64,000 nt of DNA. It comes from Nitrospirales bacterium (lineage in GTDB: Bacteria; Nitrospirota; Nitrospiria; Nitrospirales; UBA8639). A model generated the notes under the pieces. The model searched no databases and was not told the origin of the DNA. It saw only the letters and a list, made by a program, of their open reading frames with translations. Of the stretch, positions 1 through 64,000 are shown in pieces; the first letter of the stretch is position 1; the number at the start of each line of letters is the position of its first letter. The position numbers were made by a program, and so were the translations under genes. The DNA lies in NCBI GenBank assembly GCA_965223295.1, contig CBDCWC010000003.1:736001-800000 (forward strand), written 5' to 3'.

Positions 1-1219
1 TAGAGTTATCAACCAGCATCCCAGCCGCAAAGGTCATCCCCGCTAAACTAATCACATTGAGGTTGCGTTCTAAGAGCCACAGGGCAATAAACGTTCCCAT
101 GATACTGATGGGGATCGCTAGACCAATCACTAGTGTTGTGCTACCCGTTCGTAAAAACAAATACAGTACGATGATCGCCAACAAACTCCCCACGACTAAG
201 TTTTGTTGGACCAAAGACAACGAACTATAAATGTAATCCGTCTCATCATAGACTTGATAAATTTTAAACCCACGTGGATTCAATCGGCCTTCATTCAATT
301 CGCGGACGGCTTCTCGCAACCCATCCATAATATCCAGCACATTAGCCCCTGGCTGCCGAATCGCATTCACCGCAATACAAGGCCTGCCGCTTTGCCGTAC
401 GATATTCGTCGGATCTTTGTAATCCAACTTGACGGATGCCACATCTCGCACGTACACCGGCGCGCCATTTCGGCGAGCAATAATTACTGCCTCAACATCA
501 GCAGGACTTTTATACTCACCGACCGTCCGAACGACATAGGAGCGTTTCCCTTCATCAAAATCCCCACCACTAAAATCACGATTTTCTTGATCAAGCGCTC
601 GTGCCAAATCCAGCCACGTGAGCGACCGAGCCGCCAATTTGGCGGGATCCACTAAGACTTGCATCTCTCGCTCACGTCCGCCATAGACATTAGACGCCGC
701 GACACCGGGGACACGTTCGAAACGAGCTTTAATCACATCCTCGGCATAGTTATACATGGTATCGATTGGCACAGGATTATTTTCTAACGCTTCAAAAATA
801 AACCAACCGATGGCCGACCCCGCAGTATCCGCACTACTTAGGACAGGTTCATCTGTTTCATCTGGATATTCTTTCACCTGATTAAGACGATTGGAGACAA
901 GAAGCAGCGACGAATCGGGATCGGTGCCAGCAGGAAATCGCAAAATGATTTTGCCATTCCCAAATGAGCTTTCGGAAAACATCCGCTCAAGGCCCTGCAC
1001 ACCCTTCAACTGTTCTTCTTGTTCATCAATGATTTCTCGCTCAATTTCATGAGAACTTGCCCCATGCCATCGAGTATCAACCGTAATTTCTTCTTTGGTC
1101 ACGTCAGGGGTCAGCTGAATCGGTAAGCGCAGTAGCGACACAACACCGAATAACACGACAAAGAGCACCCCAACCGTCGCCGTGACCGGATACCGTATGG
1201 CCGATTGAATCACATTCAT
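1..1219 (-). CDS. RND efflux permease (AcrB/AcrD/AcrF family), 5' part; continues beyond window start
   Basis: Manual translation from ATG 1219 gives MNVIQSAIRYPVTATVGVLFVVLFGVVSLLRLPIQLTPDVTKEEITVDTRWHGASSHEIE, a typical AcrB N-terminus; ATGA overlap with the upstream MFP stop. Confidence 0.93.
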   Translation of the reverse strand, partial: MNVIQSAIRYPVTATVGVLFVVLFGVVSLLRLPIQLTPDVTKEEITVDTRWHGASSHEIEREIIDEQEEQLKGVQGLERMFSESSFGNGKIILRFPAGTDPDSSLLLVSNRLNQVKEYPDETDEPVLSSADTAGSAIGWFIFEALENNPVPIDTMYNYAEDVIKARFERVPGVAASNVYGGREREMQVLVDPAKLAARSLTWLDLARALDQENRDFSGGDFDEGKRSYVVRTVGEYKSPADVEAVIIARRNGAPVYVRDVASVKLDYKDPTNIVRQSGRPCIAVNAIRQPGANVLDIMDGLREAVRELNEGRLNPRGFKIYQVYDETDYIYSSLSLVQQNLVVGSLLAIIVLYLFLRTGSTTLVIGLAIPISIMGTFIALWLLERNLNVISLAGMTFAAGMLVDNS

Positions 1220-2319
1220 GTCTGGGGTTCCTCTTCCAGCACACGAACCGGTTGCCCCGGAAAGAGCCGTTCATTGCCTTCCACCACAACAAGCATTCCG
1301 GGCTCAAGAGAGCCTTCGACTTCCACTTCATTATTGACGTGATTAGTCCCCTCCACAGGAACCTGAGTCACACTGCCTTCGTTCATGAGAAACACAAACT
1401 CCATACCCCCGCGAAGGACCAAAGCATCTTTGGGAACAACGAGTGCCTCATAGGGTGTCCCCACTTCCAGCGTCACCCGGGAGACCAGCCCACTCTTTAT
1501 CGTGAGATCGACATTCGGCAATTCTACTTTGATGGGAAATGTTCGAGAATTTCTATCAGCTTGCGCCACGACCGAAAAGACTTTTCCTTTGGCTTGAAAC
1601 CCTCGGAGACCATCAAACGTCGCCAAGACCGCCGCGCCGACTTTAATGTCGCCGACATAGCGCTCAGGCAAAGGCACTTCAACTTGCACCCGCGACAGAT
1701 CAACCAATTCCACGATAGCTCCGCCAGCTTGAATCCATTGGCCGACCTCAGTAAATTCTTGCGTCACCCACCCTGCAAATGGGGCTACGACGCGAGTTTT
1801 TTCTAATTGATCTCGGACTTGCAACATCTCAGACTCTAATAGCACCAACCGTTGCGCCAGCGCGGCCTCTTGCGTGACAGCATCATCATATTCTTTCTGC
1901 GTCACTAACTGTTTCGTAAAGAGGGCCTTAATGCGTTCTAAATCTTTTTTCGCCTGTTGATAGCGAGTCTCGGCCTCGCGATGCGAGGCCTCTGCCGAAT
2001 TGAGCTGGATGGTTAGCGTATCTGTTCGAAGTTGCGCCAACAATTGGCCTTTTTTCACGGCCATCCCCTCTTCCACGGGAAACTTCTCAACCAGCGCAGC
2101 GATTTCTCCAGCTACCACACTTCGCCGCCAAGGCTCTACCGTCCCCACCAGCTCCACTGTTTGTTGCACCGTTCGAGTGACGACTTCAGCAACACGAACA
2201 GGCATCGGAGGCGGTCCTTGTGGAGGTTGAGCGGCTTGCTGCTCACTGCACCCTTGCAAACCCGTCACACCAAGAAGCATCACCAGAAGACATGAACCTA
2301 TGTCTGTACGAATTGTCAT
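1216..2319 (-). CDS. RND efflux periplasmic adaptor (membrane fusion lipoprotein)
   Basis: Lipobox LQGC, lipoyl-like halves (VEEGMAVKKGQLL; VVAPFAG), helical hairpin; directly upstream of the RND permease. Confidence 0.93.
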   Translation of the reverse strand: MTIRTDIGSCLLVMLLGVTGLQGCSEQQAAQPPQGPPPMPVRVAEVVTRTVQQTVELVGTVEPWRRSVVAGEIAALVEKFPVEEGMAVKKGQLLAQLRTDTLTIQLNSAEASHREAETRYQQAKKDLERIKALFTKQLVTQKEYDDAVTQEAALAQRLVLLESEMLQVRDQLEKTRVVAPFAGWVTQEFTEVGQWIQAGGAIVELVDLSRVQVEVPLPERYVGDIKVGAAVLATFDGLRGFQAKGKVFSVVAQADRNSRTFPIKVELPNVDLTIKSGLVSRVTLEVGTPYEALVVPKDALVLRGGMEFVFLMNEGSVTQVPVEGTNHVNNEVEVEGSLEPGMLVVVEGNERLFPGQPVRVLEEEPQT

Positions 2320-2331
2320 CTTATTAGAAAA

Positions 2332-2976
2332 TTATTTTTTCAGAGCGGTTACCTCAATACCACCGAGAAACAACGCACTTAGCCACTCACCTTTATCAAC
2401 CAGTGATTCTTTAGGACCCGCTTCTAAGATCCAAACATAAATTGTCGAGTTCAACATCCCATGCAACGCTAAGGAGGTATCCTTGGCGTTCACCTTTCGA
2501 AATTCTCCAGCTTTGATCCCTGCTTTGATCAAATTGGCCACAAGCTCTATCTGAGCTAAATATTTTTTCCATACCCGATCGCCAAAGGCACTTTTCACGG
2601 TCCATTCAAACCCGCTCCATTCAGATACATAGATTCGGAAGAAGTCACGGTTTTGATCAGCGAATGCAAGTTTCACTCGTATGACTTCCCGCAACTTCTC
2701 TGATGTGGTTGTGCCATTTTTGGTAGCTTCCTTCAGAAGGTTCAACAGTTCTTCAACCTTCACCTCAACCAAAGAAATATAAATTTCTTCTTTACTCTTA
2801 AAGAATCGATACACGGTGCCCATGGCAAACTGGGATGATTCTGCAATTTCCGCCATACTGGTCTTAAAAAATCCATGTTGCGAAAACATGCGCTCAGCGG
2901 CTAAAAGAATCTCTTCTCGCCGAGCCTCGTATTCTCGCTGTTTTCGTTGGGACCGTTGATCCACGCGTGGCCTCAC
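2332..2976 (-). CDS. TetR/AcrR family transcriptional regulator
   Basis: N-terminal HTH ILLAAERMFSQHGFFKTSMAEIAE...GTVYRFFKSKEEI; heads the efflux operon. Confidence 0.93.
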   Translation of the reverse strand: MRPRVDQRSQRKQREYEARREEILLAAERMFSQHGFFKTSMAEIAESSQFAMGTVYRFFKSKEEIYISLVEVKVEELLNLLKEATKNGTTTSEKLREVIRVKLAFADQNRDFFRIYVSEWSGFEWTVKSAFGDRVWKKYLAQIELVANLIKAGIKAGEFRKVNAKDTSLALHGMLNSTIYVWILEAGPKESLVDKGEWLSALFLGGIEVTALKK

Positions 2977-3003
2977 ATTTGTTCGCCTATCCGCCCCATC
3001 TCC

Positions 3004-3058
3004 TGAATAATCATTCTAATAGGTGAACGGCTATTCGACAAGATGGAATATCTATTCA
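3004..3058. promoter_or_regulatory. Three candidate TetR operator palindromes (GAA-N6-TTC)
   Basis: GAATAATCATTC 3005-3016, GAACGGCTATTC 3025-3036 and GAATATCTATTC 3046-3057, spaced 20-21 bp, just upstream of tetR. Confidence 0.5.
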
Positions 3059-3488
3059 TTATTTCATCATGAACCTCATCGGTCAGAATTGGCAAGTACC
3101 TGAGAAAAGAAAACCGAAACCGGTCTGCCTCATTTGCCAAAGCTGAGTTCGGTGCCTTTCTGGAATGCGGGACACTCGTACATGGATTTTTGGGCCTGAG
3201 CTGTGGGGAGTGTGGCTGTGAGAAGCAGGTTCGTGCCTTCAAACAGATATTTGACCACGATATCCCGCAATATGGGGTCCCTCGACCACCCACGCCAACC
3301 AGGGTAGTTGTTCAATTGACCGAAACTAGACGCCCAGAAGGTACCCCCAACGAACGTGTTCAAGTCTCATGGCACATGCCCGTAAACTCTTAATTTTCCG
3401 GCAATTATCACTTAACATAGATGTAACATGGATGACTCGTTGAGGTAACAAGAGTGGGCTAGATTCTCCCGTTAGGAGAGTTGGTTGA

Positions 3489-4367
3489 ATGATTTTCCAA
3501 TTTCTAAGATTTCTTGGGGCCATAGAACTTGGACTACTCCTCGTCTTGATAGGAAATTTCTTAGGGTGTACGAATGAAGGTATCAATTCCACCCTCTCAT
3601 TGACTCCTTCAACTCCTTTGACCCAGGGAAAGCGGCTTTTCTATGAGGGAAAGATTAAGGAAGCTGAAGTCATTTTTTCTAAGGCGCTGAACGACAACCC
3701 ACATCAACCTGAGATTTTGAATGCCAGAGGATTTCTTTACGCTGAACAAAAGATCTGGGGAAAAGCCATCGAGGATTTTGAACAAACCGTACAACTGGAC
3801 CCTGAAAATTCTCGATATTCTGAAAATTTGGGAATCGCATATTTAGAGTCGGGCTTTCCCGAGAAAGCATTAACGTATTTTTCACGGGTGTTGCAGCAAT
3901 GGCCCAATTCCTCATCCGCCCTAAATCATAGAGGATTAGCCTTCAGTCGATTGGGAAAGTTGCAGTATGCCATTCATGACTTCTCAAAATCTTTGAATGG
4001 CAATGATAAAAATGCTGAGGCTTACCTCAACCGCGCCATTGCTTATATGAAGACAGGGAAAAATGCAGAAGCAAGGTCGGATTTGGATCGTGCCATTACG
4101 CTCAATCACTCCCTTTTTCAAGCTCATGAAAGCCGAGGGCTTCTTGCCCTTATAACTGGAGACATTCAGTCAGCAATTCAAGATTTTACTATGGCAATTC
4201 GTCTCGGGTCGGACGGTGGGCTAGTTCATTACAACCATGGCGTAGCTCTTTCCTTGGTGGGAAACACTAAAGAAGCAGAGAAAAATTTTGATATGGCTTG
4301 TGAAAGACACATTTTTGAGGCTTGTCGTCCAATTATCGAACCCAAGCCAGTGTTACAAACTTTGTGA
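3489..4367 (+). CDS. TPR-repeat lipoprotein
   Basis: Signal peptide with lipobox FLGC; multiple TPR consensus repeats (A..NRG.AY...G....A..DF..A). Confidence 0.88.
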   Translation: MIFQFLRFLGAIELGLLLVLIGNFLGCTNEGINSTLSLTPSTPLTQGKRLFYEGKIKEAEVIFSKALNDNPHQPEILNARGFLYAEQKIWGKAIEDFEQTVQLDPENSRYSENLGIAYLESGFPEKALTYFSRVLQQWPNSSSALNHRGLAFSRLGKLQYAIHDFSKSLNGNDKNAEAYLNRAIAYMKTGKNAEARSDLDRAITLNHSLFQAHESRGLLALITGDIQSAIQDFTMAIRLGSDGGLVHYNHGVALSLVGNTKEAEKNFDMACERHIFEACRPIIEPKPVLQTL

Positions 4368-4388
4368 AAAAATTAGATACTTAAGAAA

Positions 4389-4425
4389 ATCCCTGCTGGA
4401 TGTTCTATTAATATCCAGCAGGGAT
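4389..4425. terminator. Hairpin between convergent genes, probable bidirectional terminator
   Basis: ATCCCTGCTGGAT...ATCCAGCAGGGAT perfect 13-bp inverted repeat. Confidence 0.65.
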
Positions 4426-4450
4426 CTTGAACTCCTCAAACACGCCCGAC

Positions 4451-4975
4451 TCAAGTCTCAGAGCAATACGTTTCCTCCGTCACGGGGTATCCGATGAATT
4501 CAACGTCGGGTTCAGTTTCGATTGCGTCGTCCCCAGTTTTCCAAACGTGAAGACATTTAGCTGTGATAGAGGGAGTTATATGAGCATCCCGAGATTGGGG
4601 GCTTTCAACTTTTCCAACGACAAGAAATTTGTTTCCATATTGACGCCCCTCACGATCAAGTTTCCCAGGGTAAAAAATAGTAAATTTACCATCGTCACCT
4701 TTTCCTAGATCATGTGGTCCTTGATATTCAACATCGGGATACGGCAACCATTGGGCACTGACGATCGTTCCGTTCGCTCTGGACTCCACACCCACAATCC
4801 GCCCTGCAAGTTTAACAGCACGCCCTTCATACACATCAGGTTGTGCTGTCAACACCCCAAATTCTGACTCAGATTTCAGTATCTGACTTCCATTACCGTC
4901 AAAGATAGGAGCTGACGCACATCCTGAAAAAACTACCAACAGCAAACTGGTGGATAGAATCATGATATTTCGCAT
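4451..4975 (-). CDS. Slp family outer membrane lipoprotein
   Basis: Lipobox FSGC; PDVYEGRAVKLAGRI and CLHVWK motifs typical of Slp; RBS GGAGG. Confidence 0.75.
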   Translation of the reverse strand: MRNIMILSTSLLLVVFSGCASAPIFDGNGSQILKSESEFGVLTAQPDVYEGRAVKLAGRIVGVESRANGTIVSAQWLPYPDVEYQGPHDLGKGDDGKFTIFYPGKLDREGRQYGNKFLVVGKVESPQSRDAHITPSITAKCLHVWKTGDDAIETEPDVEFIGYPVTEETYCSET

Positions 4976-5196
4976 AATCTACCTCCTAATATTGGTCGAG
5001 TTGAATATTACTTACCTCAGATTATTCTACGTAATGAATCCGTAATATTCAATTAACATGAACGTAACATTGAAAAATTTCATAATTGTGACAAATTTTC
5101 CTTGACAACACTACTCATGAAATGTTCGACCAAGATGGCATACAATAGAATGGACCAGCATACACAGGTCACAGTCTCAACCAATGAGGAATAATC

Positions 5197-5907
5197 TTGA
5201 AAGGTATTGAGATGGGCGTGATTACTCTCTCTCATATCATGCTATCAATCGTTCTCGTCGTCAGCTGTATGTCGGCAGAACCGGTTGAGGCCACAACAGA
5301 TCATGATATGCAGCTCTGGTTCCCTCTCTACAATCGATTGCATCTACCAGGGAATTTCCGGGGATGGCTCGAAGTCAACCCAAGATACGGCAACAATGCA
5401 TCGGAGATTGATCAGCTTCTTCTTCGTCCAGCAATTGGATACCAAATCACTCCTTCCCTTTCCCTCTGGCAAGGTTACGCTTGGGTGACCAACTATGAGC
5501 CTCGATTTCGGGATGAACATCGGTTGTACCAACAATTGAGCTACCGACGTCGTTTCAGCGGATTCAAGGTTTCTAGCCGAACCCGCTTCGAGGAACGCTT
5601 TATTCGGAATGCGATCGGGACAGCACTACGTGCTCGCGAAATGGTACGAGGGGACATACCGTTTGGGCAGGACGAACGCTGGGCCTTGGTCATCTATGAT
5701 GAAATATTCATGAATCTCAATACAATCCGGAACGGTCCGAGATCGGGGCTCGATCAAAACCGATTCTTTGTCGGTATTAATCACAAGCTCACCGAGATTA
5801 TGGCCGTGGATTTTGGCTATCAAAACCAGACGATTAATAGAAGGGGACCAAACACCATGAATCACATTATCTTGATTCAATGGTTTCTTGATTGGGGGAA
5901 GACGTAA
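5197..5907 (+). CDS. DUF2490 family outer-membrane beta-barrel protein
   Basis: LLLRPAIGY, EHRLYQQ, RTRFEERF, YDEIF and DQNRFFVG motifs; signal peptide. Confidence 0.8.
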   Translation: MKGIEMGVITLSHIMLSIVLVVSCMSAEPVEATTDHDMQLWFPLYNRLHLPGNFRGWLEVNPRYGNNASEIDQLLLRPAIGYQITPSLSLWQGYAWVTNYEPRFRDEHRLYQQLSYRRRFSGFKVSSRTRFEERFIRNAIGTALRAREMVRGDIPFGQDERWALVIYDEIFMNLNTIRNGPRSGLDQNRFFVGINHKLTEIMAVDFGYQNQTINRRGPNTMNHIILIQWFLDWGKT

Positions 5908-5982
5908 CATGCGACCAACCCAGACCCCATGAGAAGCAATCCACCAACCCAGACGAGGAATGTGTGCAGAAAATAGATCCGT

Positions 5983-6591
5983 TCAACCGACCATTGCCTC
6001 TTCACTTTGTGGGCCACCTGAAACGCCCCCAGACACAATGAACGCCATCACTTCGGCGCTTTCGGCCTCTAGAGGACGCACCTGGGCTTTGGGAAACAGG
6101 AGGAGATGCCCTGCAAAATTATAGGACTGCGGAAAATAGACTGCGACATGATTGAGGAGTCCCAAAAACTCTAGATCGGTTCGTGTCACAAATCCCACTG
6201 CCTCCCCGTGGCTGCCAGGAGAAAGGGACACTAATACAGGCTGGTCAAATCGACGTTTTTCACCCATGAACGCGGCAATCAAATCCTTAATTGAGGTATA
6301 CAATAACTTCACAAATGGTGCATTCACCAATACCCGCTCCATGACATCCAGCACTTTCTGAACAAAAACCGTTGAAGCATACCGACCGGTTAATGTAATG
6401 AGACCTAGAGTTACCAAAAAACCCACCCCAGGAATAGGAATATTTAACCACCCATCAATCGTTTGCAATACCAGCCAGGCCACATACAACGTGGTGACGA
6501 CGGGCACAAGAATTAATAGGCCTTCCAAGAAATTTCGGGCTAATTCATTCATATTCATGATTTCCCAAAATTTTGGCCGTCGAAATTCCAT
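5983..6591 (-). CDS. DUF502 family membrane protein
   Basis: FLEGLLILVP, PFVKLLYTSIKD, GFVT, FIVSGG motifs; true start may be a downstream Met. Confidence 0.85.
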   Translation of the reverse strand: MEFRRPKFWEIMNMNELARNFLEGLLILVPVVTTLYVAWLVLQTIDGWLNIPIPGVGFLVTLGLITLTGRYASTVFVQKVLDVMERVLVNAPFVKLLYTSIKDLIAAFMGEKRRFDQPVLVSLSPGSHGEAVGFVTRTDLEFLGLLNHVAVYFPQSYNFAGHLLLFPKAQVRPLEAESAEVMAFIVSGGVSGGPQSEEAMVG

Positions 6592-6637
6592 CTCGCTCTA
6601 CCCCCTAGCAAAAAGTTGATACGTCATTCGCCTGTAA

Positions 6638-6827
6638 GAGAATGTTGAAAAAAGCCGCCAGCGGCGTTCTCGCCATTTTGTGGTGCTCACGTAGTGCCAG
6701 AGGCTCCGTGCATCAAGATGGTTGCGGACTTTCTGGACGGACCCTTCTGAACATTCCCTTCTGTTTCATGAGTTTGATCTCAATACGAAGACTTATGGGC
6801 TATCAGAGTGAAAGATTCAACAGCCCC
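6638..6827 (+). mobile_element. MITE family A, copy 1 (diverged)
   Basis: Ends ...TGTTGAA / TTCAACA...; core AAAAAAGCCGCCAGCGGCGTTCTCGCCATTTT; 5-bp TSD TGTAA at 6633-6637 and 6828-6832. Confidence 0.85.
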
Positions 6828-6960
6828 TGTAAGAATGTACCCCACTCCTGGAAGCCACACAACCTCGCAGACCCATGTCAATACACAATAGAGGAGCTTA
6901 CAGCGAGGGAAGCAATACAGTATAATTCACGAATCTGATGTTTTGAACAAGGAGAGCACT

Positions 6961-7227
6961 ATGGCACAGAGTAGTTCAGGAGCCGGAACTTCATCATCAC
7001 AAATCCCAAATGCATCACCCGAAACGGAAATCTTGCATGTGGTAATTCAGCGCGATGGCAAACAAGTCAGCGCAAAATGGGGACTGCACCCCAATCTGAA
7101 AGAGGAACTGAAGCCTGAGGAATGGAAAGAACTCACGGAAATCATGGGGAAAGTGACAACATTAGTTGGGGGTCGTTTTTCCAAGATTCTGAACAAAGCC
7201 GAAGAAGAAGTGTCGGGCACCGCTTAA
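6961..7227 (+). CDS. Small hypothetical protein
   Basis: ATG with AGGAG RBS; upstream TATAAT; 88 aa with natural composition. Confidence 0.65.
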   Translation: MAQSSSGAGTSSSQIPNASPETEILHVVIQRDGKQVSAKWGLHPNLKEELKPEEWKELTEIMGKVTTLVGGRFSKILNKAEEEVSGTA

Positions 7228-7324
7228 GTTATATGAGGACCGTTGTCGTTTCACTCCCCGTCTTTCACCTTCCCTCTTCAGAATGAAGGCCTCAGCGGCT
7301 CCTCGATGCTCTGCAGTAAGGAGT

Positions 7325-8623
7325 CTATCGACCAAAATTTTGGATTGTATTGAAATCGGGGACCTGTTGAGCAGCAAAATCATTAGGAACATCACCCATA
7401 CGGATAAGAGAAATGGCCACCGGAACCATATTAGAAAAATCTTGATAGGCACCCACAAGCTGTTGTCCATCTTTCGATAACGTCGCGGTCGATTGCCCCA
7501 TCGTCCCCAAGGCCGTTCGATACATGAATGTCACTTGATTGCCTTCGAGTTGGCCTTCCCCTTCGGCAGTCACCATCGTTCCCATTGCGCTCGTGGTCAC
7601 TTCGGTCATTGTGACATGGTTACCTTGTTGCTGTAAGACGTAAGAAATCGTCGGTTCGTCTGGATTCTTCCAAACTCCAGTCACTACAAGGTTTCGGCCT
7701 TTTTCTAACATAGCCTTCAAGGTTTGCCGCTCACCAGGACGAAGATCAACAGTACTAGTCCAAGAACGAAAGCCGTCCTTTCTGACCATGACATCATATT
7801 CATCAGGATCCAGACCAGACACCACTACAGGCCCTTGAGAAGTCTGCCCAACCAATTTATCATCAACATAAACGTGAGCGTTCGTCGGAGTTGACTCAAT
7901 AACTAACGAGGCCAACTCCGTTGGCCGGACTACGGACGATGAGGGATTAACCGTTTGAAGAGGAAAGCCTGACCAGTTTTCTACTGTAAATTTGGCAATC
8001 TGAGCTGGTTTGGCATTGCCAAATTGCCCTGTTACTTCCATCACCACTCCAATGACCCGTCCTTGATACAACACAGGGCCTCCTGAATTGCCCTCCGCCA
8101 CCGCCCCCGAAAATTTCAGAATGGGTCCATCAAAGCCTGAGACCGTTCCTTTCGTCACCGCCCACTCATTCCCTCCTACTCTAGGGAATCCTATTAAATG
8201 AATTTCTTCTCCTCCACTAACCCGAGTCGTCGCATCCCACGGTAAAATGTGCACATCATCAGGAAGATCACCTTTGACTTTTAGCAACGCTAACCCACGC
8301 ATGTCTCCCCCTTCTTTCTTCACAACCTTCGCGAACAACGGTTCTTCTTGATGACTGAAAAATGTCGCCTGTATAGAGCGTGGAGCTTCCACCTCCCCTT
8401 CCACAACATGAGACGCCGTCACAATATACAAATGCTTCTTGCTCCTGCCAGCAATAAACCCGGTCCCAATTTTTCTGGCATTCGAAAACTCAGTCGCAAT
8501 CTTGACGACGCCTTTTTTGAGCGTCCTAATATCCAACTGCGCCACTGCGGCAGTCAGTCCTGTTCCTAACATAAACCAACACAGCACAATCATATGGGCA
8601 ATAATTTTCATAAAACCACTCAT
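7325..8623 (-). CDS. Secreted trypsin-like (S1) serine protease with PEGA domain and beta-rich C-terminal domain
   Basis: Signal peptide ...AAVA-Q; GTGF, VTASHVV (His), GNSGGP (Ser); PEGA LVIESTPTNAHVYVD...YDVMVRKDGFRSW. Confidence 0.85.
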   Translation of the reverse strand: MSGFMKIIAHMIVLCWFMLGTGLTAAVAQLDIRTLKKGVVKIATEFSNARKIGTGFIAGRSKKHLYIVTASHVVEGEVEAPRSIQATFFSHQEEPLFAKVVKKEGGDMRGLALLKVKGDLPDDVHILPWDATTRVSGGEEIHLIGFPRVGGNEWAVTKGTVSGFDGPILKFSGAVAEGNSGGPVLYQGRVIGVVMEVTGQFGNAKPAQIAKFTVENWSGFPLQTVNPSSSVVRPTELASLVIESTPTNAHVYVDDKLVGQTSQGPVVVSGLDPDEYDVMVRKDGFRSWTSTVDLRPGERQTLKAMLEKGRNLVVTGVWKNPDEPTISYVLQQQGNHVTMTEVTTSAMGTMVTAEGEGQLEGNQVTFMYRTALGTMGQSTATLSKDGQQLVGAYQDFSNMVPVAISLIRMGDVPNDFAAQQVPDFNTIQNFGR

Positions 8624-8663
8624 TTACCAAAAAGAAAAGAAGGACAGGGCATCGCACATGAGG

Positions 8664-10256
8664 TTAGGAAGCATCTTTGGCGCAGCGAAAGCCTGTTTGA
8701 TCATCAGAATCTTCTGGTAACTGATTTTCCCGAACCTTCAGCTCTAAATAAGAAAACCACGACCCGCCACGTTTGACCTTTTCACTCCCCTTTTGAGGAC
8801 CCGATGGATCCCTCTGAGGGCTACTCTGATAATACCCCGGATCATACCAATCACTTGTCCATTCCCAAACATTCCCGGCCATATCAAACAACCCCCAAGG
8901 GTTGGGAGAAAAAGATCCAACCGGAGCAGCTCGGGCAAACCCATCATCCACTTTCTCAAATTCGATGGAGCCACTAAAGATCGAGCGAAATTGGATATCA
9001 GGAATATTTCCTACTTGTTCTGTGGGTGCGACATCCCCCCACCAGTGTTTGGTGGATGTCCCAGCTCGAGCAGAGTATTCCCATTCCGCTTCCGTTGGTA
9101 GCCGTTTCCTTGCCCATTCACAGTAGGTCTGGGCATCAAACCAAGAAACCTGTACCACCGGAAATTTCTCGCCTGTATTTTCAGTGCTTGAACCCTCACC
9201 CATGGGATGACGCCAGTTCGCCTTCTCAATTTCCTGAGGTTGCCACGTACTGCCAAAAAATACGCCGTCTTTTTTCATGACCGCCATTTGCGTTCCTTGA
9301 TGTTCTACAGTGCTCTGATATCCAGACTCTTTTACAAATTTGCTAAATTGTTCGACGGTAATTTCATGAGAATCCATATAAAATGACCCAACCTGAACAT
9401 GATGAGATGGTGAATAGTCCGCGTTACGTTCAGGCAAACAAAAGTCCACCTTCATAATGGAATCCCATTCACACACTTCATTGGGTTCAGAACCCATAAT
9501 AAATTCGCCAGAGGGAATCAATACCATTTTAAGATCATCATTCCTGGTGAGTGAGGAACCGTCTTCTTCATCAACGGCACGGTCAAATTCCTCTTTAACA
9601 CTTTCTTCCAGGGAACCCGGTTCAACACCAATCCCTTCTAAGTATGTCAATAAACTCTTGTGGGTAATACCTAGACCAAACTCTCCTCTATTAGTCATCG
9701 CCATCCCGACAACCTTCCCGTTGAAGACGATAGGGCCACCGGAAAATCTAGCCGCAACTCCCGGATCTAAGGTGATATCATGTACCACACGATTGGAAAT
9801 ATCTCGGTTTACGACTGCCCAGTCTCCACCACCACCTGGATGCCCAACAACCACTACCCGTTCCCCTCCGGAAACCAATTGGACAGACGATGGAAATTCC
9901 AAAATCTGTATATTGTTCGGAAAGTGTTCTGTTCCTCGAACAATGAGAACGGCCAGTCCTCGCAGATCATCCCCAACCTGAGCTCCAGGCATTACGGCTG
10001 CAGTGATTGGAATTTGGGGGGCATCTGAAGGATGTGCCGAAAAAAATTCGACCCGTGGCTGTTGATCCCCTGCAATTACATGGGCAGCCGTCATGACATA
10101 GACCGTTTCCGGTTCCAGACGAACAATAAAACCCGTTCCGGTTTGCCCTGTTGTCGTGGTAATTTTCACCACCCCAGATTTCAAACTATCTAGATCCTGC
10201 GCCCAAGCCGCTGGCCCAAATGTAAACATGTTGATTAGGCTGAAAAGACAACACAT
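8664..10256 (-). CDS. Secreted trypsin-like protease fused to an FGE-sulfatase (SUMF1/EgtB/PvdO-like) domain
   Basis: GTGF, TAAHVI, RFSGGP; FGE motifs MVLIPSGEFIMGS, PVVQVSWFDA, RLPTEAEWEYSAR, GLFDMAGNVWEW, RGGSW, GFRC. Start at 10256 has an AGGGA RBS; the ORF is open to 10433. Confidence 0.85.
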   Translation of the reverse strand: MCCLFSLINMFTFGPAAWAQDLDSLKSGVVKITTTTGQTGTGFIVRLEPETVYVMTAAHVIAGDQQPRVEFFSAHPSDAPQIPITAAVMPGAQVGDDLRGLAVLIVRGTEHFPNNIQILEFPSSVQLVSGGERVVVVGHPGGGGDWAVVNRDISNRVVHDITLDPGVAARFSGGPIVFNGKVVGMAMTNRGEFGLGITHKSLLTYLEGIGVEPGSLEESVKEEFDRAVDEEDGSSLTRNDDLKMVLIPSGEFIMGSEPNEVCEWDSIMKVDFCLPERNADYSPSHHVQVGSFYMDSHEITVEQFSKFVKESGYQSTVEHQGTQMAVMKKDGVFFGSTWQPQEIEKANWRHPMGEGSSTENTGEKFPVVQVSWFDAQTYCEWARKRLPTEAEWEYSARAGTSTKHWWGDVAPTEQVGNIPDIQFRSIFSGSIEFEKVDDGFARAAPVGSFSPNPWGLFDMAGNVWEWTSDWYDPGYYQSSPQRDPSGPQKGSEKVKRGGSWFSYLELKVRENQLPEDSDDQTGFRCAKDAS

Positions 10257-10322
10257 GGCTTCCCTGAAATAACAAAAGAGTCCCTCATTTAAGTTGCATG
10301 AAGAATTGTTTTCTCTGCCTGG

Positions 10323-10392
10323 GTCATTCCCGTAAAAACGGGAATCCAGATTATTTATTACATTTCTGGATGCCCGCCTTCGCGGGCATGAT
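10323..10392. repeat. dRS3/RPE-like palindromic element (inverted doublet)
   Basis: GTCATTCCCGTAAAAACGGGAATCCAG...CTGGATGCCCGCCTTCGCGGGCATGA. Confidence 0.8.
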
Positions 10393-10448
10393 GAACATCT
10401 AGCTCGTCCTATACACCTTTTCAAAAACATCACTCTTACCCGTTGTTG

Positions 10449-11960
10449 CTATAACCCAACTAAATTTCTAAGCGGCGACAAGACCGGATGGAAACGAATG
10501 ACATCGAATACCGTTGGTCTAAGATCTCGTGGATTGTCGTGCGTTCCTGTCTTAATGTAGCCAACTTTTCCTTGCATATCTACCACAAACATATGAGTCA
10601 TAAAATCGACACGAATTGAAGTAATTTCAAATCGCTCAAGATCGTCGACAGACAAAAACATCGGGGCCCGAAATGTGACCTCGGGAAAATCTGAAAGATT
10701 CCGATAGCGAACAACCCCTTGGAAATTGGGATGACTCTTTCGTTCACCAGTCTTAGGATCTTGCCAAGACACATCCAACGACTCTACTGGTAAGGTCGTC
10801 GTGGAAAATGTAAATTTTTCCGTACGTGTACTCGGATTAATCACCATGCTAAAGGTGGTATCGTTTCCTTCTATTGTCATTGTTCCAGAATGTCCATCGA
10901 ACAGAGCCTGATATGTCAGTTCTTGATTCTGCGTAAACGGCAAATTGGAAACCTCTTGCAACAAAAGACCTTCTTCCACCATTTCTACATTACCTAAGCC
11001 TGACAAGACCACTCGCTGTTTTTCTTGTTCGGCCCTCATTGTCAGCGTCATAGCCTCATCACTAGATGTTTCAAGCATGACGGTGGTTGGTTTGGCAAGC
11101 AGAATCGCATCTAACTTTCCAACAGACGGTTCACTTTTATTGATGGACTCGAGTGTGACCATGGCGTTCATTCCAGACTTCACCGCCCCAAATTTCCAGG
11201 CTCGCCCCTGGCTTTGCAATTCTATCCAAGCCTTGGGCGGATACACATCGGCTTCCCAATCCAACTCGTCAGGATTAGCCACAAGCAATTGATTGGGGCT
11301 CATTACCACATGTCCCACCTGTTGCAGAGAAAGCTTGTGAAACATCAATGGATCCGTCAATCGTTTCTGATCAGACCCGGGATTGATAAACGCTTCAAAG
11401 CGGCCCGTCTGCACTTGAATATTCACATCTGCATCGATGTGCCAGAATGAACTGACGAGTAACAACATGACGAAAACAATGGCCACAAGGACTTTTATGC
11501 CAATGACCGAGGCAATTTTCCCGATCCACGATGCTTTGGTCACCGCCTCTACTGGTAACGCGAGAGGCTTTCCTTCTAACTTTGCCTTGATGACGGAAAG
11601 AAGAATAGAAAATTCCTTGGATTCCGCTGTCCCCTTCCAGTCCAAAAACCGCAAAGCTTGGATCCCCGTAAAAGCCAAGGGAATCGCATTCGCTTCCAAC
11701 ATGACTGGGACAATCTTCTCTCCTTTTAAGGCCGCCCGAGCTTCTGCTCGAACCCATCTGGATCGCTTGGATTGCGTAGTCCATAAGACCACTACACATT
11801 TGGCCCCTGTGAGCGCCTCTTCAATGGTCTTATCCCATTCACTCCCAACCTGAATATCTCGATCCCACCACACAGAAAGACCCGAGGCTTCCAGGCCATG
11901 CGCCACTTGCTGAGCAATGGCCCGATCTTCACTTGAATAACTTATGAAGATGTCCTTCAT
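10449..11960 (-). CDS. TIR-domain protein with one TM helix and a large unknown extracytoplasmic domain
   Basis: DIFISYSSEDR, SVWWDRDI, VVVLWT..S..SRWVRAE (conserved Glu), IVPV; TM IGIKVLVAIVFVMLLLVSSFW. Confidence 0.88.
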   Translation of the reverse strand: MKDIFISYSSEDRAIAQQVAHGLEASGLSVWWDRDIQVGSEWDKTIEEALTGAKCVVVLWTTQSKRSRWVRAEARAALKGEKIVPVMLEANAIPLAFTGIQALRFLDWKGTAESKEFSILLSVIKAKLEGKPLALPVEAVTKASWIGKIASVIGIKVLVAIVFVMLLLVSSFWHIDADVNIQVQTGRFEAFINPGSDQKRLTDPLMFHKLSLQQVGHVVMSPNQLLVANPDELDWEADVYPPKAWIELQSQGRAWKFGAVKSGMNAMVTLESINKSEPSVGKLDAILLAKPTTVMLETSSDEAMTLTMRAEQEKQRVVLSGLGNVEMVEEGLLLQEVSNLPFTQNQELTYQALFDGHSGTMTIEGNDTTFSMVINPSTRTEKFTFSTTTLPVESLDVSWQDPKTGERKSHPNFQGVVRYRNLSDFPEVTFRAPMFLSVDDLERFEITSIRVDFMTHMFVVDMQGKVGYIKTGTHDNPRDLRPTVFDVIRFHPVLSPLRNLVGL

Positions 11961-11979
11961 AAGGCACGAGACAATCCGG

Positions 11980-12741
11980 TTAGGGATTAAGAGAAGGTTG
12001 GTGGAAGAAATGAACTTCTTTGTTGATGGATTGATTCGTAGAAAGAGAAAACCCTGTGATCTTTAGTACATATGAACCGGGCAGAGCATCTCTGGCATTC
12101 CATTGAATGGTAAACGGTCGCCCTGCACGCTTCCGCCGAAACTTTTGTACATTCATCGTCTGCCCTGTTTCTTGCTGAAGGATGGCAGCCATAAGCCGTG
12201 CATCTTCCCCTGTTTTCATCGTGAAGAGATAACCCTCGATTGTCGCAGGAGGATGGGCATAATACAGCACAGCCGGCGCGACTCGTTCTACTGTCGAACT
12301 GGTTGCGCTGCCCAAACGCACCAATGCGCCCATGTCGTACAGATCCAACTTAGGCACAAGTTGATTCAAGACAGGATCAGTAGGCCAGGTAAATACATTC
12401 TGAAAACCTGATTTCCAAGGGGTTGCAGGCCGAACCTTATCCAGCCAATAATAGGCTCGATAGTCTAGCTCTCGGACGATAAGATGCACTATGTCGTCGC
12501 CTTCCAAATAAAAACGAAGTGAGAGACGCTCAGGGAACCGCTCTGTCTCTACAGGCTCTTGATAATCAACAAGGACAGAAATCAGTTCAATGTCATAGCC
12601 CGAGACCGGTTTAGGCTTCACGCCTTCATAGCGATCCCCTCGCTGTTGATATTGGAGGTCAAGTTGAGCCCAGACAAGCATGGGAAACGTTCCAAGCAAG
12701 ACGAGGCCAATACGAAGTCCCCTAGAAACCCGTTTCATCAT
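11980..12741 (-). CDS. Secreted hypothetical protein, first gene of the TIR/trypsin operon
   Basis: Signal peptide ending VWA-Q; beta-rich mature part (LQYQQRGDRYEG...); 19-nt gap to the TIR gene. Confidence 0.75.
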   Translation of the reverse strand: MMKRVSRGLRIGLVLLGTFPMLVWAQLDLQYQQRGDRYEGVKPKPVSGYDIELISVLVDYQEPVETERFPERLSLRFYLEGDDIVHLIVRELDYRAYYWLDKVRPATPWKSGFQNVFTWPTDPVLNQLVPKLDLYDMGALVRLGSATSSTVERVAPAVLYYAHPPATIEGYLFTMKTGEDARLMAAILQQETGQTMNVQKFRRKRAGRPFTIQWNARDALPGSYVLKITGFSLSTNQSINKEVHFFHQPSLNP

Positions 12742-12965
12742 CTAGCTCTCTCTTTGTTCATCATGGCAGGATCACCAGAACGCGTTCGATTGAAAAACCA
12801 AAATTCAGATGTGATGCAGTCTACCGCGGACGGAAAAATGAATCTAGTAGTGAGGGAACTTGTGACGTACGAAGAAGATGAGACGTTAGCAAAAAAATGG
12901 AACAAACTAGAAAGGATGGGAAGGATGTTCCTTAGGAATCAATAGGCTCCCAATTTCAGGTAGTG

Positions 12966-14480
12966 CTATGTGCCTTGAGGTAAGCGTTCTTCTTCCCAGC
13001 CACCGCCAATGGCTTTGAAGAGCGTGACCATGTCGTTGAGACGAGCGCGTTGGGTTTGCACCAATTGCAATTCGGCGGACAGCACGGTCCGCTGCGCATC
13101 TAAAACGTCTAAGTATGTGACTAAACCTTGGCGGTATCGAATTTCTGCTAATTCACGCGCGTTTTGTGAAGCTTGGACCTGGCGTTGTTGATGGACGAGT
13201 TGTTCTTGCCGGGTCTGCAAGGCACTCAGCACATCCGCTACTTCGCGAAAGGCATTCAGGATGGTGTGTTGATATTGCTCTAGCATCTGCTGATAACGGG
13301 ATTCGGCCACTTCTAAACGGGCCTTGTTGGTATAACCCTCGAAAATAGGAAGTGACACGGAAGGCCCTACACTAAAATTTCGGCTCGCCCAGTTGAACCA
13401 TTCAGAAAATTCACTGGTTTGAAATCCCCCCGTTCCCGTTAGGGCCACCGTCGGGAAAAAATACGCGCGTGCTTCTCCTATGCGAGCATTGGCCGCTTTT
13501 AAGTTTTCTTCCACTTCCACAATATCCGGACGCCGTTGCAATAGATCCGCCGGCAACCCGATGGGTATGGACGGCTGAACCACGACCGCCCGCAATGGCT
13601 TCGTCTCAAGACCCAACGCATTGGGGTGCGCTCCCGACAGCCATTCCAGTTGATGTTGCTGCACCGCTCGCAACCGGCGTAATTCCGGCACTTGCGCCGC
13701 CGTTTCAGAGACAAGAATTTCCGCTCGTTTAACATCCAGATCTGACACCAGACCCGCCTCGGCTCTGGCTTTGATAATGGAGAGAGAATCTTGCTGCAAG
13801 GCGAGATTGTGGGTGGCAATTTCCAGCTGTTCGTCTAATTCTCGCAGGCGAAAATAGCCTTGAGCCACATCACTCATAAGGGACAACGCAATGCCACGCC
13901 GATTCATCTCACTGGCAAAAGCTTCGGCAGAAAACGCCTCTTGGTTTCGACGGATACGTCCCCATAAATCTAACTCCCACCGTAAATCTAAGGCCGTATT
14001 CCAAATATCAAAATTCGCGCCTGGTGGCGCAAATCCTTCGGGTGAGACTCCCGTTGGAGCCGCCAAGATAGTTTCTGACCGCCGCACACGGGTGTAGTTC
14101 CCATCCAATGACAGATTGGGATACAGACCGGCGCCAGCTCCTTGCGCCAAAGCCCGCGCCTCCAGTACCCGGAACCCTGCCTGCCGTACATCATGATTAC
14201 GTTCTAACGCTTGTTCAATGAGGTGGTTGAGCTCTTCATTCTGAAATACCTGCCACCAAGACGCCTCCGGAACCAACCCTACTGAAACCGAAAGATCCGA
14301 CGTTGTACCCGTCATGGTCATGGCATCCCAATTTTGAGGCGTTCTAGAATCTGGCATCTGGTAATCAGGCCCCATCAAGCAGGCGGGAAAGCCGGCGATA
14401 ATTCCTATGATCAACAGGCAGAAGGTCCAATCAACCGGTCGTTGAGCTAATACATATTTCCGTGTCGGCAAAGGTCTCAT
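12966..14480 (-). CDS. Efflux outer membrane factor lipoprotein (NodT/OprM/TolC family)
   Basis: WWQVFQNEEL, WELDLWGRIRR, PADLLQRRPDI, LFKAIGGGW. Confidence 0.93.
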   Translation of the reverse strand: MRPLPTRKYVLAQRPVDWTFCLLIIGIIAGFPACLMGPDYQMPDSRTPQNWDAMTMTGTTSDLSVSVGLVPEASWWQVFQNEELNHLIEQALERNHDVRQAGFRVLEARALAQGAGAGLYPNLSLDGNYTRVRRSETILAAPTGVSPEGFAPPGANFDIWNTALDLRWELDLWGRIRRNQEAFSAEAFASEMNRRGIALSLMSDVAQGYFRLRELDEQLEIATHNLALQQDSLSIIKARAEAGLVSDLDVKRAEILVSETAAQVPELRRLRAVQQHQLEWLSGAHPNALGLETKPLRAVVVQPSIPIGLPADLLQRRPDIVEVEENLKAANARIGEARAYFFPTVALTGTGGFQTSEFSEWFNWASRNFSVGPSVSLPIFEGYTNKARLEVAESRYQQMLEQYQHTILNAFREVADVLSALQTRQEQLVHQQRQVQASQNARELAEIRYRQGLVTYLDVLDAQRTVLSAELQLVQTQRARLNDMVTLFKAIGGGWEEERLPQGT

Positions 14481-15427
14481 GATGCTGGTTCGGAATGAGT
14501 CGCCTCGCGGTCAATGAAGACATCGACTTGTTGACCGACGTAGAGAGGGAAGCTTGGTTTTTCAAATTGATAAATGACTTGGAGCACGCGGGTATCGACA
14601 CGTTCGCGATTATCTCCGGTCAATGAACGTTTGGGAACGATATAGGGCTCGATTCGGTAAAATGTCAGCCGAATCGCCTGATCTGTTTGTCCCTTGAGAT
14701 AGGCCACTGCCGGACGACCGGGAACGACCAATGGGGCATTCACTTCATCAATATCTGCACGAACCTGGAGCGTTTCCGTATCGCCTAATAAAATAAGCGG
14801 CTCACTAGCATTGACCGTGGCATATTCCCCGGCACGAACATTGACCTGCAAAATGGTACCCGCTCGGGGAGCCCGAATAGTTAAACGCTCTAAGAGTGAC
14901 TGAACCTCATCACGCTGCGTTTGCGCTAACCGCAAGTCGGCTTTCGCCCGGATCAGTCCCCGCTTGGCCGATTCCACTTCATGCCATTTCCGCTGCACAT
15001 CATCCTGACTGACAGCCCGACGATCTTTCACGGACTGTAGTCGCGCGAATTGATCTTGCACATCACGCAACCGAACCTCCTGTTCCGCGATCCGCGCTGA
15101 GGCTGAGGGCAAGGAATCGGTTCGAGTCTGAAGTTGAGCCCGCAGTTCACGATCATCTAACTGAAAAAGCGGAGCACCATGGTTGACTGTGTCGGCCACC
15201 TTGACATGTACCTTGGTGACTAACCCCGAGACCGGGGGAGCAATTCTGACATTCTCATTGACGGCTTCGATAATCCCGGCTGCCGCCACGGTTGCCTGAT
15301 ACGGGTTCGATGGTGGGGCTTCAATCGGCGGAGGCGCGGCCGGTTTATCCCCTGCCCCCCACAACGTGGCAATCGTTAATAGCACACCCGCGATAGCCAG
15401 CCAGACACTCACCCGCCGAAATACCAT
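14477..15427 (-). CDS. HlyD/DevB-like membrane fusion protein
   Basis: N-terminal TM, lipoyl halves, VPKRSLTGDNRERVDTRVLQVIY; ATG 15427 has an AGGAGG RBS (the ORF-track extension runs into the MITE). Confidence 0.9.
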   Translation of the reverse strand: MVFRRVSVWLAIAGVLLTIATLWGAGDKPAAPPPIEAPPSNPYQATVAAAGIIEAVNENVRIAPPVSGLVTKVHVKVADTVNHGAPLFQLDDRELRAQLQTRTDSLPSASARIAEQEVRLRDVQDQFARLQSVKDRRAVSQDDVQRKWHEVESAKRGLIRAKADLRLAQTQRDEVQSLLERLTIRAPRAGTILQVNVRAGEYATVNASEPLILLGDTETLQVRADIDEVNAPLVVPGRPAVAYLKGQTDQAIRLTFYRIEPYIVPKRSLTGDNRERVDTRVLQVIYQFEKPSFPLYVGQQVDVFIDREATHSEPAS

Positions 15428-15451
15428 TACACAAGATCCTCCTACCCTTGT

Positions 15452-15640
15452 TGGATTGTTGAATAATGAAGATATCAAAAGCCCTATTTCGCCAGGAAGC
15501 CTTGTCCATCAACAGTGTGGGTCTGTTCAAAAAAGTCCGTCCAGCAAGGCCGCAGCCATTTTTGCGCGCAGAGCGTACTGGCACTACGTGAGCACGGAAA
15601 AATGGCGAGAACGCCGCTGGCGGCTTTTTTCAACAGACCC
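15452..15640 (-). mobile_element. MITE family A, copy 2, inside the ABC efflux operon
   Basis: Ends TGGATTGTTGAA / TTCAACAGACCC; TSD CTTGT at 15447-15451 and 15641-15645. Confidence 0.9.
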
Positions 15641-16370
15641 CTTGTTGAATTTGTCCTATCCGCCCATCTTCCATATGCACAATCCGATCACCAAATTCAA
15701 AAATCCGAGAATCATGTGTGACAATGATGACAGCGCGATCAGGATGCTTGCCCACGGCACATAACTCTTCCACAATCCGATGCCCAGTCTCCCCATCCAA
15801 ACTCGCCGTGGGTTCATCACAGAGAAGCAATTGCGGTTCTGCAACCAGCGCACGGGCAATGGCCACCCGCTGCTGTTCCCCACCCGACAACTTTGTGGGC
15901 AAGGCCGTTAAACGTTCGCCCATTCCCAACGTCTTCAACACCTCCTCAGCACGATCTTTAGCATCTGATTTTGCAACTCCCTGAACAAAAAGCGGAACCG
16001 CAGCATTTTCCACAGCCGTCAGCGTGGGCAGTAAATTATATTGCTGAAAGATAAAGCCCAAATGATCCCGGCGAAAATTGGTTTTCTCCGACGCTGATAA
16101 CTCGTGAATCGACTCTCCCAGCACCCGCACATCACCATCATCAGTTTCTAAAATTCCGGCAATTACGGACAGCAATGTGGTTTTTCCACTTCCAGATGGA
16201 CCGACCAGTAACAACACTTCCCCGCTTGCCACATCTAGATCCACTCCCTTCAGCACAGGAATTTTCGTGTCTCCTTCACCAAAGGATTTCGTGATACCTC
16301 GTGCGCGAACCAACCAATCTGACAAATCCTGCTCCAAGGATTCCACACTGTGAGACACTCCGTTATCCAC
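15630..16370 (-). CDS. ABC transporter ATP-binding protein (DevA/LolD-like)
   Basis: GPSGSGKTT, LSGGEQQR, LLLCDEPT, VTHD. Confidence 0.94.
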   Translation of the reverse strand: MDNGVSHSVESLEQDLSDWLVRARGITKSFGEGDTKIPVLKGVDLDVASGEVLLLVGPSGSGKTTLLSVIAGILETDDGDVRVLGESIHELSASEKTNFRRDHLGFIFQQYNLLPTLTAVENAAVPLFVQGVAKSDAKDRAEEVLKTLGMGERLTALPTKLSGGEQQRVAIARALVAEPQLLLCDEPTASLDGETGHRIVEELCAVGKHPDRAVIIVTHDSRIFEFGDRIVHMEDGRIGQIQQGVC

Positions 16371-17496
16371 GAAACACCACCGCTGGTTCCAACTTGGCTA
16401 ATTTTCGAATGCTAATGGCACTGGACAAACTGCAGATCATCAGAAGCGCGACTCCAACACCGATCAATAACGGCCAGGTTTCATTAAACGGCAACCGACC
16501 TCCGCTCCCGGCCGTGAGTCCAAACACCGTCGCTAATCCCACACCCACGCCATACCCAATCAACCCAACGGTAAAGCTTTGCAAGAGAATCATTTTGGCC
16601 AACATCCCTGTACTGGCTCCGATGGCTTTGAGCGCTCCAAACTGCCGCAGATTCTCGATGGTAAATAGATAAAACGTTTGACCGGCAATAGCCATGCCAA
16701 CAATAAAACCTAATAAGACCGTGGTTCCAAAATTCACACCAATACCCGTATATTTTAAAATCCACTGTACCGTTTTCCACCCAAACTGATCGCCCGTATA
16801 CGCCCCTAATCCCGTGTGCTTTTGGATGCGTTGAGCAAGTTCTTCGGGGCTCAATCCCTCAATTGGACTGGCCAATACATATGACAACTTCCGCCGCTCT
16901 TGAGGCGTCACTTCTAACGCCCGTTCATACGTGGTGTAGACAAACGGAAACCCTTGAAAGCTTTTTTGCGCTTTGACTATGGCTACAATCCGGACGCGAT
17001 GGTCATTAATTTCAAAGGTCGAACCAAGATGGATCATCTCAGGGCCGCCTAAGCGCTCCACCCCTAATTGATCAATCGCGACGGCTTCAGGCGACCGGAG
17101 CTCTTCAATATTTCCTTCAAGAACTGTAGCTGGACGGCCAATCAACGTGCTGGACTCTAACCCCACTAATGAAATTTGCTCAAAGTTCCCATTACGCAAG
17201 CGTGCACGTTGTACCCCTTTATAGAGAGGCACCGCCCATTCCACACCAGGCACACTCCGAACCACATTGACGGCCGTATCTGCTAGGGGTTTAATTTCTT
17301 CCACTTGATTGATATTTGGATCGGTCACCCACACTGGGGCATTAATATTCGTGATGCCAGATTGCGACCAAGTCATGAGTCCCCAGAAAATTGACCCTTG
17401 CTGCACAATTAACATTGTTGAAAAGGTCAACCCTGCTAGAAGCATCATATATTTCGCCCGATCTCCAAATAGCATTTTGAGTGCGACAAAATTCAT
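16363..17496 (-). CDS. ABC transporter permease (DevC/FtsX/MacB-like)
   Basis: 4-TM FtsX layout; FGALKAIGA; C-terminal LEPAVVFRG. Confidence 0.9.
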   Translation of the reverse strand: MNFVALKMLFGDRAKYMMLLAGLTFSTMLIVQQGSIFWGLMTWSQSGITNINAPVWVTDPNINQVEEIKPLADTAVNVVRSVPGVEWAVPLYKGVQRARLRNGNFEQISLVGLESSTLIGRPATVLEGNIEELRSPEAVAIDQLGVERLGGPEMIHLGSTFEINDHRVRIVAIVKAQKSFQGFPFVYTTYERALEVTPQERRKLSYVLASPIEGLSPEELAQRIQKHTGLGAYTGDQFGWKTVQWILKYTGIGVNFGTTVLLGFIVGMAIAGQTFYLFTIENLRQFGALKAIGASTGMLAKMILLQSFTVGLIGYGVGVGLATVFGLTAGSGGRLPFNETWPLLIGVGVALLMICSLSSAISIRKLAKLEPAVVFRG

Positions 17497-18182
17497 GACT
17501 TGTCTTTCCGCTTTCGGCTCTTTGATGAACGAGTGAAACCTGTTCGACCTGAATGAACATCTGATGGCTTACGCAATCCATTCAAAAATACTTCCACAAA
17601 GGTCCGAGTAATCTCTTCTGAGTCCTCTGCCACCGGCGCTTGAAACAACACCGTGAGAAGTCGATGATAGATCAACATCCCCATGAACGATCGAGCGGCA
17701 ACCAGTGGGGGGACAGGCCGAAAGACTCCTTCTTGAATGCGTTGTTCAATGTACGCACTCAACACATCGTAAAAATGGCGAATATGGTTATGAAAAAACA
17801 TATCCGATAATTCATGGTTTTCTAAGGCACTGAACAGAATGAGCCGCATAAGATTTTGATCGGGTGCGCCTCCCACAATCGTTTCTGCAATGGCCTGAAA
17901 GACCTCTATATCCTTCCGCTGCTCGGCAAGTTCTTTAATCTGTTCCAACAGACCAGGGACCGGAGACTTTTCTGCTAAAATGGCGGTATAGAGATCTTCC
18001 TTACTCGGAAAATGTTTAAAAATTAAGGCTTCGCTGACTCCAGCCAGCGCAGCAATTTCACGAGTTTTTGTCCCATTAAATCCTTTTTCTGAGAAAACTG
18101 AAGCTGCAGATTGGATAATGCTGGCCTTCCGGGCAGCAGCCGGAATACGGGGACTTGGCGTTTTTGGTAAAATCTTTTTCAT
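17493..18182 (-). CDS. TetR/AcrR family transcriptional regulator
   Basis: HTH FSEKGFNGTKTREIAALAGVSEALIFKHFPSKEDL. Confidence 0.93.
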   Translation of the reverse strand: MKKILPKTPSPRIPAAARKASIIQSAASVFSEKGFNGTKTREIAALAGVSEALIFKHFPSKEDLYTAILAEKSPVPGLLEQIKELAEQRKDIEVFQAIAETIVGGAPDQNLMRLILFSALENHELSDMFFHNHIRHFYDVLSAYIEQRIQEGVFRPVPPLVAARSFMGMLIYHRLLTVLFQAPVAEDSEEITRTFVEVFLNGLRKPSDVHSGRTGFTRSSKSRKRKDKS

Positions 18183-18187
18183 ATTAG

Positions 18188-18232
18188 TAAGTATTTACTT
18201 ATTACTATATGATCTCTATCAAACCTCGTCAA
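18188..18232 (-). promoter_or_regulatory. sigma70 promoter of the tetR-ABC operon with an overlapping palindromic operator
   Basis: Minus strand TTGACG-N17-TATAGT (18232-18204); palindrome TAAGTA-TT-TACTTA 18188-18201 over the predicted +1. Confidence 0.65.
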
Positions 18233-18353
18233 GCCAACAGACCAGCCGGAGTATCCAATAAGTTGACTCTACATAATTAGTGTCTATCTTATAGGGGAAC
18301 ACAGATTCAAAAATCCTCGTCATCCGATACTTTTACAGGTCAACTCCCAACCC

Positions 18354-20786
18354 ATGGATACATCTACACAAGAAATCGAACTGATTGTTTCCCTCCCCCT
18401 CGTTCCAGTCAAACGGACCGTCTTATTTCCTGAAACACTCGTTCCGTTCACCATCGGCCGCACACGCTCTATGGCCGCAGTTGAGGCGGCCATGGATACC
18501 GAAGAAAAAGCCCTCTTAATGGTGACTCAGCGTGATTCTGAAAAAGAAGAGCCTGGCTTTGAAGATCTTTTTTTGATCGGCACAAAAGCCGTGATCAAAC
18601 AAATGGGGAAAACGTCTGATGGACATCTCCAAGTGCTGGCTCAGGGGATTGAGCGAATGGTGCTCTTGAAATTGGAACAAGCAGAACCTCACATGATGGT
18701 TCGAGCCCGACGTCTGCCTATCATTGTCGAATCCGACCCCGAGCTAGAAGCCCTGCATCGCGAATTGCTCAATTTGATCGGACAATTGCCGGAATTACTC
18801 ACGACTCAAGGAGTCACGGAACTGGTGTCTGTCCTGCGCGCTGAAAAAGACCCCTTGTTGGTGGCCTATCGCCTCGTCTCACTCCTCAACCTCAACGTGG
18901 AACGACTCCAAGCGCTTCTCGAACAATCTGATCCGAAAGAAGTTCTCCGTAAGGTTTACGGAGCTTTGTCCCACGAGCTGCACATTCTAAAGCTGCGTCA
19001 TGAGATTGCCAGCCAGGCCCAAGCCGAAATCGGCAAATCTCAGCGCGAATATTTTCTTCGGCAACAACTGAAAGAAATCCAACAAGAACTTGGCGATTTA
19101 GAAACCGATGCCCTGGATGGAGACATTAGTGAATTAAAGACCCGAATTGATGAAGCGGATCTTCCAGAAGCTGTTAAAAAAGAAGCCGCACGAGAATTGA
19201 AACGTCTAGTCAAATTGCCCCCAGCCGCACCCGATCATCAAGTGATTCGAAGTTATCTTGAATTGGTCCTGGAATTACCCTGGAACACGGTAACAGAAGA
19301 TCATTTGGACCTGGGACATGTGCGGGCTGTTTTGGATGAAGACCATTACGGCATTCAAGATGTGAAAGAACGGATCCTGGAACATCTGGCTGTCTTAAAA
19401 TTGAATCCGGCAGCCAAATCCCCCATTCTTTGTTTGGTGGGACCTCCTGGTGTCGGAAAAACCAGCCTCGGGCAATCCATCGCACGGGCATTGGGACGAA
19501 AGTTTGAACGCCTAAGTTTAGGCGGTCTTCACGATGAAGCAGAACTGCGCGGACACCGGCGAACCTATGTTGGCGCCATGCCCGGCCGTCTCATTCAAGC
19601 CCTTCGACGGGCCGGGGCCAAAAATCCGATTTTAATGTTGGACGAAGTGGATAAAGTCGGGCAAGACTTTCGCGGCGATCCTGCCTCTGCGTTACTGGAA
19701 ATATTGGACCCCGAACAAAACCATACGTTCCGAGACAATTACTTAGATCTGCCGTTTGATCTCTCCAAAGTCATGTTTATCACGACGGCTAATTCTTTGG
19801 ACACCATTTCCGGTCCTCTCCGAGATCGCATGGAAATCATTCGTTTGGCGGGATACAGCCACCAGGAAAAGTTGGAAATTGCCAACCGATATTTGTGGCC
19901 CCGCCGCCTGGAAGATGCTGGGCTCCATGATAAACCTCTGACGTTAGAATCCGACGTGATCCCCCATATTATAAAACGCTACACTCGTGAAGCCGGGGTA
20001 CGTCAGTTAGAACAGATGCTGGGAAAACTCACGAGAAAAGTAGCCTTACGCCTCGCAGATACAGGTTCCGAGGGACCTGCCACGCAACTGGCTATTCGAC
20101 CTGAGGAACTTTCTGATTGGTTAGGTATCGAAAAGTTCATGCCAGAAGAGGCCAGACAAACATTACCTCTCGGTGTTGCCACGGGCTTAGCATGGACTGA
20201 AGCTGGCGGTGATGTCCTGTATGTAGAAAGTACGTTACTCCCCGGTGGAAGCGATCTGACAATTACCGGACAGCTTGGTGAAGTTATGCAGGAATCAGCA
20301 CAAGCCGCACGAAGTTATCTGTGGTCGCGAGCCGAAAGTTTCGGATTAGATATCGCCATTTTTAAACGTAATGGTATGCACATTCATGTACCGGAAGGTG
20401 CCATTCCCAAAGATGGACCGTCTGCCGGCGTCACCATGGCCAGCGCCATGGCTTCTCTCTTGTTACGAATTCCGGTACGAAAAGACACGGCAATGACCGG
20501 GGAAATTAGTTTAAGTGGACTCGTCCTCCCCGTCGGGGGCATCAAAGAAAAGCTCTTGGCGGCACACCGCTTGGGATTGCGGCGCATCATGCTACCGAAA
20601 GCCAACGAGAAAGATCTTCCGGATGTCCCCGAAGCAGTCCGGAGCGAACTGTCCCTGATATTTGTTGAAACGATTGAAGAAGCCCTGGAAACGGTGCTAA
20701 CGAAGCCCGTTCTCACAAACAGTGGAACCAAACCCATTCAGCCTACCCAACCTCCACCACAAACGAATAACCCTGTCATGCACTAA
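18354..20786 (+). CDS. lon: ATP-dependent Lon protease (endopeptidase La)
   Basis: LON N-domain, [15 protein letters not shown], catalytic PKDGPSAG and IKEK. Confidence 0.96.
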
Positions 20787-20807
20787 TCTCAACTAAGGCC
20801 TCTACTT

Positions 20808-21260
20808 TTATTGGGCCAATTGAAAAACGGAAGGCCGCCTCATACTGAACTGTCCGCCTGCCTGAAGTGGCTCACGATCTTTGCCAATACGGGTATACCA
20901 CCATTTCCCTTGGGCCACCGGGGAACCCTCTGAAAAAGTGAGTGTAAACCCGCCTTCACGGTCATTTCCCTCCTGCACCCAGATACCACGCCACACACCA
21001 TTGCGCAAAGACTGGGTTTCAAACCGGCCTTTTTCCCATTCATATGTGCCTTTACCCTCATCGTCAAAAATGATGGTATAGATACCCGTTTTATCCACAT
21101 ATTCCCATGGCCCGGCTAAATCCTGAATCATATGCGGGAGGGAGAACCTGCTTTGACGATTGCTCGAATTCTGAGAAACATCATGAGAAATTGCCGTACA
21201 GCCAACAACTGCTAACATCCAGCAAGTCATCAACCATTGAGCTTTACCATTTGTACCCAT
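20808..21260 (-). CDS. Hypothetical lipoprotein (beta-barrel-like)
   Basis: Lipobox VVGC; Trp/Gly-rich beta strands (GIWVQEGNDREGGF). Confidence 0.65.
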   Translation of the reverse strand: MGTNGKAQWLMTCWMLAVVGCTAISHDVSQNSSNRQSRFSLPHMIQDLAGPWEYVDKTGIYTIIFDDEGKGTYEWEKGRFETQSLRNGVWRGIWVQEGNDREGGFTLTFSEGSPVAQGKWWYTRIGKDREPLQAGGQFSMRRPSVFQLAQ

Positions 21261-21401
21261 AAGACTCTCTGCGAACTAATTCCTAGAAACTTTGAGTGCA
21301 GCCTCTCCAGCAGTCTTTTGAAAAAACCAAAAACTCTTGACCTAAAAGCTCCAGGATGAATCTCATGATTGTATCAAATGCAACCGAAAGAGGAAGGGAA
21401 T

Positions 21402-22721
21402 ATGTTTTCTTCTATCTGGAAATCTGCGGTTCCCGAAGGAAAAATCCTGGCACTTAAACCGGAAGTTCCCATTCTGATTTGCCAGCAATGCCATGCCGTG
21501 AGGCATGAGGGAGACACCTGTCCCAACTGTGGGACCCTCTATCCTCTACTAGACCAAGACCTACCAGACCCCTCGAAGGCAACGCTGCAAGAATCCGGGC
21601 TCGCGCCAACATCTGATAACAATGGCTCTGCAAGACCGCTACAACATGAATCACACTCATTCTTTTCGCGAAGGTACCATCCAATTTTTTGGGGTCGTGG
21701 ACAAACCCTCTTGGGGATCTTTATCGTCAATACCTTTTATACGCTCCTCACCTTAGGGATGTATTCATTCTGGGGCCGCGTCCGTATTCGTCAGTATCTA
21801 AATAGTCAAACCAGCTTAGCCAAAATCAGATTTTCCTATCATGGGACTGGAATGGAGTTACTGAAAGGGGCCACTAAAGCCTTAGTCATCTTTGGCATCC
21901 CCTATGCTTTTCTCAGCTTTGTGCCCATCATCTGGGAACACATTCCATCTTGGATTCCCAATACCTTGGCAGGCTGTATGGTCCTCTGCTTTGTGCCCAT
22001 TGCTGTGGTGGGTTCACATCGCTACCGCCTCAGTCGCACTGCGTTTGGAACCATTCGCTTTTCGTTTCGTGGCCGTGTGAAGCGATATATGAAGATCTGG
22101 TTCACGGGAACCTTCCTAACGCTCTTAACGGCAGGGGTCTATTATCCATTTTTCGAACATGCGCGCCGGGAATTTCTCGTCTCGCATACCTACCTTGGCA
22201 ATCGCTCGTTTACCTATGAAGGAAATGGGATAGCCTTGCTGTGGATTTACGCAAAAACGCTGGGACTTGTTTGTTTGATTGTGACCGGATTGATAGCAGT
22301 CGCCGCCAAACCGGACATGCTCACCAGCATTATCCATTGGGGGCAGGAAGAATGGAGTGCGGTTTTTGTGAATCCCATATTCCTCACTGGTTTGCTAACG
22401 TTATTTTTACCTTGGTTTTATCTTCAAGCCACAAAACAAAAGTATTTCTGGAACCATTCGACATTCGATACGGCCCCATTCAAATTTACTGCCTCGACTT
22501 GGAATCTCCTTGAATTACACGTGACCAACTTTCTGATGCTCATTCTTACATTCGGCTTAGCCTGGCCTTGGGTTCAAGTTCGGAACCTTCAATATTTGTA
22601 CTATTATCTTGGACTGCAAGGCCCATTAGACCTGCAAGACATCGAGCAAGACGCACTGGACGCATCCCCCACAGGAGAAGAACTGGCCGGATATTTTGAC
22701 GCGGGATTTGATTTAGGATAA
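21402..22721 (+). CDS. YjgN/DUF898 family membrane protein with N-terminal zinc ribbon
   Basis: CQQC/CPNC; repeated TLLTLG.Y..W motifs; RFSYHGTG.EL. Confidence 0.87.
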   Translation: MFSSIWKSAVPEGKILALKPEVPILICQQCHAVRHEGDTCPNCGTLYPLLDQDLPDPSKATLQESGLAPTSDNNGSARPLQHESHSFFSRRYHPIFWGRGQTLLGIFIVNTFYTLLTLGMYSFWGRVRIRQYLNSQTSLAKIRFSYHGTGMELLKGATKALVIFGIPYAFLSFVPIIWEHIPSWIPNTLAGCMVLCFVPIAVVGSHRYRLSRTAFGTIRFSFRGRVKRYMKIWFTGTFLTLLTAGVYYPFFEHARREFLVSHTYLGNRSFTYEGNGIALLWIYAKTLGLVCLIVTGLIAVAAKPDMLTSIIHWGQEEWSAVFVNPIFLTGLLTLFLPWFYLQATKQKYFWNHSTFDTAPFKFTASTWNLLELHVTNFLMLILTFGLAWPWVQVRNLQYLYYYLGLQGPLDLQDIEQDALDASPTGEELAGYFDAGFDLG

Positions 22722-22795
22722 CTGAGCGAGCCCTGTCTCCTCACCACTACTTCCTGCTTCTTCCTTTCCACTTCTCCCTTTTGACGATTCTGTAA

Positions 22796-23920
22796 ATGGC
22801 TACTCAAACCCATTGGAAGGGCTCTTATTACGACGGGCAATCACTCGTCCCTCAACACACGTCCATTTCCGTCGAACCTACGGGACTCACTCTGCATCTT
22901 TCATCCAGCGCCTCTCATTTTTGGCCCTATTCTGAGCTTCGCCAGACACAAGGCCGGTACTCCGGAGAAGAAGTCCGTCTAGAGAGAGGAACAGGCATTG
23001 GCGAAACACTCGTAATCCCCAATGCCAATATACTCTTGGCCATTCATCGAGTCGGGGGGAAGGATGCCTCTCATTTCCATCATCCTAGCACACGCCGCAA
23101 GCGGGTCTACTGGACGATCGCAGCAGCCCTCGCTGCACTGCCAATCATTTATGTCATTTTTACTTGGGGAGTTCCCTCCTTAGCAAAACCTATCACCGCA
23201 GCCATTCCCATCTCCTGGGAAACACAATTAGGCCAATTTGTCCAGGAAGAATTTACCGATGAAGAACCGCTCTGCGAGAATCCAAAGTTGGCCGACACTT
23301 TGGACGTTATGATGACAAGACTCATGACTCCCTTAGAGACAATCCCATATTCGTTTCATCTCACTGTGGTTGATAGTTCAATGGTGAATGCCATGGCGGC
23401 TCCAGGCGGGTATCTCGTTCTGTTTCGAGGACTGCTTCAAGATACTGAAAGCCCGGAGGAATTAGCTGGAGTCTTGGCACATGAAATACAACATGTCATG
23501 TTGCGGCATAGCATGCACCTCATCGTCCGACATGTGTCCATGGCTTTTGTGATTGCCGCACTCAGCGGCGATGCCAGCGGGATGCTCTCATACGGTTTAC
23601 AAGCCGCCCAAACACTACAAACTCTGGCGTATGGTCGAGAGGCAGAGAACGAAGCCGATGAACAAGGCTTAGAACTACTTCAAAGGGCAGGAATTGATCC
23701 AAGTGGGATGATTGCGTTTTTTGACAAACTCAGCCAAGAACAAGAAGAGACCTCACCCTTTCAATACTTCTCTACGCATCCTCCAACCACTGAACGCCGT
23801 GACCATCTTCAAGAGTTAGCTTCTGCTCATTCCGTTCCCTATCAGAAATTTCCATTTGGACAAGACTGGGAAACAATCCGCGACCTCTGCAATGCTGAAC
23901 TTGGAGGAAGTAAAAAGTAA
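22796..23920 (+). CDS. M48 family metallopeptidase
   Basis: NAMAAPGG, GVLAHEIQH (HExxH), REAENEAD, STHP; typical partner of DUF898. Confidence 0.9.
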   Translation: MATQTHWKGSYYDGQSLVPQHTSISVEPTGLTLHLSSSASHFWPYSELRQTQGRYSGEEVRLERGTGIGETLVIPNANILLAIHRVGGKDASHFHHPSTRRKRVYWTIAAALAALPIIYVIFTWGVPSLAKPITAAIPISWETQLGQFVQEEFTDEEPLCENPKLADTLDVMMTRLMTPLETIPYSFHLTVVDSSMVNAMAAPGGYLVLFRGLLQDTESPEELAGVLAHEIQHVMLRHSMHLIVRHVSMAFVIAALSGDASGMLSYGLQAAQTLQTLAYGREAENEADEQGLELLQRAGIDPSGMIAFFDKLSQEQEETSPFQYFSTHPPTTERRDHLQELASAHSVPYQKFPFGQDWETIRDLCNAELGGSKK

Positions 23921-24029
23921 GAAGTGGAATGAAAAAGATCCTGCAAAGACATTTTGGGCGAAGCCTATATGTTCAACATCAATCATTCTCGACAGTTTTT
24001 ATCCGGAACCCATCTTTGCACAAAGATAT

Positions 24030-24124
24030 GGGCACCTCTAAAAACTGAAGTTTTTTCTGAGGGCAAGGAAGCGGCGCGCGGCTGACGCCGCCATCGGGAA
24101 AAAGAACAGTTTTTAGAGGTGCCC
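24030..24124. mobile_element. MITE family B, 95 bp with perfect 18-bp TIRs
   Basis: GGGCACCTCTAAAAACTG ... CAGTTTTTAGAGGTGCCC, flanked by ATAT on both sides. Confidence 0.8.
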
Positions 24125-24154
24125 ATATGTCAAAAAAACTTCTAGAATCGCCTT

Positions 24155-24439
24155 CTACTTCTTTCGAAACGAAATATGCTCTTTATACTCTTCAATCGCT
24201 GCCCCTAAGGACTTCGCCCCTAACGGAATATTAGCTTCTAAGGCATCTTCGACTTCCGGATCATCGATCAACACTTCATAACACTCGTGCTGATTAGTCA
24301 GCACCATGCCCTTCTCAACTTGCCGGGGCATATAAATCTCCGTCCATACTTCTTTCTCCACTAAGCACACATCCCGAAACCGTTCATACAACAGCGCTTT
24401 ACGTTCTTCATCAGAAATAATTAGCGGGTTATTTTCCAT
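24155..24439 (-). CDS. Hypothetical acidic protein
   Basis: ATG with GAGGA RBS; 94 aa with natural composition. Confidence 0.65.
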   Translation of the reverse strand: MENNPLIISDEERKALLYERFRDVCLVEKEVWTEIYMPRQVEKGMVLTNQHECYEVLIDDPEVEDALEANIPLGAKSLGAAIEEYKEHISFRKK

Positions 24440-24586
24440 ATCCTCTGCTCCTTCATTGATGTCGCAAAAATACAAAGGGACCGCGTCTCATCATTTTTTC
24501 ACATTGCCAAACGATCATTCAAACGATGAGTTCTCAACTCCTACCATTTTAGTGTTGATCAAAATTTCAATTCTGCAAACCAAGCA

Positions 24587-25021
24587 CTACTCTAATGGAT
24601 TCTTCACCGTCAGGCCTTTAAACTTTCGAAAGTCGGTATCGTTGCTATAAAGAACGTTCACCGCATATTGATGCAGCAATGCCACCAAATGAGCATCCGG
24701 CACCAAATTGCCCCGCACAGGAATCCCTTGAGTCACCTCCTCGTAGCAGGACAGAAATCCCTCCCCTTCCGAAAGCGTTCGCACCTGGGCGAGGCTCAAA
24801 AACATGTTGAGATTGCTCAAAGCTTTAGTCGGTGACAAAGGATAGGTGAAAATTCGAGGATGTGTCGCGATGCGACGATAGGACATCAGTGTGGAACACG
24901 TCACATAACATAATTCCGAGTCCGTGGCACATTTCTGCAAAAATGCTCCTACCATATCATGAAAAGGACTGGAACAATCGGAGGCCTAGAGAAACAGATT
25001 CACATCGAGGGAATAACTCAC
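24587..25021 (-). pseudogene. vapC: VapC (PIN) toxin with an in-frame amber stop at codon 12
   Basis: GTG start overlaps the antitoxin stop; reads MSYSLDVNLFL*ASDCSSPFH...RIATHPRIF...GNLVPDAHLVALL...YSNDTDFRKF; TAG at 24988-24986. Confidence 0.85.
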
Positions 25022-25263
25022 GGTAACGGCTCATCTAACACCGCATAGACCGCATCTTTATCCGCAAGATCGACTCGAGCCTGCATGGGTCGAGAAACCC
25101 AAGTCCAAGTCAAATCAGGATCGGGTTGGGGCCGTTTCCGTTGTACCAGGGCTTCTGCCAATAATTGAGAGACAAGCTGTCCCAGCGAACGATGTTCCTG
25201 TTTTTGAAGGTTTTTAAGTTCCTCAAGGATAGGCGTATCAATATCAAGAGTTGCTCTAGCCAT
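25018..25263 (-). CDS. VapB-type (RHH) antitoxin
   Basis: MARATLDIDTPILEELK...SLGQLVSQLL; upstream of the PIN gene with GTGA overlap. Confidence 0.8.
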   Translation of the reverse strand: MARATLDIDTPILEELKNLQKQEHRSLGQLVSQLLAEALVQRKRPQPDPDLTWTWVSRPMQARVDLADKDAVYAVLDEPLP

Positions 25264-25272
25264 GATGCGTTG

Positions 25273-25301
25273 ATGCTAAAATAGCATACATCAGATGTCA
25301 A
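25273..25301 (-). promoter_or_regulatory. TA promoter with palindromic operators
   Basis: Minus strand TTGACA-N17-TAGCAT, 9 nt before ATG; palindromes ACATCTGATGT and ATGCTATTTTAGCAT overlap it. Confidence 0.6.
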
Positions 25302-25336
25302 TTTTATGTGTCGGCCGTCCCTATTCTTTCCCATAG

Positions 25337-25517
25337 GGATCTGTTGAAAAAAGCCGCCAGCGGCGTTCTCGCCATTTTTCCGTGCTCACGTAGTACCAGG
25401 ACGCTCCGCGCGCAAAAACGGCTGCGGCCTTGCTGGACCGATTTTTTGAACAGCTCCGAGGCTTTCGGCTTCCTAAAGAATATATGGCCTTTAATATCTT
25501 CATTATTCAACACTTCC
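25337..25517 (+). mobile_element. MITE family A, copy 3
   Basis: Same core; ends GGATCTGTTGAA / TTCAACACTTCC; flanks CATAG/TATAG (4 of 5 match). Confidence 0.85.
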
Positions 25518-25533
25518 TATAGAGACAGGAATT

Positions 25534-26172
25534 TTATTTGCCAAAGACTTCAACCCAAGGATCCTTTCCAAGAACCCACAAATAAAAAAACGTCCCCAGC
25601 CATCCATGATACAGACCTAACGGCCATAAATTCCGATCACGCAGATAGCATGGGATAAATAAACAGGCCATGATTGCAGTTGCCACCATCAACATCCATC
25701 CATCGGGATAATGCACCACAGAAAAGAGAACAACCCCAACCGGCAGCGCTACTATCCAACCCTGACTTGGAAAGATTGCCTTAAGATTGGCCACACCAAG
25801 CGCCTGCACCAAAAATTGTTGAAGGATTCCCCATAGAGGATAGAGCAGCAAGAGCACAAGCATATGTTGTGGCCACAGAACGCGACCATGGGCCCACCCA
25901 TACCACGCCATCAGACTGACCCCCAAGACAAACATCACCGTGGGCCAGAAAAACGCAGACGAAAGATTGTCAGTCCGAAACCCCCAACACACCCACAGAC
26001 TTGAATCCTGCCGCACCCGCCAGTTTACATAGCCAATCCAACTGAGGCTCGCCGCCCCAATAAACAGTCCCTTGGCCCCAAAACTCTGAAACACCAAAAA
26101 GCAACCACCCGTCGCGGCCACCGCCGCCACTTCAAGCCACCGTAGCTGATCTCTCTGAAGTTGCCCAACCAT
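25534..26172 (-). CDS. CPBP/Abi family intramembrane protease-like protein
   Basis: Multi-TM; FSVVHYP and RNLWPLGLYHGW motifs. Confidence 0.7.
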   Translation of the reverse strand: MVGQLQRDQLRWLEVAAVAATGGCFLVFQSFGAKGLFIGAASLSWIGYVNWRVRQDSSLWVCWGFRTDNLSSAFFWPTVMFVLGVSLMAWYGWAHGRVLWPQHMLVLLLLYPLWGILQQFLVQALGVANLKAIFPSQGWIVALPVGVVLFSVVHYPDGWMLMVATAIMACLFIPCYLRDRNLWPLGLYHGWLGTFFYLWVLGKDPWVEVFGK

Positions 26173-26409
26173 GGATATCCCAGCTTCTTCTTAAATCTAA
26201 AAGTATAGCAAGGTTTTCTCAGACATTCCGACTGACCAAGAACTTCACACAAAAAAAGGGCGCCAAACTTAGGGCCCTTTCACCGCTTCTACATCCAAGC
26301 CTAACCGACCGAGCTAGATTACCATTTAAAGTTCTTGCATGAGACTTCTACTGTTGCCAACCGGGCCTGGTTTGTCAGCCAGACCCGGTCCACACACAAG
26401 GACAAATCA

Positions 26410-27081
26410 TTATTCCGTCATACAGACATCATCGATGAGAAGTTGGCTGCTTCGCCCAAATGAAAAACTTCCGATGCCTCTATTCGGCAACGCGGGAATG
26501 ACAGGATCAGAGCTCAGCGTCACCATACCACGGACCCAGTAAGAGTTATCTCTCGGATCCACAACCCCACCGACCGCAATTCGTACTCGCCCTCCGGCTG
26601 GAGGAGGATTACCAAGATACTCTCCATCCAAAGTAGACAATTGTCCTCTCCAAATGCGCCGTTGTCCATTGACGCTAAAATTCCATAATTGTTGATCAGC
26701 GATCCCGGTGTTTTCGGCGAACTTCATGGTCACAGACGACATTCGAGTGTTTGGCACAACTTCAATGGTTATTCCGCCGTAATTCTTCAATGAGGGGGTT
26801 TCCCCCTGCCTAGGAATGGGGACATTCCTATAAGTCTGTACCCCATTTTCGCTCGGTTGCATCGGATCACCATTTTCATTAAACACTTTTAGAAGGTTAA
26901 TATCCCCGTGCTGTGTGGAGATCGTCTGCCCTTCCTCGTAGACCTCATCCGGCAGATTACTGAAATCGTAGCAGTATGTCTCCGCGTGGCTCACCGCACT
27001 ACTAAGAGCTAAGACCATAGCTCCCATAACGGCCACCCTAGGACTCATGCTGGTTGTTTGTTTTTGACTAAAGCTTTTCAT
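26410..27081 (-). CDS. Secreted hypothetical protein (beta-sandwich-like, Cys near both mature termini)
   Basis: GGAGG RBS; signal peptide ...VSHA-E; YCYDF...LIDDVCMTE. Confidence 0.7.
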   Translation of the reverse strand: MKSFSQKQTTSMSPRVAVMGAMVLALSSAVSHAETYCYDFSNLPDEVYEEGQTISTQHGDINLLKVFNENGDPMQPSENGVQTYRNVPIPRQGETPSLKNYGGITIEVVPNTRMSSVTMKFAENTGIADQQLWNFSVNGQRRIWRGQLSTLDGEYLGNPPPAGGRVRIAVGGVVDPRDNSYWVRGMVTLSSDPVIPALPNRGIGSFSFGRSSQLLIDDVCMTE

Positions 27082-27225
27082 GATAGAACCTCCTTGTCTT
27101 CCTTGCCCTATGGTCATCAGTCGCCAGACTCCGAGCAAGGTCTAGTGCCTAGCGACTCGTGAATGAAGAGAGCATGAGAAAACTCTTTTTGTACTCAGTC
27201 AGTCTTTGTAGAGTTTTTCCAAATC

Positions 27226-27690
27226 TCAGTTTTTAATATTAATTTGAATAGTCTCACCAGATTTAAGCTTCACAGCATCGCGCCGAACCCATTTCTTGCT
27301 TGATCCGTCCAAGTACCGGATCCTGAAGTCAACCTTTCCAGTCCAACAAGGCAATTTCAGCTCAACACCCTGCTTCGAGTGAGACGCTGATCCCGAATCT
27401 TTTGGATCTAAGACTGTATCGATCATTCCTTTCATTGGTCCCCACACATTCAGGCCAGATTTACTGGCTCCACTATCTGAAGCATCTATTGCGACTGCGT
27501 TCTTAGTGTGGTTATTAAGCCGAACATTCAGGTCGCACCCTGGACCTGCACTAGCTTGCCCAGCAAAGGTCATGCTGGCACACAAGGACAAACTTAACAG
27601 ACCTAAAACTTGCCACCTTCGAGATCTCCTTGTGCAACTCGAAAGCTGAAGGCTTTTTGAACCTGATAGATGTTGAATTAATGAACTCAT
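27226..27690 (-). CDS. Secreted hypothetical protein
   Basis: GGAGG RBS; signal ...QASA-G; small mature domain with 2 Cys. Confidence 0.65.
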   Translation of the reverse strand: MSSLIQHLSGSKSLQLSSCTRRSRRWQVLGLLSLSLCASMTFAGQASAGPGCDLNVRLNNHTKNAVAIDASDSGASKSGLNVWGPMKGMIDTVLDPKDSGSASHSKQGVELKLPCWTGKVDFRIRYLDGSSKKWVRRDAVKLKSGETIQINIKN

Positions 27691-27890
27691 GACAGCACCT
27701 CCATATATCTGTCCGATTATTTGTAAAACTTGATGAGGCGTCGGACAGAAAACACGCACCATCAATTCATCATGTACATTTCAAAAAACTTTTTGAAAGA
27801 ACCATGATTGGTATTGCTATTACTCACAATATTCGCAATACCCTTTCTCTAAATTCACTCTAGATACCAAGAGATAGCAACATAAGAGAT

Positions 27891-27906
27891 AGCAACATGG
27901 ATGCCG
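27891..27906 (-). promoter_or_regulatory. sigma54 (-24/-12) promoter
   Basis: Minus strand CGGCATCCATGTTGCT = GG-N10-GC, about 200 bp upstream of the 27690 ATG; bEBP gene adjacent. Confidence 0.65.
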
Positions 27907-28253
27907 TCATGAGCCTCCTCACGTACAAGAGGACCCAAAGAGTTTGAACCTATTAATTTTTAAGAAAATTTAGAGAAAGTTGGGGAAAAGAAAAGGAACA
28001 GATCAGCACGTTGATCGACCTATTTCGTGACAACGCGATCAATCAGGAGGTGCCTCAATTTGAGACAGTCAAAGCCCAACAGCTAATTAATCAGGAAGTG
28101 GAAATGTGAGATAATGAAAAGCCTGACAACAAGCCTGATTAATTCGAATAGTTGGACATGAAATTAGGACCGGACTCCAGGCGAACCTAGGAAACCCACG
28201 TGAGAACGCATGGACTTCAGACGACATCCATGAATGTTCAGAGGACAGGACAT

Positions 28254-29675
28254 TTAGCTTGATCGGGTTGGGGATATACCAAGTCGCTTCATGACCCGCA
28301 TAAGAAATGAACGATGGATCTGCAACATTTCAGCAGCCTTGGTCTGATTCCAACCAGTTTGCGTCAGTGCTTGGATAATTAAAAACCGGCTGTGATTATC
28401 AAGAGACCTTTTAAACGCTGGAAGATGATCATCGTGATCCGAACGGAGCTCTTTCTCGTGACGAGTCCCACTCTCCAGCCGTAAATTCTCTGCCGTAATC
28501 ATCGCATCGGAACTTAAGATGACGGCTCGAGCGAGCACACTTTCCAGTTCTCGAATATTGCCAGGCCAATGATAGTGCATCATGGCCTCGAGCGCATCAG
28601 ACGTTAACTCCTTGCCTGGCCTTTTGGTATGACGACACTGTCGAATAACAAAATACTTCGACAGCTCTGGAAGGTCTGCCAGTCGTTCGCGAAGTGGGGG
28701 AAGCGTAATAGGGAAAATATTCAGCCGAAAGAAAAGATCCTCTCGAAAGGCCCCGTTCGCGATACCTTTCTGTAAATCTTTGTTCGTCGCCGCAATGAAT
28801 CGCACATGAACCCGAATCGCCTTCGTCCCGCCAACGCGATGAAACTCTTGATCTTGAAGAAGTCTGAGCAATCTTCCTTGAAGCTGATATGGCATATCTC
28901 CAATCTCATCAAGAAAGACGGTGCCACCATCCGCAGCCTCAATCTTGCCTTCCTTCATTTCTGTTGCTCCGGTAAAGGCTCCTTTCTCATGACCAAACAG
29001 TTCATTTTCTAAGAGCGTTTCAGTAAAGGCGGAGCAATTCACTGCCATAAACGGACCATCACCTTGGGTACTCCAACGGTGAATAGACCGCGCCAGAATA
29101 TCTTTCCCTGTCCCGGTTTCCCCTAGTAACAATACCGTTTCTTGTGAGCGAGAAACTTGTTCGGCCATCGCTAAGGCTTCTTTCATCATTGCGCTATTAC
29201 CAATAATTTTGGCATATCGATGGTTGACTTCTTGTCGAAGATACTTGACCTCTTTCGATAGCGCCGTCCGCTCAAGGACGCGTTGCATTACCAACTCGAA
29301 ATGATCAAAATCAAACGGTTTCGTCACAAAATCATAGGCCCCGCATTTCATCGCTTCTACGGCATAGTCGACAGACCCGTATGCGGTCATCACGATGACA
29401 AAGGGTTGAACCAATTGGTATCCTGAAGATGGGATACACGTTGCGTCCATCGGCGAACTCGCCCGCTCACCCAACCGCCGCAACACCTCAATTCCACTGA
29501 ACTTGGGTAATTCAAGGTCTAACAACACAACATCTGGAGATTCTTGTTGAATTTTCTGAAGGGCCTGTTCTCCATCCTTAGCCGAGATGGACTCATACCC
29601 CTGCATCTCCAAGCGATTTTGCAACAGAGTCCTCGTATCAGCGTCGTCATCGACCACAAGCACTTTCGCTTTCAA
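28254..29675 (-). CDS. sigma54-dependent response regulator (NtrC/AtoC family: REC-AAA+-HTH)
   Basis: VLVVDDD, LLDLELP, GETGTGKD, ELFGHEKGAFTGA, FLDEIG, WPGNIREL, Fis HTH; TTG start with AGGAG. Confidence 0.94.
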   Translation of the reverse strand: MKAKVLVVDDDADTRTLLQNRLEMQGYESISAKDGEQALQKIQQESPDVVLLDLELPKFSGIEVLRRLGERASSPMDATCIPSSGYQLVQPFVIVMTAYGSVDYAVEAMKCGAYDFVTKPFDFDHFELVMQRVLERTALSKEVKYLRQEVNHRYAKIIGNSAMMKEALAMAEQVSRSQETVLLLGETGTGKDILARSIHRWSTQGDGPFMAVNCSAFTETLLENELFGHEKGAFTGATEMKEGKIEAADGGTVFLDEIGDMPYQLQGRLLRLLQDQEFHRVGGTKAIRVHVRFIAATNKDLQKGIANGAFREDLFFRLNIFPITLPPLRERLADLPELSKYFVIRQCRHTKRPGKELTSDALEAMMHYHWPGNIRELESVLARAVILSSDAMITAENLRLESGTRHEKELRSDHDDHLPAFKRSLDNHSRFLIIQALTQTGWNQTKAAEMLQIHRSFLMRVMKRLGISPTRSS

Positions 29676-29879
29676 TGTGTCTCCTTCATCGGGGATATTG
29701 ATCGTATGTCGGAATATAGATTAGTACTCACCTACAAATCTCTAGAGTCAGATGCTGATGGAACATACAAAACTTGAGTCTATGCCAGGAGCCTAACCCT
29801 TCAGGCCAACGTCTAAGAACAAAATCGCGAGGTACTCGTCTTCCTCCAATACCCCATCTCACTCTTGGGCTTCTTCTCT

Positions 29880-30472
29880 TCAAGCACTAACGGGGAGAAA
29901 GAAAGCCAGAAACCGCTGGCGTTTTGGACAATCAAATATGAGGCCCTCGTCATGATGCACGCCGTCGTCGCCCATAAGACCGTGATGATTCCCCTGATTC
30001 ATATGAATACCATGCATCCCCTGGATTCCCGCAGTCCCCCACCATCCAGAAAAGGTTCTCCAAACACGTAGACCGTAGCCTGAGCGCCTGCACTGATCGC
30101 GGTCTGCACGTAGCTCGCCTGTATGTCCTGCAGATCGTTATCTTGGCCAGGCAGATGATGAGACAGTGCGATGACATGTGCTGGGTCAAAAAGATTTCCT
30201 CGAATATAGTCAAGGCCTCGTCGGTCAGATTCTGGTAACCGCGTATAGCCCTATTGGAGCGCGGGCAAACTCGACGTGATCGGGTGGCGAAAATCAGGAT
30301 CCACCACATAGACTAATTCAGATGGTGAAATTTTTGAACGCACATTGACGGGTATCCGAAAACGAGTTCCCTGAGCTTACACAAAGAGTTGAAAGTGGAG
30401 CGTGGGATCATGATCTTCACGCTGAAAATCCACCGCCTGCGCTTTTACGACTCCATACCGTTTTATGGCCAT
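29880..30472 (-). pseudogene. DUF2278 (YukJ-like) family pseudogene
   Basis: MAIKRYGVVKAQ...FV*AQGTRFRIPVNVRS...DFRHPIT...Q*GY...GLDYIRGNLFD...DNDL...YVFGE, frameshift, then GMHGIHMNQGN...DDGVHHDEGLIF; two internal stops and one frameshift. Confidence 0.75.
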
Positions 30473-30835
30473 TAGTGATTCCCCCTGCCTAGGTTTCGCA
30501 CTGTGTGAATAGAGATTCTCCATCCTTAGAGTTGAATGGTAATTTCCGATCACAGAACCGCCATTTCACTTATTCGTTCCCAAAACAAGCAGGAAACGTT
30601 CCATTAAATTGGCCAAGACCATCAAAATATTCAAGGTGCGTAAACTCTGGAAAATCCAAACATTTCCCACAGGAGGAGGAAACCAGGCGAGGTAATGCGA
30701 GGCAGTGTTGACGTATCTAAAAGGATACCACGCCTAACCAATTAGATACGAAAAGGGATAGATTCCCGTGAAAAGATTTCAGGGATGGCAAGAAAGGAAG
30801 AAGGATTGCTTTCGGATATGTCCGGATGGGACTGC

Positions 30836-32404
30836 TTAGGGTTTACCATACCCGCCGCCACCTGGGGTTTTAATAGCAAGAATGTCTCTTGCTTCTACAG
30901 GAAATGTACACTTACCTGGAATCTCGTTTTTAGCTTCGTTTTGCCTGAGATGATTGCTTCCTGATTGACCTGGTTCTCCGCCTTTCAGCCCATAGGGTCT
31001 GGTAACACGGCGGTCTGCCAGCAACGTAATCTCTGCCGGTTGAAGAAATTCATATTCCCTTACAAGACCGTCTCCTCCTTGATAACTTCCAGGTCCTCCA
31101 GATCCGTCTCGCAAAGCGTAGCGGGCAATTCGAAATGGATAGGCATATTCTAAGGCTTCCGCGGGCGTATTGAGGGTGTTGGTCATGTGAGAATGACGGC
31201 CACTTGCCCCAGCACCTTGAGGTCCTGCGCCCATTCCACCACCAATGGTTTCGTAATAGGCAAATGGACGATCATGGCGTTCGTCCCAACCGCCAATCGT
31301 TAGATTATTCATGGTGCCTTGACTAGCGGCAGGAATTTGATCGGGACAGGCTTGCGCTAAAGCCCCGAGCAACACATCCACAATCCGTTGAGAGGTTTCG
31401 ACATTTCCGGCGGCCACAGCAGCAGGTCGCCGCGCATTCACTAACGTGCCTTCTGGAGCAATGAGATGAATGGGCCGCAAACACCCGCTATTGGCTGGAA
31501 TATCTAATCCCAAGACACAGCGGAACACATAGGCCACAGCCGATAAGGTGACGGGATAGACTGCATTGATGCTGCCGGACCGTTGTGCATCGGTTCCTGA
31601 AAAATCCACGGAGACTTCCTCTTCATCAAGAGTAATCGCAACACGAATGACAGCAGGCTTTTCGGTAAAGCCATCATTATCCAACGCATCTTCAAATTCG
31701 TAGCGGCCTTTGGGCAATTGACCAATCAATTGACGAGTCATCCGCTCACTGTAATCGAGTAAGGCATCCATGTCCGCAACGAGAACTTGGAGACCAACTC
31801 GTTTCGCTAACCCTTCCATTCTCTCTATGCCAATGTGATTGGCGGCCAGCTGCGCTTGCAAGTCTCCTAATCGTTCTTCGGGTGTGCGAACATTGGCCAT
31901 GAGCAATCGCCACACACCTTCATTCTTTTGGCCATTCATCATGAATTTGACCGGTGGAATACTCAATCCCTCTTGAAAGATTTCTTGAGAAAGCGGCATC
32001 GACCCAGCAGACATACCACCAATATCGGCATGATGGGCTCGATTGGCCACAAAGCCAAGGAGAGAAGATTCCGATTTCTCGTCAACAAATATTGGCGAAA
32101 CAATCGTGATATCCGGCAAATGCGTTCCCCCACAATAGGGATCATTGACCATGGCCGCGTCACCTGGCTCAAAGCCCATCGTGTCAAGACAGGCTTGTAC
32201 CGATAGTGGCATGGCACCAAGGTGTACGGGGATATGCGCAGCTTGCGCCACAAGATTTCCTTTTGCATCAAACACTGCACAAGAGAAATCACGCCGTTCT
32301 TTGATATTCGGCGAGAACGCGGCCCGTTGCAGACGTGCACCCATTTCTTCCGCAACCGACACGAATCGGTGTTTCATAATTTCTGTACGAATGGGATCAT
32401 TCAT
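30836..32404 (-). CDS. Hydantoinase B/5-oxoprolinase subunit
   Basis: FSPNIKERRDFSCA, HIPVHLG, NDPYCGGTHLPD, HHADIGG, TPGGGGYG. Confidence 0.93.
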   Translation of the reverse strand: MNDPIRTEIMKHRFVSVAEEMGARLQRAAFSPNIKERRDFSCAVFDAKGNLVAQAAHIPVHLGAMPLSVQACLDTMGFEPGDAAMVNDPYCGGTHLPDITIVSPIFVDEKSESSLLGFVANRAHHADIGGMSAGSMPLSQEIFQEGLSIPPVKFMMNGQKNEGVWRLLMANVRTPEERLGDLQAQLAANHIGIERMEGLAKRVGLQVLVADMDALLDYSERMTRQLIGQLPKGRYEFEDALDNDGFTEKPAVIRVAITLDEEEVSVDFSGTDAQRSGSINAVYPVTLSAVAYVFRCVLGLDIPANSGCLRPIHLIAPEGTLVNARRPAAVAAGNVETSQRIVDVLLGALAQACPDQIPAASQGTMNNLTIGGWDERHDRPFAYYETIGGGMGAGPQGAGASGRHSHMTNTLNTPAEALEYAYPFRIARYALRDGSGGPGSYQGGDGLVREYEFLQPAEITLLADRRVTRPYGLKGGEPGQSGSNHLRQNEAKNEIPGKCTFPVEARDILAIKTPGGGGYGKP

Positions 32405-34409
32405 CGGAGGCTCCCACTCCAATAAGGATATTGGAATAAGGATCAATTTTGGCCTGGTCTGTAGGTCCCAGATACACGGTGGTATCGTCCAAGACAATGA
32501 TCGCCGGTCCAGACACTACATGGCCCGGACGCAAGCGATTTCCCCAATAATGTGGCAACGCTTGAATAGAGTTTTCCACCACCACTGGACGGTCTTCCCA
32601 TTTCGCCAGAGACGCATCAGGTGGACCTAGAGGATGGGAAGACAGAGACGGAGGGCTCACGCGGCCAACGGCTTGGACCCGCACATTCACAATCTCAATG
32701 TCCGCGTCAGGCTGACAATAGCCATAGCGCGTCTGATGAATCTGATCAAATTCTTTTCGGAACTGAGCCGTGAGGGGCACATTGAGATCAAATGATTGCC
32801 CGACATAGCGGACATCAACCGTTTGAAAAATAATGGCCTGATCAGGAGATACGCCTTCCCGTTCTAAATCGTTTTCCCCCTGTTGGACGATCGTCCTGGT
32901 GTGTTGTTCAAGTTCTTCACTCGTCGTTTCATTCGGGAGCATGACCGTACGCACATAATCCAATTGCACATCTGCAGCCAACATACCTAATGCCGACAAC
33001 GTCGCCGCCATTGGCGATACTAAGACCTGGGGAATGCCTAACGCTCTTGCCAAATCACAGGCATGCAGGCCTCCAGCCCCTCCGAACGACACCAATACCG
33101 TCTCTCGAGGGTCTTCACCCCGCTCTACCGAGATCACGCGAAGGGCCCGCTCCATATGAGCATTCGCAATCTGAATGATGCCTAGCGCCAAACACTGCCT
33201 TGTATCCAAACCCTCTCGCGAAGAAAGTGTGATTCCTTGACTGAATGCATCAAACGCTTGTTTCGCCGCCTCTACATCCAGGACCTGTTGCCCGCCAAGA
33301 AACCCATCGGTGGGCAAACGCCCCAAGATCACCTGAACATCAGTCACAGTCGGCGTTTGGCCGCCTCGCCCATAACACACAGGACCAGGGTTCGCCCCGG
33401 CACTTTGCGGCCCCACACGAAGATTGCCGCCAGCGTCGACAGCTGCCAACGAACCACCACCGGAACCCACAGTATGAATATCAATCACCGGCACACGAAT
33501 GGGACAACCACCGATTTCAGCTTCGCTGGTCACATGAATATTGTTATGGACGAATGCGACATCCGTCGACGTCCCGCCCATATCAAACGTTAAGAGACGA
33601 TGAAAACCTGCCAATTCCGCCAAATACCTGGCCCCGACCACTCCACCAGCTGGCCCTGACAGAATCGACCGCACCCCATGGCCTCGAGCTTGCGAGACAG
33701 ACAAACGTCCCCCGTTTGATTGCAAGATGTGAAACTCAGCAGGCAGCATCTCTTGCTCTAACTTTCCCAAGTACGTATCGAGTACCGGCGACACATAAGC
33801 ATTCACGGCCGTCGTGCTTGTTCGTTCGTACTCGCGAAATTCGGGCAAAATTTCTGATGAAGCGGTCACAAAAAATCCTTCTGCACGCAATCTATTCGTG
33901 ACCCATTGCTCATGTTTGGGATTCAGGAACGAGAAAAGAAACGAAACTGCCACCGATTGGATATTCTGGCCTCTTAATTCTCCGATAATCTCATCAAGTT
34001 CATATTCCTGAAGTGGCGTCACCACATTCCCTTCTTCATCCATTCGCTCTGTGATTTCAAACGACCATTCACGCGGGATGAGTGGCGAAGGGATAGATGG
34101 GAGCAAATCGTATAGCTCCGGGCGATCTTGTCGGCCGATCTGCAACACATCGCGAAAGCCTTTCGTTGTCATCAACGCGGTTCGGGCACCTTTACGTTCT
34201 AGGATGGCGTTGGTGGCAACGGTTGAACCATGCACAATATGACGACTATTGGTTTTGGTCAGTTGAGATAACCCTTGCAAGACAGCTTGGGAAGGATCAG
34301 TAGGAGTCGAAAGAATTTTGAAACGTTGAAGAGATTGATCGCTGGACGAATAGATCACAAAGTCAGTAAACGTCCCTCCAATATCAATGCCAATAAGAAA
34401 ATCATTCAT
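32397..34409 (-). CDS. Hydantoinase A/5-oxoprolinase ATP-binding subunit
   Basis: GIDIGGTFTD, HGSTVATNA, SGPAGG, DMGGTSTD, FGGAGGLHA. Confidence 0.93.
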   Translation of the reverse strand: MNDFLIGIDIGGTFTDFVIYSSSDQSLQRFKILSTPTDPSQAVLQGLSQLTKTNSRHIVHGSTVATNAILERKGARTALMTTKGFRDVLQIGRQDRPELYDLLPSIPSPLIPREWSFEITERMDEEGNVVTPLQEYELDEIIGELRGQNIQSVAVSFLFSFLNPKHEQWVTNRLRAEGFFVTASSEILPEFREYERTSTTAVNAYVSPVLDTYLGKLEQEMLPAEFHILQSNGGRLSVSQARGHGVRSILSGPAGGVVGARYLAELAGFHRLLTFDMGGTSTDVAFVHNNIHVTSEAEIGGCPIRVPVIDIHTVGSGGGSLAAVDAGGNLRVGPQSAGANPGPVCYGRGGQTPTVTDVQVILGRLPTDGFLGGQQVLDVEAAKQAFDAFSQGITLSSREGLDTRQCLALGIIQIANAHMERALRVISVERGEDPRETVLVSFGGAGGLHACDLARALGIPQVLVSPMAATLSALGMLAADVQLDYVRTVMLPNETTSEELEQHTRTIVQQGENDLEREGVSPDQAIIFQTVDVRYVGQSFDLNVPLTAQFRKEFDQIHQTRYGYCQPDADIEIVNVRVQAVGRVSPPSLSSHPLGPPDASLAKWEDRPVVVENSIQALPHYWGNRLRPGHVVSGPAIIVLDDTTVYLGPTDQAKIDPYSNILIGVGASDE

Positions 34410-34672
34410 GAGATATTAAGGTAAAAGCGCGAAGAATGAAGAGCATTGTTTTCTTATTTCTTTACCGTCAAGATCACCCAACATGCACGGTCTCGCTGGT
34501 AGAGAAATTCAAGTCCTACTTGAAACCAACGCCCTATGTTTCTGAGAATCAAATCTTACAACGGAAACAGCATGAGAACCTAGTGGACAACAAGAGGAAG
34601 AACGTGGAAGAGCTTGCATAGAATGTCTGAACGTACCAAACCATGTGACGGATTTGCAGGCAGAAAAGATTA

Positions 34673-35080
34673 CTAGTGCGAAGGATCGATAATTTTTAAA
34701 GACGGCATTCCAGCCCGGTAAAACCCTCGGTCTCGCGTTAATAATACATCGGCGTGATGAGAGGCATGCGCCCCAATCAGGAAGTCTGCAACCATACGAG
34801 TTCGTTTACCACCTTTTTCCCTGTAGGCTTTCCATAGCTGCCCCGCCTTTAAGGCCGCATCAACCTCTATTGGAGAATAGCCAACACCTAAGTTCATGAG
34901 TGCTTCTTGTGCGATCTTCACGGTTGAAAACACTGCTGCCACTTCGGCCCAAACCACTTCACACGCAATTAATGAGCCTTGTTGAATACAGGATCGGAAC
35001 GCCTCTTTTGATTGCACTCCATGCTTTGGATCGGCTCCAAAAATGTCAATGAGAACGTTCGTATCAATGGCCGTAATCAC
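34673..35080 (-). CDS. vapC: VapC (PIN domain) toxin
   Basis: IDTNVLID, EVVWAE, ADFLIGAHA, LLTRDRG. Confidence 0.88.
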   Translation of the reverse strand: MITAIDTNVLIDIFGADPKHGVQSKEAFRSCIQQGSLIACEVVWAEVAAVFSTVKIAQEALMNLGVGYSPIEVDAALKAGQLWKAYREKGGKRTRMVADFLIGAHASHHADVLLTRDRGFYRAGMPSLKIIDPSH

Positions 35081-35307
35081 CGTGGGTCTGCTTCACCACG
35101 AAGGTCTTTGATGACTTGATCAGTCTTCGTTTTCGTTTTGAGAATACCGAAAAGTGCATCCACGGGATCATACATAGAGGCCTTTGTGGCAACAAGTTTT
35201 CCTTCTTGTTCTTGAAACTCTAGGACTTGTCCAGCATGCAAGCCAAGACGCTCGCGAAGCGGCTTAGGAATGGTAATTTGTCCTTTCTCCGAAACAATAG
35301 ATTTCAT
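35077..35307 (-). CDS. AbrB/MazE/SpoVT family antitoxin
   Basis: MKSIVSEKGQITIPKPLRERLGL; GTGA overlap with the PIN gene. Confidence 0.88.
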   Translation of the reverse strand: MKSIVSEKGQITIPKPLRERLGLHAGQVLEFQEQEGKLVATKASMYDPVDALFGILKTKTKTDQVIKDLRGEADPR

Positions 35308-35313
35308 ACTTTT

Positions 35314-35342
35314 ATTGTATGAATTCATACATTAACTGTCAA
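35314..35342 (-). promoter_or_regulatory. TA promoter (likely leaderless) with a perfect 16-bp operator
   Basis: TTGACA-N17-TACAAT, 6 nt before ATG; TGTATGAATTCATACA at 35316-35331. Confidence 0.7.
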
Positions 35343-35405
35343 ATTTTGGCTATTAGAGAACTGGAATACTCTGAAGATCACGACAGAGAGACCTGAACAT
35401 TTACT

Positions 35406-35474
35406 GGGTCTGTTGATCGCCAAAGGCTTCATGGCGAAATATGGCCCTTGATATTTTCATTATTCAACACGCCC
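35406..35474 (+). mobile_element. MITE family A, internally deleted 69-bp copy
   Basis: GGGTCTGTTGA ... TTCATTATTCAACACGCCC; TSD TTACT at 35401-35405 and 35475-35479. Confidence 0.75.
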
Positions 35475-35585
35475 TTACTGGAATGCGAGGATCAACTAGC
35501 AGAAAACGATCTTACTATTTCCATTTTGGAGGGGAAAATTTGAAGATGCCGATAAAGATGATGTGAGATAAATTTTCGAGAAACG

Positions 35586-37103
35586 CTACCCTTTGAGGAT
35601 ACCTTTTAGTGACACACGGCGGGGGCTGCCACTGGCATTGTCTTGAATCGTCAATGTGGCGTGATAAGTTCCTGGATCTTGCGTGGCAAATCTTACCTTC
35701 ATGACACAGGATTCTCCTGTGTGGAGTGTCTTGTCTTGGCAGGCGGGACTAAGCATCTGAAACGCTTCTGACCCTGGGCCTGATATGACCACCTCTATCA
35801 CCCGAAGGGGACCAAGGCCGATATTAGAGAACCTGACCTCTCGTTGAGCCTTCTCAGTCGAAGGCGAGGTAGATGTAGGTGAATCTTGCTCAAATACCAA
35901 CGCATCAGTGCTGACACTCGACATTGGAATAGCCCCGCCACCGCTCAAGAGTACGGACACTCCATCAGTATTCGTACTGGCTGTGGCAAAATCAGGACGA
36001 GAATCCTGATCGAAGTCCTGGACAACCACCTCAGCAGGTGTAGCCCCCACACCAAAATGACCGACCGTTGTAAAAGAGCCTGTCCCATCTCCAACAAAGA
36101 GAGACAAACTATTGGAATCTCGATTGACGACAACAAGATCTAATCTGTCGTCTTGATTCATATCCTGAATTTCCACACCAACTGGAGCAAACCCCACTTT
36201 TATGGGATCAAGAAAACGAAATTTTCCGGGCGCGTCTTGGAGAAGAACACGGACTGAATCAGCATACAAGCTGGTGACGGCTAAATCCAAAAGACCATTC
36301 TGATCAATATCCGCTCCCTGTACCGCACTTAAGGTGAAACCTGGCTGAAGATCAGTGAAATGCAAAAAATTTCCATCACCATCATTTTTCAAGATCGAAA
36401 CAAGCCCATTGGGCGTACTCCAACTGGGCTGGCTCCAGGTCACCGCTAAATCGACTAAACCATCGCCGGTCAGTTCTCCAACAAATACTCCTGTAGGAAA
36501 CAAGTCCTTCCCACGATCATCTTCATAAGTCAGCGATTCCCGCAAACGTCCTTTACCATTGTTCAAAAGAACGCTCACATTAAAAGGCGGGTAGTAACCA
36601 AATCGTCCGCTATTCGCCGCCACCACATCGCTCCAACCATCCCCGTTGAAATCCTGAGCGGCTAAGAATGTCGTCCCTTTTCCCGAAGCCTGACGAGCAA
36701 CTTTCTGAAACAATCCCTTTCCATCACCCTTGAGGATGACGACTTGATCGGATCCGCTCAAGGCCACCACTAAATCCAGGACGCCATCACGATCCATATC
36801 CTCGGCAACCAAGGCTAATGGAATTTTACCAACACCAAACGACACCGCTGATTGAAACGTACCGTTGCCATTGCCTAACAACACGGAAACATCATCTGAT
36901 GTACTATTCACGGTCGCCAAATCTTCATATCCATCATCATTAAAATCCCCCGTCGCAATGGCTTGCGGCGCACGCCCCACAGGGTTACTGGGCGTGAGCG
37001 TATAGTCGAGATTTTGTGCCAGGGTGGGAGTACCCACATTGCCAATCCAAGCACAAATCATTCCGGCGAACACAATGCGGCGTAAATCTTTTTTGTCAAG
37101 CAT
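35586..37103 (-). CDS. Secreted FG-GAP (VCBS) repeat beta-propeller with C-terminal Ig-like (ASH/choice-of-anchor D-like) domain
   Basis: About 7 D.N.DG..DL repeats; signal peptide; C-terminal SNIGLGPL...C...C...F.....G...ATLTI.DN. Confidence 0.85.
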   Translation of the reverse strand: MLDKKDLRRIVFAGMICAWIGNVGTPTLAQNLDYTLTPSNPVGRAPQAIATGDFNDDGYEDLATVNSTSDDVSVLLGNGNGTFQSAVSFGVGKIPLALVAEDMDRDGVLDLVVALSGSDQVVILKGDGKGLFQKVARQASGKGTTFLAAQDFNGDGWSDVVAANSGRFGYYPPFNVSVLLNNGKGRLRESLTYEDDRGKDLFPTGVFVGELTGDGLVDLAVTWSQPSWSTPNGLVSILKNDGDGNFLHFTDLQPGFTLSAVQGADIDQNGLLDLAVTSLYADSVRVLLQDAPGKFRFLDPIKVGFAPVGVEIQDMNQDDRLDLVVVNRDSNSLSLFVGDGTGSFTTVGHFGVGATPAEVVVQDFDQDSRPDFATASTNTDGVSVLLSGGGAIPMSSVSTDALVFEQDSPTSTSPSTEKAQREVRFSNIGLGPLRVIEVVISGPGSEAFQMLSPACQDKTLHTGESCVMKVRFATQDPGTYHATLTIQDNASGSPRRVSLKGILKG

Positions 37104-37110
37104 GTTTGGT

Positions 37111-37371
37111 CTAATTGAGCGATGAACCGGAAAAGGATTTTTCTATGACAATTTCAATTTCATCAGATGCCGCAACCCCTCGATTACGAAAACGCGCAGC
37201 CCAACCAGGATGCCGCTCCAACGTCTGAAATATGTTTTTGACAATATCAGGCTTCACCTGTGCTTCCCATTGCTGGAGCCATGCCCGCTCATCATCCTCG
37301 CCATCGTAGTCATCCGGAAAGGTGGCTTCCAAGGAAAACCTCAACTTAAACGATTCCTCTTCCTGATACAT
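37111..37371 (-). CDS. Hypothetical protein
   Basis: AGGAG RBS; 86 aa; 7 nt upstream of the FG-GAP gene. Confidence 0.7.
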   Translation of the reverse strand: MYQEEESFKLRFSLEATFPDDYDGEDDERAWLQQWEAQVKPDIVKNIFQTLERHPGWAARFRNRGVAASDEIEIVIEKSFSGSSLN

Positions 37372-37489
37372 AATTTCTCCTTGTCTGAATCCACACGAGA
37401 GGTTAACGGGAGCAGCAGTCGATTGTCCTCATTTTAACAATTTGGCTATACTTAGGTTTACCATGTCGTGAAAAAGGAGGTCTAATACC

Positions 37490-37717
37490 ATGCCAATTTT
37501 TGCGTATAAATGCCAAGCCTGCTCTCACCGCTTTGACTTGCTTGTGCACGGATCGAATATACCAGCCTGTCCGGAATGCCAGGGGAAAAAGTTGGAAAAA
37601 CAATTGACTGGATTTGCCGTTGGCGGCACCGACGGCGGAATGGATTTTTCAGGGGGACCCGGAAGCTGTGGAAGCTGCGGCGACCCGCGAGGCCCTGGCG
37701 CCTGCTCAATGAATTAG
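37490..37717 (+). CDS. FmdB family zinc-ribbon protein
   Basis: MPIFAYKCQAC...CPEC; AGGAGG RBS. Confidence 0.88.
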   Translation: MPIFAYKCQACSHRFDLLVHGSNIPACPECQGKKLEKQLTGFAVGGTDGGMDFSGGPGSCGSCGDPRGPGACSMN

Positions 37718-38202
37718 GAACGACTTGTACTGTGACGCTTGAGACTTGCCGTTGTTGCGGAGATATCAGATAGGGAATTCAGAAACCGAAGGGAAGGATG
37801 ACCTGGAGTCACATGAATCACTGGTTTTCCGCTCGAATCACAATCTGTCACAAAACCGAGCACTTCTGAATCATAGGGGAAAAGCCGAATCGAGGCCACG
37901 TAAGCTTGTTTTCCCACCGAGAAACGACATTCTGCTTGCTGTGGCAACCCTCGACTGACTGCATACTCCAACGCATTCTGAACTTTCTTTCCAGCTTTTT
38001 TCGGCAGCACGTCTCTCACAGATTGACCCAAGATGATTTCTCCACCCAAGAAGTGCGTACATGGGAATGGGTAAAAACAATCTCGATAAATTCCCTGAAC
38101 ATCCCAACGAAAAACTTTGTGGGGGAAGAAAGCGACGTGGTCTGGACGAAATAACATCCGAAACAGAGTATGCCACTTGTCGACCGGCCAGCGCAGTGAC
38201 AC
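37714..38202 (-). CDS. Hypothetical protein, possible stand-alone PAS-fold domain
   Basis: VFRWDVQGIY...ILGQSVRDVLP...ALEYAVSRG pattern resembles PAS_4; GAGGG RBS before GTG. Confidence 0.5.
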   Translation of the reverse strand: MSLRWPVDKWHTLFRMLFRPDHVAFFPHKVFRWDVQGIYRDCFYPFPCTHFLGGEIILGQSVRDVLPKKAGKKVQNALEYAVSRGLPQQAECRFSVGKQAYVASIRLFPYDSEVLGFVTDCDSSGKPVIHVTPGHPSLRFLNSLSDISATTASLKRHSTSRS

Positions 38203-38333
38203 GGAACCCTCCCTGGTACCGCTAAAAATTCTACTGTAAAAGGACCGTCTAATAGAATCAACACTTTTTTCTGATGTTTGTGTGCTGTAAGGCCACCCTC
38301 GCCTTTAAGATACAATCCCCTGTCAGGCATTAG

Positions 38334-38524
38334 GGGGCTGTTGAATAATGATGATATCAAGGGCCACATTTCGCCTCTGTGACGTCACATATCAGAGGCC
38401 TCGGGGCTGTTCAAAAAAGTCCGTTCAGCAAGGCCACAGCCATGTTCGCGCGCGGAGCGTCCTGGTAGTACGTAAGCACGGAAAAAGGGCGAGAACGCCG
38501 CTGGCGGCTTTTTTCAACAGACCC
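38334..38524 (-). mobile_element. MITE family A, copy 4
   Basis: Ends GGGGCTGTTGAA / TTCAACAGACCC; TSD ATTAG at 38329-38333 and 38525-38529. Confidence 0.9.
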
Positions 38525-38534
38525 ATTAGCGAAA

Positions 38535-38987
38535 CTACTCTTGCCCATTGAAGTGCTCATTTCCGTTCAGCCCATCTTCTTCAGGATCGGACCACATCCG
38601 CTCAGGGAAACCCAGAGCATCTTGTCCCATTCCATAAAAAAGGGCATGTGCCGCAACCACGTACGTAATCCAGCCAACGGTCCCATCCACCTCCACCACT
38701 AAATAGTCTGGGTTTTCGGCTTCCGGAATGGTGAGTTCACGTCCCGGCAAAGTCATCATGACCCGATGCACACTGACATGCGGTGACACTTCCTCTCCGA
38801 TGCCCGCATAACGGATGGCAATCATACCATTCGGAAGTAAATCATTTCGGTTGAAAACGCTGGCTTGAAAGGCTTGAGCATTAAGTTGAGAATCACACGA
38901 CCAGGCAGGAGGGGAAATGGCCCATAACAGAAGGCCAAGCAGCCAAGGAATGTTTCCGATAAGTGGTCCTTCTCGTAAGCGCCCCAT
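38535..38987 (-). CDS. Secreted hypothetical protein
   Basis: AGGAGG RBS; signal peptide; C-terminal DPEEDGLNGNE. Confidence 0.65.
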   Translation of the reverse strand: MGRLREGPLIGNIPWLLGLLLWAISPPAWSCDSQLNAQAFQASVFNRNDLLPNGMIAIRYAGIGEEVSPHVSVHRVMMTLPGRELTIPEAENPDYLVVEVDGTVGWITYVVAAHALFYGMGQDALGFPERMWSDPEEDGLNGNEHFNGQE

Positions 38988-39192
38988 ACGGCACCTCCTT
39001 GTTGGGACTCGTTAAGAGACTCCTTTCTCTCCTACTCTTTCTTATCGGTTGTTTATCTGAAAAGTTGAGGACTGAGAGGATAGTATGGGAGGTAACAAAG
39101 CAAAGGGCTGAGAAATGTTATCAATGTTAGCTTAGGAAAGCACTGGGACTTCCAAGTATTTTGGCCTGGAAGCCCCAATTGTCTCGTAACAC

Positions 39193-40020
39193 TTAAGCTG
39201 ATTTGGACTCTGGGATCATATGTACATCGCGTTGTGGAAATGGAATAGTAATGTCTTCCCGGTCAAAAGCCAGCTTCACCTGCTCATGCATGTTAAAGAA
39301 GACAGCCCAATAGTCTTCAGGCTTCACCCACACCCGCATCAGCATATTTATCGAACTATCACCATGCTCTTTGACATAAACTTCTGAAGGTGGATTTTGC
39401 AACACCCGGGAATCTGTGGCAATCACGTCTTGCAACACTCGTTTAGCTTTCAGCACGTCATCCCCATAACTAATGCCAAACGGCATATCCACTCGACGAT
39501 GCGGCTCAGCATTTAGATTAGTCAGACACCCATTTGATAGTAATCCATTGGGGATAATAATTCTTCGATTGTCTAAAGTCGTTAGGATCGTGACAAAAAT
39601 TTGAATCTCTTTCACAATGCCCAAATAGCCTTGCGCCTCAACCAAATCCCCTACCTTGAAGGGCTTGAAGAACAAGATGAGTACTCCTCCTGCAAAATTT
39701 GCGAGACTGCCTTGGAGCGCCAAGCCTACCGCTAATCCGGCAGCTCCCAACATGGCAATAAAGGACGTGGTTTCCACCCCCACCATTGAGGCCACACTGA
39801 TGATAACCAGCGCTTTCAGCAAAATTCCTCCCAAATTGATAAGGAACTTTCTGAGCGTCACTTCGACTTCGCTCCGCTCTAATGTCTTCTCAAATACACT
39901 CATGACCCGCTTAATCACCCAAAACCCAACAATCAGGGTCACAAGCGCCAAGAGCAGCTTGGGACCATAACTCAGCAATAATTCAGTGGCAGTTTGCGTC
40001 AACTGTTCAACATTGATCAT
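39193..40020 (-). CDS. mscS: Small-conductance mechanosensitive channel
   Basis: GAAGLAVGLALQGSLANFAGG, KPFKVGD, IPNG, ITIPFPQRDVH. Confidence 0.93.
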   Translation of the reverse strand: MINVEQLTQTATELLLSYGPKLLLALVTLIVGFWVIKRVMSVFEKTLERSEVEVTLRKFLINLGGILLKALVIISVASMVGVETTSFIAMLGAAGLAVGLALQGSLANFAGGVLILFFKPFKVGDLVEAQGYLGIVKEIQIFVTILTTLDNRRIIIPNGLLSNGCLTNLNAEPHRRVDMPFGISYGDDVLKAKRVLQDVIATDSRVLQNPPSEVYVKEHGDSSINMLMRVWVKPEDYWAVFFNMHEQVKLAFDREDITIPFPQRDVHMIPESKSA

Positions 40021-40253
40021 CGATCAAAACCTCCTCGACAAAATAAGTGATTGGGGTAAAAGGGAATGTGATTCAATGTGCTAGCATCCATGCAGCAGCA
40101 ACCGATCAACAGAAGAGAATGGGGTACGAAGTGTGAAATTTCTCCAAAAACGGCATGGACGCCAACACGACCCAGTGATGCACCTGAGCCTTATGACAGA
40201 GGGGAGAGAACTACGGTTTTAGCTGACAGTCAGAGCCATGGCTACCGGCTTCA

Positions 40254-40466
40254 CTACTCAGAACTACCCAGCATATCATCAATGAGAGGACGATTCAGAT
40301 CTTCACAACCCGGACAGATCACATCAAAAAACGCTTCGTGATCTTCTACATAATTCTTGTCATCGACTAAATTTTCTTCATGTATCAAATCAAAACAGAC
40401 CGGACAGAGTACCATCAGTCCGCGCATCACCCGTATCGTCTTCCGCCCTGAACTGCTGGACATCAT
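40254..40466 (-). CDS. Small Cys-rich (2x CxxC) protein
   Basis: CPVC...CPGC in 70 aa. Confidence 0.55.
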   Translation of the reverse strand: MMSSSSGRKTIRVMRGLMVLCPVCFDLIHEENLVDDKNYVEDHEAFFDVICPGCEDLNRPLIDDMLGSSE

Positions 40467-40513
40467 CGTAGGTCATGCCCCTTCGGCTGTGGCAAGGAGA
40501 CTCTAGGGCACAA

Positions 40514-40708
40514 TTAGGACCACCCACGTTGTTGGGCTAACATGAAATCTTCCTGTTCTAGATCGATTTCACAGACAGGGCATTCGATGGGCTGATCCTG
40601 GGGCGGGACAGCAAGTGGGGTCTCCTGGATTTTTCCTTGACAGACATGATAGAACTTTCCTCGTGCATGTTCATCATCCATGATGTCTGATTCATATTTG
40701 AGGATCAT
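40514..40708 (-). CDS. Small putative zinc-finger protein
   Basis: AGGAG RBS before ATG 40708; HVC...CPVC in 64 aa. Confidence 0.55.
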   Translation of the reverse strand: MILKYESDIMDDEHARGKFYHVCQGKIQETPLAVPPQDQPIECPVCEIDLEQEDFMLAQQRGWS

Positions 40709-40765
40709 ATAATACTCCTGCTTGAATAATCTCGTGATCAATTTATAACAAGCCTTGGAATCCCC

Positions 40766-41992
40766 GTGCAACACTTCTTCGTACACCTTCACCGATTGAG
40801 AAAATCTCATTTCATCTCCAGACAGCCTCGATCTAGACTCACAATTCTGACGACTTTCTGCATGTGGGCCTGCCTTTGGATGCTTCCTCCTATCACCTGG
40901 GGGCTTTCTGGTTCACCCGGTACCCCCTCTACCCTGGTCGACTTACAGCCAATCGCCGAACATCGTTTCTCCAAGCCGATTTTTTTGACAGCAAGCCCGG
41001 ATGAGACTCCCCGATTATTTGTCGCAGAGCAAGATGGACGTATTTTGATCGTTCAAGAAAATGCTGTTCGAGTAACGCCGTTCTTGGATATCAGCCAAAA
41101 ACTTTCAACAGGTGGTGAACGTGGCCTTTTAGGACTCGCCTTTCATCCAAATTTTTCCTCTAATAGCCGTTTTTTCGTCAATTATACTCGTGCTCAGGAC
41201 GGAGCCACCGTTATTGCTGAGTATCAAGCCTCCCCAGACCCAAATCGAGCCGATCCGAACGAATCGGTTCTGTTGGTCATTCCCCAGCCATATGGCAATC
41301 ATAATGGTGGAATGATCGCGTTTGGGCCCGATCACTATCTTTACATTGGAATGGGTGATGGCGGTTCGGGTGGTGATCCCGAAAATTACGCCCAACGGCG
41401 AACCCAATTGCTTGGGAAAATTCTGCGCATTGATGTCGATCAGCCCTCCCCCTACGGTATCCCGGCTGACAATCCTATTCTTGTCGGAAAGGGAAATGGA
41501 CGCCCTGAAATCTTTGCGTGGGGGTTTCGCAATCCCTGGCGATTCTCATTCGACCGAAAGACCGGTGACCTTTGGGCAGGCGACGTGGGACAAAACGAAT
41601 GGGAAGAAATCGATATTGTTGAAAAAGGAAAAAACTATGGCTGGCGTTTCTTAGAAGGCACCCACTGTTATCATCCGAAAACGCAATGTCGTCAGGTGAA
41701 CTTTTTGATTGATCCAGTCAAGGAATATTCACATTCGTCAGGGCGATGTTCCATAACCGGAGGGTATGTGTATCGCGGCGCTAAAATCCCGGCTTTGCAG
41801 GAAAGTTATATTTATGGAGACTTTTGTACCGGCGAAATTTGGGAATTTCGGAGGGGCAAAAGCCCGTTACTTATCGATACCGACCTCAATATTTCCTCAT
41901 TCGGAGAGGATCAAGATGGTGAGTTATATGTGATAGGACACGGAGGGCAAGTATTGAAGATTGTTCCGAAGATCATCAGTCCTCAACCGTAG
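40766..41992 (+). CDS. PQQ-dependent sugar dehydrogenase (GSDH family)
   Basis: GERGLLGLAFHP, NHNGG, GDGG, GKILRID, GFRNPWRFSFD, GDVGQ..WEEID; start uncertain. Confidence 0.9.
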   Translation: MQHFFVHLHRLRKSHFISRQPRSRLTILTTFCMWACLWMLPPITWGLSGSPGTPSTLVDLQPIAEHRFSKPIFLTASPDETPRLFVAEQDGRILIVQENAVRVTPFLDISQKLSTGGERGLLGLAFHPNFSSNSRFFVNYTRAQDGATVIAEYQASPDPNRADPNESVLLVIPQPYGNHNGGMIAFGPDHYLYIGMGDGGSGGDPENYAQRRTQLLGKILRIDVDQPSPYGIPADNPILVGKGNGRPEIFAWGFRNPWRFSFDRKTGDLWAGDVGQNEWEEIDIVEKGKNYGWRFLEGTHCYHPKTQCRQVNFLIDPVKEYSHSSGRCSITGGYVYRGAKIPALQESYIYGDFCTGEIWEFRRGKSPLLIDTDLNISSFGEDQDGELYVIGHGGQVLKIVPKIISPQP

Positions 41993-42032
41993 AAGAAGAC
42001 CTGACACAAAAAACGTATCCACGCAGCTCGAC

Positions 42033-43061
42033 TCAAAACTTTTCAACTTTCCGGAACAACTCAATTTCGTCTAGGACCTTTCCAACGCCATAGACCACAG
42101 ATGTGAGCGGATCTTCAACGGTAATGATCGGCAAATTCGTCTCCTCTTGAAACCGCGTCGCTAAACCCGGCAGCATGGATCCACCACCCGTAATCACCAC
42201 ACCCTTATCAATAATATCTCCAGCCAATTCAGGCGGGGTATTTTCGAGTGAGGTGCGCAAGGCATTCACAATGGAATGAATGGGGTCTTCCAAGGCTTCC
42301 CGAATTTCGGAATCATTGACCACAACGGTCCTGGGAATTCCGGAAATCATGTCCCGCCCTTTGACCATCATGGTCTTGGCTTGTTCTAACGGATACGCCG
42401 AGCCCACTTCTATTTTCACCCGCTCAGCCATATGTTCGCCGATAAGCAAATTATATCGACGCTTGATATAGCTCATGATGGCATCGTCCATGGAATCACC
42501 CGCCACCTTGACCGACTCACTGCACACAATTCCGCCCAAAGAAATCACAGCAATATCAGTCGTGCCTCCACCAATATCCACCACCATATTCCCTGAAGGC
42601 TCGGTTATCGGCAGACCCGCACCAATAGCCGCGGCCACAGGTTCTTCAATCAGATAGACTTCTCGCGCACCAGCTTGATTAGCGGATTCCCGAACCGCTC
42701 GCTGCTCAACTTCAGTGATCCGTGAGGGCACGCCAATAATACAGCGAGGCCGCACAAACGCTCGCCGGTTGTGGGATTTGGTAATAAAATACTCCAACAT
42801 CCGTTCCGTCATCGCAAAATCGGCAATCACACCTTCTTTAATCGGACGAATAGCCACAATATTGCCTGGCGTCCGCCCCACCATACGCTTGGCCTCTACC
42901 CCGACGGCCAACACCGAGTTAGATTGCTTATCTAGAGCAACCACCGAGGGTTCGCTCAAGGTGATACCCTTCCCTCGAACATACACCAATGTCGTGGCCG
43001 TCCCTAAATCAATGGCCAGATCACTTGAAAACCACCCAAGCACATCACTTAACCCTGCCAT
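42033..43061 (-). CDS. mreB: Rod shape-determining protein MreB
   Basis: AIDLGTATT, EPVAAAIGAGL, VDIGGGTTD, TGGGSML. Confidence 0.95.
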   Translation of the reverse strand: MAGLSDVLGWFSSDLAIDLGTATTLVYVRGKGITLSEPSVVALDKQSNSVLAVGVEAKRMVGRTPGNIVAIRPIKEGVIADFAMTERMLEYFITKSHNRRAFVRPRCIIGVPSRITEVEQRAVRESANQAGAREVYLIEEPVAAAIGAGLPITEPSGNMVVDIGGGTTDIAVISLGGIVCSESVKVAGDSMDDAIMSYIKRRYNLLIGEHMAERVKIEVGSAYPLEQAKTMMVKGRDMISGIPRTVVVNDSEIREALEDPIHSIVNALRTSLENTPPELAGDIIDKGVVITGGGSMLPGLATRFQEETNLPIITVEDPLTSVVYGVGKVLDEIELFRKVEKF

Positions 43062-43327
43062 GGAGCCCCCATACAAGACTGTGGTTCAGAAAATGCTGAT
43101 TATGTATCCGTGCATCACGCACTCTCGACATATATCGGGAAACGATTTGCAAAAATAAAGGAATAAATGAAAAAAGTTTAGGAATGCGGGATATTCGAGA
43201 ACTCATCGCCTCATCCATGAAACCTCGAGATAGGGCAATAGATCGGTATTTCCACTACCTCAATCGAAAACACGATTTGTCCACGGTGACAGCATACATA
43301 CCTGGCAGGCCCTCATCGGCCCGCCAC

Positions 43328-43356
43328 AGGCTAGGCGATCACTGTGCCGATGTCAA
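43328..43356 (-). promoter_or_regulatory. Candidate sigma70 promoter for mreB
   Basis: Minus strand TTGACA-N17-TAGCCT about 265 nt upstream of the start. Confidence 0.4.
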
Positions 43357-43547
43357 GAGTGAAGATGAGACCTCGTCAAGATCATGCCACCACAAAAAAA
43401 GGCAAGAGGTATCATCCCCAAAATTTGCTCTCTATCTGACTCTCAGGGCGCTTGCTCTCAAGAGGGTGTATGGTATAAGTAGGAAGGCCTCTTCATGTTA
43501 TAGTGATGGGGTACTGATTTTCTCCTGGAGTAAGAGTTACCTTCATC

Positions 43548-44987
43548 GTGTCCAAAAAATTTCTGCTGATTGTTATTTTCCTCGGTCTCACCGCGACGTA
43601 CCTAGGTATTATTGGAAACGCACGATGGGGAGATTCGTCTCCTCCTGAGATTTCTGTGGAACAACCCTTCGAAAAGGTTGGACCGACCACACCACTTATC
43701 GTCAACATTCAGGATAAAGATACCGGTCTTCGTGATATCTCAATCCGTATTATCCATAATTTGGAGACATACCTCTTAGCTGAGGAAACATTTCCATCCG
43801 AGGGTTGGCTGTCAGTTGACGGTGGCAAAGAGCATGAGTTCAGATTTGAGCGTATCCCCTATGGCGGCTCAGAACTTCCACGACGACAAGGACAGGCGCA
43901 ACTCATTATCACCGCCCGGGATTATTCCTGGCGGAATTTGTTTGAAGGCAACAGCCAGCGTATTGAAAAAGATTTCACGCCGCAGTTTTCGCCGCCTCGC
44001 CTAGAAGTGTTGTCGCTGCCAACCACTATCGTCCAAGGTGGATCGGGTGTGGTGCGATACCGGGTCATCCCGGACGTTCCCAACCACGGCGTCAAAATTG
44101 GCAAAGCTTTTTTCCCCGGGTTTCCGGCACCAGATAAAGCTGGCATGTTTGCCTTTATTGCGTTTCCATACAATGCGCCTCGAAATTCACCCATTCAAAT
44201 TATGGCAGATGATGGATTTGGAAATAGCGCGCTTTTGGATGTGGATTTCCAGATCAAACCTAAATTTTGGCGCACCCGGCCGATAAAAATTTCTGACAAA
44301 TTTATTCGCAAAACCGTCCCATCTATTTTGGCGCAAACGCCTGAACTGACCCGTCAGGGCGATCTGCTTCAGGACTTTCTCCTCGTCAACGACACCTTAC
44401 GGAAGATCAATAATGAAACCATTACAGAACTCACCAAGCAGTCTCGCCCAGAACTTTTATGGAAAGGTGCCTTTCGTCAACTCTCCGGGTCAAAAGTACA
44501 AGCCTCATTCGCAGACCATCGAGAGTATCTCTACAAAGGAAAAGTGGTGGATACTCAGGATCATTTAGGGTTTGACTTGGCCGTCACGAAGCATTATCCC
44601 GTGGAAGCGGCAAATCATGGAGTCGTGATCTATGCCGGATACCTTGGGATCTACGGCAATACGGTTATTCTGGATCATGGCTATGGACTCCTGTCGCTGT
44701 ATGCTCATATGTCCTCGATTAATGTCAACGTGAAGGATGAGGTAACCATGGGCCAGCCGCTTGGCAAATCAGGCACAACTGGCCTCGCGGGTGGTGACCA
44801 TTTACACTTTAGCCTCATATTACATGGTGAACAGGTGAACCCCACAGAATGGTGGGATCCCTTCTGGGTAAAAACACGCATTAAAGACAAACTCGGCCTG
44901 CCTTCTCTCATTAAAGCATCCGAGGTTGAGCCTGAAGCAGAATCATCTGGTGAAGAACTTGGCCCCAAACCTCCACCCGTGCCCTAA
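43548..44987 (+). CDS. M23 family peptidoglycan metallopeptidase
   Basis: HLGFD (HxxxD), YGNTVILDHG, HLHF (HxH); N-terminal TM. Confidence 0.92.
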   Translation: MSKKFLLIVIFLGLTATYLGIIGNARWGDSSPPEISVEQPFEKVGPTTPLIVNIQDKDTGLRDISIRIIHNLETYLLAEETFPSEGWLSVDGGKEHEFRFERIPYGGSELPRRQGQAQLIITARDYSWRNLFEGNSQRIEKDFTPQFSPPRLEVLSLPTTIVQGGSGVVRYRVIPDVPNHGVKIGKAFFPGFPAPDKAGMFAFIAFPYNAPRNSPIQIMADDGFGNSALLDVDFQIKPKFWRTRPIKISDKFIRKTVPSILAQTPELTRQGDLLQDFLLVNDTLRKINNETITELTKQSRPELLWKGAFRQLSGSKVQASFADHREYLYKGKVVDTQDHLGFDLAVTKHYPVEAANHGVVIYAGYLGIYGNTVILDHGYGLLSLYAHMSSINVNVKDEVTMGQPLGKSGTTGLAGGDHLHFSLILHGEQVNPTEWWDPFWVKTRIKDKLGLPSLIKASEVEPEAESSGEELGPKPPPVP

Positions 44988-45088
44988 AGTAAAAAAACAT
45001 GAGAGGTACGGGGTCAGGCAGGAAGTGAAAGCATCACACTCCTTCATTTTTCTGTTTGCCTTTTTTCTCATTACAGACATTTTCCAAT

Positions 45089-45279
45089 GGGACTGTTGAA
45101 TAATGATGATATCAACGTCCAAATTTCGTCTCTGCGAGATGACATGTCAGAGGCCTCGGGGCTGTTCAAAAAATTCCGTCCAGCAAGGCCGCAGCCATTG
45201 TTGCGCGCGGAGCGTACTGGTAGTACATGAGCACGGGAAAATGGTGAGAACGCCGCTGGCGGCTTTTTTCAACAGACCC
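45089..45279 (-). mobile_element. MITE family A, copy 5, directly upstream of the topoisomerase A gene
   Basis: Ends GGGACTGTTGAA / TTCAACAGACCC; same core; TSD degenerate. Confidence 0.88.
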
Positions 45280-45302
45280 TAATCATCGCAAGGCTTTGAT
45301 CT

Positions 45303-47723
45303 ATGGCTAAACGCCCAAAAATTCCTCCGTCATCCAAGGCGGCAACCGCCACGACAGTGATTCCTGTTCCGTTAGATGAAACGACACGAGAACGGTATTT
45401 GAATTATGCGCTATCCGTCATTACTTCACGAGCGCTGCCCGACATTCGCGACGGATTAAAGCCGGTACAGCGGCGCATCTTGTATTCAATGTTCCAGAAC
45501 CACCGCCTCACGCCGGAACGCCCCCCGATTAAAAGCGCCAAAGTCGTGGGATCAGTCATCGGTGAATGGCATCCACACGGCGATGTGGCCGTCTACGATG
45601 CCATGGCACGTATGGCCCAACCGTGGTCGCTGCGTGCCACCCTCGTTGATGGCCATGGGAATTTCGGGAGCCAAGATGGAGACCGCCCTGCTGCCTACCG
45701 ATATACCGAAGCCCGACTGACGCCACTGGCCCTTGAACTGTTGAACGAACTGAACAAAAACACCGTCGACTTTCACCCCAATTACGATGGCAAAGCTGAA
45801 GAACCCCTGGTCCTGCCTTCACGCTTTCCTAATCTGCTCGTTAACGGATCAACCGGTATTGCGGTTGGCATGGCCACTAACATGCCTCCACATAATTTGG
45901 GCGAAGTCATTGACGCAGCTATTGCCCTCATCGGCAACCGAAACGCCTCCATTTCTGATCTGATGAAATCCTTGAAAGGTCCTGACTTCCCGACCGGCGG
46001 TGAAATCCTCAACACGCGCACGGAAATTCGGGAAATCTACGAAACCGGCCAGGGTTCAATCCGACTGCGCGGAGAATATACGGTTCGCACGGTGGGAGCC
46101 GGAAAATCGGAAATACTCATTACCTCAATTCCATTTGCTGTTGATAAAGCCACGATTGTCGAACGCATTGGGGAGCTGATTCTCACCAAAAAGATCCCTC
46201 AGTTAGTTGACGTGCGTGACGAATCCACCACCGACGTGCGCATTGCATTGGAATGTCAAAAAGACGCCGACCCCCATTTGGCTATGGCCTATTTGTTCAA
46301 ACATACGCCGCTTCAAAACAATTTTTCCGTGAACATGACCTGTTTAGTGCCGATTCCCAGCTCATCTATGTCACGACCCGACTGCCTCAACCTCAAGCAA
46401 ATGCTGGAGCAGTTCATCGACTTCCGGTTCACGACGGTCACACGCCGATTCACCTATGACCTGCAAGTCTTGGAACGCCGCATTCACATACTATATGGCT
46501 TTAAGAAAATTTTTGATGCGCTTGATCAGGTCTTAAAAATCATCAGACAAAGTGACGGCAAGTCCGACTCTGCCACCAAGCTTCAACAACGGTTTGGGCT
46601 GGACCCAATCCAGACTGACACCATTCTTGAAACACCCATTTATAAATTGTCCAGAACCGAAATAAAAAAGATGTTGGACGAACTGAAAGACAAACTGCGT
46701 CAAGCCAAAGATCTCAAAACACTCTTAGGTTCTAAAACACGATTATGGGGAGTGGTGAAAAAGGAGTTAGGGGAGGTCGCCAGGACCTTTGGGGACAAAC
46801 GGCGAACGAAGATAGGCCGCCGCCAAACGGAAGAAGTCGAATTCGATCCTGATGCGTTCAGAGTCAAAGAGGATGCGGTTATCACAATCTCCACCGACGG
46901 CTGGATCCGGCGTGTTGGGCTGATTAAGGATCTGTCGAAAGCCCGCGTTCGTGAAGGTGACCGCCTGATGACCATACTCGGAGGAAATACGTTTGACTCT
47001 CTGGTCATTTTTTCAAATTTCGGCAGCGCTTACACGATACGAGTTGGAGACATTCCTCCTGCCAGAAGCGGTTATGGAGACCCCGTACAGAAACTCTTTA
47101 AATTTAAAGATGGCGAACGCATCATCGGCGGATGGAGCTATGATCCCCGCATGTTGTCTTATCTTGGAAACCCTTTTTCATCTCCAAAATCAAACGGTGG
47201 GCAACTGGCCCTGTTCGATAAAAAAGGTCACCCTCAAACGACCGTCTCTCTGGAGGCCATCGCTGTCACGACCAGCGGGATGGGGCTTCGCATTGCTCTC
47301 AGTTCGTTTCAGGAGCCTTCAACTCGATTGGGACGAAAGTTTTGTAAGCTTAAAGATGGTGAAGAAGTTGTAAGTTTGGAAGTTATTACCGGCCCACTCA
47401 AACAAACCATGGTTGCGGTGGCTTCCACCAAAGGGCGGGCGCTCTTGTGCAAAGCTGAAGACATCGCCCAGTTGGCGGGTCCTGGCCGCGGTGTCATTGT
47501 GCTGAAGTTGGACCCTAAAGATACTCTGGTTGGTTTTAAACTCTTGTATTCCAAGGAGGACCGCTTGGTCCTCCTCAAAGAAGGGGGCGGCACAATTCCA
47601 GTGACCCTTTGTAAATATCAAGTGGTGGGACGCGGAGGGAAAGGGCATGCCCTCATCAAACGAGGCCGCTTCAGCGGAATGGAACCGGCTGACGTGAGCA
47701 TCCCGGTTTTTCAAACGGAATGA
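45303..47723 (+). CDS. Type IIA DNA topoisomerase subunit A (GyrA/ParC family, probably topo IV-like)
   Basis: RALPDIRDGLKPVQRR, HPHGD, AAYRYTEAR (catalytic Tyr), GIAVGMAT, GPDFPTGG; short pinwheel CTD. Confidence 0.93.
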   Translation: MAKRPKIPPSSKAATATTVIPVPLDETTRERYLNYALSVITSRALPDIRDGLKPVQRRILYSMFQNHRLTPERPPIKSAKVVGSVIGEWHPHGDVAVYDAMARMAQPWSLRATLVDGHGNFGSQDGDRPAAYRYTEARLTPLALELLNELNKNTVDFHPNYDGKAEEPLVLPSRFPNLLVNGSTGIAVGMATNMPPHNLGEVIDAAIALIGNRNASISDLMKSLKGPDFPTGGEILNTRTEIREIYETGQGSIRLRGEYTVRTVGAGKSEILITSIPFAVDKATIVERIGELILTKKIPQLVDVRDESTTDVRIALECQKDADPHLAMAYLFKHTPLQNNFSVNMTCLVPIPSSSMSRPDCLNLKQMLEQFIDFRFTTVTRRFTYDLQVLERRIHILYGFKKIFDALDQVLKIIRQSDGKSDSATKLQQRFGLDPIQTDTILETPIYKLSRTEIKKMLDELKDKLRQAKDLKTLLGSKTRLWGVVKKELGEVARTFGDKRRTKIGRRQTEEVEFDPDAFRVKEDAVITISTDGWIRRVGLIKDLSKARVREGDRLMTILGGNTFDSLVIFSNFGSAYTIRVGDIPPARSGYGDPVQKLFKFKDGERIIGGWSYDPRMLSYLGNPFSSPKSNGGQLALFDKKGHPQTTVSLEAIAVTTSGMGLRIALSSFQEPSTRLGRKFCKLKDGEEVVSLEVITGPLKQTMVAVASTKGRALLCKAEDIAQLAGPGRGVIVLKLDPKDTLVGFKLLYSKEDRLVLLKEGGGTIPVTLCKYQVVGRGGKGHALIKRGRFSGMEPADVSIPVFQTE

Positions 47724-47812
47724 ACACCTTAAGATATCTAAAGGTTTCTTAGAGATCACAGGAGATTATTAATAGGGATATAGGGAATCATTGTGTTTGA
47801 TTATCCTTAAAG

Positions 47813-47964
47813 TCCCCCTCCATTGTAAGGACGGGGAATTTTTCCGAAGAGGGAAAATTCGGGAGGTAGAAACGTGGAGTGGGAACACGTCAGTTTCAAC
47901 CGACAACTTATTGCCAATTGCACAATTCTACCTCACCTTAATCCTCCCCTTACAAAGGGGAGGA
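47813..47964. repeat. Inverted doublet of REP-like palindromes (family C)
   Basis: TCCCCCTCCATTGTAAGGACGGGGA...GAGGTAGAA and TTCTACCTC...TCCTCCCCTTACAAAGGGGAGGA. Confidence 0.7.
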
Positions 47965-48057
47965 CGCTTACTGAACCACGCTTCGGACTACGCCTGCGGA
48001 AACAGCATTCCCAAAAAATTCCGCAGTGCGTTCTTTTCAACCTAGAAGGATTACGGA

Positions 48058-50007
48058 ATGGCTAAATCATACGGTGCGAGTGACATCTTGGTCCTAGAGG
48101 GCATTGAACCCGTTCGTCGTCGACCCGCCATGTATATTGGTGGAACGGATAAGACCGGGCTTCATCATTTGGTCTGGGAGATCTTAGACAATGCCATAGA
48201 TGAGGTCATGAATGGTTATGCCTCTCAAATAATTCTGGAGCTGGATAAATCTCGAGAGGGCATTCGCATCACCGATAATGGTCGAGGCATTCCCGTTGAC
48301 AAACACCCCAAACACAAAAAATCTGCGTTAGAAATTATCATGACCACCTTGCATGCCGGTGGAAAATTTGAAACTGGCAGCTATATTCATTCTGGGGGGT
48401 TACATGGAGTCGGCGCTTCCGTCGTAAATGCCCTCTCTCGACATTTAGAAGTCCAAGTCAAACGAGACGGAAAGGAATGGGAACAGACCTATCAAGCGGG
48501 AATTCCGCAAGGTCCAGTAAAAAGTAAGGGAAAAGGCGGTGTGCGAGGTACAGGAACCTCCGTGTACTTTCGTCCTGACCCCAAGATTTTTGGAAAGACC
48601 ACTCAGTTCGATCCAACCATGCTGCAGGACACGTTGGATGCCAAAGCCTATTTGCATAAAGGCTTAAAACTCACGTTTAAGGACGGAACCACAGGCCAGA
48701 CTCATCAATTTCATCATGGACAAGGGCTCCAAGAATATTTGCAAAAACTGGTAGGAGACCGAGGGAAGAAGCCCACGGTGGACTTTGTGTTTTATCTTGA
48801 ACGTCAACTTGGGAACGAAACATCAAGCTCGAATAGTGGCACTCAAAACATTGGCCTGGAGCTAGCCCTCCAGTGGACCGACGAACCAGCCGAATTCGTC
48901 AAAAGCTATGTGAATGGGGTCGCCACGCCTAATGGTGGCACACATGAAATGGGCCTCCGTGGTGGCCTTGTGAAGGCCGTGCGCAATTACATTGAGACCC
49001 ACAACTTAGTGCCCAAAGGACTTTCCTTGCAAGCTGAAGATATTCGCGAGGGCATGGCGGCCGTTCTCAGCGTGCTGGTCTTACACCCACAATTTCAAGG
49101 ACAAACAAAGGAACGGCTAAATAATCCTGAAGTCCAAGCCCAAGTAGACACCATTATCCGACCTGCCTTGGAAAACTATCTGAATAAAAATTCGACCATC
49201 GCCGAAACTCTAGTGGGACGAATGGTCCTAGCGGCACGAGCCCGCGAAGCATCGCGGGAAGCCTCAAAAGCGGTGATGCGCAAATCGGCCGTAAGCCACC
49301 GTCTGAATCTTCCGGGCAAACTGGCTGATTGCCAAAGCACTGATCCCACCATCAGCGAATTGTTCATCGTAGAGGGTGACTCGGCTGGAGGAACAGCAAA
49401 ACAGGGGCGAGATTTAAAAACCCAAGCCATCTTGCCCATCCGCGGCAAAGTCCTGAACACGGAAGAACTCACGCTCGCCAAGGTGGTGGAGAACAAAGAG
49501 CTGGCGGATCTCGTGAAAGTACTAGGCTGTGGAATTGGGAAAGATTTTACCCTCAACAAACTTCGCTATCACAAAATCATTTTGCTGATGGATGCCGATA
49601 TTGATGGCTATCACATTAGTACCTTGTTACTCACCTTTTTCTTTCGCCATATGCCAGAACTGATTCGGGGCGGCCATGTTTTTATCGCCCAGCCCCCGCT
49701 GTATCGCATTGAAATAGGCAAAGAAATTCAGTGGGCCGGAACTGACGAAGAAAAGGATAAAATTGTGACAGGTGCTCGTGCCAACGCCAAACCCATCATT
49801 AGCCGCTTTAAAGGGCTAGGGGAAATGTTTCCACAACAACTCAAAGAGACCACCTTAAACCAGTCGACCCGTCGCTTACTCAAAGTCGAACTCCTCGACG
49901 AACTCAACACCGACCGCACATTCCATGATTTGATGGGCAAACGCACCGATGCGCGTTATGAATTTCTCATGGCCAACGCCGGCTCTGTTGAGAATTTGGA
50001 TGTGTAA
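48058..50007 (+). CDS. Type IIA DNA topoisomerase subunit B (GyrB/ParE family)
   Basis: VRRRPAMYIG, EILDNAIDE, DNGRGIP, GGLHGVG, VEGDSAGG, PIRGKVLN, DADIDG, RFKGLGEM. Confidence 0.94.
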   Translation: MAKSYGASDILVLEGIEPVRRRPAMYIGGTDKTGLHHLVWEILDNAIDEVMNGYASQIILELDKSREGIRITDNGRGIPVDKHPKHKKSALEIIMTTLHAGGKFETGSYIHSGGLHGVGASVVNALSRHLEVQVKRDGKEWEQTYQAGIPQGPVKSKGKGGVRGTGTSVYFRPDPKIFGKTTQFDPTMLQDTLDAKAYLHKGLKLTFKDGTTGQTHQFHHGQGLQEYLQKLVGDRGKKPTVDFVFYLERQLGNETSSSNSGTQNIGLELALQWTDEPAEFVKSYVNGVATPNGGTHEMGLRGGLVKAVRNYIETHNLVPKGLSLQAEDIREGMAAVLSVLVLHPQFQGQTKERLNNPEVQAQVDTIIRPALENYLNKNSTIAETLVGRMVLAARAREASREASKAVMRKSAVSHRLNLPGKLADCQSTDPTISELFIVEGDSAGGTAKQGRDLKTQAILPIRGKVLNTEELTLAKVVENKELADLVKVLGCGIGKDFTLNKLRYHKIILLMDADIDGYHISTLLLTFFFRHMPELIRGGHVFIAQPPLYRIEIGKEIQWAGTDEEKDKIVTGARANAKPIISRFKGLGEMFPQQLKETTLNQSTRRLLKVELLDELNTDRTFHDLMGKRTDARYEFLMANAGSVENLDV

Positions 50008-50146
50008 AGACAGAAGTCCAAAAAAAATTCTTTTCACTTTCCTCAAATTTCTCATTTGATCCCGACCTTCGGTTACTCACCTAGTGGTCTTTCCCCACAA
50101 CTCCCTGTACATTCATAGAAGGGTTGGGTAGCATGCATCCCTCGTA

Positions 50147-50680
50147 ATGAACACACATTCTTCCAAGAAAAAGATCGTCATTTTGGCTGGCCCAAACGGT
50201 GCAGGGGAAACGACCTTTGCTCGGGAATTTCTTCCAAACGAAGCTGAATGCCCAAGGTTTATTAATGTTGATCTCATTGCAGAGGGACTCTCCCCTTTCG
50301 ATCCTGCGATAGCCGCATTCAAAGCCGGCCGCGTGATGGTTCAGGAGATCTCAACACTCGTACGCCGTCGGGAGAGTTTCGCCTTTGAAACGACACTAAG
50401 TGGACTCAGATACGCACGACTTATTCCTCAATGGAGAAAAAAAGGATACTTCGTCAAGCTTATTTTTCTCCAACTGCCAAATCCAGAAATGGCCATTGCC
50501 CGAGTTGAAGGGCGGATCATTCAAGGGGGGCATGCCGTCACAAAGGAAGTGATACGAAGAAGGCACAAAGCTGGATGGCACAACTTCCAACACATCTATA
50601 AACTTCTTGTCGACACATGGATTTTGTATGATAATGCATTGGAAAAACCAAGATATGTTAGCTCAGGAGTCAAAGAGTAA
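50147..50680 (+). CDS. Zeta-toxin-like P-loop/AAA protein with Walker A Lys replaced by Glu
   Basis: LAGPNGAGETTF (family consensus GPNGAGKTT), FINVDLIA, SFAFETTLSG, GGH. Confidence 0.8.
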   Translation: MNTHSSKKKIVILAGPNGAGETTFAREFLPNEAECPRFINVDLIAEGLSPFDPAIAAFKAGRVMVQEISTLVRRRESFAFETTLSGLRYARLIPQWRKKGYFVKLIFLQLPNPEMAIARVEGRIIQGGHAVTKEVIRRRHKAGWHNFQHIYKLLVDTWILYDNALEKPRYVSSGVKE

Positions 50681-50937
50681 TGGCCAAAAAACAAGCAGCC
50701 ATCAATGATCCAGATCTTGCTAAAGTTGGTGTAGCCCTTAAGCGCGCTGCAGCAAATGCCAGGAAATTAGGATTCGAGACCAACACTCCCGTCTATGTGT
50801 ATCGAGATGGGAAAATAGTCGATATCGTGGCTGAACACCGAAAAACACAATCACGCAAAAAAGTGGGAAACAACACTTCAAAACCACCAAAACAGGGCCG
50901 GACTAGACAACCCTCTAGCACGAAACCCAAGCGATAA
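50680..50937 (+). CDS. Small basic partner protein of the zeta-like ATPase (putative antitoxin)
   Basis: TAATG overlap; ALKRAA..ARK....TNTPVYVYRDGKIV pattern typical of these pairs. Confidence 0.65.
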   Translation: MAKKQAAINDPDLAKVGVALKRAAANARKLGFETNTPVYVYRDGKIVDIVAEHRKTQSRKKVGNNTSKPPKQGRTRQPSSTKPKR

Positions 50938-51173
50938 CCCTTTCTTGTTTCCCATTTGCCCCATATGAGTAAAGTCCCTCCATCACACCAAACCCGGTTC
51001 ATCAGCCTTTCCTAGCCCAACGATTTCATCAGCCCCATCCTGAACCACACAACTCCCTATACTTTTTTAAGGAGGTTGGGTACATTCTTCCTAATAAGGA
51101 ATAGAGCCAGCCCGGGACTCATAGTCACTCCTGTTATCATCCCCATCCTTAATAAATGGAAGCTTAATTAGGT

Positions 51174-52841
51174 ATGAATGAAGAAGAACAAAAATTTCTT
51201 GCTGATCTCGATAAACGCCTGTGGAACGCGGCTGACAGGCTACGCGCGAATGTGGATGCGGCGGTCTATAAACATGTCGTTCTCGGGTTAATCTTCCTGA
51301 AATATGTATCGGACTCACTTAAGGAACGGCGGGCGGAATTAGAAGCCCATTTTCGCGACCCAAAGCACGACTACTTCCTGGGAAAAGATGCGGACGAGCT
51401 CATTCCGCAGGAACTCGAAGCGCGCGATTATTACCTTGAAAAGAATGTCTTTTGGGTACCGGCACTTGCACGGTGGGACTTCATCCAAGCCAACGCCACG
51501 GTTGCCCTTGGAACAAAGCTGAAAGTCAAAAACGGCAAGACCAACATCTATGAATTTAAAGGTATTGGCCGTCTGTTGGATGATGCGCTCGATGCCGTTG
51601 AGAAAGAAAACCCAAAACTCAAAGGGATATTAGAAAAAGACTACGCTCGCAAACAGATTGATGCTGCCCTTCCTGGCCTCATCAACGAAGTCATTGCCAC
51701 CATTCCTTTCCACCATCGCACACTCAAATCAAAGGATATTCTCGGCCACGTGTATGAATACTTCCTCGGTGAATTTGCCATTGCAGAAGGGAAGAAAGGC
51801 GGACAGTACTACACACCAAAGAGCATCGTTACACTCATCGTCGAAATGCTAGAACCCTATAAAGGACGTGTCTATGACCCGTGCTGTGGTTCCGGCGGAT
51901 TCTTCGTGCAGTCGGAAAAGTTCGTGGAAGAGCACGGCGGGCGCATTGGTCAAATCTCTGTGTATGGGCAGGAATCCAACCCCACCACCTGGCGCTTGGC
52001 TTCCATGAACATGGCCATCCGCGGTATGGATTTTGATTTTGGCAAAGAACCAGCCAACACCTTCTCGCGTGACTTGCATCCGGATCTCCGTGCCGACTTT
52101 ATCATGGCGAATCCTCCGTTCAACATGAAGGAATGGAACACCGGTGTTCGAGACGACGACCCACGGTGGAAATACGGCATTCCTCCGAATGGCAACGCCA
52201 ACTTTGCCTGGATGCAGCACATGGTGTATCACCTAGCGCCTAACGGCAGCTTGGGTCTCTTGCTCGCCAACGGATCCATGAGCAGCAATACCAACAACGA
52301 AGGTGAGATTCGCAAGGCACTCATCGAAGCTGACCTTATCAAATGTATGGTCGCTCTCCCCGGTCAACTGTTCACGAACACACAGATTCCGGCGTGCATT
52401 TGGTTTCTTACACGCAGCAAGGTTGCCAGAAATGGCTGGCGTGATCGTAAAGGCGAAACGCTGTTCATCGATGCCCGCAATCTCGGCTACATGAAAGACC
52501 GAGTACTGCGGGACTTTGCACCAGATGACATTCGGAAGATTGCCGACACCTTCTATTCATGGAGATCAGATTCTCGTCATTCCCGCGGAGGCGGGAATCC
52601 AGGTTTGTATGAAGATGTTCCTGGATTCTGTAAATCCGCAAACCTAGACGACATTAAAAAGCACGATTACGTGCTCACCCCAGGCCGGTATGTCGGCGCG
52701 GCAGCTCAGGAAGAAGACAGCGAGCCGTTTGAAGACAAGATGGCCAAGCTAACAACCCAATTAAATGAGCAATTCGAAGAGAGCACACAACTGGAAGCGG
52801 TGATCAGGGAGAACTTAGAGAGGCTGGGTTTTCGTGTGTAA
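51174..52841 (+). CDS. hsdM: Type I R-M methyltransferase subunit
   Basis: LWNAADRLR, GQYYTP, DPCCGSGG (motif I), ANPPFN (motif IV), LTPGRYVG. Confidence 0.95.
   Translation: MNEEEQKFLADLDKRLWNAADRLRANVDAAVYKHVVLGLIFLKYVSDSLKERRAELEAHFRDPKHDYFLGKDADELIPQELEARDYYLEKNVFWVPALARWDFIQANATVALGTKLKVKNGKTNIYEFKGIGRLLDDALDAVEKENPKLKGILEKDYARKQIDAALPGLINEVIATIPFHHRTLKSKDILGHVYEYFLGEFAIAEGKKGGQYYTPKSIVTLIVEMLEPYKGRVYDPCCGSGGFFVQSEKFVEEHGGRIGQISVYGQESNPTTWRLASMNMAIRGMDFDFGKEPANTFSRDLHPDLRADFIMANPPFNMKEWNTGVRDDDPRWKYGIPPNGNANFAWMQHMVYHLAPNGSLGLLLANGSMSSNTNNEGEIRKALIEADLIKCMVALPGQLFTNTQIPACIWFLTRSKVARNGWRDRKGETLFIDARNLGYMKDRVLRDFAPDDIRKIADTFYSWRSDSRHSRGGGNPGLYEDVPGFCKSANLDDIKKHDYVLTPGRYVGAAAQEEDSEPFEDKMAKLTTQLNEQFEESTQLEAVIRENLERLGFRV
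52576..52602 (+). repeat. dRS3/RPE-like palindrome inside the hsdM reading frame
   Basis: GTCATTCCCGCGGAGGCGGGAATCCAG encoding RHSRGGGNP. Confidence 0.75.
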
Positions 52842-54114
52842 TTCTTTGAATGTTAAAGACCATGGGACAGGATGGTCACACTCTCCAATCGGCGATCAAT
52901 TAGAAACTATCATTGACTACCGAGGAAAGACCCCACCTAAGTCAGAATCCGGGATCCCAACGATAACTGCGGCGAACGTTAAGAGTGGGCGCATTGATCT
53001 AAGTACTATCTCCTTTGTATCAGATGAAACTTACAAACGCTGGACAACGCGTGGACTCCCAAGCTCTGGTGACGTCTTAATCACTACCGAGGCACCTGTT
53101 GGGGAGATTGCCCCATTCCCAGGCGATAAGACTTATTTGATTACGCGTCGCGTTATAGCCCTTCGTGGAAAGAAAGGGCAACTCGACAATCGTTTTCTAC
53201 TTTATGCCTTGATGTCTCCGCTTGCTCAAGAATATTTAGTCTCACGCACCCGAGGATCAACCGTACCCCGCATTCTAAAGCCAGACATCCTCGGAATGAA
53301 GATTCCGATTCCACCCTTCCAGGAACAACGCGCCATCGCCCACATCCTCGGAACGTTCGATGATAAGATCGAGCTCAACCGGCGTATGAACGAAACGCTG
53401 GAAGCCATCGCGCGCGCGATCTTTAAGTCTTGGTTCGTCGACTTCCTGCCTGTGCGCGCCAAAGCCAGCGGCGAACCATCCGACTCCATCTGCCGCCGCC
53501 TCGGCCTTACCCCCGACCTCCTCGCCCTCTTCCCCGGCCGTTTCCAAGACTCCGAACTCGGTGAGATTCCAAAAGGATGGGTACAAAAGCGCGTAGATGA
53601 CCTTTTGAAACTTTCTTATGGCAAAGCACTCAAGGCGAGCGATCGCATCGAAGGGCAAGTGCCGGTTTATGGGTCAGGCGGGATAACAGCGTTCCACAAT
53701 GTACATCTCGTAGATGGCCCAGGAATTATCGTTGGCCGTAAGGGCACCGTCGACAGCCTCTATTGGGAAGACCAACCATTCTATCCAATCGACACAGTTT
53801 TTTACGTGGTGCCCAAGGTTGAACTCACCTTTTGTTTTTATCTTTTGCAGACCCTTAAGCTTGACCAAATGAATACGGATGCGGCGGTACCCGGTCTTAA
53901 TAGAAACAATGTCTACCGTTTGCCGCTTGCTTGGGCACCGGGCAAATTGCGATCGGCCTTTGATGAGGTTGTGAAGCCATTACGCAGTCACAAATTTTCC
54001 AACACGCAACAGTCGGAAATACTAACAAAGATCCGCAACACCCTCCTCCCCAAACTCCTCTCTGGCGAACTACGTGTGTCTACGACTGAAAAACCCCAGG
54101 AAGTCGTCACATGA
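52834..54114 (+). CDS. hsdS: Type I R-M specificity subunit
   Basis: Two TRDs separated by PPFQEQRAIAHILGTFDDKIELNRRMNETLEAIARAIFKSWFVDF; ends LLPKLLSGELRV. Confidence 0.93.
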   Translation: MCNSLNVKDHGTGWSHSPIGDQLETIIDYRGKTPPKSESGIPTITAANVKSGRIDLSTISFVSDETYKRWTTRGLPSSGDVLITTEAPVGEIAPFPGDKTYLITRRVIALRGKKGQLDNRFLLYALMSPLAQEYLVSRTRGSTVPRILKPDILGMKIPIPPFQEQRAIAHILGTFDDKIELNRRMNETLEAIARAIFKSWFVDFLPVRAKASGEPSDSICRRLGLTPDLLALFPGRFQDSELGEIPKGWVQKRVDDLLKLSYGKALKASDRIEGQVPVYGSGGITAFHNVHLVDGPGIIVGRKGTVDSLYWEDQPFYPIDTVFYVVPKVELTFCFYLLQTLKLDQMNTDAAVPGLNRNNVYRLPLAWAPGKLRSAFDEVVKPLRSHKFSNTQQSEILTKIRNTLLPKLLSGELRVSTTEKPQEVVT

Positions 54115-55130
54115 AACTGCCCTCCACAAATCTTGGGGGAGGCGAAGTTCTCCTTTACGAAGCCCCGGATGGGGAGGTTCGAGTTGATGTCCGGTTAGAG
54201 GAGGAGACAGTTTGGTTGTCCCTGACTCAGATGGCGGAGCTCTTTGAACGTGATAAGTCCGTGATTTCACGGCATTTACGCAACGTGTTTGCCACCGGAG
54301 AACTAGAGCGGGAGGCAACTGTTGCAAAAAATGCAACAGTTCAAGCTGAGGGGGACCGCGAAGTCGTACGGACAATCGAGTACTTTAACCTCGACGCTAT
54401 CCTCTCTGTTGGCTATCGTGTCAACTCTAAACGCGGCACCCAATTCCGTATCTGGGCGACACGAACGCTCAAAGACCATCTAGTCCTTGGCTACACGCTC
54501 AATCGGCAGCGCTTCGAACGTAATGCCCGCGAGCTGGAAGCGGCGTTGGCTCTGGTACGTAAGGCCGCTACCGGGGAGGCACTCACCACGGACCAAGGCC
54601 GTGGCTTGGTGAATCTCATTGCTCGGTACACTCAGACCTTTCTGTTGTTGCAGCGCTACGACGAAGGGTTGCTGACGGAACCGAAGGGGACAGCGGGCGG
54701 CGTGTTGCTGGACCCAGGCGACGCTCGCGCTGCCATCACTCAGCTGAAACAAGAGTTGATGACGCGCGGCGAGGCTTCCGATCTTTTTGGATTTGAGCGG
54801 GAAGACGGTCTGGCTGCAATACTCGGCAATTTGGATCAAAGCGTCTTTGGCGAACCAGCGTACCCGACAATTGAATCTAAAGCCGCCCATCTACTCTATT
54901 TTGTGATCAAAAATCATCCTTTTGCCGATGGAAATAAACGCATTGGTTCTTTCCTCTTCGTGGATTTCCTGCATCGCAATGGACGACTGTTTCGAGATGA
55001 AGAAGCTGTCATCAACGATGTGGGGCTAGCCGCTCTAACTCTCCTCATCGCAGAATCTGCACCTAAAGATATGGCTGTCATGATTCGTTTGATCATGAAC
55101 ATGTTGGTCGGTGAGGCTCATGATTTCTGA
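54111..55130 (+). CDS. RhuM-family N-terminal domain fused to a Fic/Doc domain
   Basis: TVWLSLTQMAELF, ILSVGYRVNSKRGTQFRIWAT; Fic motif HPFADGNKRIG. Confidence 0.88.
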   Translation: MKLPSTNLGGGEVLLYEAPDGEVRVDVRLEEETVWLSLTQMAELFERDKSVISRHLRNVFATGELEREATVAKNATVQAEGDREVVRTIEYFNLDAILSVGYRVNSKRGTQFRIWATRTLKDHLVLGYTLNRQRFERNARELEAALALVRKAATGEALTTDQGRGLVNLIARYTQTFLLLQRYDEGLLTEPKGTAGGVLLDPGDARAAITQLKQELMTRGEASDLFGFEREDGLAAILGNLDQSVFGEPAYPTIESKAAHLLYFVIKNHPFADGNKRIGSFLFVDFLHRNGRLFRDEEAVINDVGLAALTLLIAESAPKDMAVMIRLIMNMLVGEAHDF

Positions 55131-58100
55131 AGATCAACTTGAACAACTCTGCCTGACGTGGTTCCAGGATTCTGGATGGGAGTACCGCCACGGTCCTGAT
55201 CTTGCCCCGGATGGAGATACGCCCGAGCGAATCAACTTCCGTCAGGTGTTGCTGCAGGATCGACTGCATGAGGCGCTTCATCGATTGAATCCTGGTATGC
55301 CGGAACCGGCGTTGGAGGACGTGCTGCACCGGGTCACCAAAATCCATGAACCTGCATTGGTACAGAGCAACCGGCGATTTCACGAGGCCCTTCTTGATGG
55401 TATGCCCGTCGAGGTTGATCAAGAAGGTGAGAAACGTGGCGATCGGGTGCGGCTCATCGACTTAGAGTATCCCGAGAACAATCGGTTCTTGGTGGTGAAC
55501 CAATACACCGTGCAAGGCACGAAGCAGCCGCGTCGTCCCGACCTGGTGTGCTTTATCAATGGCCTGCCCATCGCAGTGATCGAACTTAAAAATCCCACTG
55601 ATGAACAGGCGGATATTTGGTCAGCATTTCATCAGCTCGAAACCTACAAGGCCGAGATCAGTGATTTGTTTCTTTTCAATGAGGCCTTGGTGATCTCGGA
55701 TGGGTTGCACGCGCGGATTGGTTCTCTCACGGCGGATCGGGAGCGCTTTCTTCCCTGGCGCACGATTCGGAGTGAGTCTGACCGTCCGTTACTCCAGTTC
55801 GAGCTAGAGAAGGTGGTGCGAGGATTTTTCGCACCAGATCTGCTGTTGGACTACCTTCGCTATTTTATTCTGTTCGAACAGGGTGATGATGGTCTCATCA
55901 AAAAGATTGCCGGATATCATCAGTTTCATGCCGTACGCGAGGCGGTAGGAGCCACGGTCACTGCTGCCACCCAACCGGATTCTGGCGTGGTAGCGGAGGA
56001 GCGGGCCACCTACGGGAAGATGGTGCAACCTGCCTCGCGTAAGGGTGGGATTGTGTGGCATACGCAGGGTTCCGGGAAGAGTATTTCAATGGTGTTCTTT
56101 ACGGGCAAGCTCATGCAGCAGCCTGAGATGCAAAACCCAACGGTTGTGGTGGTGACCGACCGAAACGATTTGGATGGGCAGCTTTTCCAGACCTTTACTG
56201 GCGCGCGAGCGTTGCTAAAGGAAACGCCACAACAAGCGGAAGGCCGTGAGCAATTGCGTGAGTTATTGGCCGGTCGGCCGTCAGGCGGCATTATCTTTAC
56301 GACGGTGCAGAAGTTCACACCTCTAAAGGATGAAGAGCAGTTTCCGCAACTCACAGATCGTGCGAATGTGGTGGTGATCGCCGATGAGGCGCATCGTTCC
56401 CAGTACGGATTCCGTGCGGTACTCGACAAGAAATCCGGCAAATACAAGTATGGCTTTGCCAAGCACCTGCGCGATGCGCTGCCCAACGCTACGTTTGTAG
56501 GGTTCACTGGCACGCCGGTTGAGCGAGACGACAAGGACACTCGTGGGGTCTTTGGCGACTACGTGAGCATCTATGACAATCAGGATGCCGTTGATGACAA
56601 CGCCACAGTCCCGATTTATTACGAAAGCCGACTCGCGAAGTTGGATGTGAACCAGGCTGCTATCGATCAACTCAATGCGGAAGTTGAGGAGATTTTCGAA
56701 GACGAAGAGGATGTTGCCCTTCGGGAAGCGGCCAAGACCAAGTGGGCGGCGCTAGAGAAGCTGGTCGGCGCTGAGCCGCGTATCCAGCAAGTCGCCGCTG
56801 ATATTGTGAAGCACTTCGAAGATCGCACGGCTGCGGTTGAAGGCAAGGGCATGATTGTGGCGATGAGTCGTGAAATCTGTGTGCAGCTTTATGATGCCCT
56901 CGTGGCATTGCGGCCACAGTGGCATAGTCCCGATCCCTCCCATGGGATGATCAAAGTCATCATGACCGGTTCCGCTTCGGATACGGAACTGTTGCGGCCC
57001 CATATCTACAATGCCACGACGAAGAAGCAACTCGAAAAACGATTCAAGAATCCCAAAGACCCGCTCAAGCTTGTGATTGTGCGCGATATGTGGCTGACCG
57101 GTTTTGATGTCCCCTGCCTCCATACCATGTATGTGGACAAGCCCATGCGCGACCACAACCTGATGCAGGCCATCGCGCGTGTAAATCGCGTTTTCCGGGA
57201 CAAGGAAGGTGGGCTGGTCGTGGACTATATCGGCATTGCTGCTGAACTTCGTCGCGCATTGAAGAATTACACAGAAAACCGAGGCAAAGGGCAGCCCATT
57301 CTCAATGCGGACGAGGCCCTTGCAAAACTAAAGGAATTGCTAGAAATCGCTCGAGGTCTTTTACATGGCTTTGACTATCGTGAGTACCGGACCAAGGCGA
57401 CCGATCTTTTGTTACCGACCGCGAACTTCGTGTTAAGCCTGGAAGACGGCAAGAAGCGCTGGTTTGATGTGGTGCTTGCTATCACCAAAGCCTTTTCCCT
57501 CTGCGGGACGCTGGATGAGGCGATTCCTTTGCGTGAGGAAATTGCCTTCTTTCAGGCCATCAAGAGCGTGATCGCGAAGGCCACGGAGACCGACAAGAAG
57601 CTTTCTGAAGATAAGAAGCATGCAGTCCTCAAGCATATCCTCGATAACGCGGTTGTCGCTGAGGGTGTTGAAGATGTCTTCAAGTTGGCAGGCCTGGAAC
57701 GGCCAGACATTGGCATCCTCTCTGACGCCTTCCTTGAAGAAGTTCGGCAATTGCCTCAGCGTAACTTTGCGGTGGAGCTCTTGCAAAAGTTGCTCAACGA
57801 CGAGATTAAATCGCGTAGCCGAACGAATGTGGTGTTGGAAAAGAAATTTAGCGATCGTCTCTTAGAGGCGTTGAATCGCTACCGCAACCGTGCCATTGAA
57901 AGCGCTCAAGTCATCGAAGAACTCATCTCCATGGCAAAGGAATTCCGCGAAGCTGTGAAACGCGGAGAAGAACTAGGCCTGAATATGTCGGAATATTCGT
58001 TTTATATGGCACTGGCCGACAACGAAAGCGCCGTGCGTGAACTTGGCGATGAGATTCTCAAGAAAATTGCCCACGAACTGACGGACAAACTGCGCAACAG

Positions 58101-58263
58101 TACAACCGTGGACTGGCAAAAACGCGAAAGCGTCCGCGCCCGATTACGGAATCTGGTGCGGATCACCTTACGTCGCTATAAATATCCGCCTGACAAACAG
58201 GAAGAGGCCATCAAGTTGGTACTCGACCAAGCGGAACGCTTGTCGGATGAGTGGAGTAAGTAA
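55120..58263 (+). CDS. hsdR: Type I R-M restriction endonuclease/translocase subunit
   Basis: RPDLV..ING.P..VIELK, HTQGSGKS, DEAH, GFTGTP, MWLTGFD, QAIARVNR. Confidence 0.95.
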   Translation: MISEDQLEQLCLTWFQDSGWEYRHGPDLAPDGDTPERINFRQVLLQDRLHEALHRLNPGMPEPALEDVLHRVTKIHEPALVQSNRRFHEALLDGMPVEVDQEGEKRGDRVRLIDLEYPENNRFLVVNQYTVQGTKQPRRPDLVCFINGLPIAVIELKNPTDEQADIWSAFHQLETYKAEISDLFLFNEALVISDGLHARIGSLTADRERFLPWRTIRSESDRPLLQFELEKVVRGFFAPDLLLDYLRYFILFEQGDDGLIKKIAGYHQFHAVREAVGATVTAATQPDSGVVAEERATYGKMVQPASRKGGIVWHTQGSGKSISMVFFTGKLMQQPEMQNPTVVVVTDRNDLDGQLFQTFTGARALLKETPQQAEGREQLRELLAGRPSGGIIFTTVQKFTPLKDEEQFPQLTDRANVVVIADEAHRSQYGFRAVLDKKSGKYKYGFAKHLRDALPNATFVGFTGTPVERDDKDTRGVFGDYVSIYDNQDAVDDNATVPIYYESRLAKLDVNQAAIDQLNAEVEEIFEDEEDVALREAAKTKWAALEKLVGAEPRIQQVAADIVKHFEDRTAAVEGKGMIVAMSREICVQLYDALVALRPQWHSPDPSHGMIKVIMTGSASDTELLRPHIYNATTKKQLEKRFKNPKDPLKLVIVRDMWLTGFDVPCLHTMYVDKPMRDHNLMQAIARVNRVFRDKEGGLVVDYIGIAAELRRALKNYTENRGKGQPILNADEALAKLKELLEIARGLLHGFDYREYRTKATDLLLPTANFVLSLEDGKKRWFDVVLAITKAFSLCGTLDEAIPLREEIAFFQAIKSVIAKATETDKKLSEDKKHAVLKHILDNAVVAEGVEDVFKLAGLERPDIGILSDAFLEEVRQLPQRNFAVELLQKLLNDEIKSRSRTNVVLEKKFSDRLLEALNRYRNRAIESAQVIEELISMAKEFREAVKRGEELGLNMSEYSFYMALADNESAVRELGDEILKKIAHELTDKLRNSTTVDWQKRESVRARLRNLVRITLRRYKYPPDKQEEAIKLVLDQAERLSDEWSK

Positions 58264-58385
58264 GTTTAGTTACGCTTCAAGCTCGGTTGGATAAGCACCA
58301 TGTCAATTTTCAACAAGAGATATCAGACTTTTGCTAGGTTTATTTCCAACCAAAAATCAAGGAATTGGCTGGTGACCATGCCAAG

Positions 58386-58514
58386 ATGAATACCATTATG
58401 GATGCAACTTTTGAACGCTACAAATTTCTCTCCGACGACAAGTTTCCATAGGTGGCTGCCAAACACCTCTTATGGCAAGATTACGATCCAATCCGTACCG
58501 AAAAAACTGTGTAG
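58386..58514 (+). pseudogene. Possible relic of the C-terminus of another type I HsdR
   Basis: ...FLSDDKFP*VAAKHLLWQDYDPIRTEKTV* resembles HsdR C-terminal ends; recognition by eye only. Confidence 0.3.
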
Positions 58515-58558
58515 GACAGGGGCTTGCTTCCTTTCTCTTTTTTTATTAGGGACTTATC

Positions 58559-58650
58559 GGGAAAACCATCTCTGATGGTTTTGGCCGTGCTGTTCGCCTA
58601 ACTGATGAGCGGATTGCTCATATCTGCAGCATCAGGATATAGCAGGAATG
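58559..58650 (+). pseudogene. Relic 5' end of a small toxin-like gene (R.IRLTDER..HI..H family)
   Basis: KTISDGFGRAVRLTDERIAHI, frameshift, then QHQDIAGM; no valid start codon; truncated. Confidence 0.45.
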
Positions 58651-58720
58651 AATTTTTCAGGATCTCTTTTGCCGCACTGGAACACAGCGCGTAACTCCTC
58701 ATCGGTTTACCAAAATTATG

Positions 58721-58853
58721 TTTTGCATACTTATACTATGCAAAATTAGACATAATTAAATTTCATGGCCATTCCTTTGAAATCTTTGATTACTGAATTA
58801 ATATCAAAATAGATTTGACAAATTACGAAATTGCATACATTATGTATGCAATT
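58721..58853 (+). promoter_or_regulatory. abiE promoter with two related inverted-repeat operators
   Basis: TTTTGCATA-N7-TATGCAAAA 58721-58745; AATTGCATACAT-T-ATGTATGCAATT 58829-58853; TTGACA 58815-58820. Confidence 0.75.
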
Positions 58854-58870
58854 ATATTACTTTTTAAACT

Positions 58871-59659
58871 ATGGGTAATACTTCGACAAACAGATCTCTG
58901 GATCGATTGCTACCTGAAGGGCAGTTGGTCAATCGTCAATGGTTCAAGGCAAGGGGCGTGGATCGCCCACTCGTAGACTTTTGGCTCCGCTCGGGAAAAC
59001 TTGAGGCCGTGTCACGTGGCCTCTACCGGCGTCCCGGACCTCCCTTAAAATGGGAGCAGGTTGTCTATTCTTTAAATGAGATCGGCATACCTATTCATGT
59101 CGGCGGGCGTAGTGCCTTAGAGCTTCAGGGTCTTGCGCATTATCTCCCGCTAAAAGGCATCACAACCATTTCTCTTTACACGACGACGTCCAAGGTGCCT
59201 TCCTGGATCCACTCCTATCCTGGTGATTTCACTCTGAAGGTTCATTCCCATCGTTTATTTAGAAGATTGCCGCAACTCGCAGTTCATTCAAGAGCGTTTG
59301 GATCTTGGGACTGGCCTATTCCGTATGCCACGATTGAATTGGCGTTGATAGAATTTTTGGTGAAGGTTCGTCATCCTGCTGATTTTGACTTGGCGGATAA
59401 GTTTTTTGAATCGGCGACTGTACTCCGACCCGCCTTAATTCAGGAGCTGTTGCTCGCCTGCACTCACGTACAGGCTAAACGGCTCTTTCTCTGGTTTGCC
59501 AATCGGCATCACCATCAATGGTTCGGAAAACTCGATCTTACAAAGGTTAATCTTGGTCGTGGCAAACGGGTAATCGTGAAGGAAGGATCGCTCGATACCC
59601 GTTATCACATTACCGTTCCTCGGACCATGGCACATGGAAACCACGAATCCGTATTTTGA
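58871..59659 (+). CDS. Type IV TA antitoxin, AbiEi family
   Basis: LPEGQLV, HVGGRSALELQGLAHYL, LRP..IQELL..C..V.AKRLFLW, LG.GKR. Confidence 0.88.
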   Translation: MGNTSTNRSLDRLLPEGQLVNRQWFKARGVDRPLVDFWLRSGKLEAVSRGLYRRPGPPLKWEQVVYSLNEIGIPIHVGGRSALELQGLAHYLPLKGITTISLYTTTSKVPSWIHSYPGDFTLKVHSHRLFRRLPQLAVHSRAFGSWDWPIPYATIELALIEFLVKVRHPADFDLADKFFESATVLRPALIQELLLACTHVQAKRLFLWFANRHHHQWFGKLDLTKVNLGRGKRVIVKEGSLDTRYHITVPRTMAHGNHESVF

Positions 59660-60551
59660 ACAAGTCCGGCTGCTTGTGACCCTGCTTCCGCATGTGTCGC
59701 GACACCCTTGTTTTGCCTTAAAAGGTGGGACGGCAATTAATTTGTTCATTCGGGACATGCCCCGTTTGTCTGTCGACATCGATCTCGCCTACTTGCCGGT
59801 TCAAGACCGTGACACTAGCCTAACAGCAATCGATCGGTCATTAAACGTTATTGGTGCGGACATCGAACGAGTCGTTCCACGTTCTGTTGTCCACAAGACG
59901 GTTCTAGAGGACACAGGGAACGTGTTTAAATTGCTTGTGCAGCAGGGAGAAGTCAGCGTCAAAGTGGAGGTGACACCGGTATTACGCGGCAGCGTGTACC
60001 CACCTACTGTAGGTGAACTCGTTCCATTGGCACAGGGCGAATTTGGCTATATACAGATGCCTCTCCTGAGCTTCGAGGATTTATATGCGGGAAAAGTGTG
60101 TGCGGCACTGGATCGCCAGCATCCACGTGATCTTTTCGATGTCTACTTTTTACTCGCCAACGAAGGCATAACCCCGAAGCTGAAGAATGCATTTCTTGTG
60201 TATGTAATCAGTCACAATCGCGCTATTACTGATTTGTTGGCTCCGTTACCTAAAGATATTGAACAAGTCTATCAATCGGAATTCGTAGGTATGGTCAACA
60301 AACCGATTGAGTTAGAATCGCTCTATGCTACACGCGAGGAATTGTTTAACACGATTCACCGCCTGTTGACAGATCAAGATCGACAGTTTCTTTTGAGTTT
60401 TAAACGTGGTGAACCCGAGTGGCATCTTTTGGACCTGGAGAGTGTTGACCAACTTCCGGCCGTTCGGTGGAAGCTACTGAATATTCAGCGCATGACACCC
60501 GCGAAACGCGAACAGGCTGTTGAACGTCTTCATCGCGTGTTATTCGGATAA
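59634..60551 (+). CDS. Type IV TA toxin, AbiEii/AbiGii nucleotidyltransferase
   Basis: FALKGGTAINLF..DMPRLSVDIDL, YAGKVCAALDRQHPRDLFD. Confidence 0.92.
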   Translation: METTNPYFEQVRLLVTLLPHVSRHPCFALKGGTAINLFIRDMPRLSVDIDLAYLPVQDRDTSLTAIDRSLNVIGADIERVVPRSVVHKTVLEDTGNVFKLLVQQGEVSVKVEVTPVLRGSVYPPTVGELVPLAQGEFGYIQMPLLSFEDLYAGKVCAALDRQHPRDLFDVYFLLANEGITPKLKNAFLVYVISHNRAITDLLAPLPKDIEQVYQSEFVGMVNKPIELESLYATREELFNTIHRLLTDQDRQFLLSFKRGEPEWHLLDLESVDQLPAVRWKLLNIQRMTPAKREQAVERLHRVLFG

Positions 60552-60556
60552 ACCAA

Positions 60557-60715
60557 ATGTCTGAATATCTTCACGTTGAAAAGGCCTTTCTGGATCAGCT
60601 TACCACTCTTGGGTGGACCATCATTGATCAGGGGAACGGCTTCATTCCTTCTGATCCGACTGCTAGCTTGCGCTGCAGTTATCACGAAGGTTGGGAGGCA
60701 AGTCTGGTTTTATAA
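60557..60715 (+). pseudogene. Truncated 5' fragment of a second, different type I HsdR
   Basis: MSEYLHVEKAFLDQLTTLGWTIIDQGNGFIPSDPTASLR matches the SE..VE..F..QL..LGW HsdR N-terminus pattern; stops after 52 codons. Confidence 0.6.
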
Positions 60716-60772
60716 CATCTAAGCTTGTATATGCCTGAAGCATGGCCAGACTGTTGCGTGCGGAGTCAGTTT

Positions 60773-61801
60773 TTACACCCTGATTCTTTCCAGGGCTATG
60801 CGGTTGGCAACAATCAAGGGAGGTAGGTGATCCCGTAATGAAGTCGTTAAGACCTGATGAACGGTTTGCTGGATATTCGCAATCCATAGCGCTAATCGTC
60901 GCTGATGCAAAATTTCTCGAACTACAAGCTGGATTAACCCTCCGGCGTTCAAGAAGTAATCAGGAACATGCAAGATGTTTCGCTTCATCACACGATACGG
61001 ATCACGCTCTTCGTCCAAAAATTGATTGTTGGCTCCTCCGGCAACAATCCCGGCTGTGAGTTGAGGAATGATTTTAGCATTCAAGACGCCACCGAGGGCA
61101 CAAGGCGCAAAGATGTCGGCCAGGACACTATGAATTTTCGATAACGGGACAACGGAGGCATTCCAGGATTGTTGAGCTCGGGAGGCACGTTTAGGTTGCA
61201 AGTCAGCCACAACTAACTTCGCACCCTCCTTGAACAGGAGCTTTCCTAAATTCCATCCCACGTGCCCAACACCCTGAATGGCCACCACCCGACCACTCAG
61301 ATCTTGCGTCCCATACACTAATTGACAGGCAGCTTGCATACCGGCCAGCACGCCCTTTGCTGTCGAGAGCGTGGGATCTCCACTGCGCCCGGTAGTTCCC
61401 GTCACATGGGAAGTCTGCTCCGCGACGACATCTAAGTCTTCAGGAAGAATCCCTGAGTCTTTCGCGGCAATATATTTGCCATTCAGTGAATCAATGAACT
61501 TTCCCATCGCGAGCAGCAAGAGACGGGGTTTCTCTGTCTCTGGATCCCCAATAATGACGGCCTTGCCTCCACCAATCTCTAATCCGGAGACAGCGGCTTT
61601 TTTGCTCATGGCTTCGGCCAAGCGAAGCACATCGTGTAGAGCCTCTTTCTCATGTTGATATGGCCACATGCGGATACCGCCCAAAGAGGGTCCAAGTCGA
61701 GTGGAATGCACCGCAATAATCGCATGGAAGTTGACCGACTGGTCTTTCCCGACAACGACAGTTTCAAATCCCTTAATTTTGAGGTGTTTAGTCTTAAGCA
61801 T
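60773..61801 (-). CDS. Glu/Leu/Phe/Val dehydrogenase (leucine dehydrogenase-like)
   Basis: IAVHSTRLGPSLGGIR, GGGKAVI, QGVGHVG, PCALGG, GGANNQ, PDYFLNAGG. Confidence 0.9.
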   Translation of the reverse strand: MLKTKHLKIKGFETVVVGKDQSVNFHAIIAVHSTRLGPSLGGIRMWPYQHEKEALHDVLRLAEAMSKKAAVSGLEIGGGKAVIIGDPETEKPRLLLLAMGKFIDSLNGKYIAAKDSGILPEDLDVVAEQTSHVTGTTGRSGDPTLSTAKGVLAGMQAACQLVYGTQDLSGRVVAIQGVGHVGWNLGKLLFKEGAKLVVADLQPKRASRAQQSWNASVVPLSKIHSVLADIFAPCALGGVLNAKIIPQLTAGIVAGGANNQFLDEERDPYRVMKRNILHVPDYFLNAGGLIQLVVREILHQRRLALWIANIQQTVHQVLTTSLRDHLPPLIVANRIALERIRV

Positions 61802-61976
61802 GATTCTGTTTTGAGATTTCCCATATCTTAAGCTGGATTGATCCCTAACACAAAAGAGTTTTTTATTAAAGAACTAAGGAAAAAGGAAATTTAACCCACA
61901 AAACCCTAGAGAGTCCTCCTAGTGTTTAGTTATGACTTATGACGCTTCAGACCAATCAAATGCTACACTGCTCATC

Positions 61977-63698
61977 ATGCATTCTCCTGACTCACCTTCG
62001 AAGATCGGCGGTAACCTCGATCGCGTGAAATGCTATCACGAGCAAACCAAGCATGAATTCAATCGTTTTGCTAAATCGCTAGGCTATTTGGACTGGGCGA
62101 ATCAACCTGATCCGTTTCGTCGGTTTCAGGAAGCTCCGCTTATTTTCTTCCCCTTGCTCAAACTTGATGAAGAGCCAATCTCACCGTCGTACGAAGCGTT
62201 GTTTCAGAAGTCTACGATTCCGTCCCAACAAGTTACACTTCATACCGTATCCCGATTCTTTGAATATGCCTTATCATTGACGGCTTGGAAAGAATACAAC
62301 GGCACACGCTGGGCCTTACGAAGTAATCCTTCCAGCGGAAACCTGCATCCTACAGAAGGCTATCTGTTTATTGGCGACCTTCCAGAACTTTCTCTGGAAC
62401 CAGGGCTCTATCACTACGCGCCCAAAGAACATGGACTAGAGCATCGATGGCAGGTTTCTTCAGGTGTGGCTCAATCCCTTCTTCAACACTTTCCAACAGA
62501 AAGCTTTTTAGTTGGACTGTCATCTATCCATTGGCGCGAAGCCTGGAAATATGGTGAGCGGGCCTTTCGCTACTGCCAACATGATATCGGCCATGCAATT
62601 GGCACACTGCGCATCGCCGCCACCACCCTGGGCTGGAATATGGTCGTCCTCTCTGGTACATCTGATGACACGATTGAGCAATTTCTAGGCTTACAACGCC
62701 AAGAGGATTTCCATACATCTGAACGCGAGTATCCTGAATTGCTAGCGGCCGTGTGGCCAGGAACCATCCAAGCATCTCTAGAGATAGGCTTGGCCTTTGA
62801 AAAACCATCAGAAAAACTCTTAGTATTTGGTGAATGGAAAGGAACAGCTAATCGTTTAAGCAAAGATGATCCCGTCCACTGGGAAATTATTGATAAAGTC
62901 ACTGAAGGCGCCTGGAAATCCACACAGGAATCCAAAACCATATCGTTCTCGTCTCATTCTGCAACCCAGCCCCAAACCTATGAGAAAAAAAGCGAACCCC
63001 TTGCAGGCCAAATTATCCACCAACGGCGAAGCGCCGTGTCATTTGATGGTCACACCAGCCTTTCGGTTAGTCGCTTTTACACGATGCTGCTACGGATTAT
63101 GCCAAACAACCATTTGCCATTTTCTGAGCGCCCCATGCCCTGGGATGCACTGCCCTGGAACCCAACCGTTCACCTAGCCTTATTTGTTCATCGAGTCGAC
63201 GGACTTGAACCGGGAATGTATTGGCTCAACCGCAATCCCAAAGAACGGCGGGTCACAGATTTTCAGTCAAACATGCATGAGCAGTTTGTTTGGACAACGC
63301 CAAGGAATTGTCCCTCTGAACTCCCGCTCTACCTACTAGAAGAGGGCGATGCAAAAAATTTAGCGATGCAGCTCAGTTGCGGGCAGGAAATCGCGAGTGA
63401 CAGCGCCTTTACCCTTGGAATGATTGCGGAATTTGATGAAAACCTGGAAACGTATGGGCCCTGGTTTTACAAACGCCTGTTTTGGGAAACCGGACTTATT
63501 GGTCAAGTGTTCTATCTGGAAGCCGAAGCCGCAGGAGTACGAGCCACCGGCATTGGCTGTTTTTTTGACGACCCCGTCCATCGTGTTTTAGGTTTTTACC
63601 CCAACACCAAATGGCAATCCCTCTACCACTTTACTGTCGGCGGCCCCGTCGAAGATGCCCGCCTGACGACTTTGCCACCCTATGAACATCTAAGGTAA
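61977..63698 (+). CDS. SagB/ThcOx-like double nitroreductase-fold protein
   Basis: YHEQTKH, LDWANQP, LRSNPSSGNLHPTE, WKYGERAFRY, RRSA, GIGCFFDD; the ORF is open from 61932. Confidence 0.85.
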   Translation: MHSPDSPSKIGGNLDRVKCYHEQTKHEFNRFAKSLGYLDWANQPDPFRRFQEAPLIFFPLLKLDEEPISPSYEALFQKSTIPSQQVTLHTVSRFFEYALSLTAWKEYNGTRWALRSNPSSGNLHPTEGYLFIGDLPELSLEPGLYHYAPKEHGLEHRWQVSSGVAQSLLQHFPTESFLVGLSSIHWREAWKYGERAFRYCQHDIGHAIGTLRIAATTLGWNMVVLSGTSDDTIEQFLGLQRQEDFHTSEREYPELLAAVWPGTIQASLEIGLAFEKPSEKLLVFGEWKGTANRLSKDDPVHWEIIDKVTEGAWKSTQESKTISFSSHSATQPQTYEKKSEPLAGQIIHQRRSAVSFDGHTSLSVSRFYTMLLRIMPNNHLPFSERPMPWDALPWNPTVHLALFVHRVDGLEPGMYWLNRNPKERRVTDFQSNMHEQFVWTTPRNCPSELPLYLLEEGDAKNLAMQLSCGQEIASDSAFTLGMIAEFDENLETYGPWFYKRLFWETGLIGQVFYLEAEAAGVRATGIGCFFDDPVHRVLGFYPNTKWQSLYHFTVGGPVEDARLTTLPPYEHLR

Positions 63699-63728
63699 AA
63701 GAGCCGAGAATCAAAAGTGTTCCAATGC

Positions 63729-63963
63729 TTCTACCTCCTCTAGCTCCTCCTTACAAAGGAGGGGGAAATCTCAAACGACTGTTTTCCACAGATCTCTCCT
63801 AGCTCTCGAACTTTCCTGCTCTTTTCCTCCCCTTTGTAAGGGGAGGTGAAGGTGGGGTAGAGTTACTAATACTGAAATAGATGTTCAAAACCTTTCCTGC
63901 GAATGGAATCAGTTGAAAATTGTGAATCTCTACCTCCCATAATCCCTCCTTACAAAGGAGGGA
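63729..63963. repeat. Cluster of three REP-like units (family C) in alternating orientation
   Basis: TCTACCTC...CTCCTTACAAAGGAG (~63729-63765), CCTCCCCTTTGTAAGGGGAGG...GGGGTAGA (~63826-63862), TCTACCTC...CCCTCCTTACAAAGGAGGG (~63928-63963). Confidence 0.78.
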
Positions 63964-64000
63964 AAAAGTTTTCGACCACGATTGATCCATGCCGACTAAA

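Follow-up and report, generated by a model that had tools for sequence, protein, structure and literature searches.

A conserved Nitrospirales gene cluster pairing a membrane TIR protein with secreted trypsin-fold proteases: a candidate envelope-spanning receptor module

Results

The window analysed here, a 64-kb stretch of a Nitrospirales genome, carries four co-oriented ORFs on the minus strand in the order g1-g2-g3-g4. A sequence-only reading of this DNA had described four co-oriented genes with short gaps of 19 and 40 nt and a repeat element in the third gap. The ORFs, their coordinates and the gaps bear this out: 19 nt separate g1 from g2, 40 nt separate g3 from g4, and the 192 nt between g2 and g3 hold a REP-like double hairpin. 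The features are as follows.

12741..11980, minus strand: g1, ORF of 253 aa
11960..10449, minus strand: g2, ORF of 503 aa
11571..11960, minus strand: g2 N-terminal TIR domain, predicted cytoplasmic, residues 1 to ~130, with W69 and E73 in SRWVRAE (Pfam, fold)
11451..11528, minus strand: g2 transmembrane helix, residues ~145-170 (sequence; helix 145-170 in the AF2 model)
10452..11435, minus strand: g2 all-beta domain, predicted periplasmic, residues 176-503 (AF2 pLDDT mostly >90)
~10321-10390, minus strand: REP-like element of two hairpins in the g2-g3 gap (repeat search of the window)
10433..8664, minus strand: g3 ORF, probable ATG start at 10256, 530 aa
8664..10256, minus strand: g3 domains, trypsin-fold protease (~9702-10139) and FGE/C-type-lectin-fold module (~8676-9530) (Pfam)
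8623..7325, minus strand: g4, ORF of 432 aa
7325..8623, minus strand: g4 domains, trypsin-fold protease (~8045-8467), PEGA beta-sandwich (~7697-7909) (Pfam) and an unassigned C-terminal region of ~120 aa
6943..7227, plus strand: small ORF of 94 aa, convergent on the end of the cluster (tblastn)

The core 20-mer of the REP-like element (10368-10387) has one further copy in the window, at 52581 with three mismatches, where none is expected by chance. The element marks the edge of a g3 insertion or deletion relative to the closest related locus, L001, which lacks g3 and retains a g4 orthologue, and the g3 orthologues of L007 and L008 are preceded by a similar element. Orthologues of g4 were also found in many other loci.

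Residues 4-118 of g2 match the Pfam family TIR_2 (E 6e-28; 98.1 bits, cut-off 28), and E73, the glutamate of SRWVRAE, aligns with that of the PdTIR structure 3h16 (E 6e-5). The glutamate of the W-x-x-x-E motif is the catalytic residue in the literature on SARM1 and bacterial TIR domains. Foldseek placed the domain near AbTir (7uxu, TMt 0.63, rmsd 2.5) and also near the SARM1 and SPARTA TIRs, the TIR domain dominating the matches in both fold searches. PADLOC models gave SAVED-TIR (E 3e-15, residues 3-80), PDC-S66 (E 7e-11) and ThsB matches. The predicted fold is that of NADase TIRs and the Glu is intact; the g2 TIR is probably an enzyme. The AF2 model of g2 (pLDDT 86.9) consists of the TIR, a helix at 145-170 and an all-beta region at 177-480; as the helix is flanked by basic residues towards the TIR and by acidic ones beyond it, the positive-inside rule would place the N-terminus in the cytoplasm.

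Beyond the helix, residues ~176-503 match no Pfam family, their profile finds no real sequence match in the PDB, and no family match was obtained with any of 40 members; this ectodomain is an undescribed family. The sequence-only reading had proposed just this arrangement, a cytoplasmic TIR with the SRWVRAE glutamate, one membrane helix and about 330 aa of unrecognised ectodomain, and the domain matches and model support each part of it. A juxtamembrane motif, D-x-R-x-T-x-F-D, is conserved (DLRPTVFD in g2; alignments A2 and A3). Most relatives of g2 carry a second transmembrane helix, in place of which g2 has a short C-terminal helix.

The other three proteins are predicted from their leaders to be secreted. 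Each has a hydrophobic N-terminus ending in the A-Q junction noted earlier, VWA|Q in g1, where the leader looks cleavable, AWA|Q in g3, which has no basic n-region, and AVA|Q in g4; the orthologues of these two proteases begin with comparable hydrophobic leaders. Taken with the positive-inside rule for g2, the leaders point to the topology first suggested, the TIR in the cytoplasm and its partners in the periplasm. The mature N-terminal segment of g1 is strongly conserved (EG[VI][KR][PA]KPVSG, alignment A1), and the protein is modelled as two beta-sandwich (Ig or FlgD-Ig-like) domains (AF2 pLDDT 89.4, pTM 0.83). Foldseek returned just generic tandem Ig/FN3 matches for it (TM at most 0.28), Atlas features pointed to FlgD_ig clusters (score 0.91), and there are 316 homologous clusters; no Pfam, PADLOC or NCBIfam model matched.

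The description of g3 and g4 as paralogous trypsin proteases fused to FGE and PEGA modules stands, as their trypsin domains are 35-36% identical and Pfam assigns Trypsin_2 to both (E 1e-9 in g3, 6e-18 in g4), with FGE-sulfatase in g3 (E 1e-60) and PEGA in g4 (E 7e-13). In an alignment of 97 proteases including both, the motif His is kept in 94/97 and the Ser of the GxSGGP-type motif in 92/97; the Asp column, which depends on the alignment, holds D in 71/97 and N in 16/97. The g3 module aligns to the FGE structures 6muj and 2q17 (E 1e-46) and lacks a Cys at the position of LCHDSYC, and a Cys pair is retained in none of the 16 FGE modules of related loci that bear the RGGSW motif. A formylglycine-generating enzyme was rejected on this absence of the catalytic, copper-binding Cys pair after the RGGS motif; the module is predicted to be non-catalytic, which fits a putative binding role.

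Among the 65 cluster protease ORFs whose C-termini were scanned, of 90 listed, the C-terminal modules were FGE-like in 32, PEGA in 11, Lcl_C in six, Sel1 in three and Ig-like in three, and 10 had none. Relatives that share 59-67% identity with g3 in the trypsin domain share ~34% with it in the FGE module, which is closer, at 58-61% identity, to modules carried on a different protease in L053 and L058. Protease cassettes turn over, and binding modules shuffle between proteases. Diversification of the FGE/CLec module by a diversity-generating retroelement (DGR) was considered and rejected: the 64-kb window has no direct repeats involving 8664-9530, and so no template/variable repeat pair, and no reverse transcriptase was found among ORFs of at least 150 aa in positions 1-30 kb.

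Co-occurrence in other genomes, the test proposed with the sequence-only reading, was assessed in 80 related loci, of which 64 could be evaluated for g1-g2 adjacency (at least 1700 nt downstream) and 53 for the proteases. A g2-type gene directly follows g1 in 59/64, including L079, and carries a TIR in 56 of these 59; L047, L063, L066, L069 and L073 have g1 with no adjacent g2. At least one trypsin ORF lies downstream in 47/53 (one to four genes with varied binding modules), and in the remaining six g2 has no protease gene beside it. Trees of g1 and of the ectodomain agree in their major clades, and the module ranges over Nitrospirota, including relatives of the nitrite-oxidising Nitrospira, one Pseudomonadota clade and a few other bins. 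TIR-free versions also exist, with g1, a short g2 and trypsin-Lcl_C in L062, and a permuted trypsin-FGE, g1 and short g2 in L079 and L080. These counts are inflated by shared ancestry, much of the co-occurrence falling inside Nitrospirales, where the flanks are syntenic too, and one could suppose that the four genes are neighbours by descent with no joint function. We regard this as highly improbable, given that the order recurs among wholly different flanks (the Pseudomonadota clade, L050, L056 and L062, with L079 and L080 permuted) and that gaps between module genes are 19-50 nt in most loci. The g1-g2-trypsin linkage is not due to chance.

The ectodomain family comprises 635 clusters in the representative library, and 66 of its 116 full-length representatives have no TIR or any other cytoplasmic domain. 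On a constant ectodomain the cytoplasmic part may be absent, a TIR, SEFIR plus TIR, or a C-terminal ATPase (ATPase_2/AAA in the distant member P0161), so the exchange of TIR for other domains, which had been put forward as a check, does occur. The TIR requires 24 gains or losses on the ectodomain tree, at least 13 of them by well-supported branches, and genuine short forms (P0289, P0302) occur even within the window's own clade. Given the TIR-less representatives and these gains and losses, the TIR is an accessory, and the core function may be something other than signalling to NAD+.

These observations bring forward an alternative in which a two-helix beta-domain protein, g1 and the proteases perform a periplasmic task, for example by processing proteins of the envelope, S-layer or matrix or by controlling their quality, and the TIR is a lineage-specific regulatory addition. 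In addition to the largely TIR-free family and the short forms, its genomic setting is congenial to such housekeeping. In Nitrospirales the cluster is inherited vertically and holds a syntenic position in the chromosome, amid housekeeping genes, with an efflux outer-membrane gene upstream in 21/80 loci and the small ORF downstream, on the opposite strand after the last protease gene, in 28/80 (tblastn). Efflux, Lon and TetR genes flank it in the window, and the flanks there and at L074, L064, L062, L079 and L050 are metabolic or housekeeping genes. All genes are under purifying selection relative to L001 (dN/dS 0.09-0.15), and in one Pseudomonadota subclade the module sits behind four unknown genes and two genes for RoxA-like dihaem cytochromes. 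However, the TIR Glu is invariant wherever a TIR is attached to the ectodomain family (78/78 domains) and the TIR is therefore not decaying; protease numbers of zero to four with shuffled binding modules look more like a recognition repertoire than a fixed housekeeping enzyme; and neither g1 nor the ectodomain matches a known envelope-biogenesis family. We consider this housekeeping explanation possible, and short of probable.

Discussion

No published description of g1, the ectodomain or the module was found, and PADLOC, Pfam and NCBIfam give single-domain matches only, in agreement with the earlier statement that no named system has this composition. The TIR resembles those of Thoeris ThsB, SPARTA TIR-APAZ, TIR-SAVED and Pycsar/CBASS in being of TIR_2 type with the conserved Glu. 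However, ThsA, pAgo, SAVED and cyclase partners are not in the window flanks, and the g2 TIR is membrane-tethered and joined to a periplasmic domain. Thoeris was rejected because the 21 flanking window ORFs encode no ThsA-type effector (SIR2 or Macro/SLOG; Pfam, PADLOC), and the NCBIfam Thoeris model ThcB4 scores 31.5 bits against g2 with a cut-off of 220. A CBASS, Pycsar or type III CRISPR TIR effector was set aside as the flanks hold no cyclase or SAVED, the SAVED-TIR match covering the TIR only. The C-terminal module of g3 aligns over part of its length to PorK/GldK of the T9SS, an assignment rejected on score (NCBIfam GldK 111.6 bits where the cut-off is 350, with partial coverage), the lack of a lipobox Cys and the lack of T9SS genes nearby.

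Trypsin, FGE-like (FGS) and TIR modules recur in predicted conflict systems, where in the accessible parts of the reports by Kaur et al. (2020/2021) the FGE-like domain is proposed to be a lectin that binds invaders and is non-enzymatic, with trypsin and TIR proposed as effectors (PMC7159879, PMC8195603). Those systems have cytoplasmic NTPases (MoxR-vWA, STAND, GTPases), effector-associated adaptor domains (EADs) and often a DGR, as far as those parts describe them (PMC7159879, PMC8195603). The window module uses the same domain vocabulary as these parts, but it has no NTPase, adaptor, reverse transcriptase or repeat pair, and its trypsin and FGE-like parts carry secretion leaders. An NTPase-centred ternary or STAND conflict system was rejected, no MoxR-vWA, STAND, GTPase core or EAD being present in the cluster or its flanks.

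This shared vocabulary, the likeness of the TIR to defence TIRs (SAVED-TIR, PDC-S66 and ThsB models, with a fold near AbTir and SPARTA), the turnover of protease cassettes and the fast evolution of the ectodomain (median identity in the middle clade 42%, against 61% for g1 and 75% for the TIR) would all suit a dedicated anti-phage or anti-predator immunity that acts by abortive infection through a TIR NADase and has become fixed in the Nitrospirales chromosome. Such immunity is nevertheless unlikely. There is no mobile-element context at the window, the module has no recognised defence gene as a neighbour and no defence island around it at the window or the five other flank-annotated loci, inheritance is vertical and syntenic, and the ectodomain is not diversifying (dN/dS 0.15, one pair, against L001). 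Many family members also have no effector domain, and the PADLOC matches are to single domains with no system-level partner. Of the earlier proposal of a trans-envelope defence or signalling system, the conserved module is retained, while synteny, purifying selection and the TIR-less representatives speak against the defence part.

In the sigma-E pathway, DegS is a trypsin-fold protease with a sensor domain, RseA a single-pass membrane protein with its N-terminus in the cytoplasm, and RseB a secreted guard. The module would share with these a periplasmic trypsin-fold protease with a putative C-terminal sensor domain, an N-in single-pass membrane protein whose periplasmic domain is the putative protease target, and a secreted partner putatively binding that domain, with the genes clustered. 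Unlike DegS/RseA/RseB, it has no PDZ, anti-sigma domain or sigma factor gene, its output is a TIR or nothing, a locus has up to four proteases, and the sensor domains are FGE-like, PEGA, Lcl_C, Sel1 or Ig-like. Pfam and NCBIfam give no sequence relationship of the module proteins to RseA or RseB. The HtrA/DegP and MarP models of NCBIfam give weak matches to the protease g4 (E 3e-9 and 1e-8) that fall far short of the cut-offs, and an HtrA/DegP/DegS protease was rejected (36.3 bits for TIGR02037, whose cut-off is 416; Pfam finds no PDZ). DegS/RseA/RseB is still the closest bacterial analogy, and one at least as good as the Toll cascade.

In the Toll/Spaetzle pathway of insects, extracellular modular serine proteases with recognition domains and a secreted protein ligand act on a single-pass receptor with a cytoplasmic TIR. 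The module likewise has modular serine proteases and a further protein, all predicted to be secreted, and a single-pass TIR protein. However, the g2 ectodomain is not homologous (no LRR), g1 has no cystine knot, most relatives of g2 have two transmembrane helices, the bacterial TIR is probably an enzyme rather than an adaptor, and any cascade in the bacterial module is hypothetical. A bacterial Toll-type pathway, in which secreted pattern-recognition proteases (trypsin fold plus lectin, Ig or Sel1 modules) would survey the periplasm and, once they meet a foreign ligand or one from a damaged envelope, process g1 or the ectodomain and thereby activate a TIR receptor that spans the membrane, seems to us rather unlikely. 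If it were true, the receptor core of two membrane helices and a beta ectodomain would be an ancient sensor platform, widespread in bacteria, to which a TIR, SEFIR-TIR or ATPase output has been grafted again and again.

Our preferred reading, to which we give a probability of about 45%, is that the cluster encodes a periplasmic, protease-gated, envelope-spanning receptor module with an optional TIR NADase output. Its core would be the g2 membrane protein with its large all-beta periplasmic domain, always paired with the secreted two-Ig-domain g1. Between one and four secreted trypsin-fold proteases usually belong to the set as well, every one bearing a separate binding module at its C-terminus. 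These modules, which have the lectin fold (FGE-like or Lcl_C) or are PEGA, Ig-like or Sel1 domains, may recognise a periplasmic or envelope-derived ligand, and the attached protease might then cut g1, or the g2 ectodomain that g1 guards or presents. The resulting change in the ectodomain would be relayed by the membrane helix to the TIR in the cytoplasm, which may oligomerise and hydrolyse or cyclise NAD+, so that the cell stops growing or dies or a nucleotide signal is made. The module would in effect be a DegS/RseA/RseB-like gate in which a TIR replaces the anti-sigma domain. We infer the interactions, the direction of signalling and the trigger, be it phage, predator or envelope damage, and only by inference would ligand sensing by the FGE and PEGA modules come first, protease processing second and TIR activation last. 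The gene cluster thereby hints at an undescribed route for the passage of a signal across a bacterial membrane.

The small 94-aa ORF has no Pfam or PADLOC match. It is kept in position even in distant Nitrospira loci (L040, L042, L046, L052, L054, L055, L057 and L065, 43-51% identical) and is therefore a possible associate of the cluster, of uncertain membership. At L064, an IS200-like transposase gene lies ~5 kb downstream of g2.

Conservation of the module

The locus consists of four ORFs arranged head to tail on the minus strand, with a small ORF converging on the last of them:

12741..11980, minus strand: g1, secreted protein, ORF of 253 aa
11960..10449, minus strand: g2, TIR domain, TM helix and beta ectodomain (residues 176-503), ORF of 503 aa
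10433..8664, minus strand: g3, secreted trypsin-fold protease fused to an FGE-like module, ORF; the start at ATG 10256 gives 530 aa
8623..7325, minus strand: g4, secreted trypsin-fold protease fused to a PEGA module, ORF of 432 aa
6943-7227, plus strand: small ORF of 94 aa without family, convergent on g4

The genes are separated by 19 (g1-g2), 192 (g2-g3) and 40 nt (g3-g4). For g3, the ATG at 10256 is the only plausible start because the part of the ORF upstream of it is the translation of a repeat element.

The sequence-only reading had called for operon conservation to be checked in other genomes, and the arrangement does recur. Scanning a single genome from each species for a g1 pattern gave 110 candidate stretches, of which 87 encode a g1 relative; the best 80 were taken as loci (L001-L080), and every ORF in them was searched with profile HMMs built on g1, on the ectodomain, on TIR and on the trypsin domain. 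A g2-type ectodomain gene directly follows g1 in 59 of the 64 loci with at least 1700 nt downstream of g1 (58 by script, plus L079 by eye, where its ORF overlaps the g1 ORF and lies outside the distance filter), 56 of these 59 genes carry a TIR, and at least one trypsin ORF lies downstream of g2 in 47 of the 53 loci that extend 1500 nt or more past g2, all counts that overstate the number of independent observations because the 80 loci were picked by the g1 pattern scan and come mostly from one order. Five loci have g1 without a directly following g2 (L047, L063, L066, L069 and L073), and in L073 a TIR-ectodomain gene and a trypsin gene lie about 5 kb off on the other strand. No trypsin ORF was found downstream of g2 in L003, L025, L026, L030, L044 and L064, and a trypsin-FGE gene stands upstream of g1 in L058, L079 and L080. 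Trees of g1 (79 rows) and of the ectodomain (60 rows, quick search) agree in their large groups: in both, the Pseudomonadota form one clade and L001-L030 fall together in another. These data demonstrate a conserved three-part module of a secreted Ig-like protein, a membrane beta-domain protein and secreted modular proteases. Set beside this gene order, the reading that the four genes stand together without any functional link seems to us very improbable.

Two whole copies of the module, L014 and L018, sit on two contigs annotated as one MAG, which means that the bin combines two strains or that the locus is duplicated.

The TIR receptor and its ectodomain family

Pfam places TIR_2 at residues 4-118 of g2 (E 6e-28) and recognises no family in g2 past residue ~130, nor anywhere in g1. 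The AF2 model of g2, built on a 40-sequence alignment (pLDDT 86.9), runs from the TIR through a helix at 145-170 into an all-beta region (177-480) that is followed by two short helices at the C-terminus. Because basic residues flank the helix on its TIR side, the TIR is predicted to be cytoplasmic and the beta domain periplasmic. E73, in the motif SRWVRAE, aligns to the PdTIR Glu and is conserved without exception in the 78 TIR domains joined to ectodomains of this family; it is plausible that the g2 TIR is catalytic. Foldseek matched the whole model to PDB entries via the TIR only (AbTir 7uxu, TMt 0.63; SARM1; SPARTA TIR-APAZ) and found no match in BFVD at E <= 0.001, while the profile from the ectodomain alignment (A3) gave only spurious HPr matches among PDB sequences (E ~0.01) and an Atlas search with the ectodomain gave no usable match.

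The ectodomain profile defines a family of 635 clusters (50% identity) at E <= 0.001, 224 of them at E <= 1e-30, whose members are named in the databases only "hypothetical" or "TIR domain-containing protein". Architectures were counted for the 116 whole-domain proteins among the best 150 of the 635 clusters: 66 representatives have a short N-terminus only before the first TM helix, 39 have a TIR, 10 have other N-termini (mostly disordered tails by eye, including one SEFIR+TIR and one truncated TIR), and one, P0161, is a short form with a C-terminal ATPase_2/AAA past the second TM helix. Pfam on 56 of the family proteins longer than 400 aa found TIR_2 in 42, two of which have SEFIR too. Longer fused forms of the ectodomain protein were also searched for and none was found, which is weak evidence. 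In most relatives a conserved D-H-R-L-T-x-F-D motif is followed by another TM helix and a basic tail; this additional helix is lost in the window's clade (L001-L030).

The TIR is thus present in about one third of the ectodomain family, and in nearly all Nitrospirales loci sampled. Mapped onto the ectodomain tree, the TIR label changes 24 times, or at least 13 times when only well-supported branches are trusted (quick search), and genuine short forms occur inside the window's own clade (P0289 and P0302, whose sequences begin MKKF and lead directly into the TM helix). The sequence-only reading had asked whether the TIR is swapped for other outputs, and on this ectodomain we find SEFIR+TIR, a C-terminal ATPase_2/AAA or none. 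A serious rival to a signalling role takes the core to be mainly housekeeping, concerned with envelope maintenance, with the TIR as an add-on; we hold it to be a real if somewhat doubtful alternative.

P0161 (731 aa) is built of TM helix, ectodomain, second TM helix, and then a cytoplasmic coiled coil and a STAND-like ATPase_2/AAA, which is an alternative output module at the opposite end of the protein. In L044 a TIR-less g2 homologue (10507-11781) is broken by one in-frame stop at 11215-11217 in a long-read chromosome assembly, which a pseudogene, recoding or an error of sequencing could explain. A second TIR protein near the module in L039 (17776-19752), a Nitrospira genome, was considered and rejected as the same receptor type; it has no TM helix and consists of a TIR, four cadherin-like beta-sandwich domains and the start of a further TIR. 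Its gene is followed by another FGE-like gene, and comparable extra TIR matches occur in L033 and L036.

The secreted partner

Leaders ending VWA|Q in g1, AWA|Q in g3 and AVA|Q in g4 were read from the sequence earlier and are as described; the orthologues elsewhere carry leaders that are likewise hydrophobic, and the leader of g3 is without a basic n-region. The g1 model (pLDDT 89.4, pTM 0.83) shows the leader helix and then two beta-sandwich domains. Its PDB matches are generic tandem Ig/FN3 proteins at TM <= 0.28, its Atlas features point to FlgD-Ig-like clusters (score 0.91, a lead only), and 6 of 19 g1-family members weakly match an Ig-like Pfam family. Homologues of g1 amount to 316 clusters among 786 candidates scored; the few that are named are all "hypothetical protein" from Nitrospira or Nitrospirales.

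Modular proteases

Pfam recognises Trypsin_2 (E 1e-9) and FGE-sulfatase (E 1e-60) in g3, and Trypsin_2 (E 6e-18) and PEGA (E 7e-13) in g4. The protease His and Ser motifs are present in both, the Ser lying in FSGGP in g3 and in GNSGGP in g4; across 97 aligned domains the His is found in 94 and the Ser in 92, with an ambiguous Asp column. In g3 the FGE-like module matches solved FGEs at E 1e-46 with Cys at neither position of the catalytic pair, and the pair occurs in 0 of 16 related FGE-like modules with the RGGSW motif. This absence argues that the g3 module is a lectin-fold binding module, non-catalytic, and an FGE enzyme was rejected on the same ground. No repeat pair was found that would indicate DGR diversification of the module. 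The number of trypsin genes per locus ranges from 0 to 4, and among 65 of the 90 listed trypsin ORFs scanned with Pfam, Trypsin_2 was found in 64, with C-terminal modules as follows.

C-terminal modules of the 65 scanned trypsin ORFs
FGE-like module, whole or half: 32 ORFs
PEGA: 11 ORFs
Lcl_C: 6 ORFs
Sel1 repeats: 3 ORFs
ASH/TMEM131-like Ig, all Pseudomonadota: 3 ORFs
None recognised: 10 ORFs

Comparison with the window's closest relative, L001 (~81% DNA identity), shows homology through g1 and g2 and into a REP-like element, ending at window position 10322 and restarting at 8529, within g4. This break marks g3 as an insertion or deletion, with the REP-like element exactly at its boundary. The g3 trypsin domain is 59-67% identical to that of near relatives, its FGE module only ~34% identical to theirs; the same FGE module is 58-61% identical to modules carried by a different protease in L053 and L058. 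Judging from these identities, modules have evidently been exchanged. The protease genes undergo both turnover and shuffling.

A proposed protease-gated control of the TIR

We class the locus as a bacterial system for signalling or conflict, based on a TIR and assembled around two previously undescribed protein families. The working mechanism we favour, tentatively and with a probability of about 45%, is a protease-gated trans-membrane TIR. The secreted proteases would sense something via their C-terminal modules and would then cut g1 or the g2 ectodomain, and this cleavage would control the cytoplasmic TIR. The best bacterial precedent for such a model is the DegS/RseA/RseB gate, and the eukaryotic one is the Toll cascade.

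Several known systems were considered and set aside, since the module lacks the defining features of Thoeris, CBASS/Pycsar, PorK/GldK and HtrA/DegS, and of the conflict systems centred on NTPases that Kaur et al. predicted (PMC7159879 and PMC8195603). NCBIfam and PADLOC gave only sub-threshold or single-domain matches on the cluster, the TIR part matching SAVED-TIR, ThsB and PDC-S66 models and the protease parts LmuA and RT-protease models. A full-text search of the open literature, covering main texts and the available portions of PMC7159879, PMC8195603 and PMC10907252, found no description of the module.

In all the bacterial TIR systems compared here the trigger is sensed inside the cell. 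A periplasmic domain and secreted proteases and partner wired to a TIR would, if true, constitute a trans-membrane mode of TIR control, and the origin of extracellular-sensing TIR receptors would become directly testable; should the Toll-like logic hold, the system could be categorically new. The two unannotated families defined here, g1 and the ectodomain, are conserved across the nitrite-oxidising Nitrospirales, which are key to the nitrogen cycle and wastewater treatment, and even if its role proves to be the upkeep of the envelope, the module is a part of cell-envelope biology that is both widespread and uncharacterised.

Genomic context and selection

On one side the window's module is flanked by AcrB/HlyD/TetR genes, a TPR protein, Slp, DUF2490 and DUF502, and on the other by an outer-membrane efflux protein, HlyD, an ABC ATPase, a MacB-type permease, TetR and Lon. 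Upstream, the efflux outer-membrane gene recurs in 21 of 80 loci; downstream of the final protease gene, the 94-aa ORF recurs in 28 of 80, with many loci too short to judge in either count. The ORF stays in this place even in distant Nitrospira loci with otherwise different flanking genes. These shared flanks indicate a conserved chromosomal site in Nitrospirales. In nine loci of a Pseudomonadota subclade (L068, L070-L072 and L074-L078) four genes without a recognised family, together with two RoxA-like dihaem cytochrome c genes, stand ahead of the module in the same orientation, and a DUF1571 gene comes after it (in L074, at 1413-9956 and 13567-14037).

Strict anti-phage or anti-predator immunity would be another reading of a TIR locus, and we consider it unlikely; the genomic context gives no indication of a defence role. 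PADLOC on the window flanks returned only generic ATPase, Lon and sigma-54-activator domain matches, and the flanks of L074, L064, L062, L079 and L050 hold metabolic or unknown genes, bar one IS200-like transposase ~5 kb downstream of g2 in L064.

In a single pairwise comparison with L001 (NG86), dN/dS was 0.09 for g1, 0.09 for the TIR, 0.15 for the ectodomain, 0.14 for the g4 trypsin domain and 0.13 for its PEGA and C-terminus. The ectodomain is the fastest-changing part in the middle clade, with a median identity of 42%, against 61% for g1 and 75% for the TIR.

Repeat elements

The REP-like element in the g2-g3 gap forms two GC-rich hairpins at ~10321-10390, and its translation is the pseudo-peptide ..CPRRRASR..FYGND... 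A second, diverged copy of its 20-nt core lies at 52581-52600 in the window (chance expectation 0), and the element is also present in L001 (~12360-12430) and, in L007 and L008, 5' of the g3 orthologue. An Rfam scan of 6500-13500 found nothing, and a promoter and terminator scan gave fewer sites than shuffled sequence and was uninformative.

A separate intergenic repeat family, of up to ~190 nt and 66-95% identity between copies, has at least five copies in the 64-kb window:

15450-15640, direct copy
38334-38524, direct copy
45089-45279, direct copy
25327-25447, inverted copy
6643-6700, inverted copy

One copy lies just past the cluster and another between genes of the MacAB-type efflux cluster.
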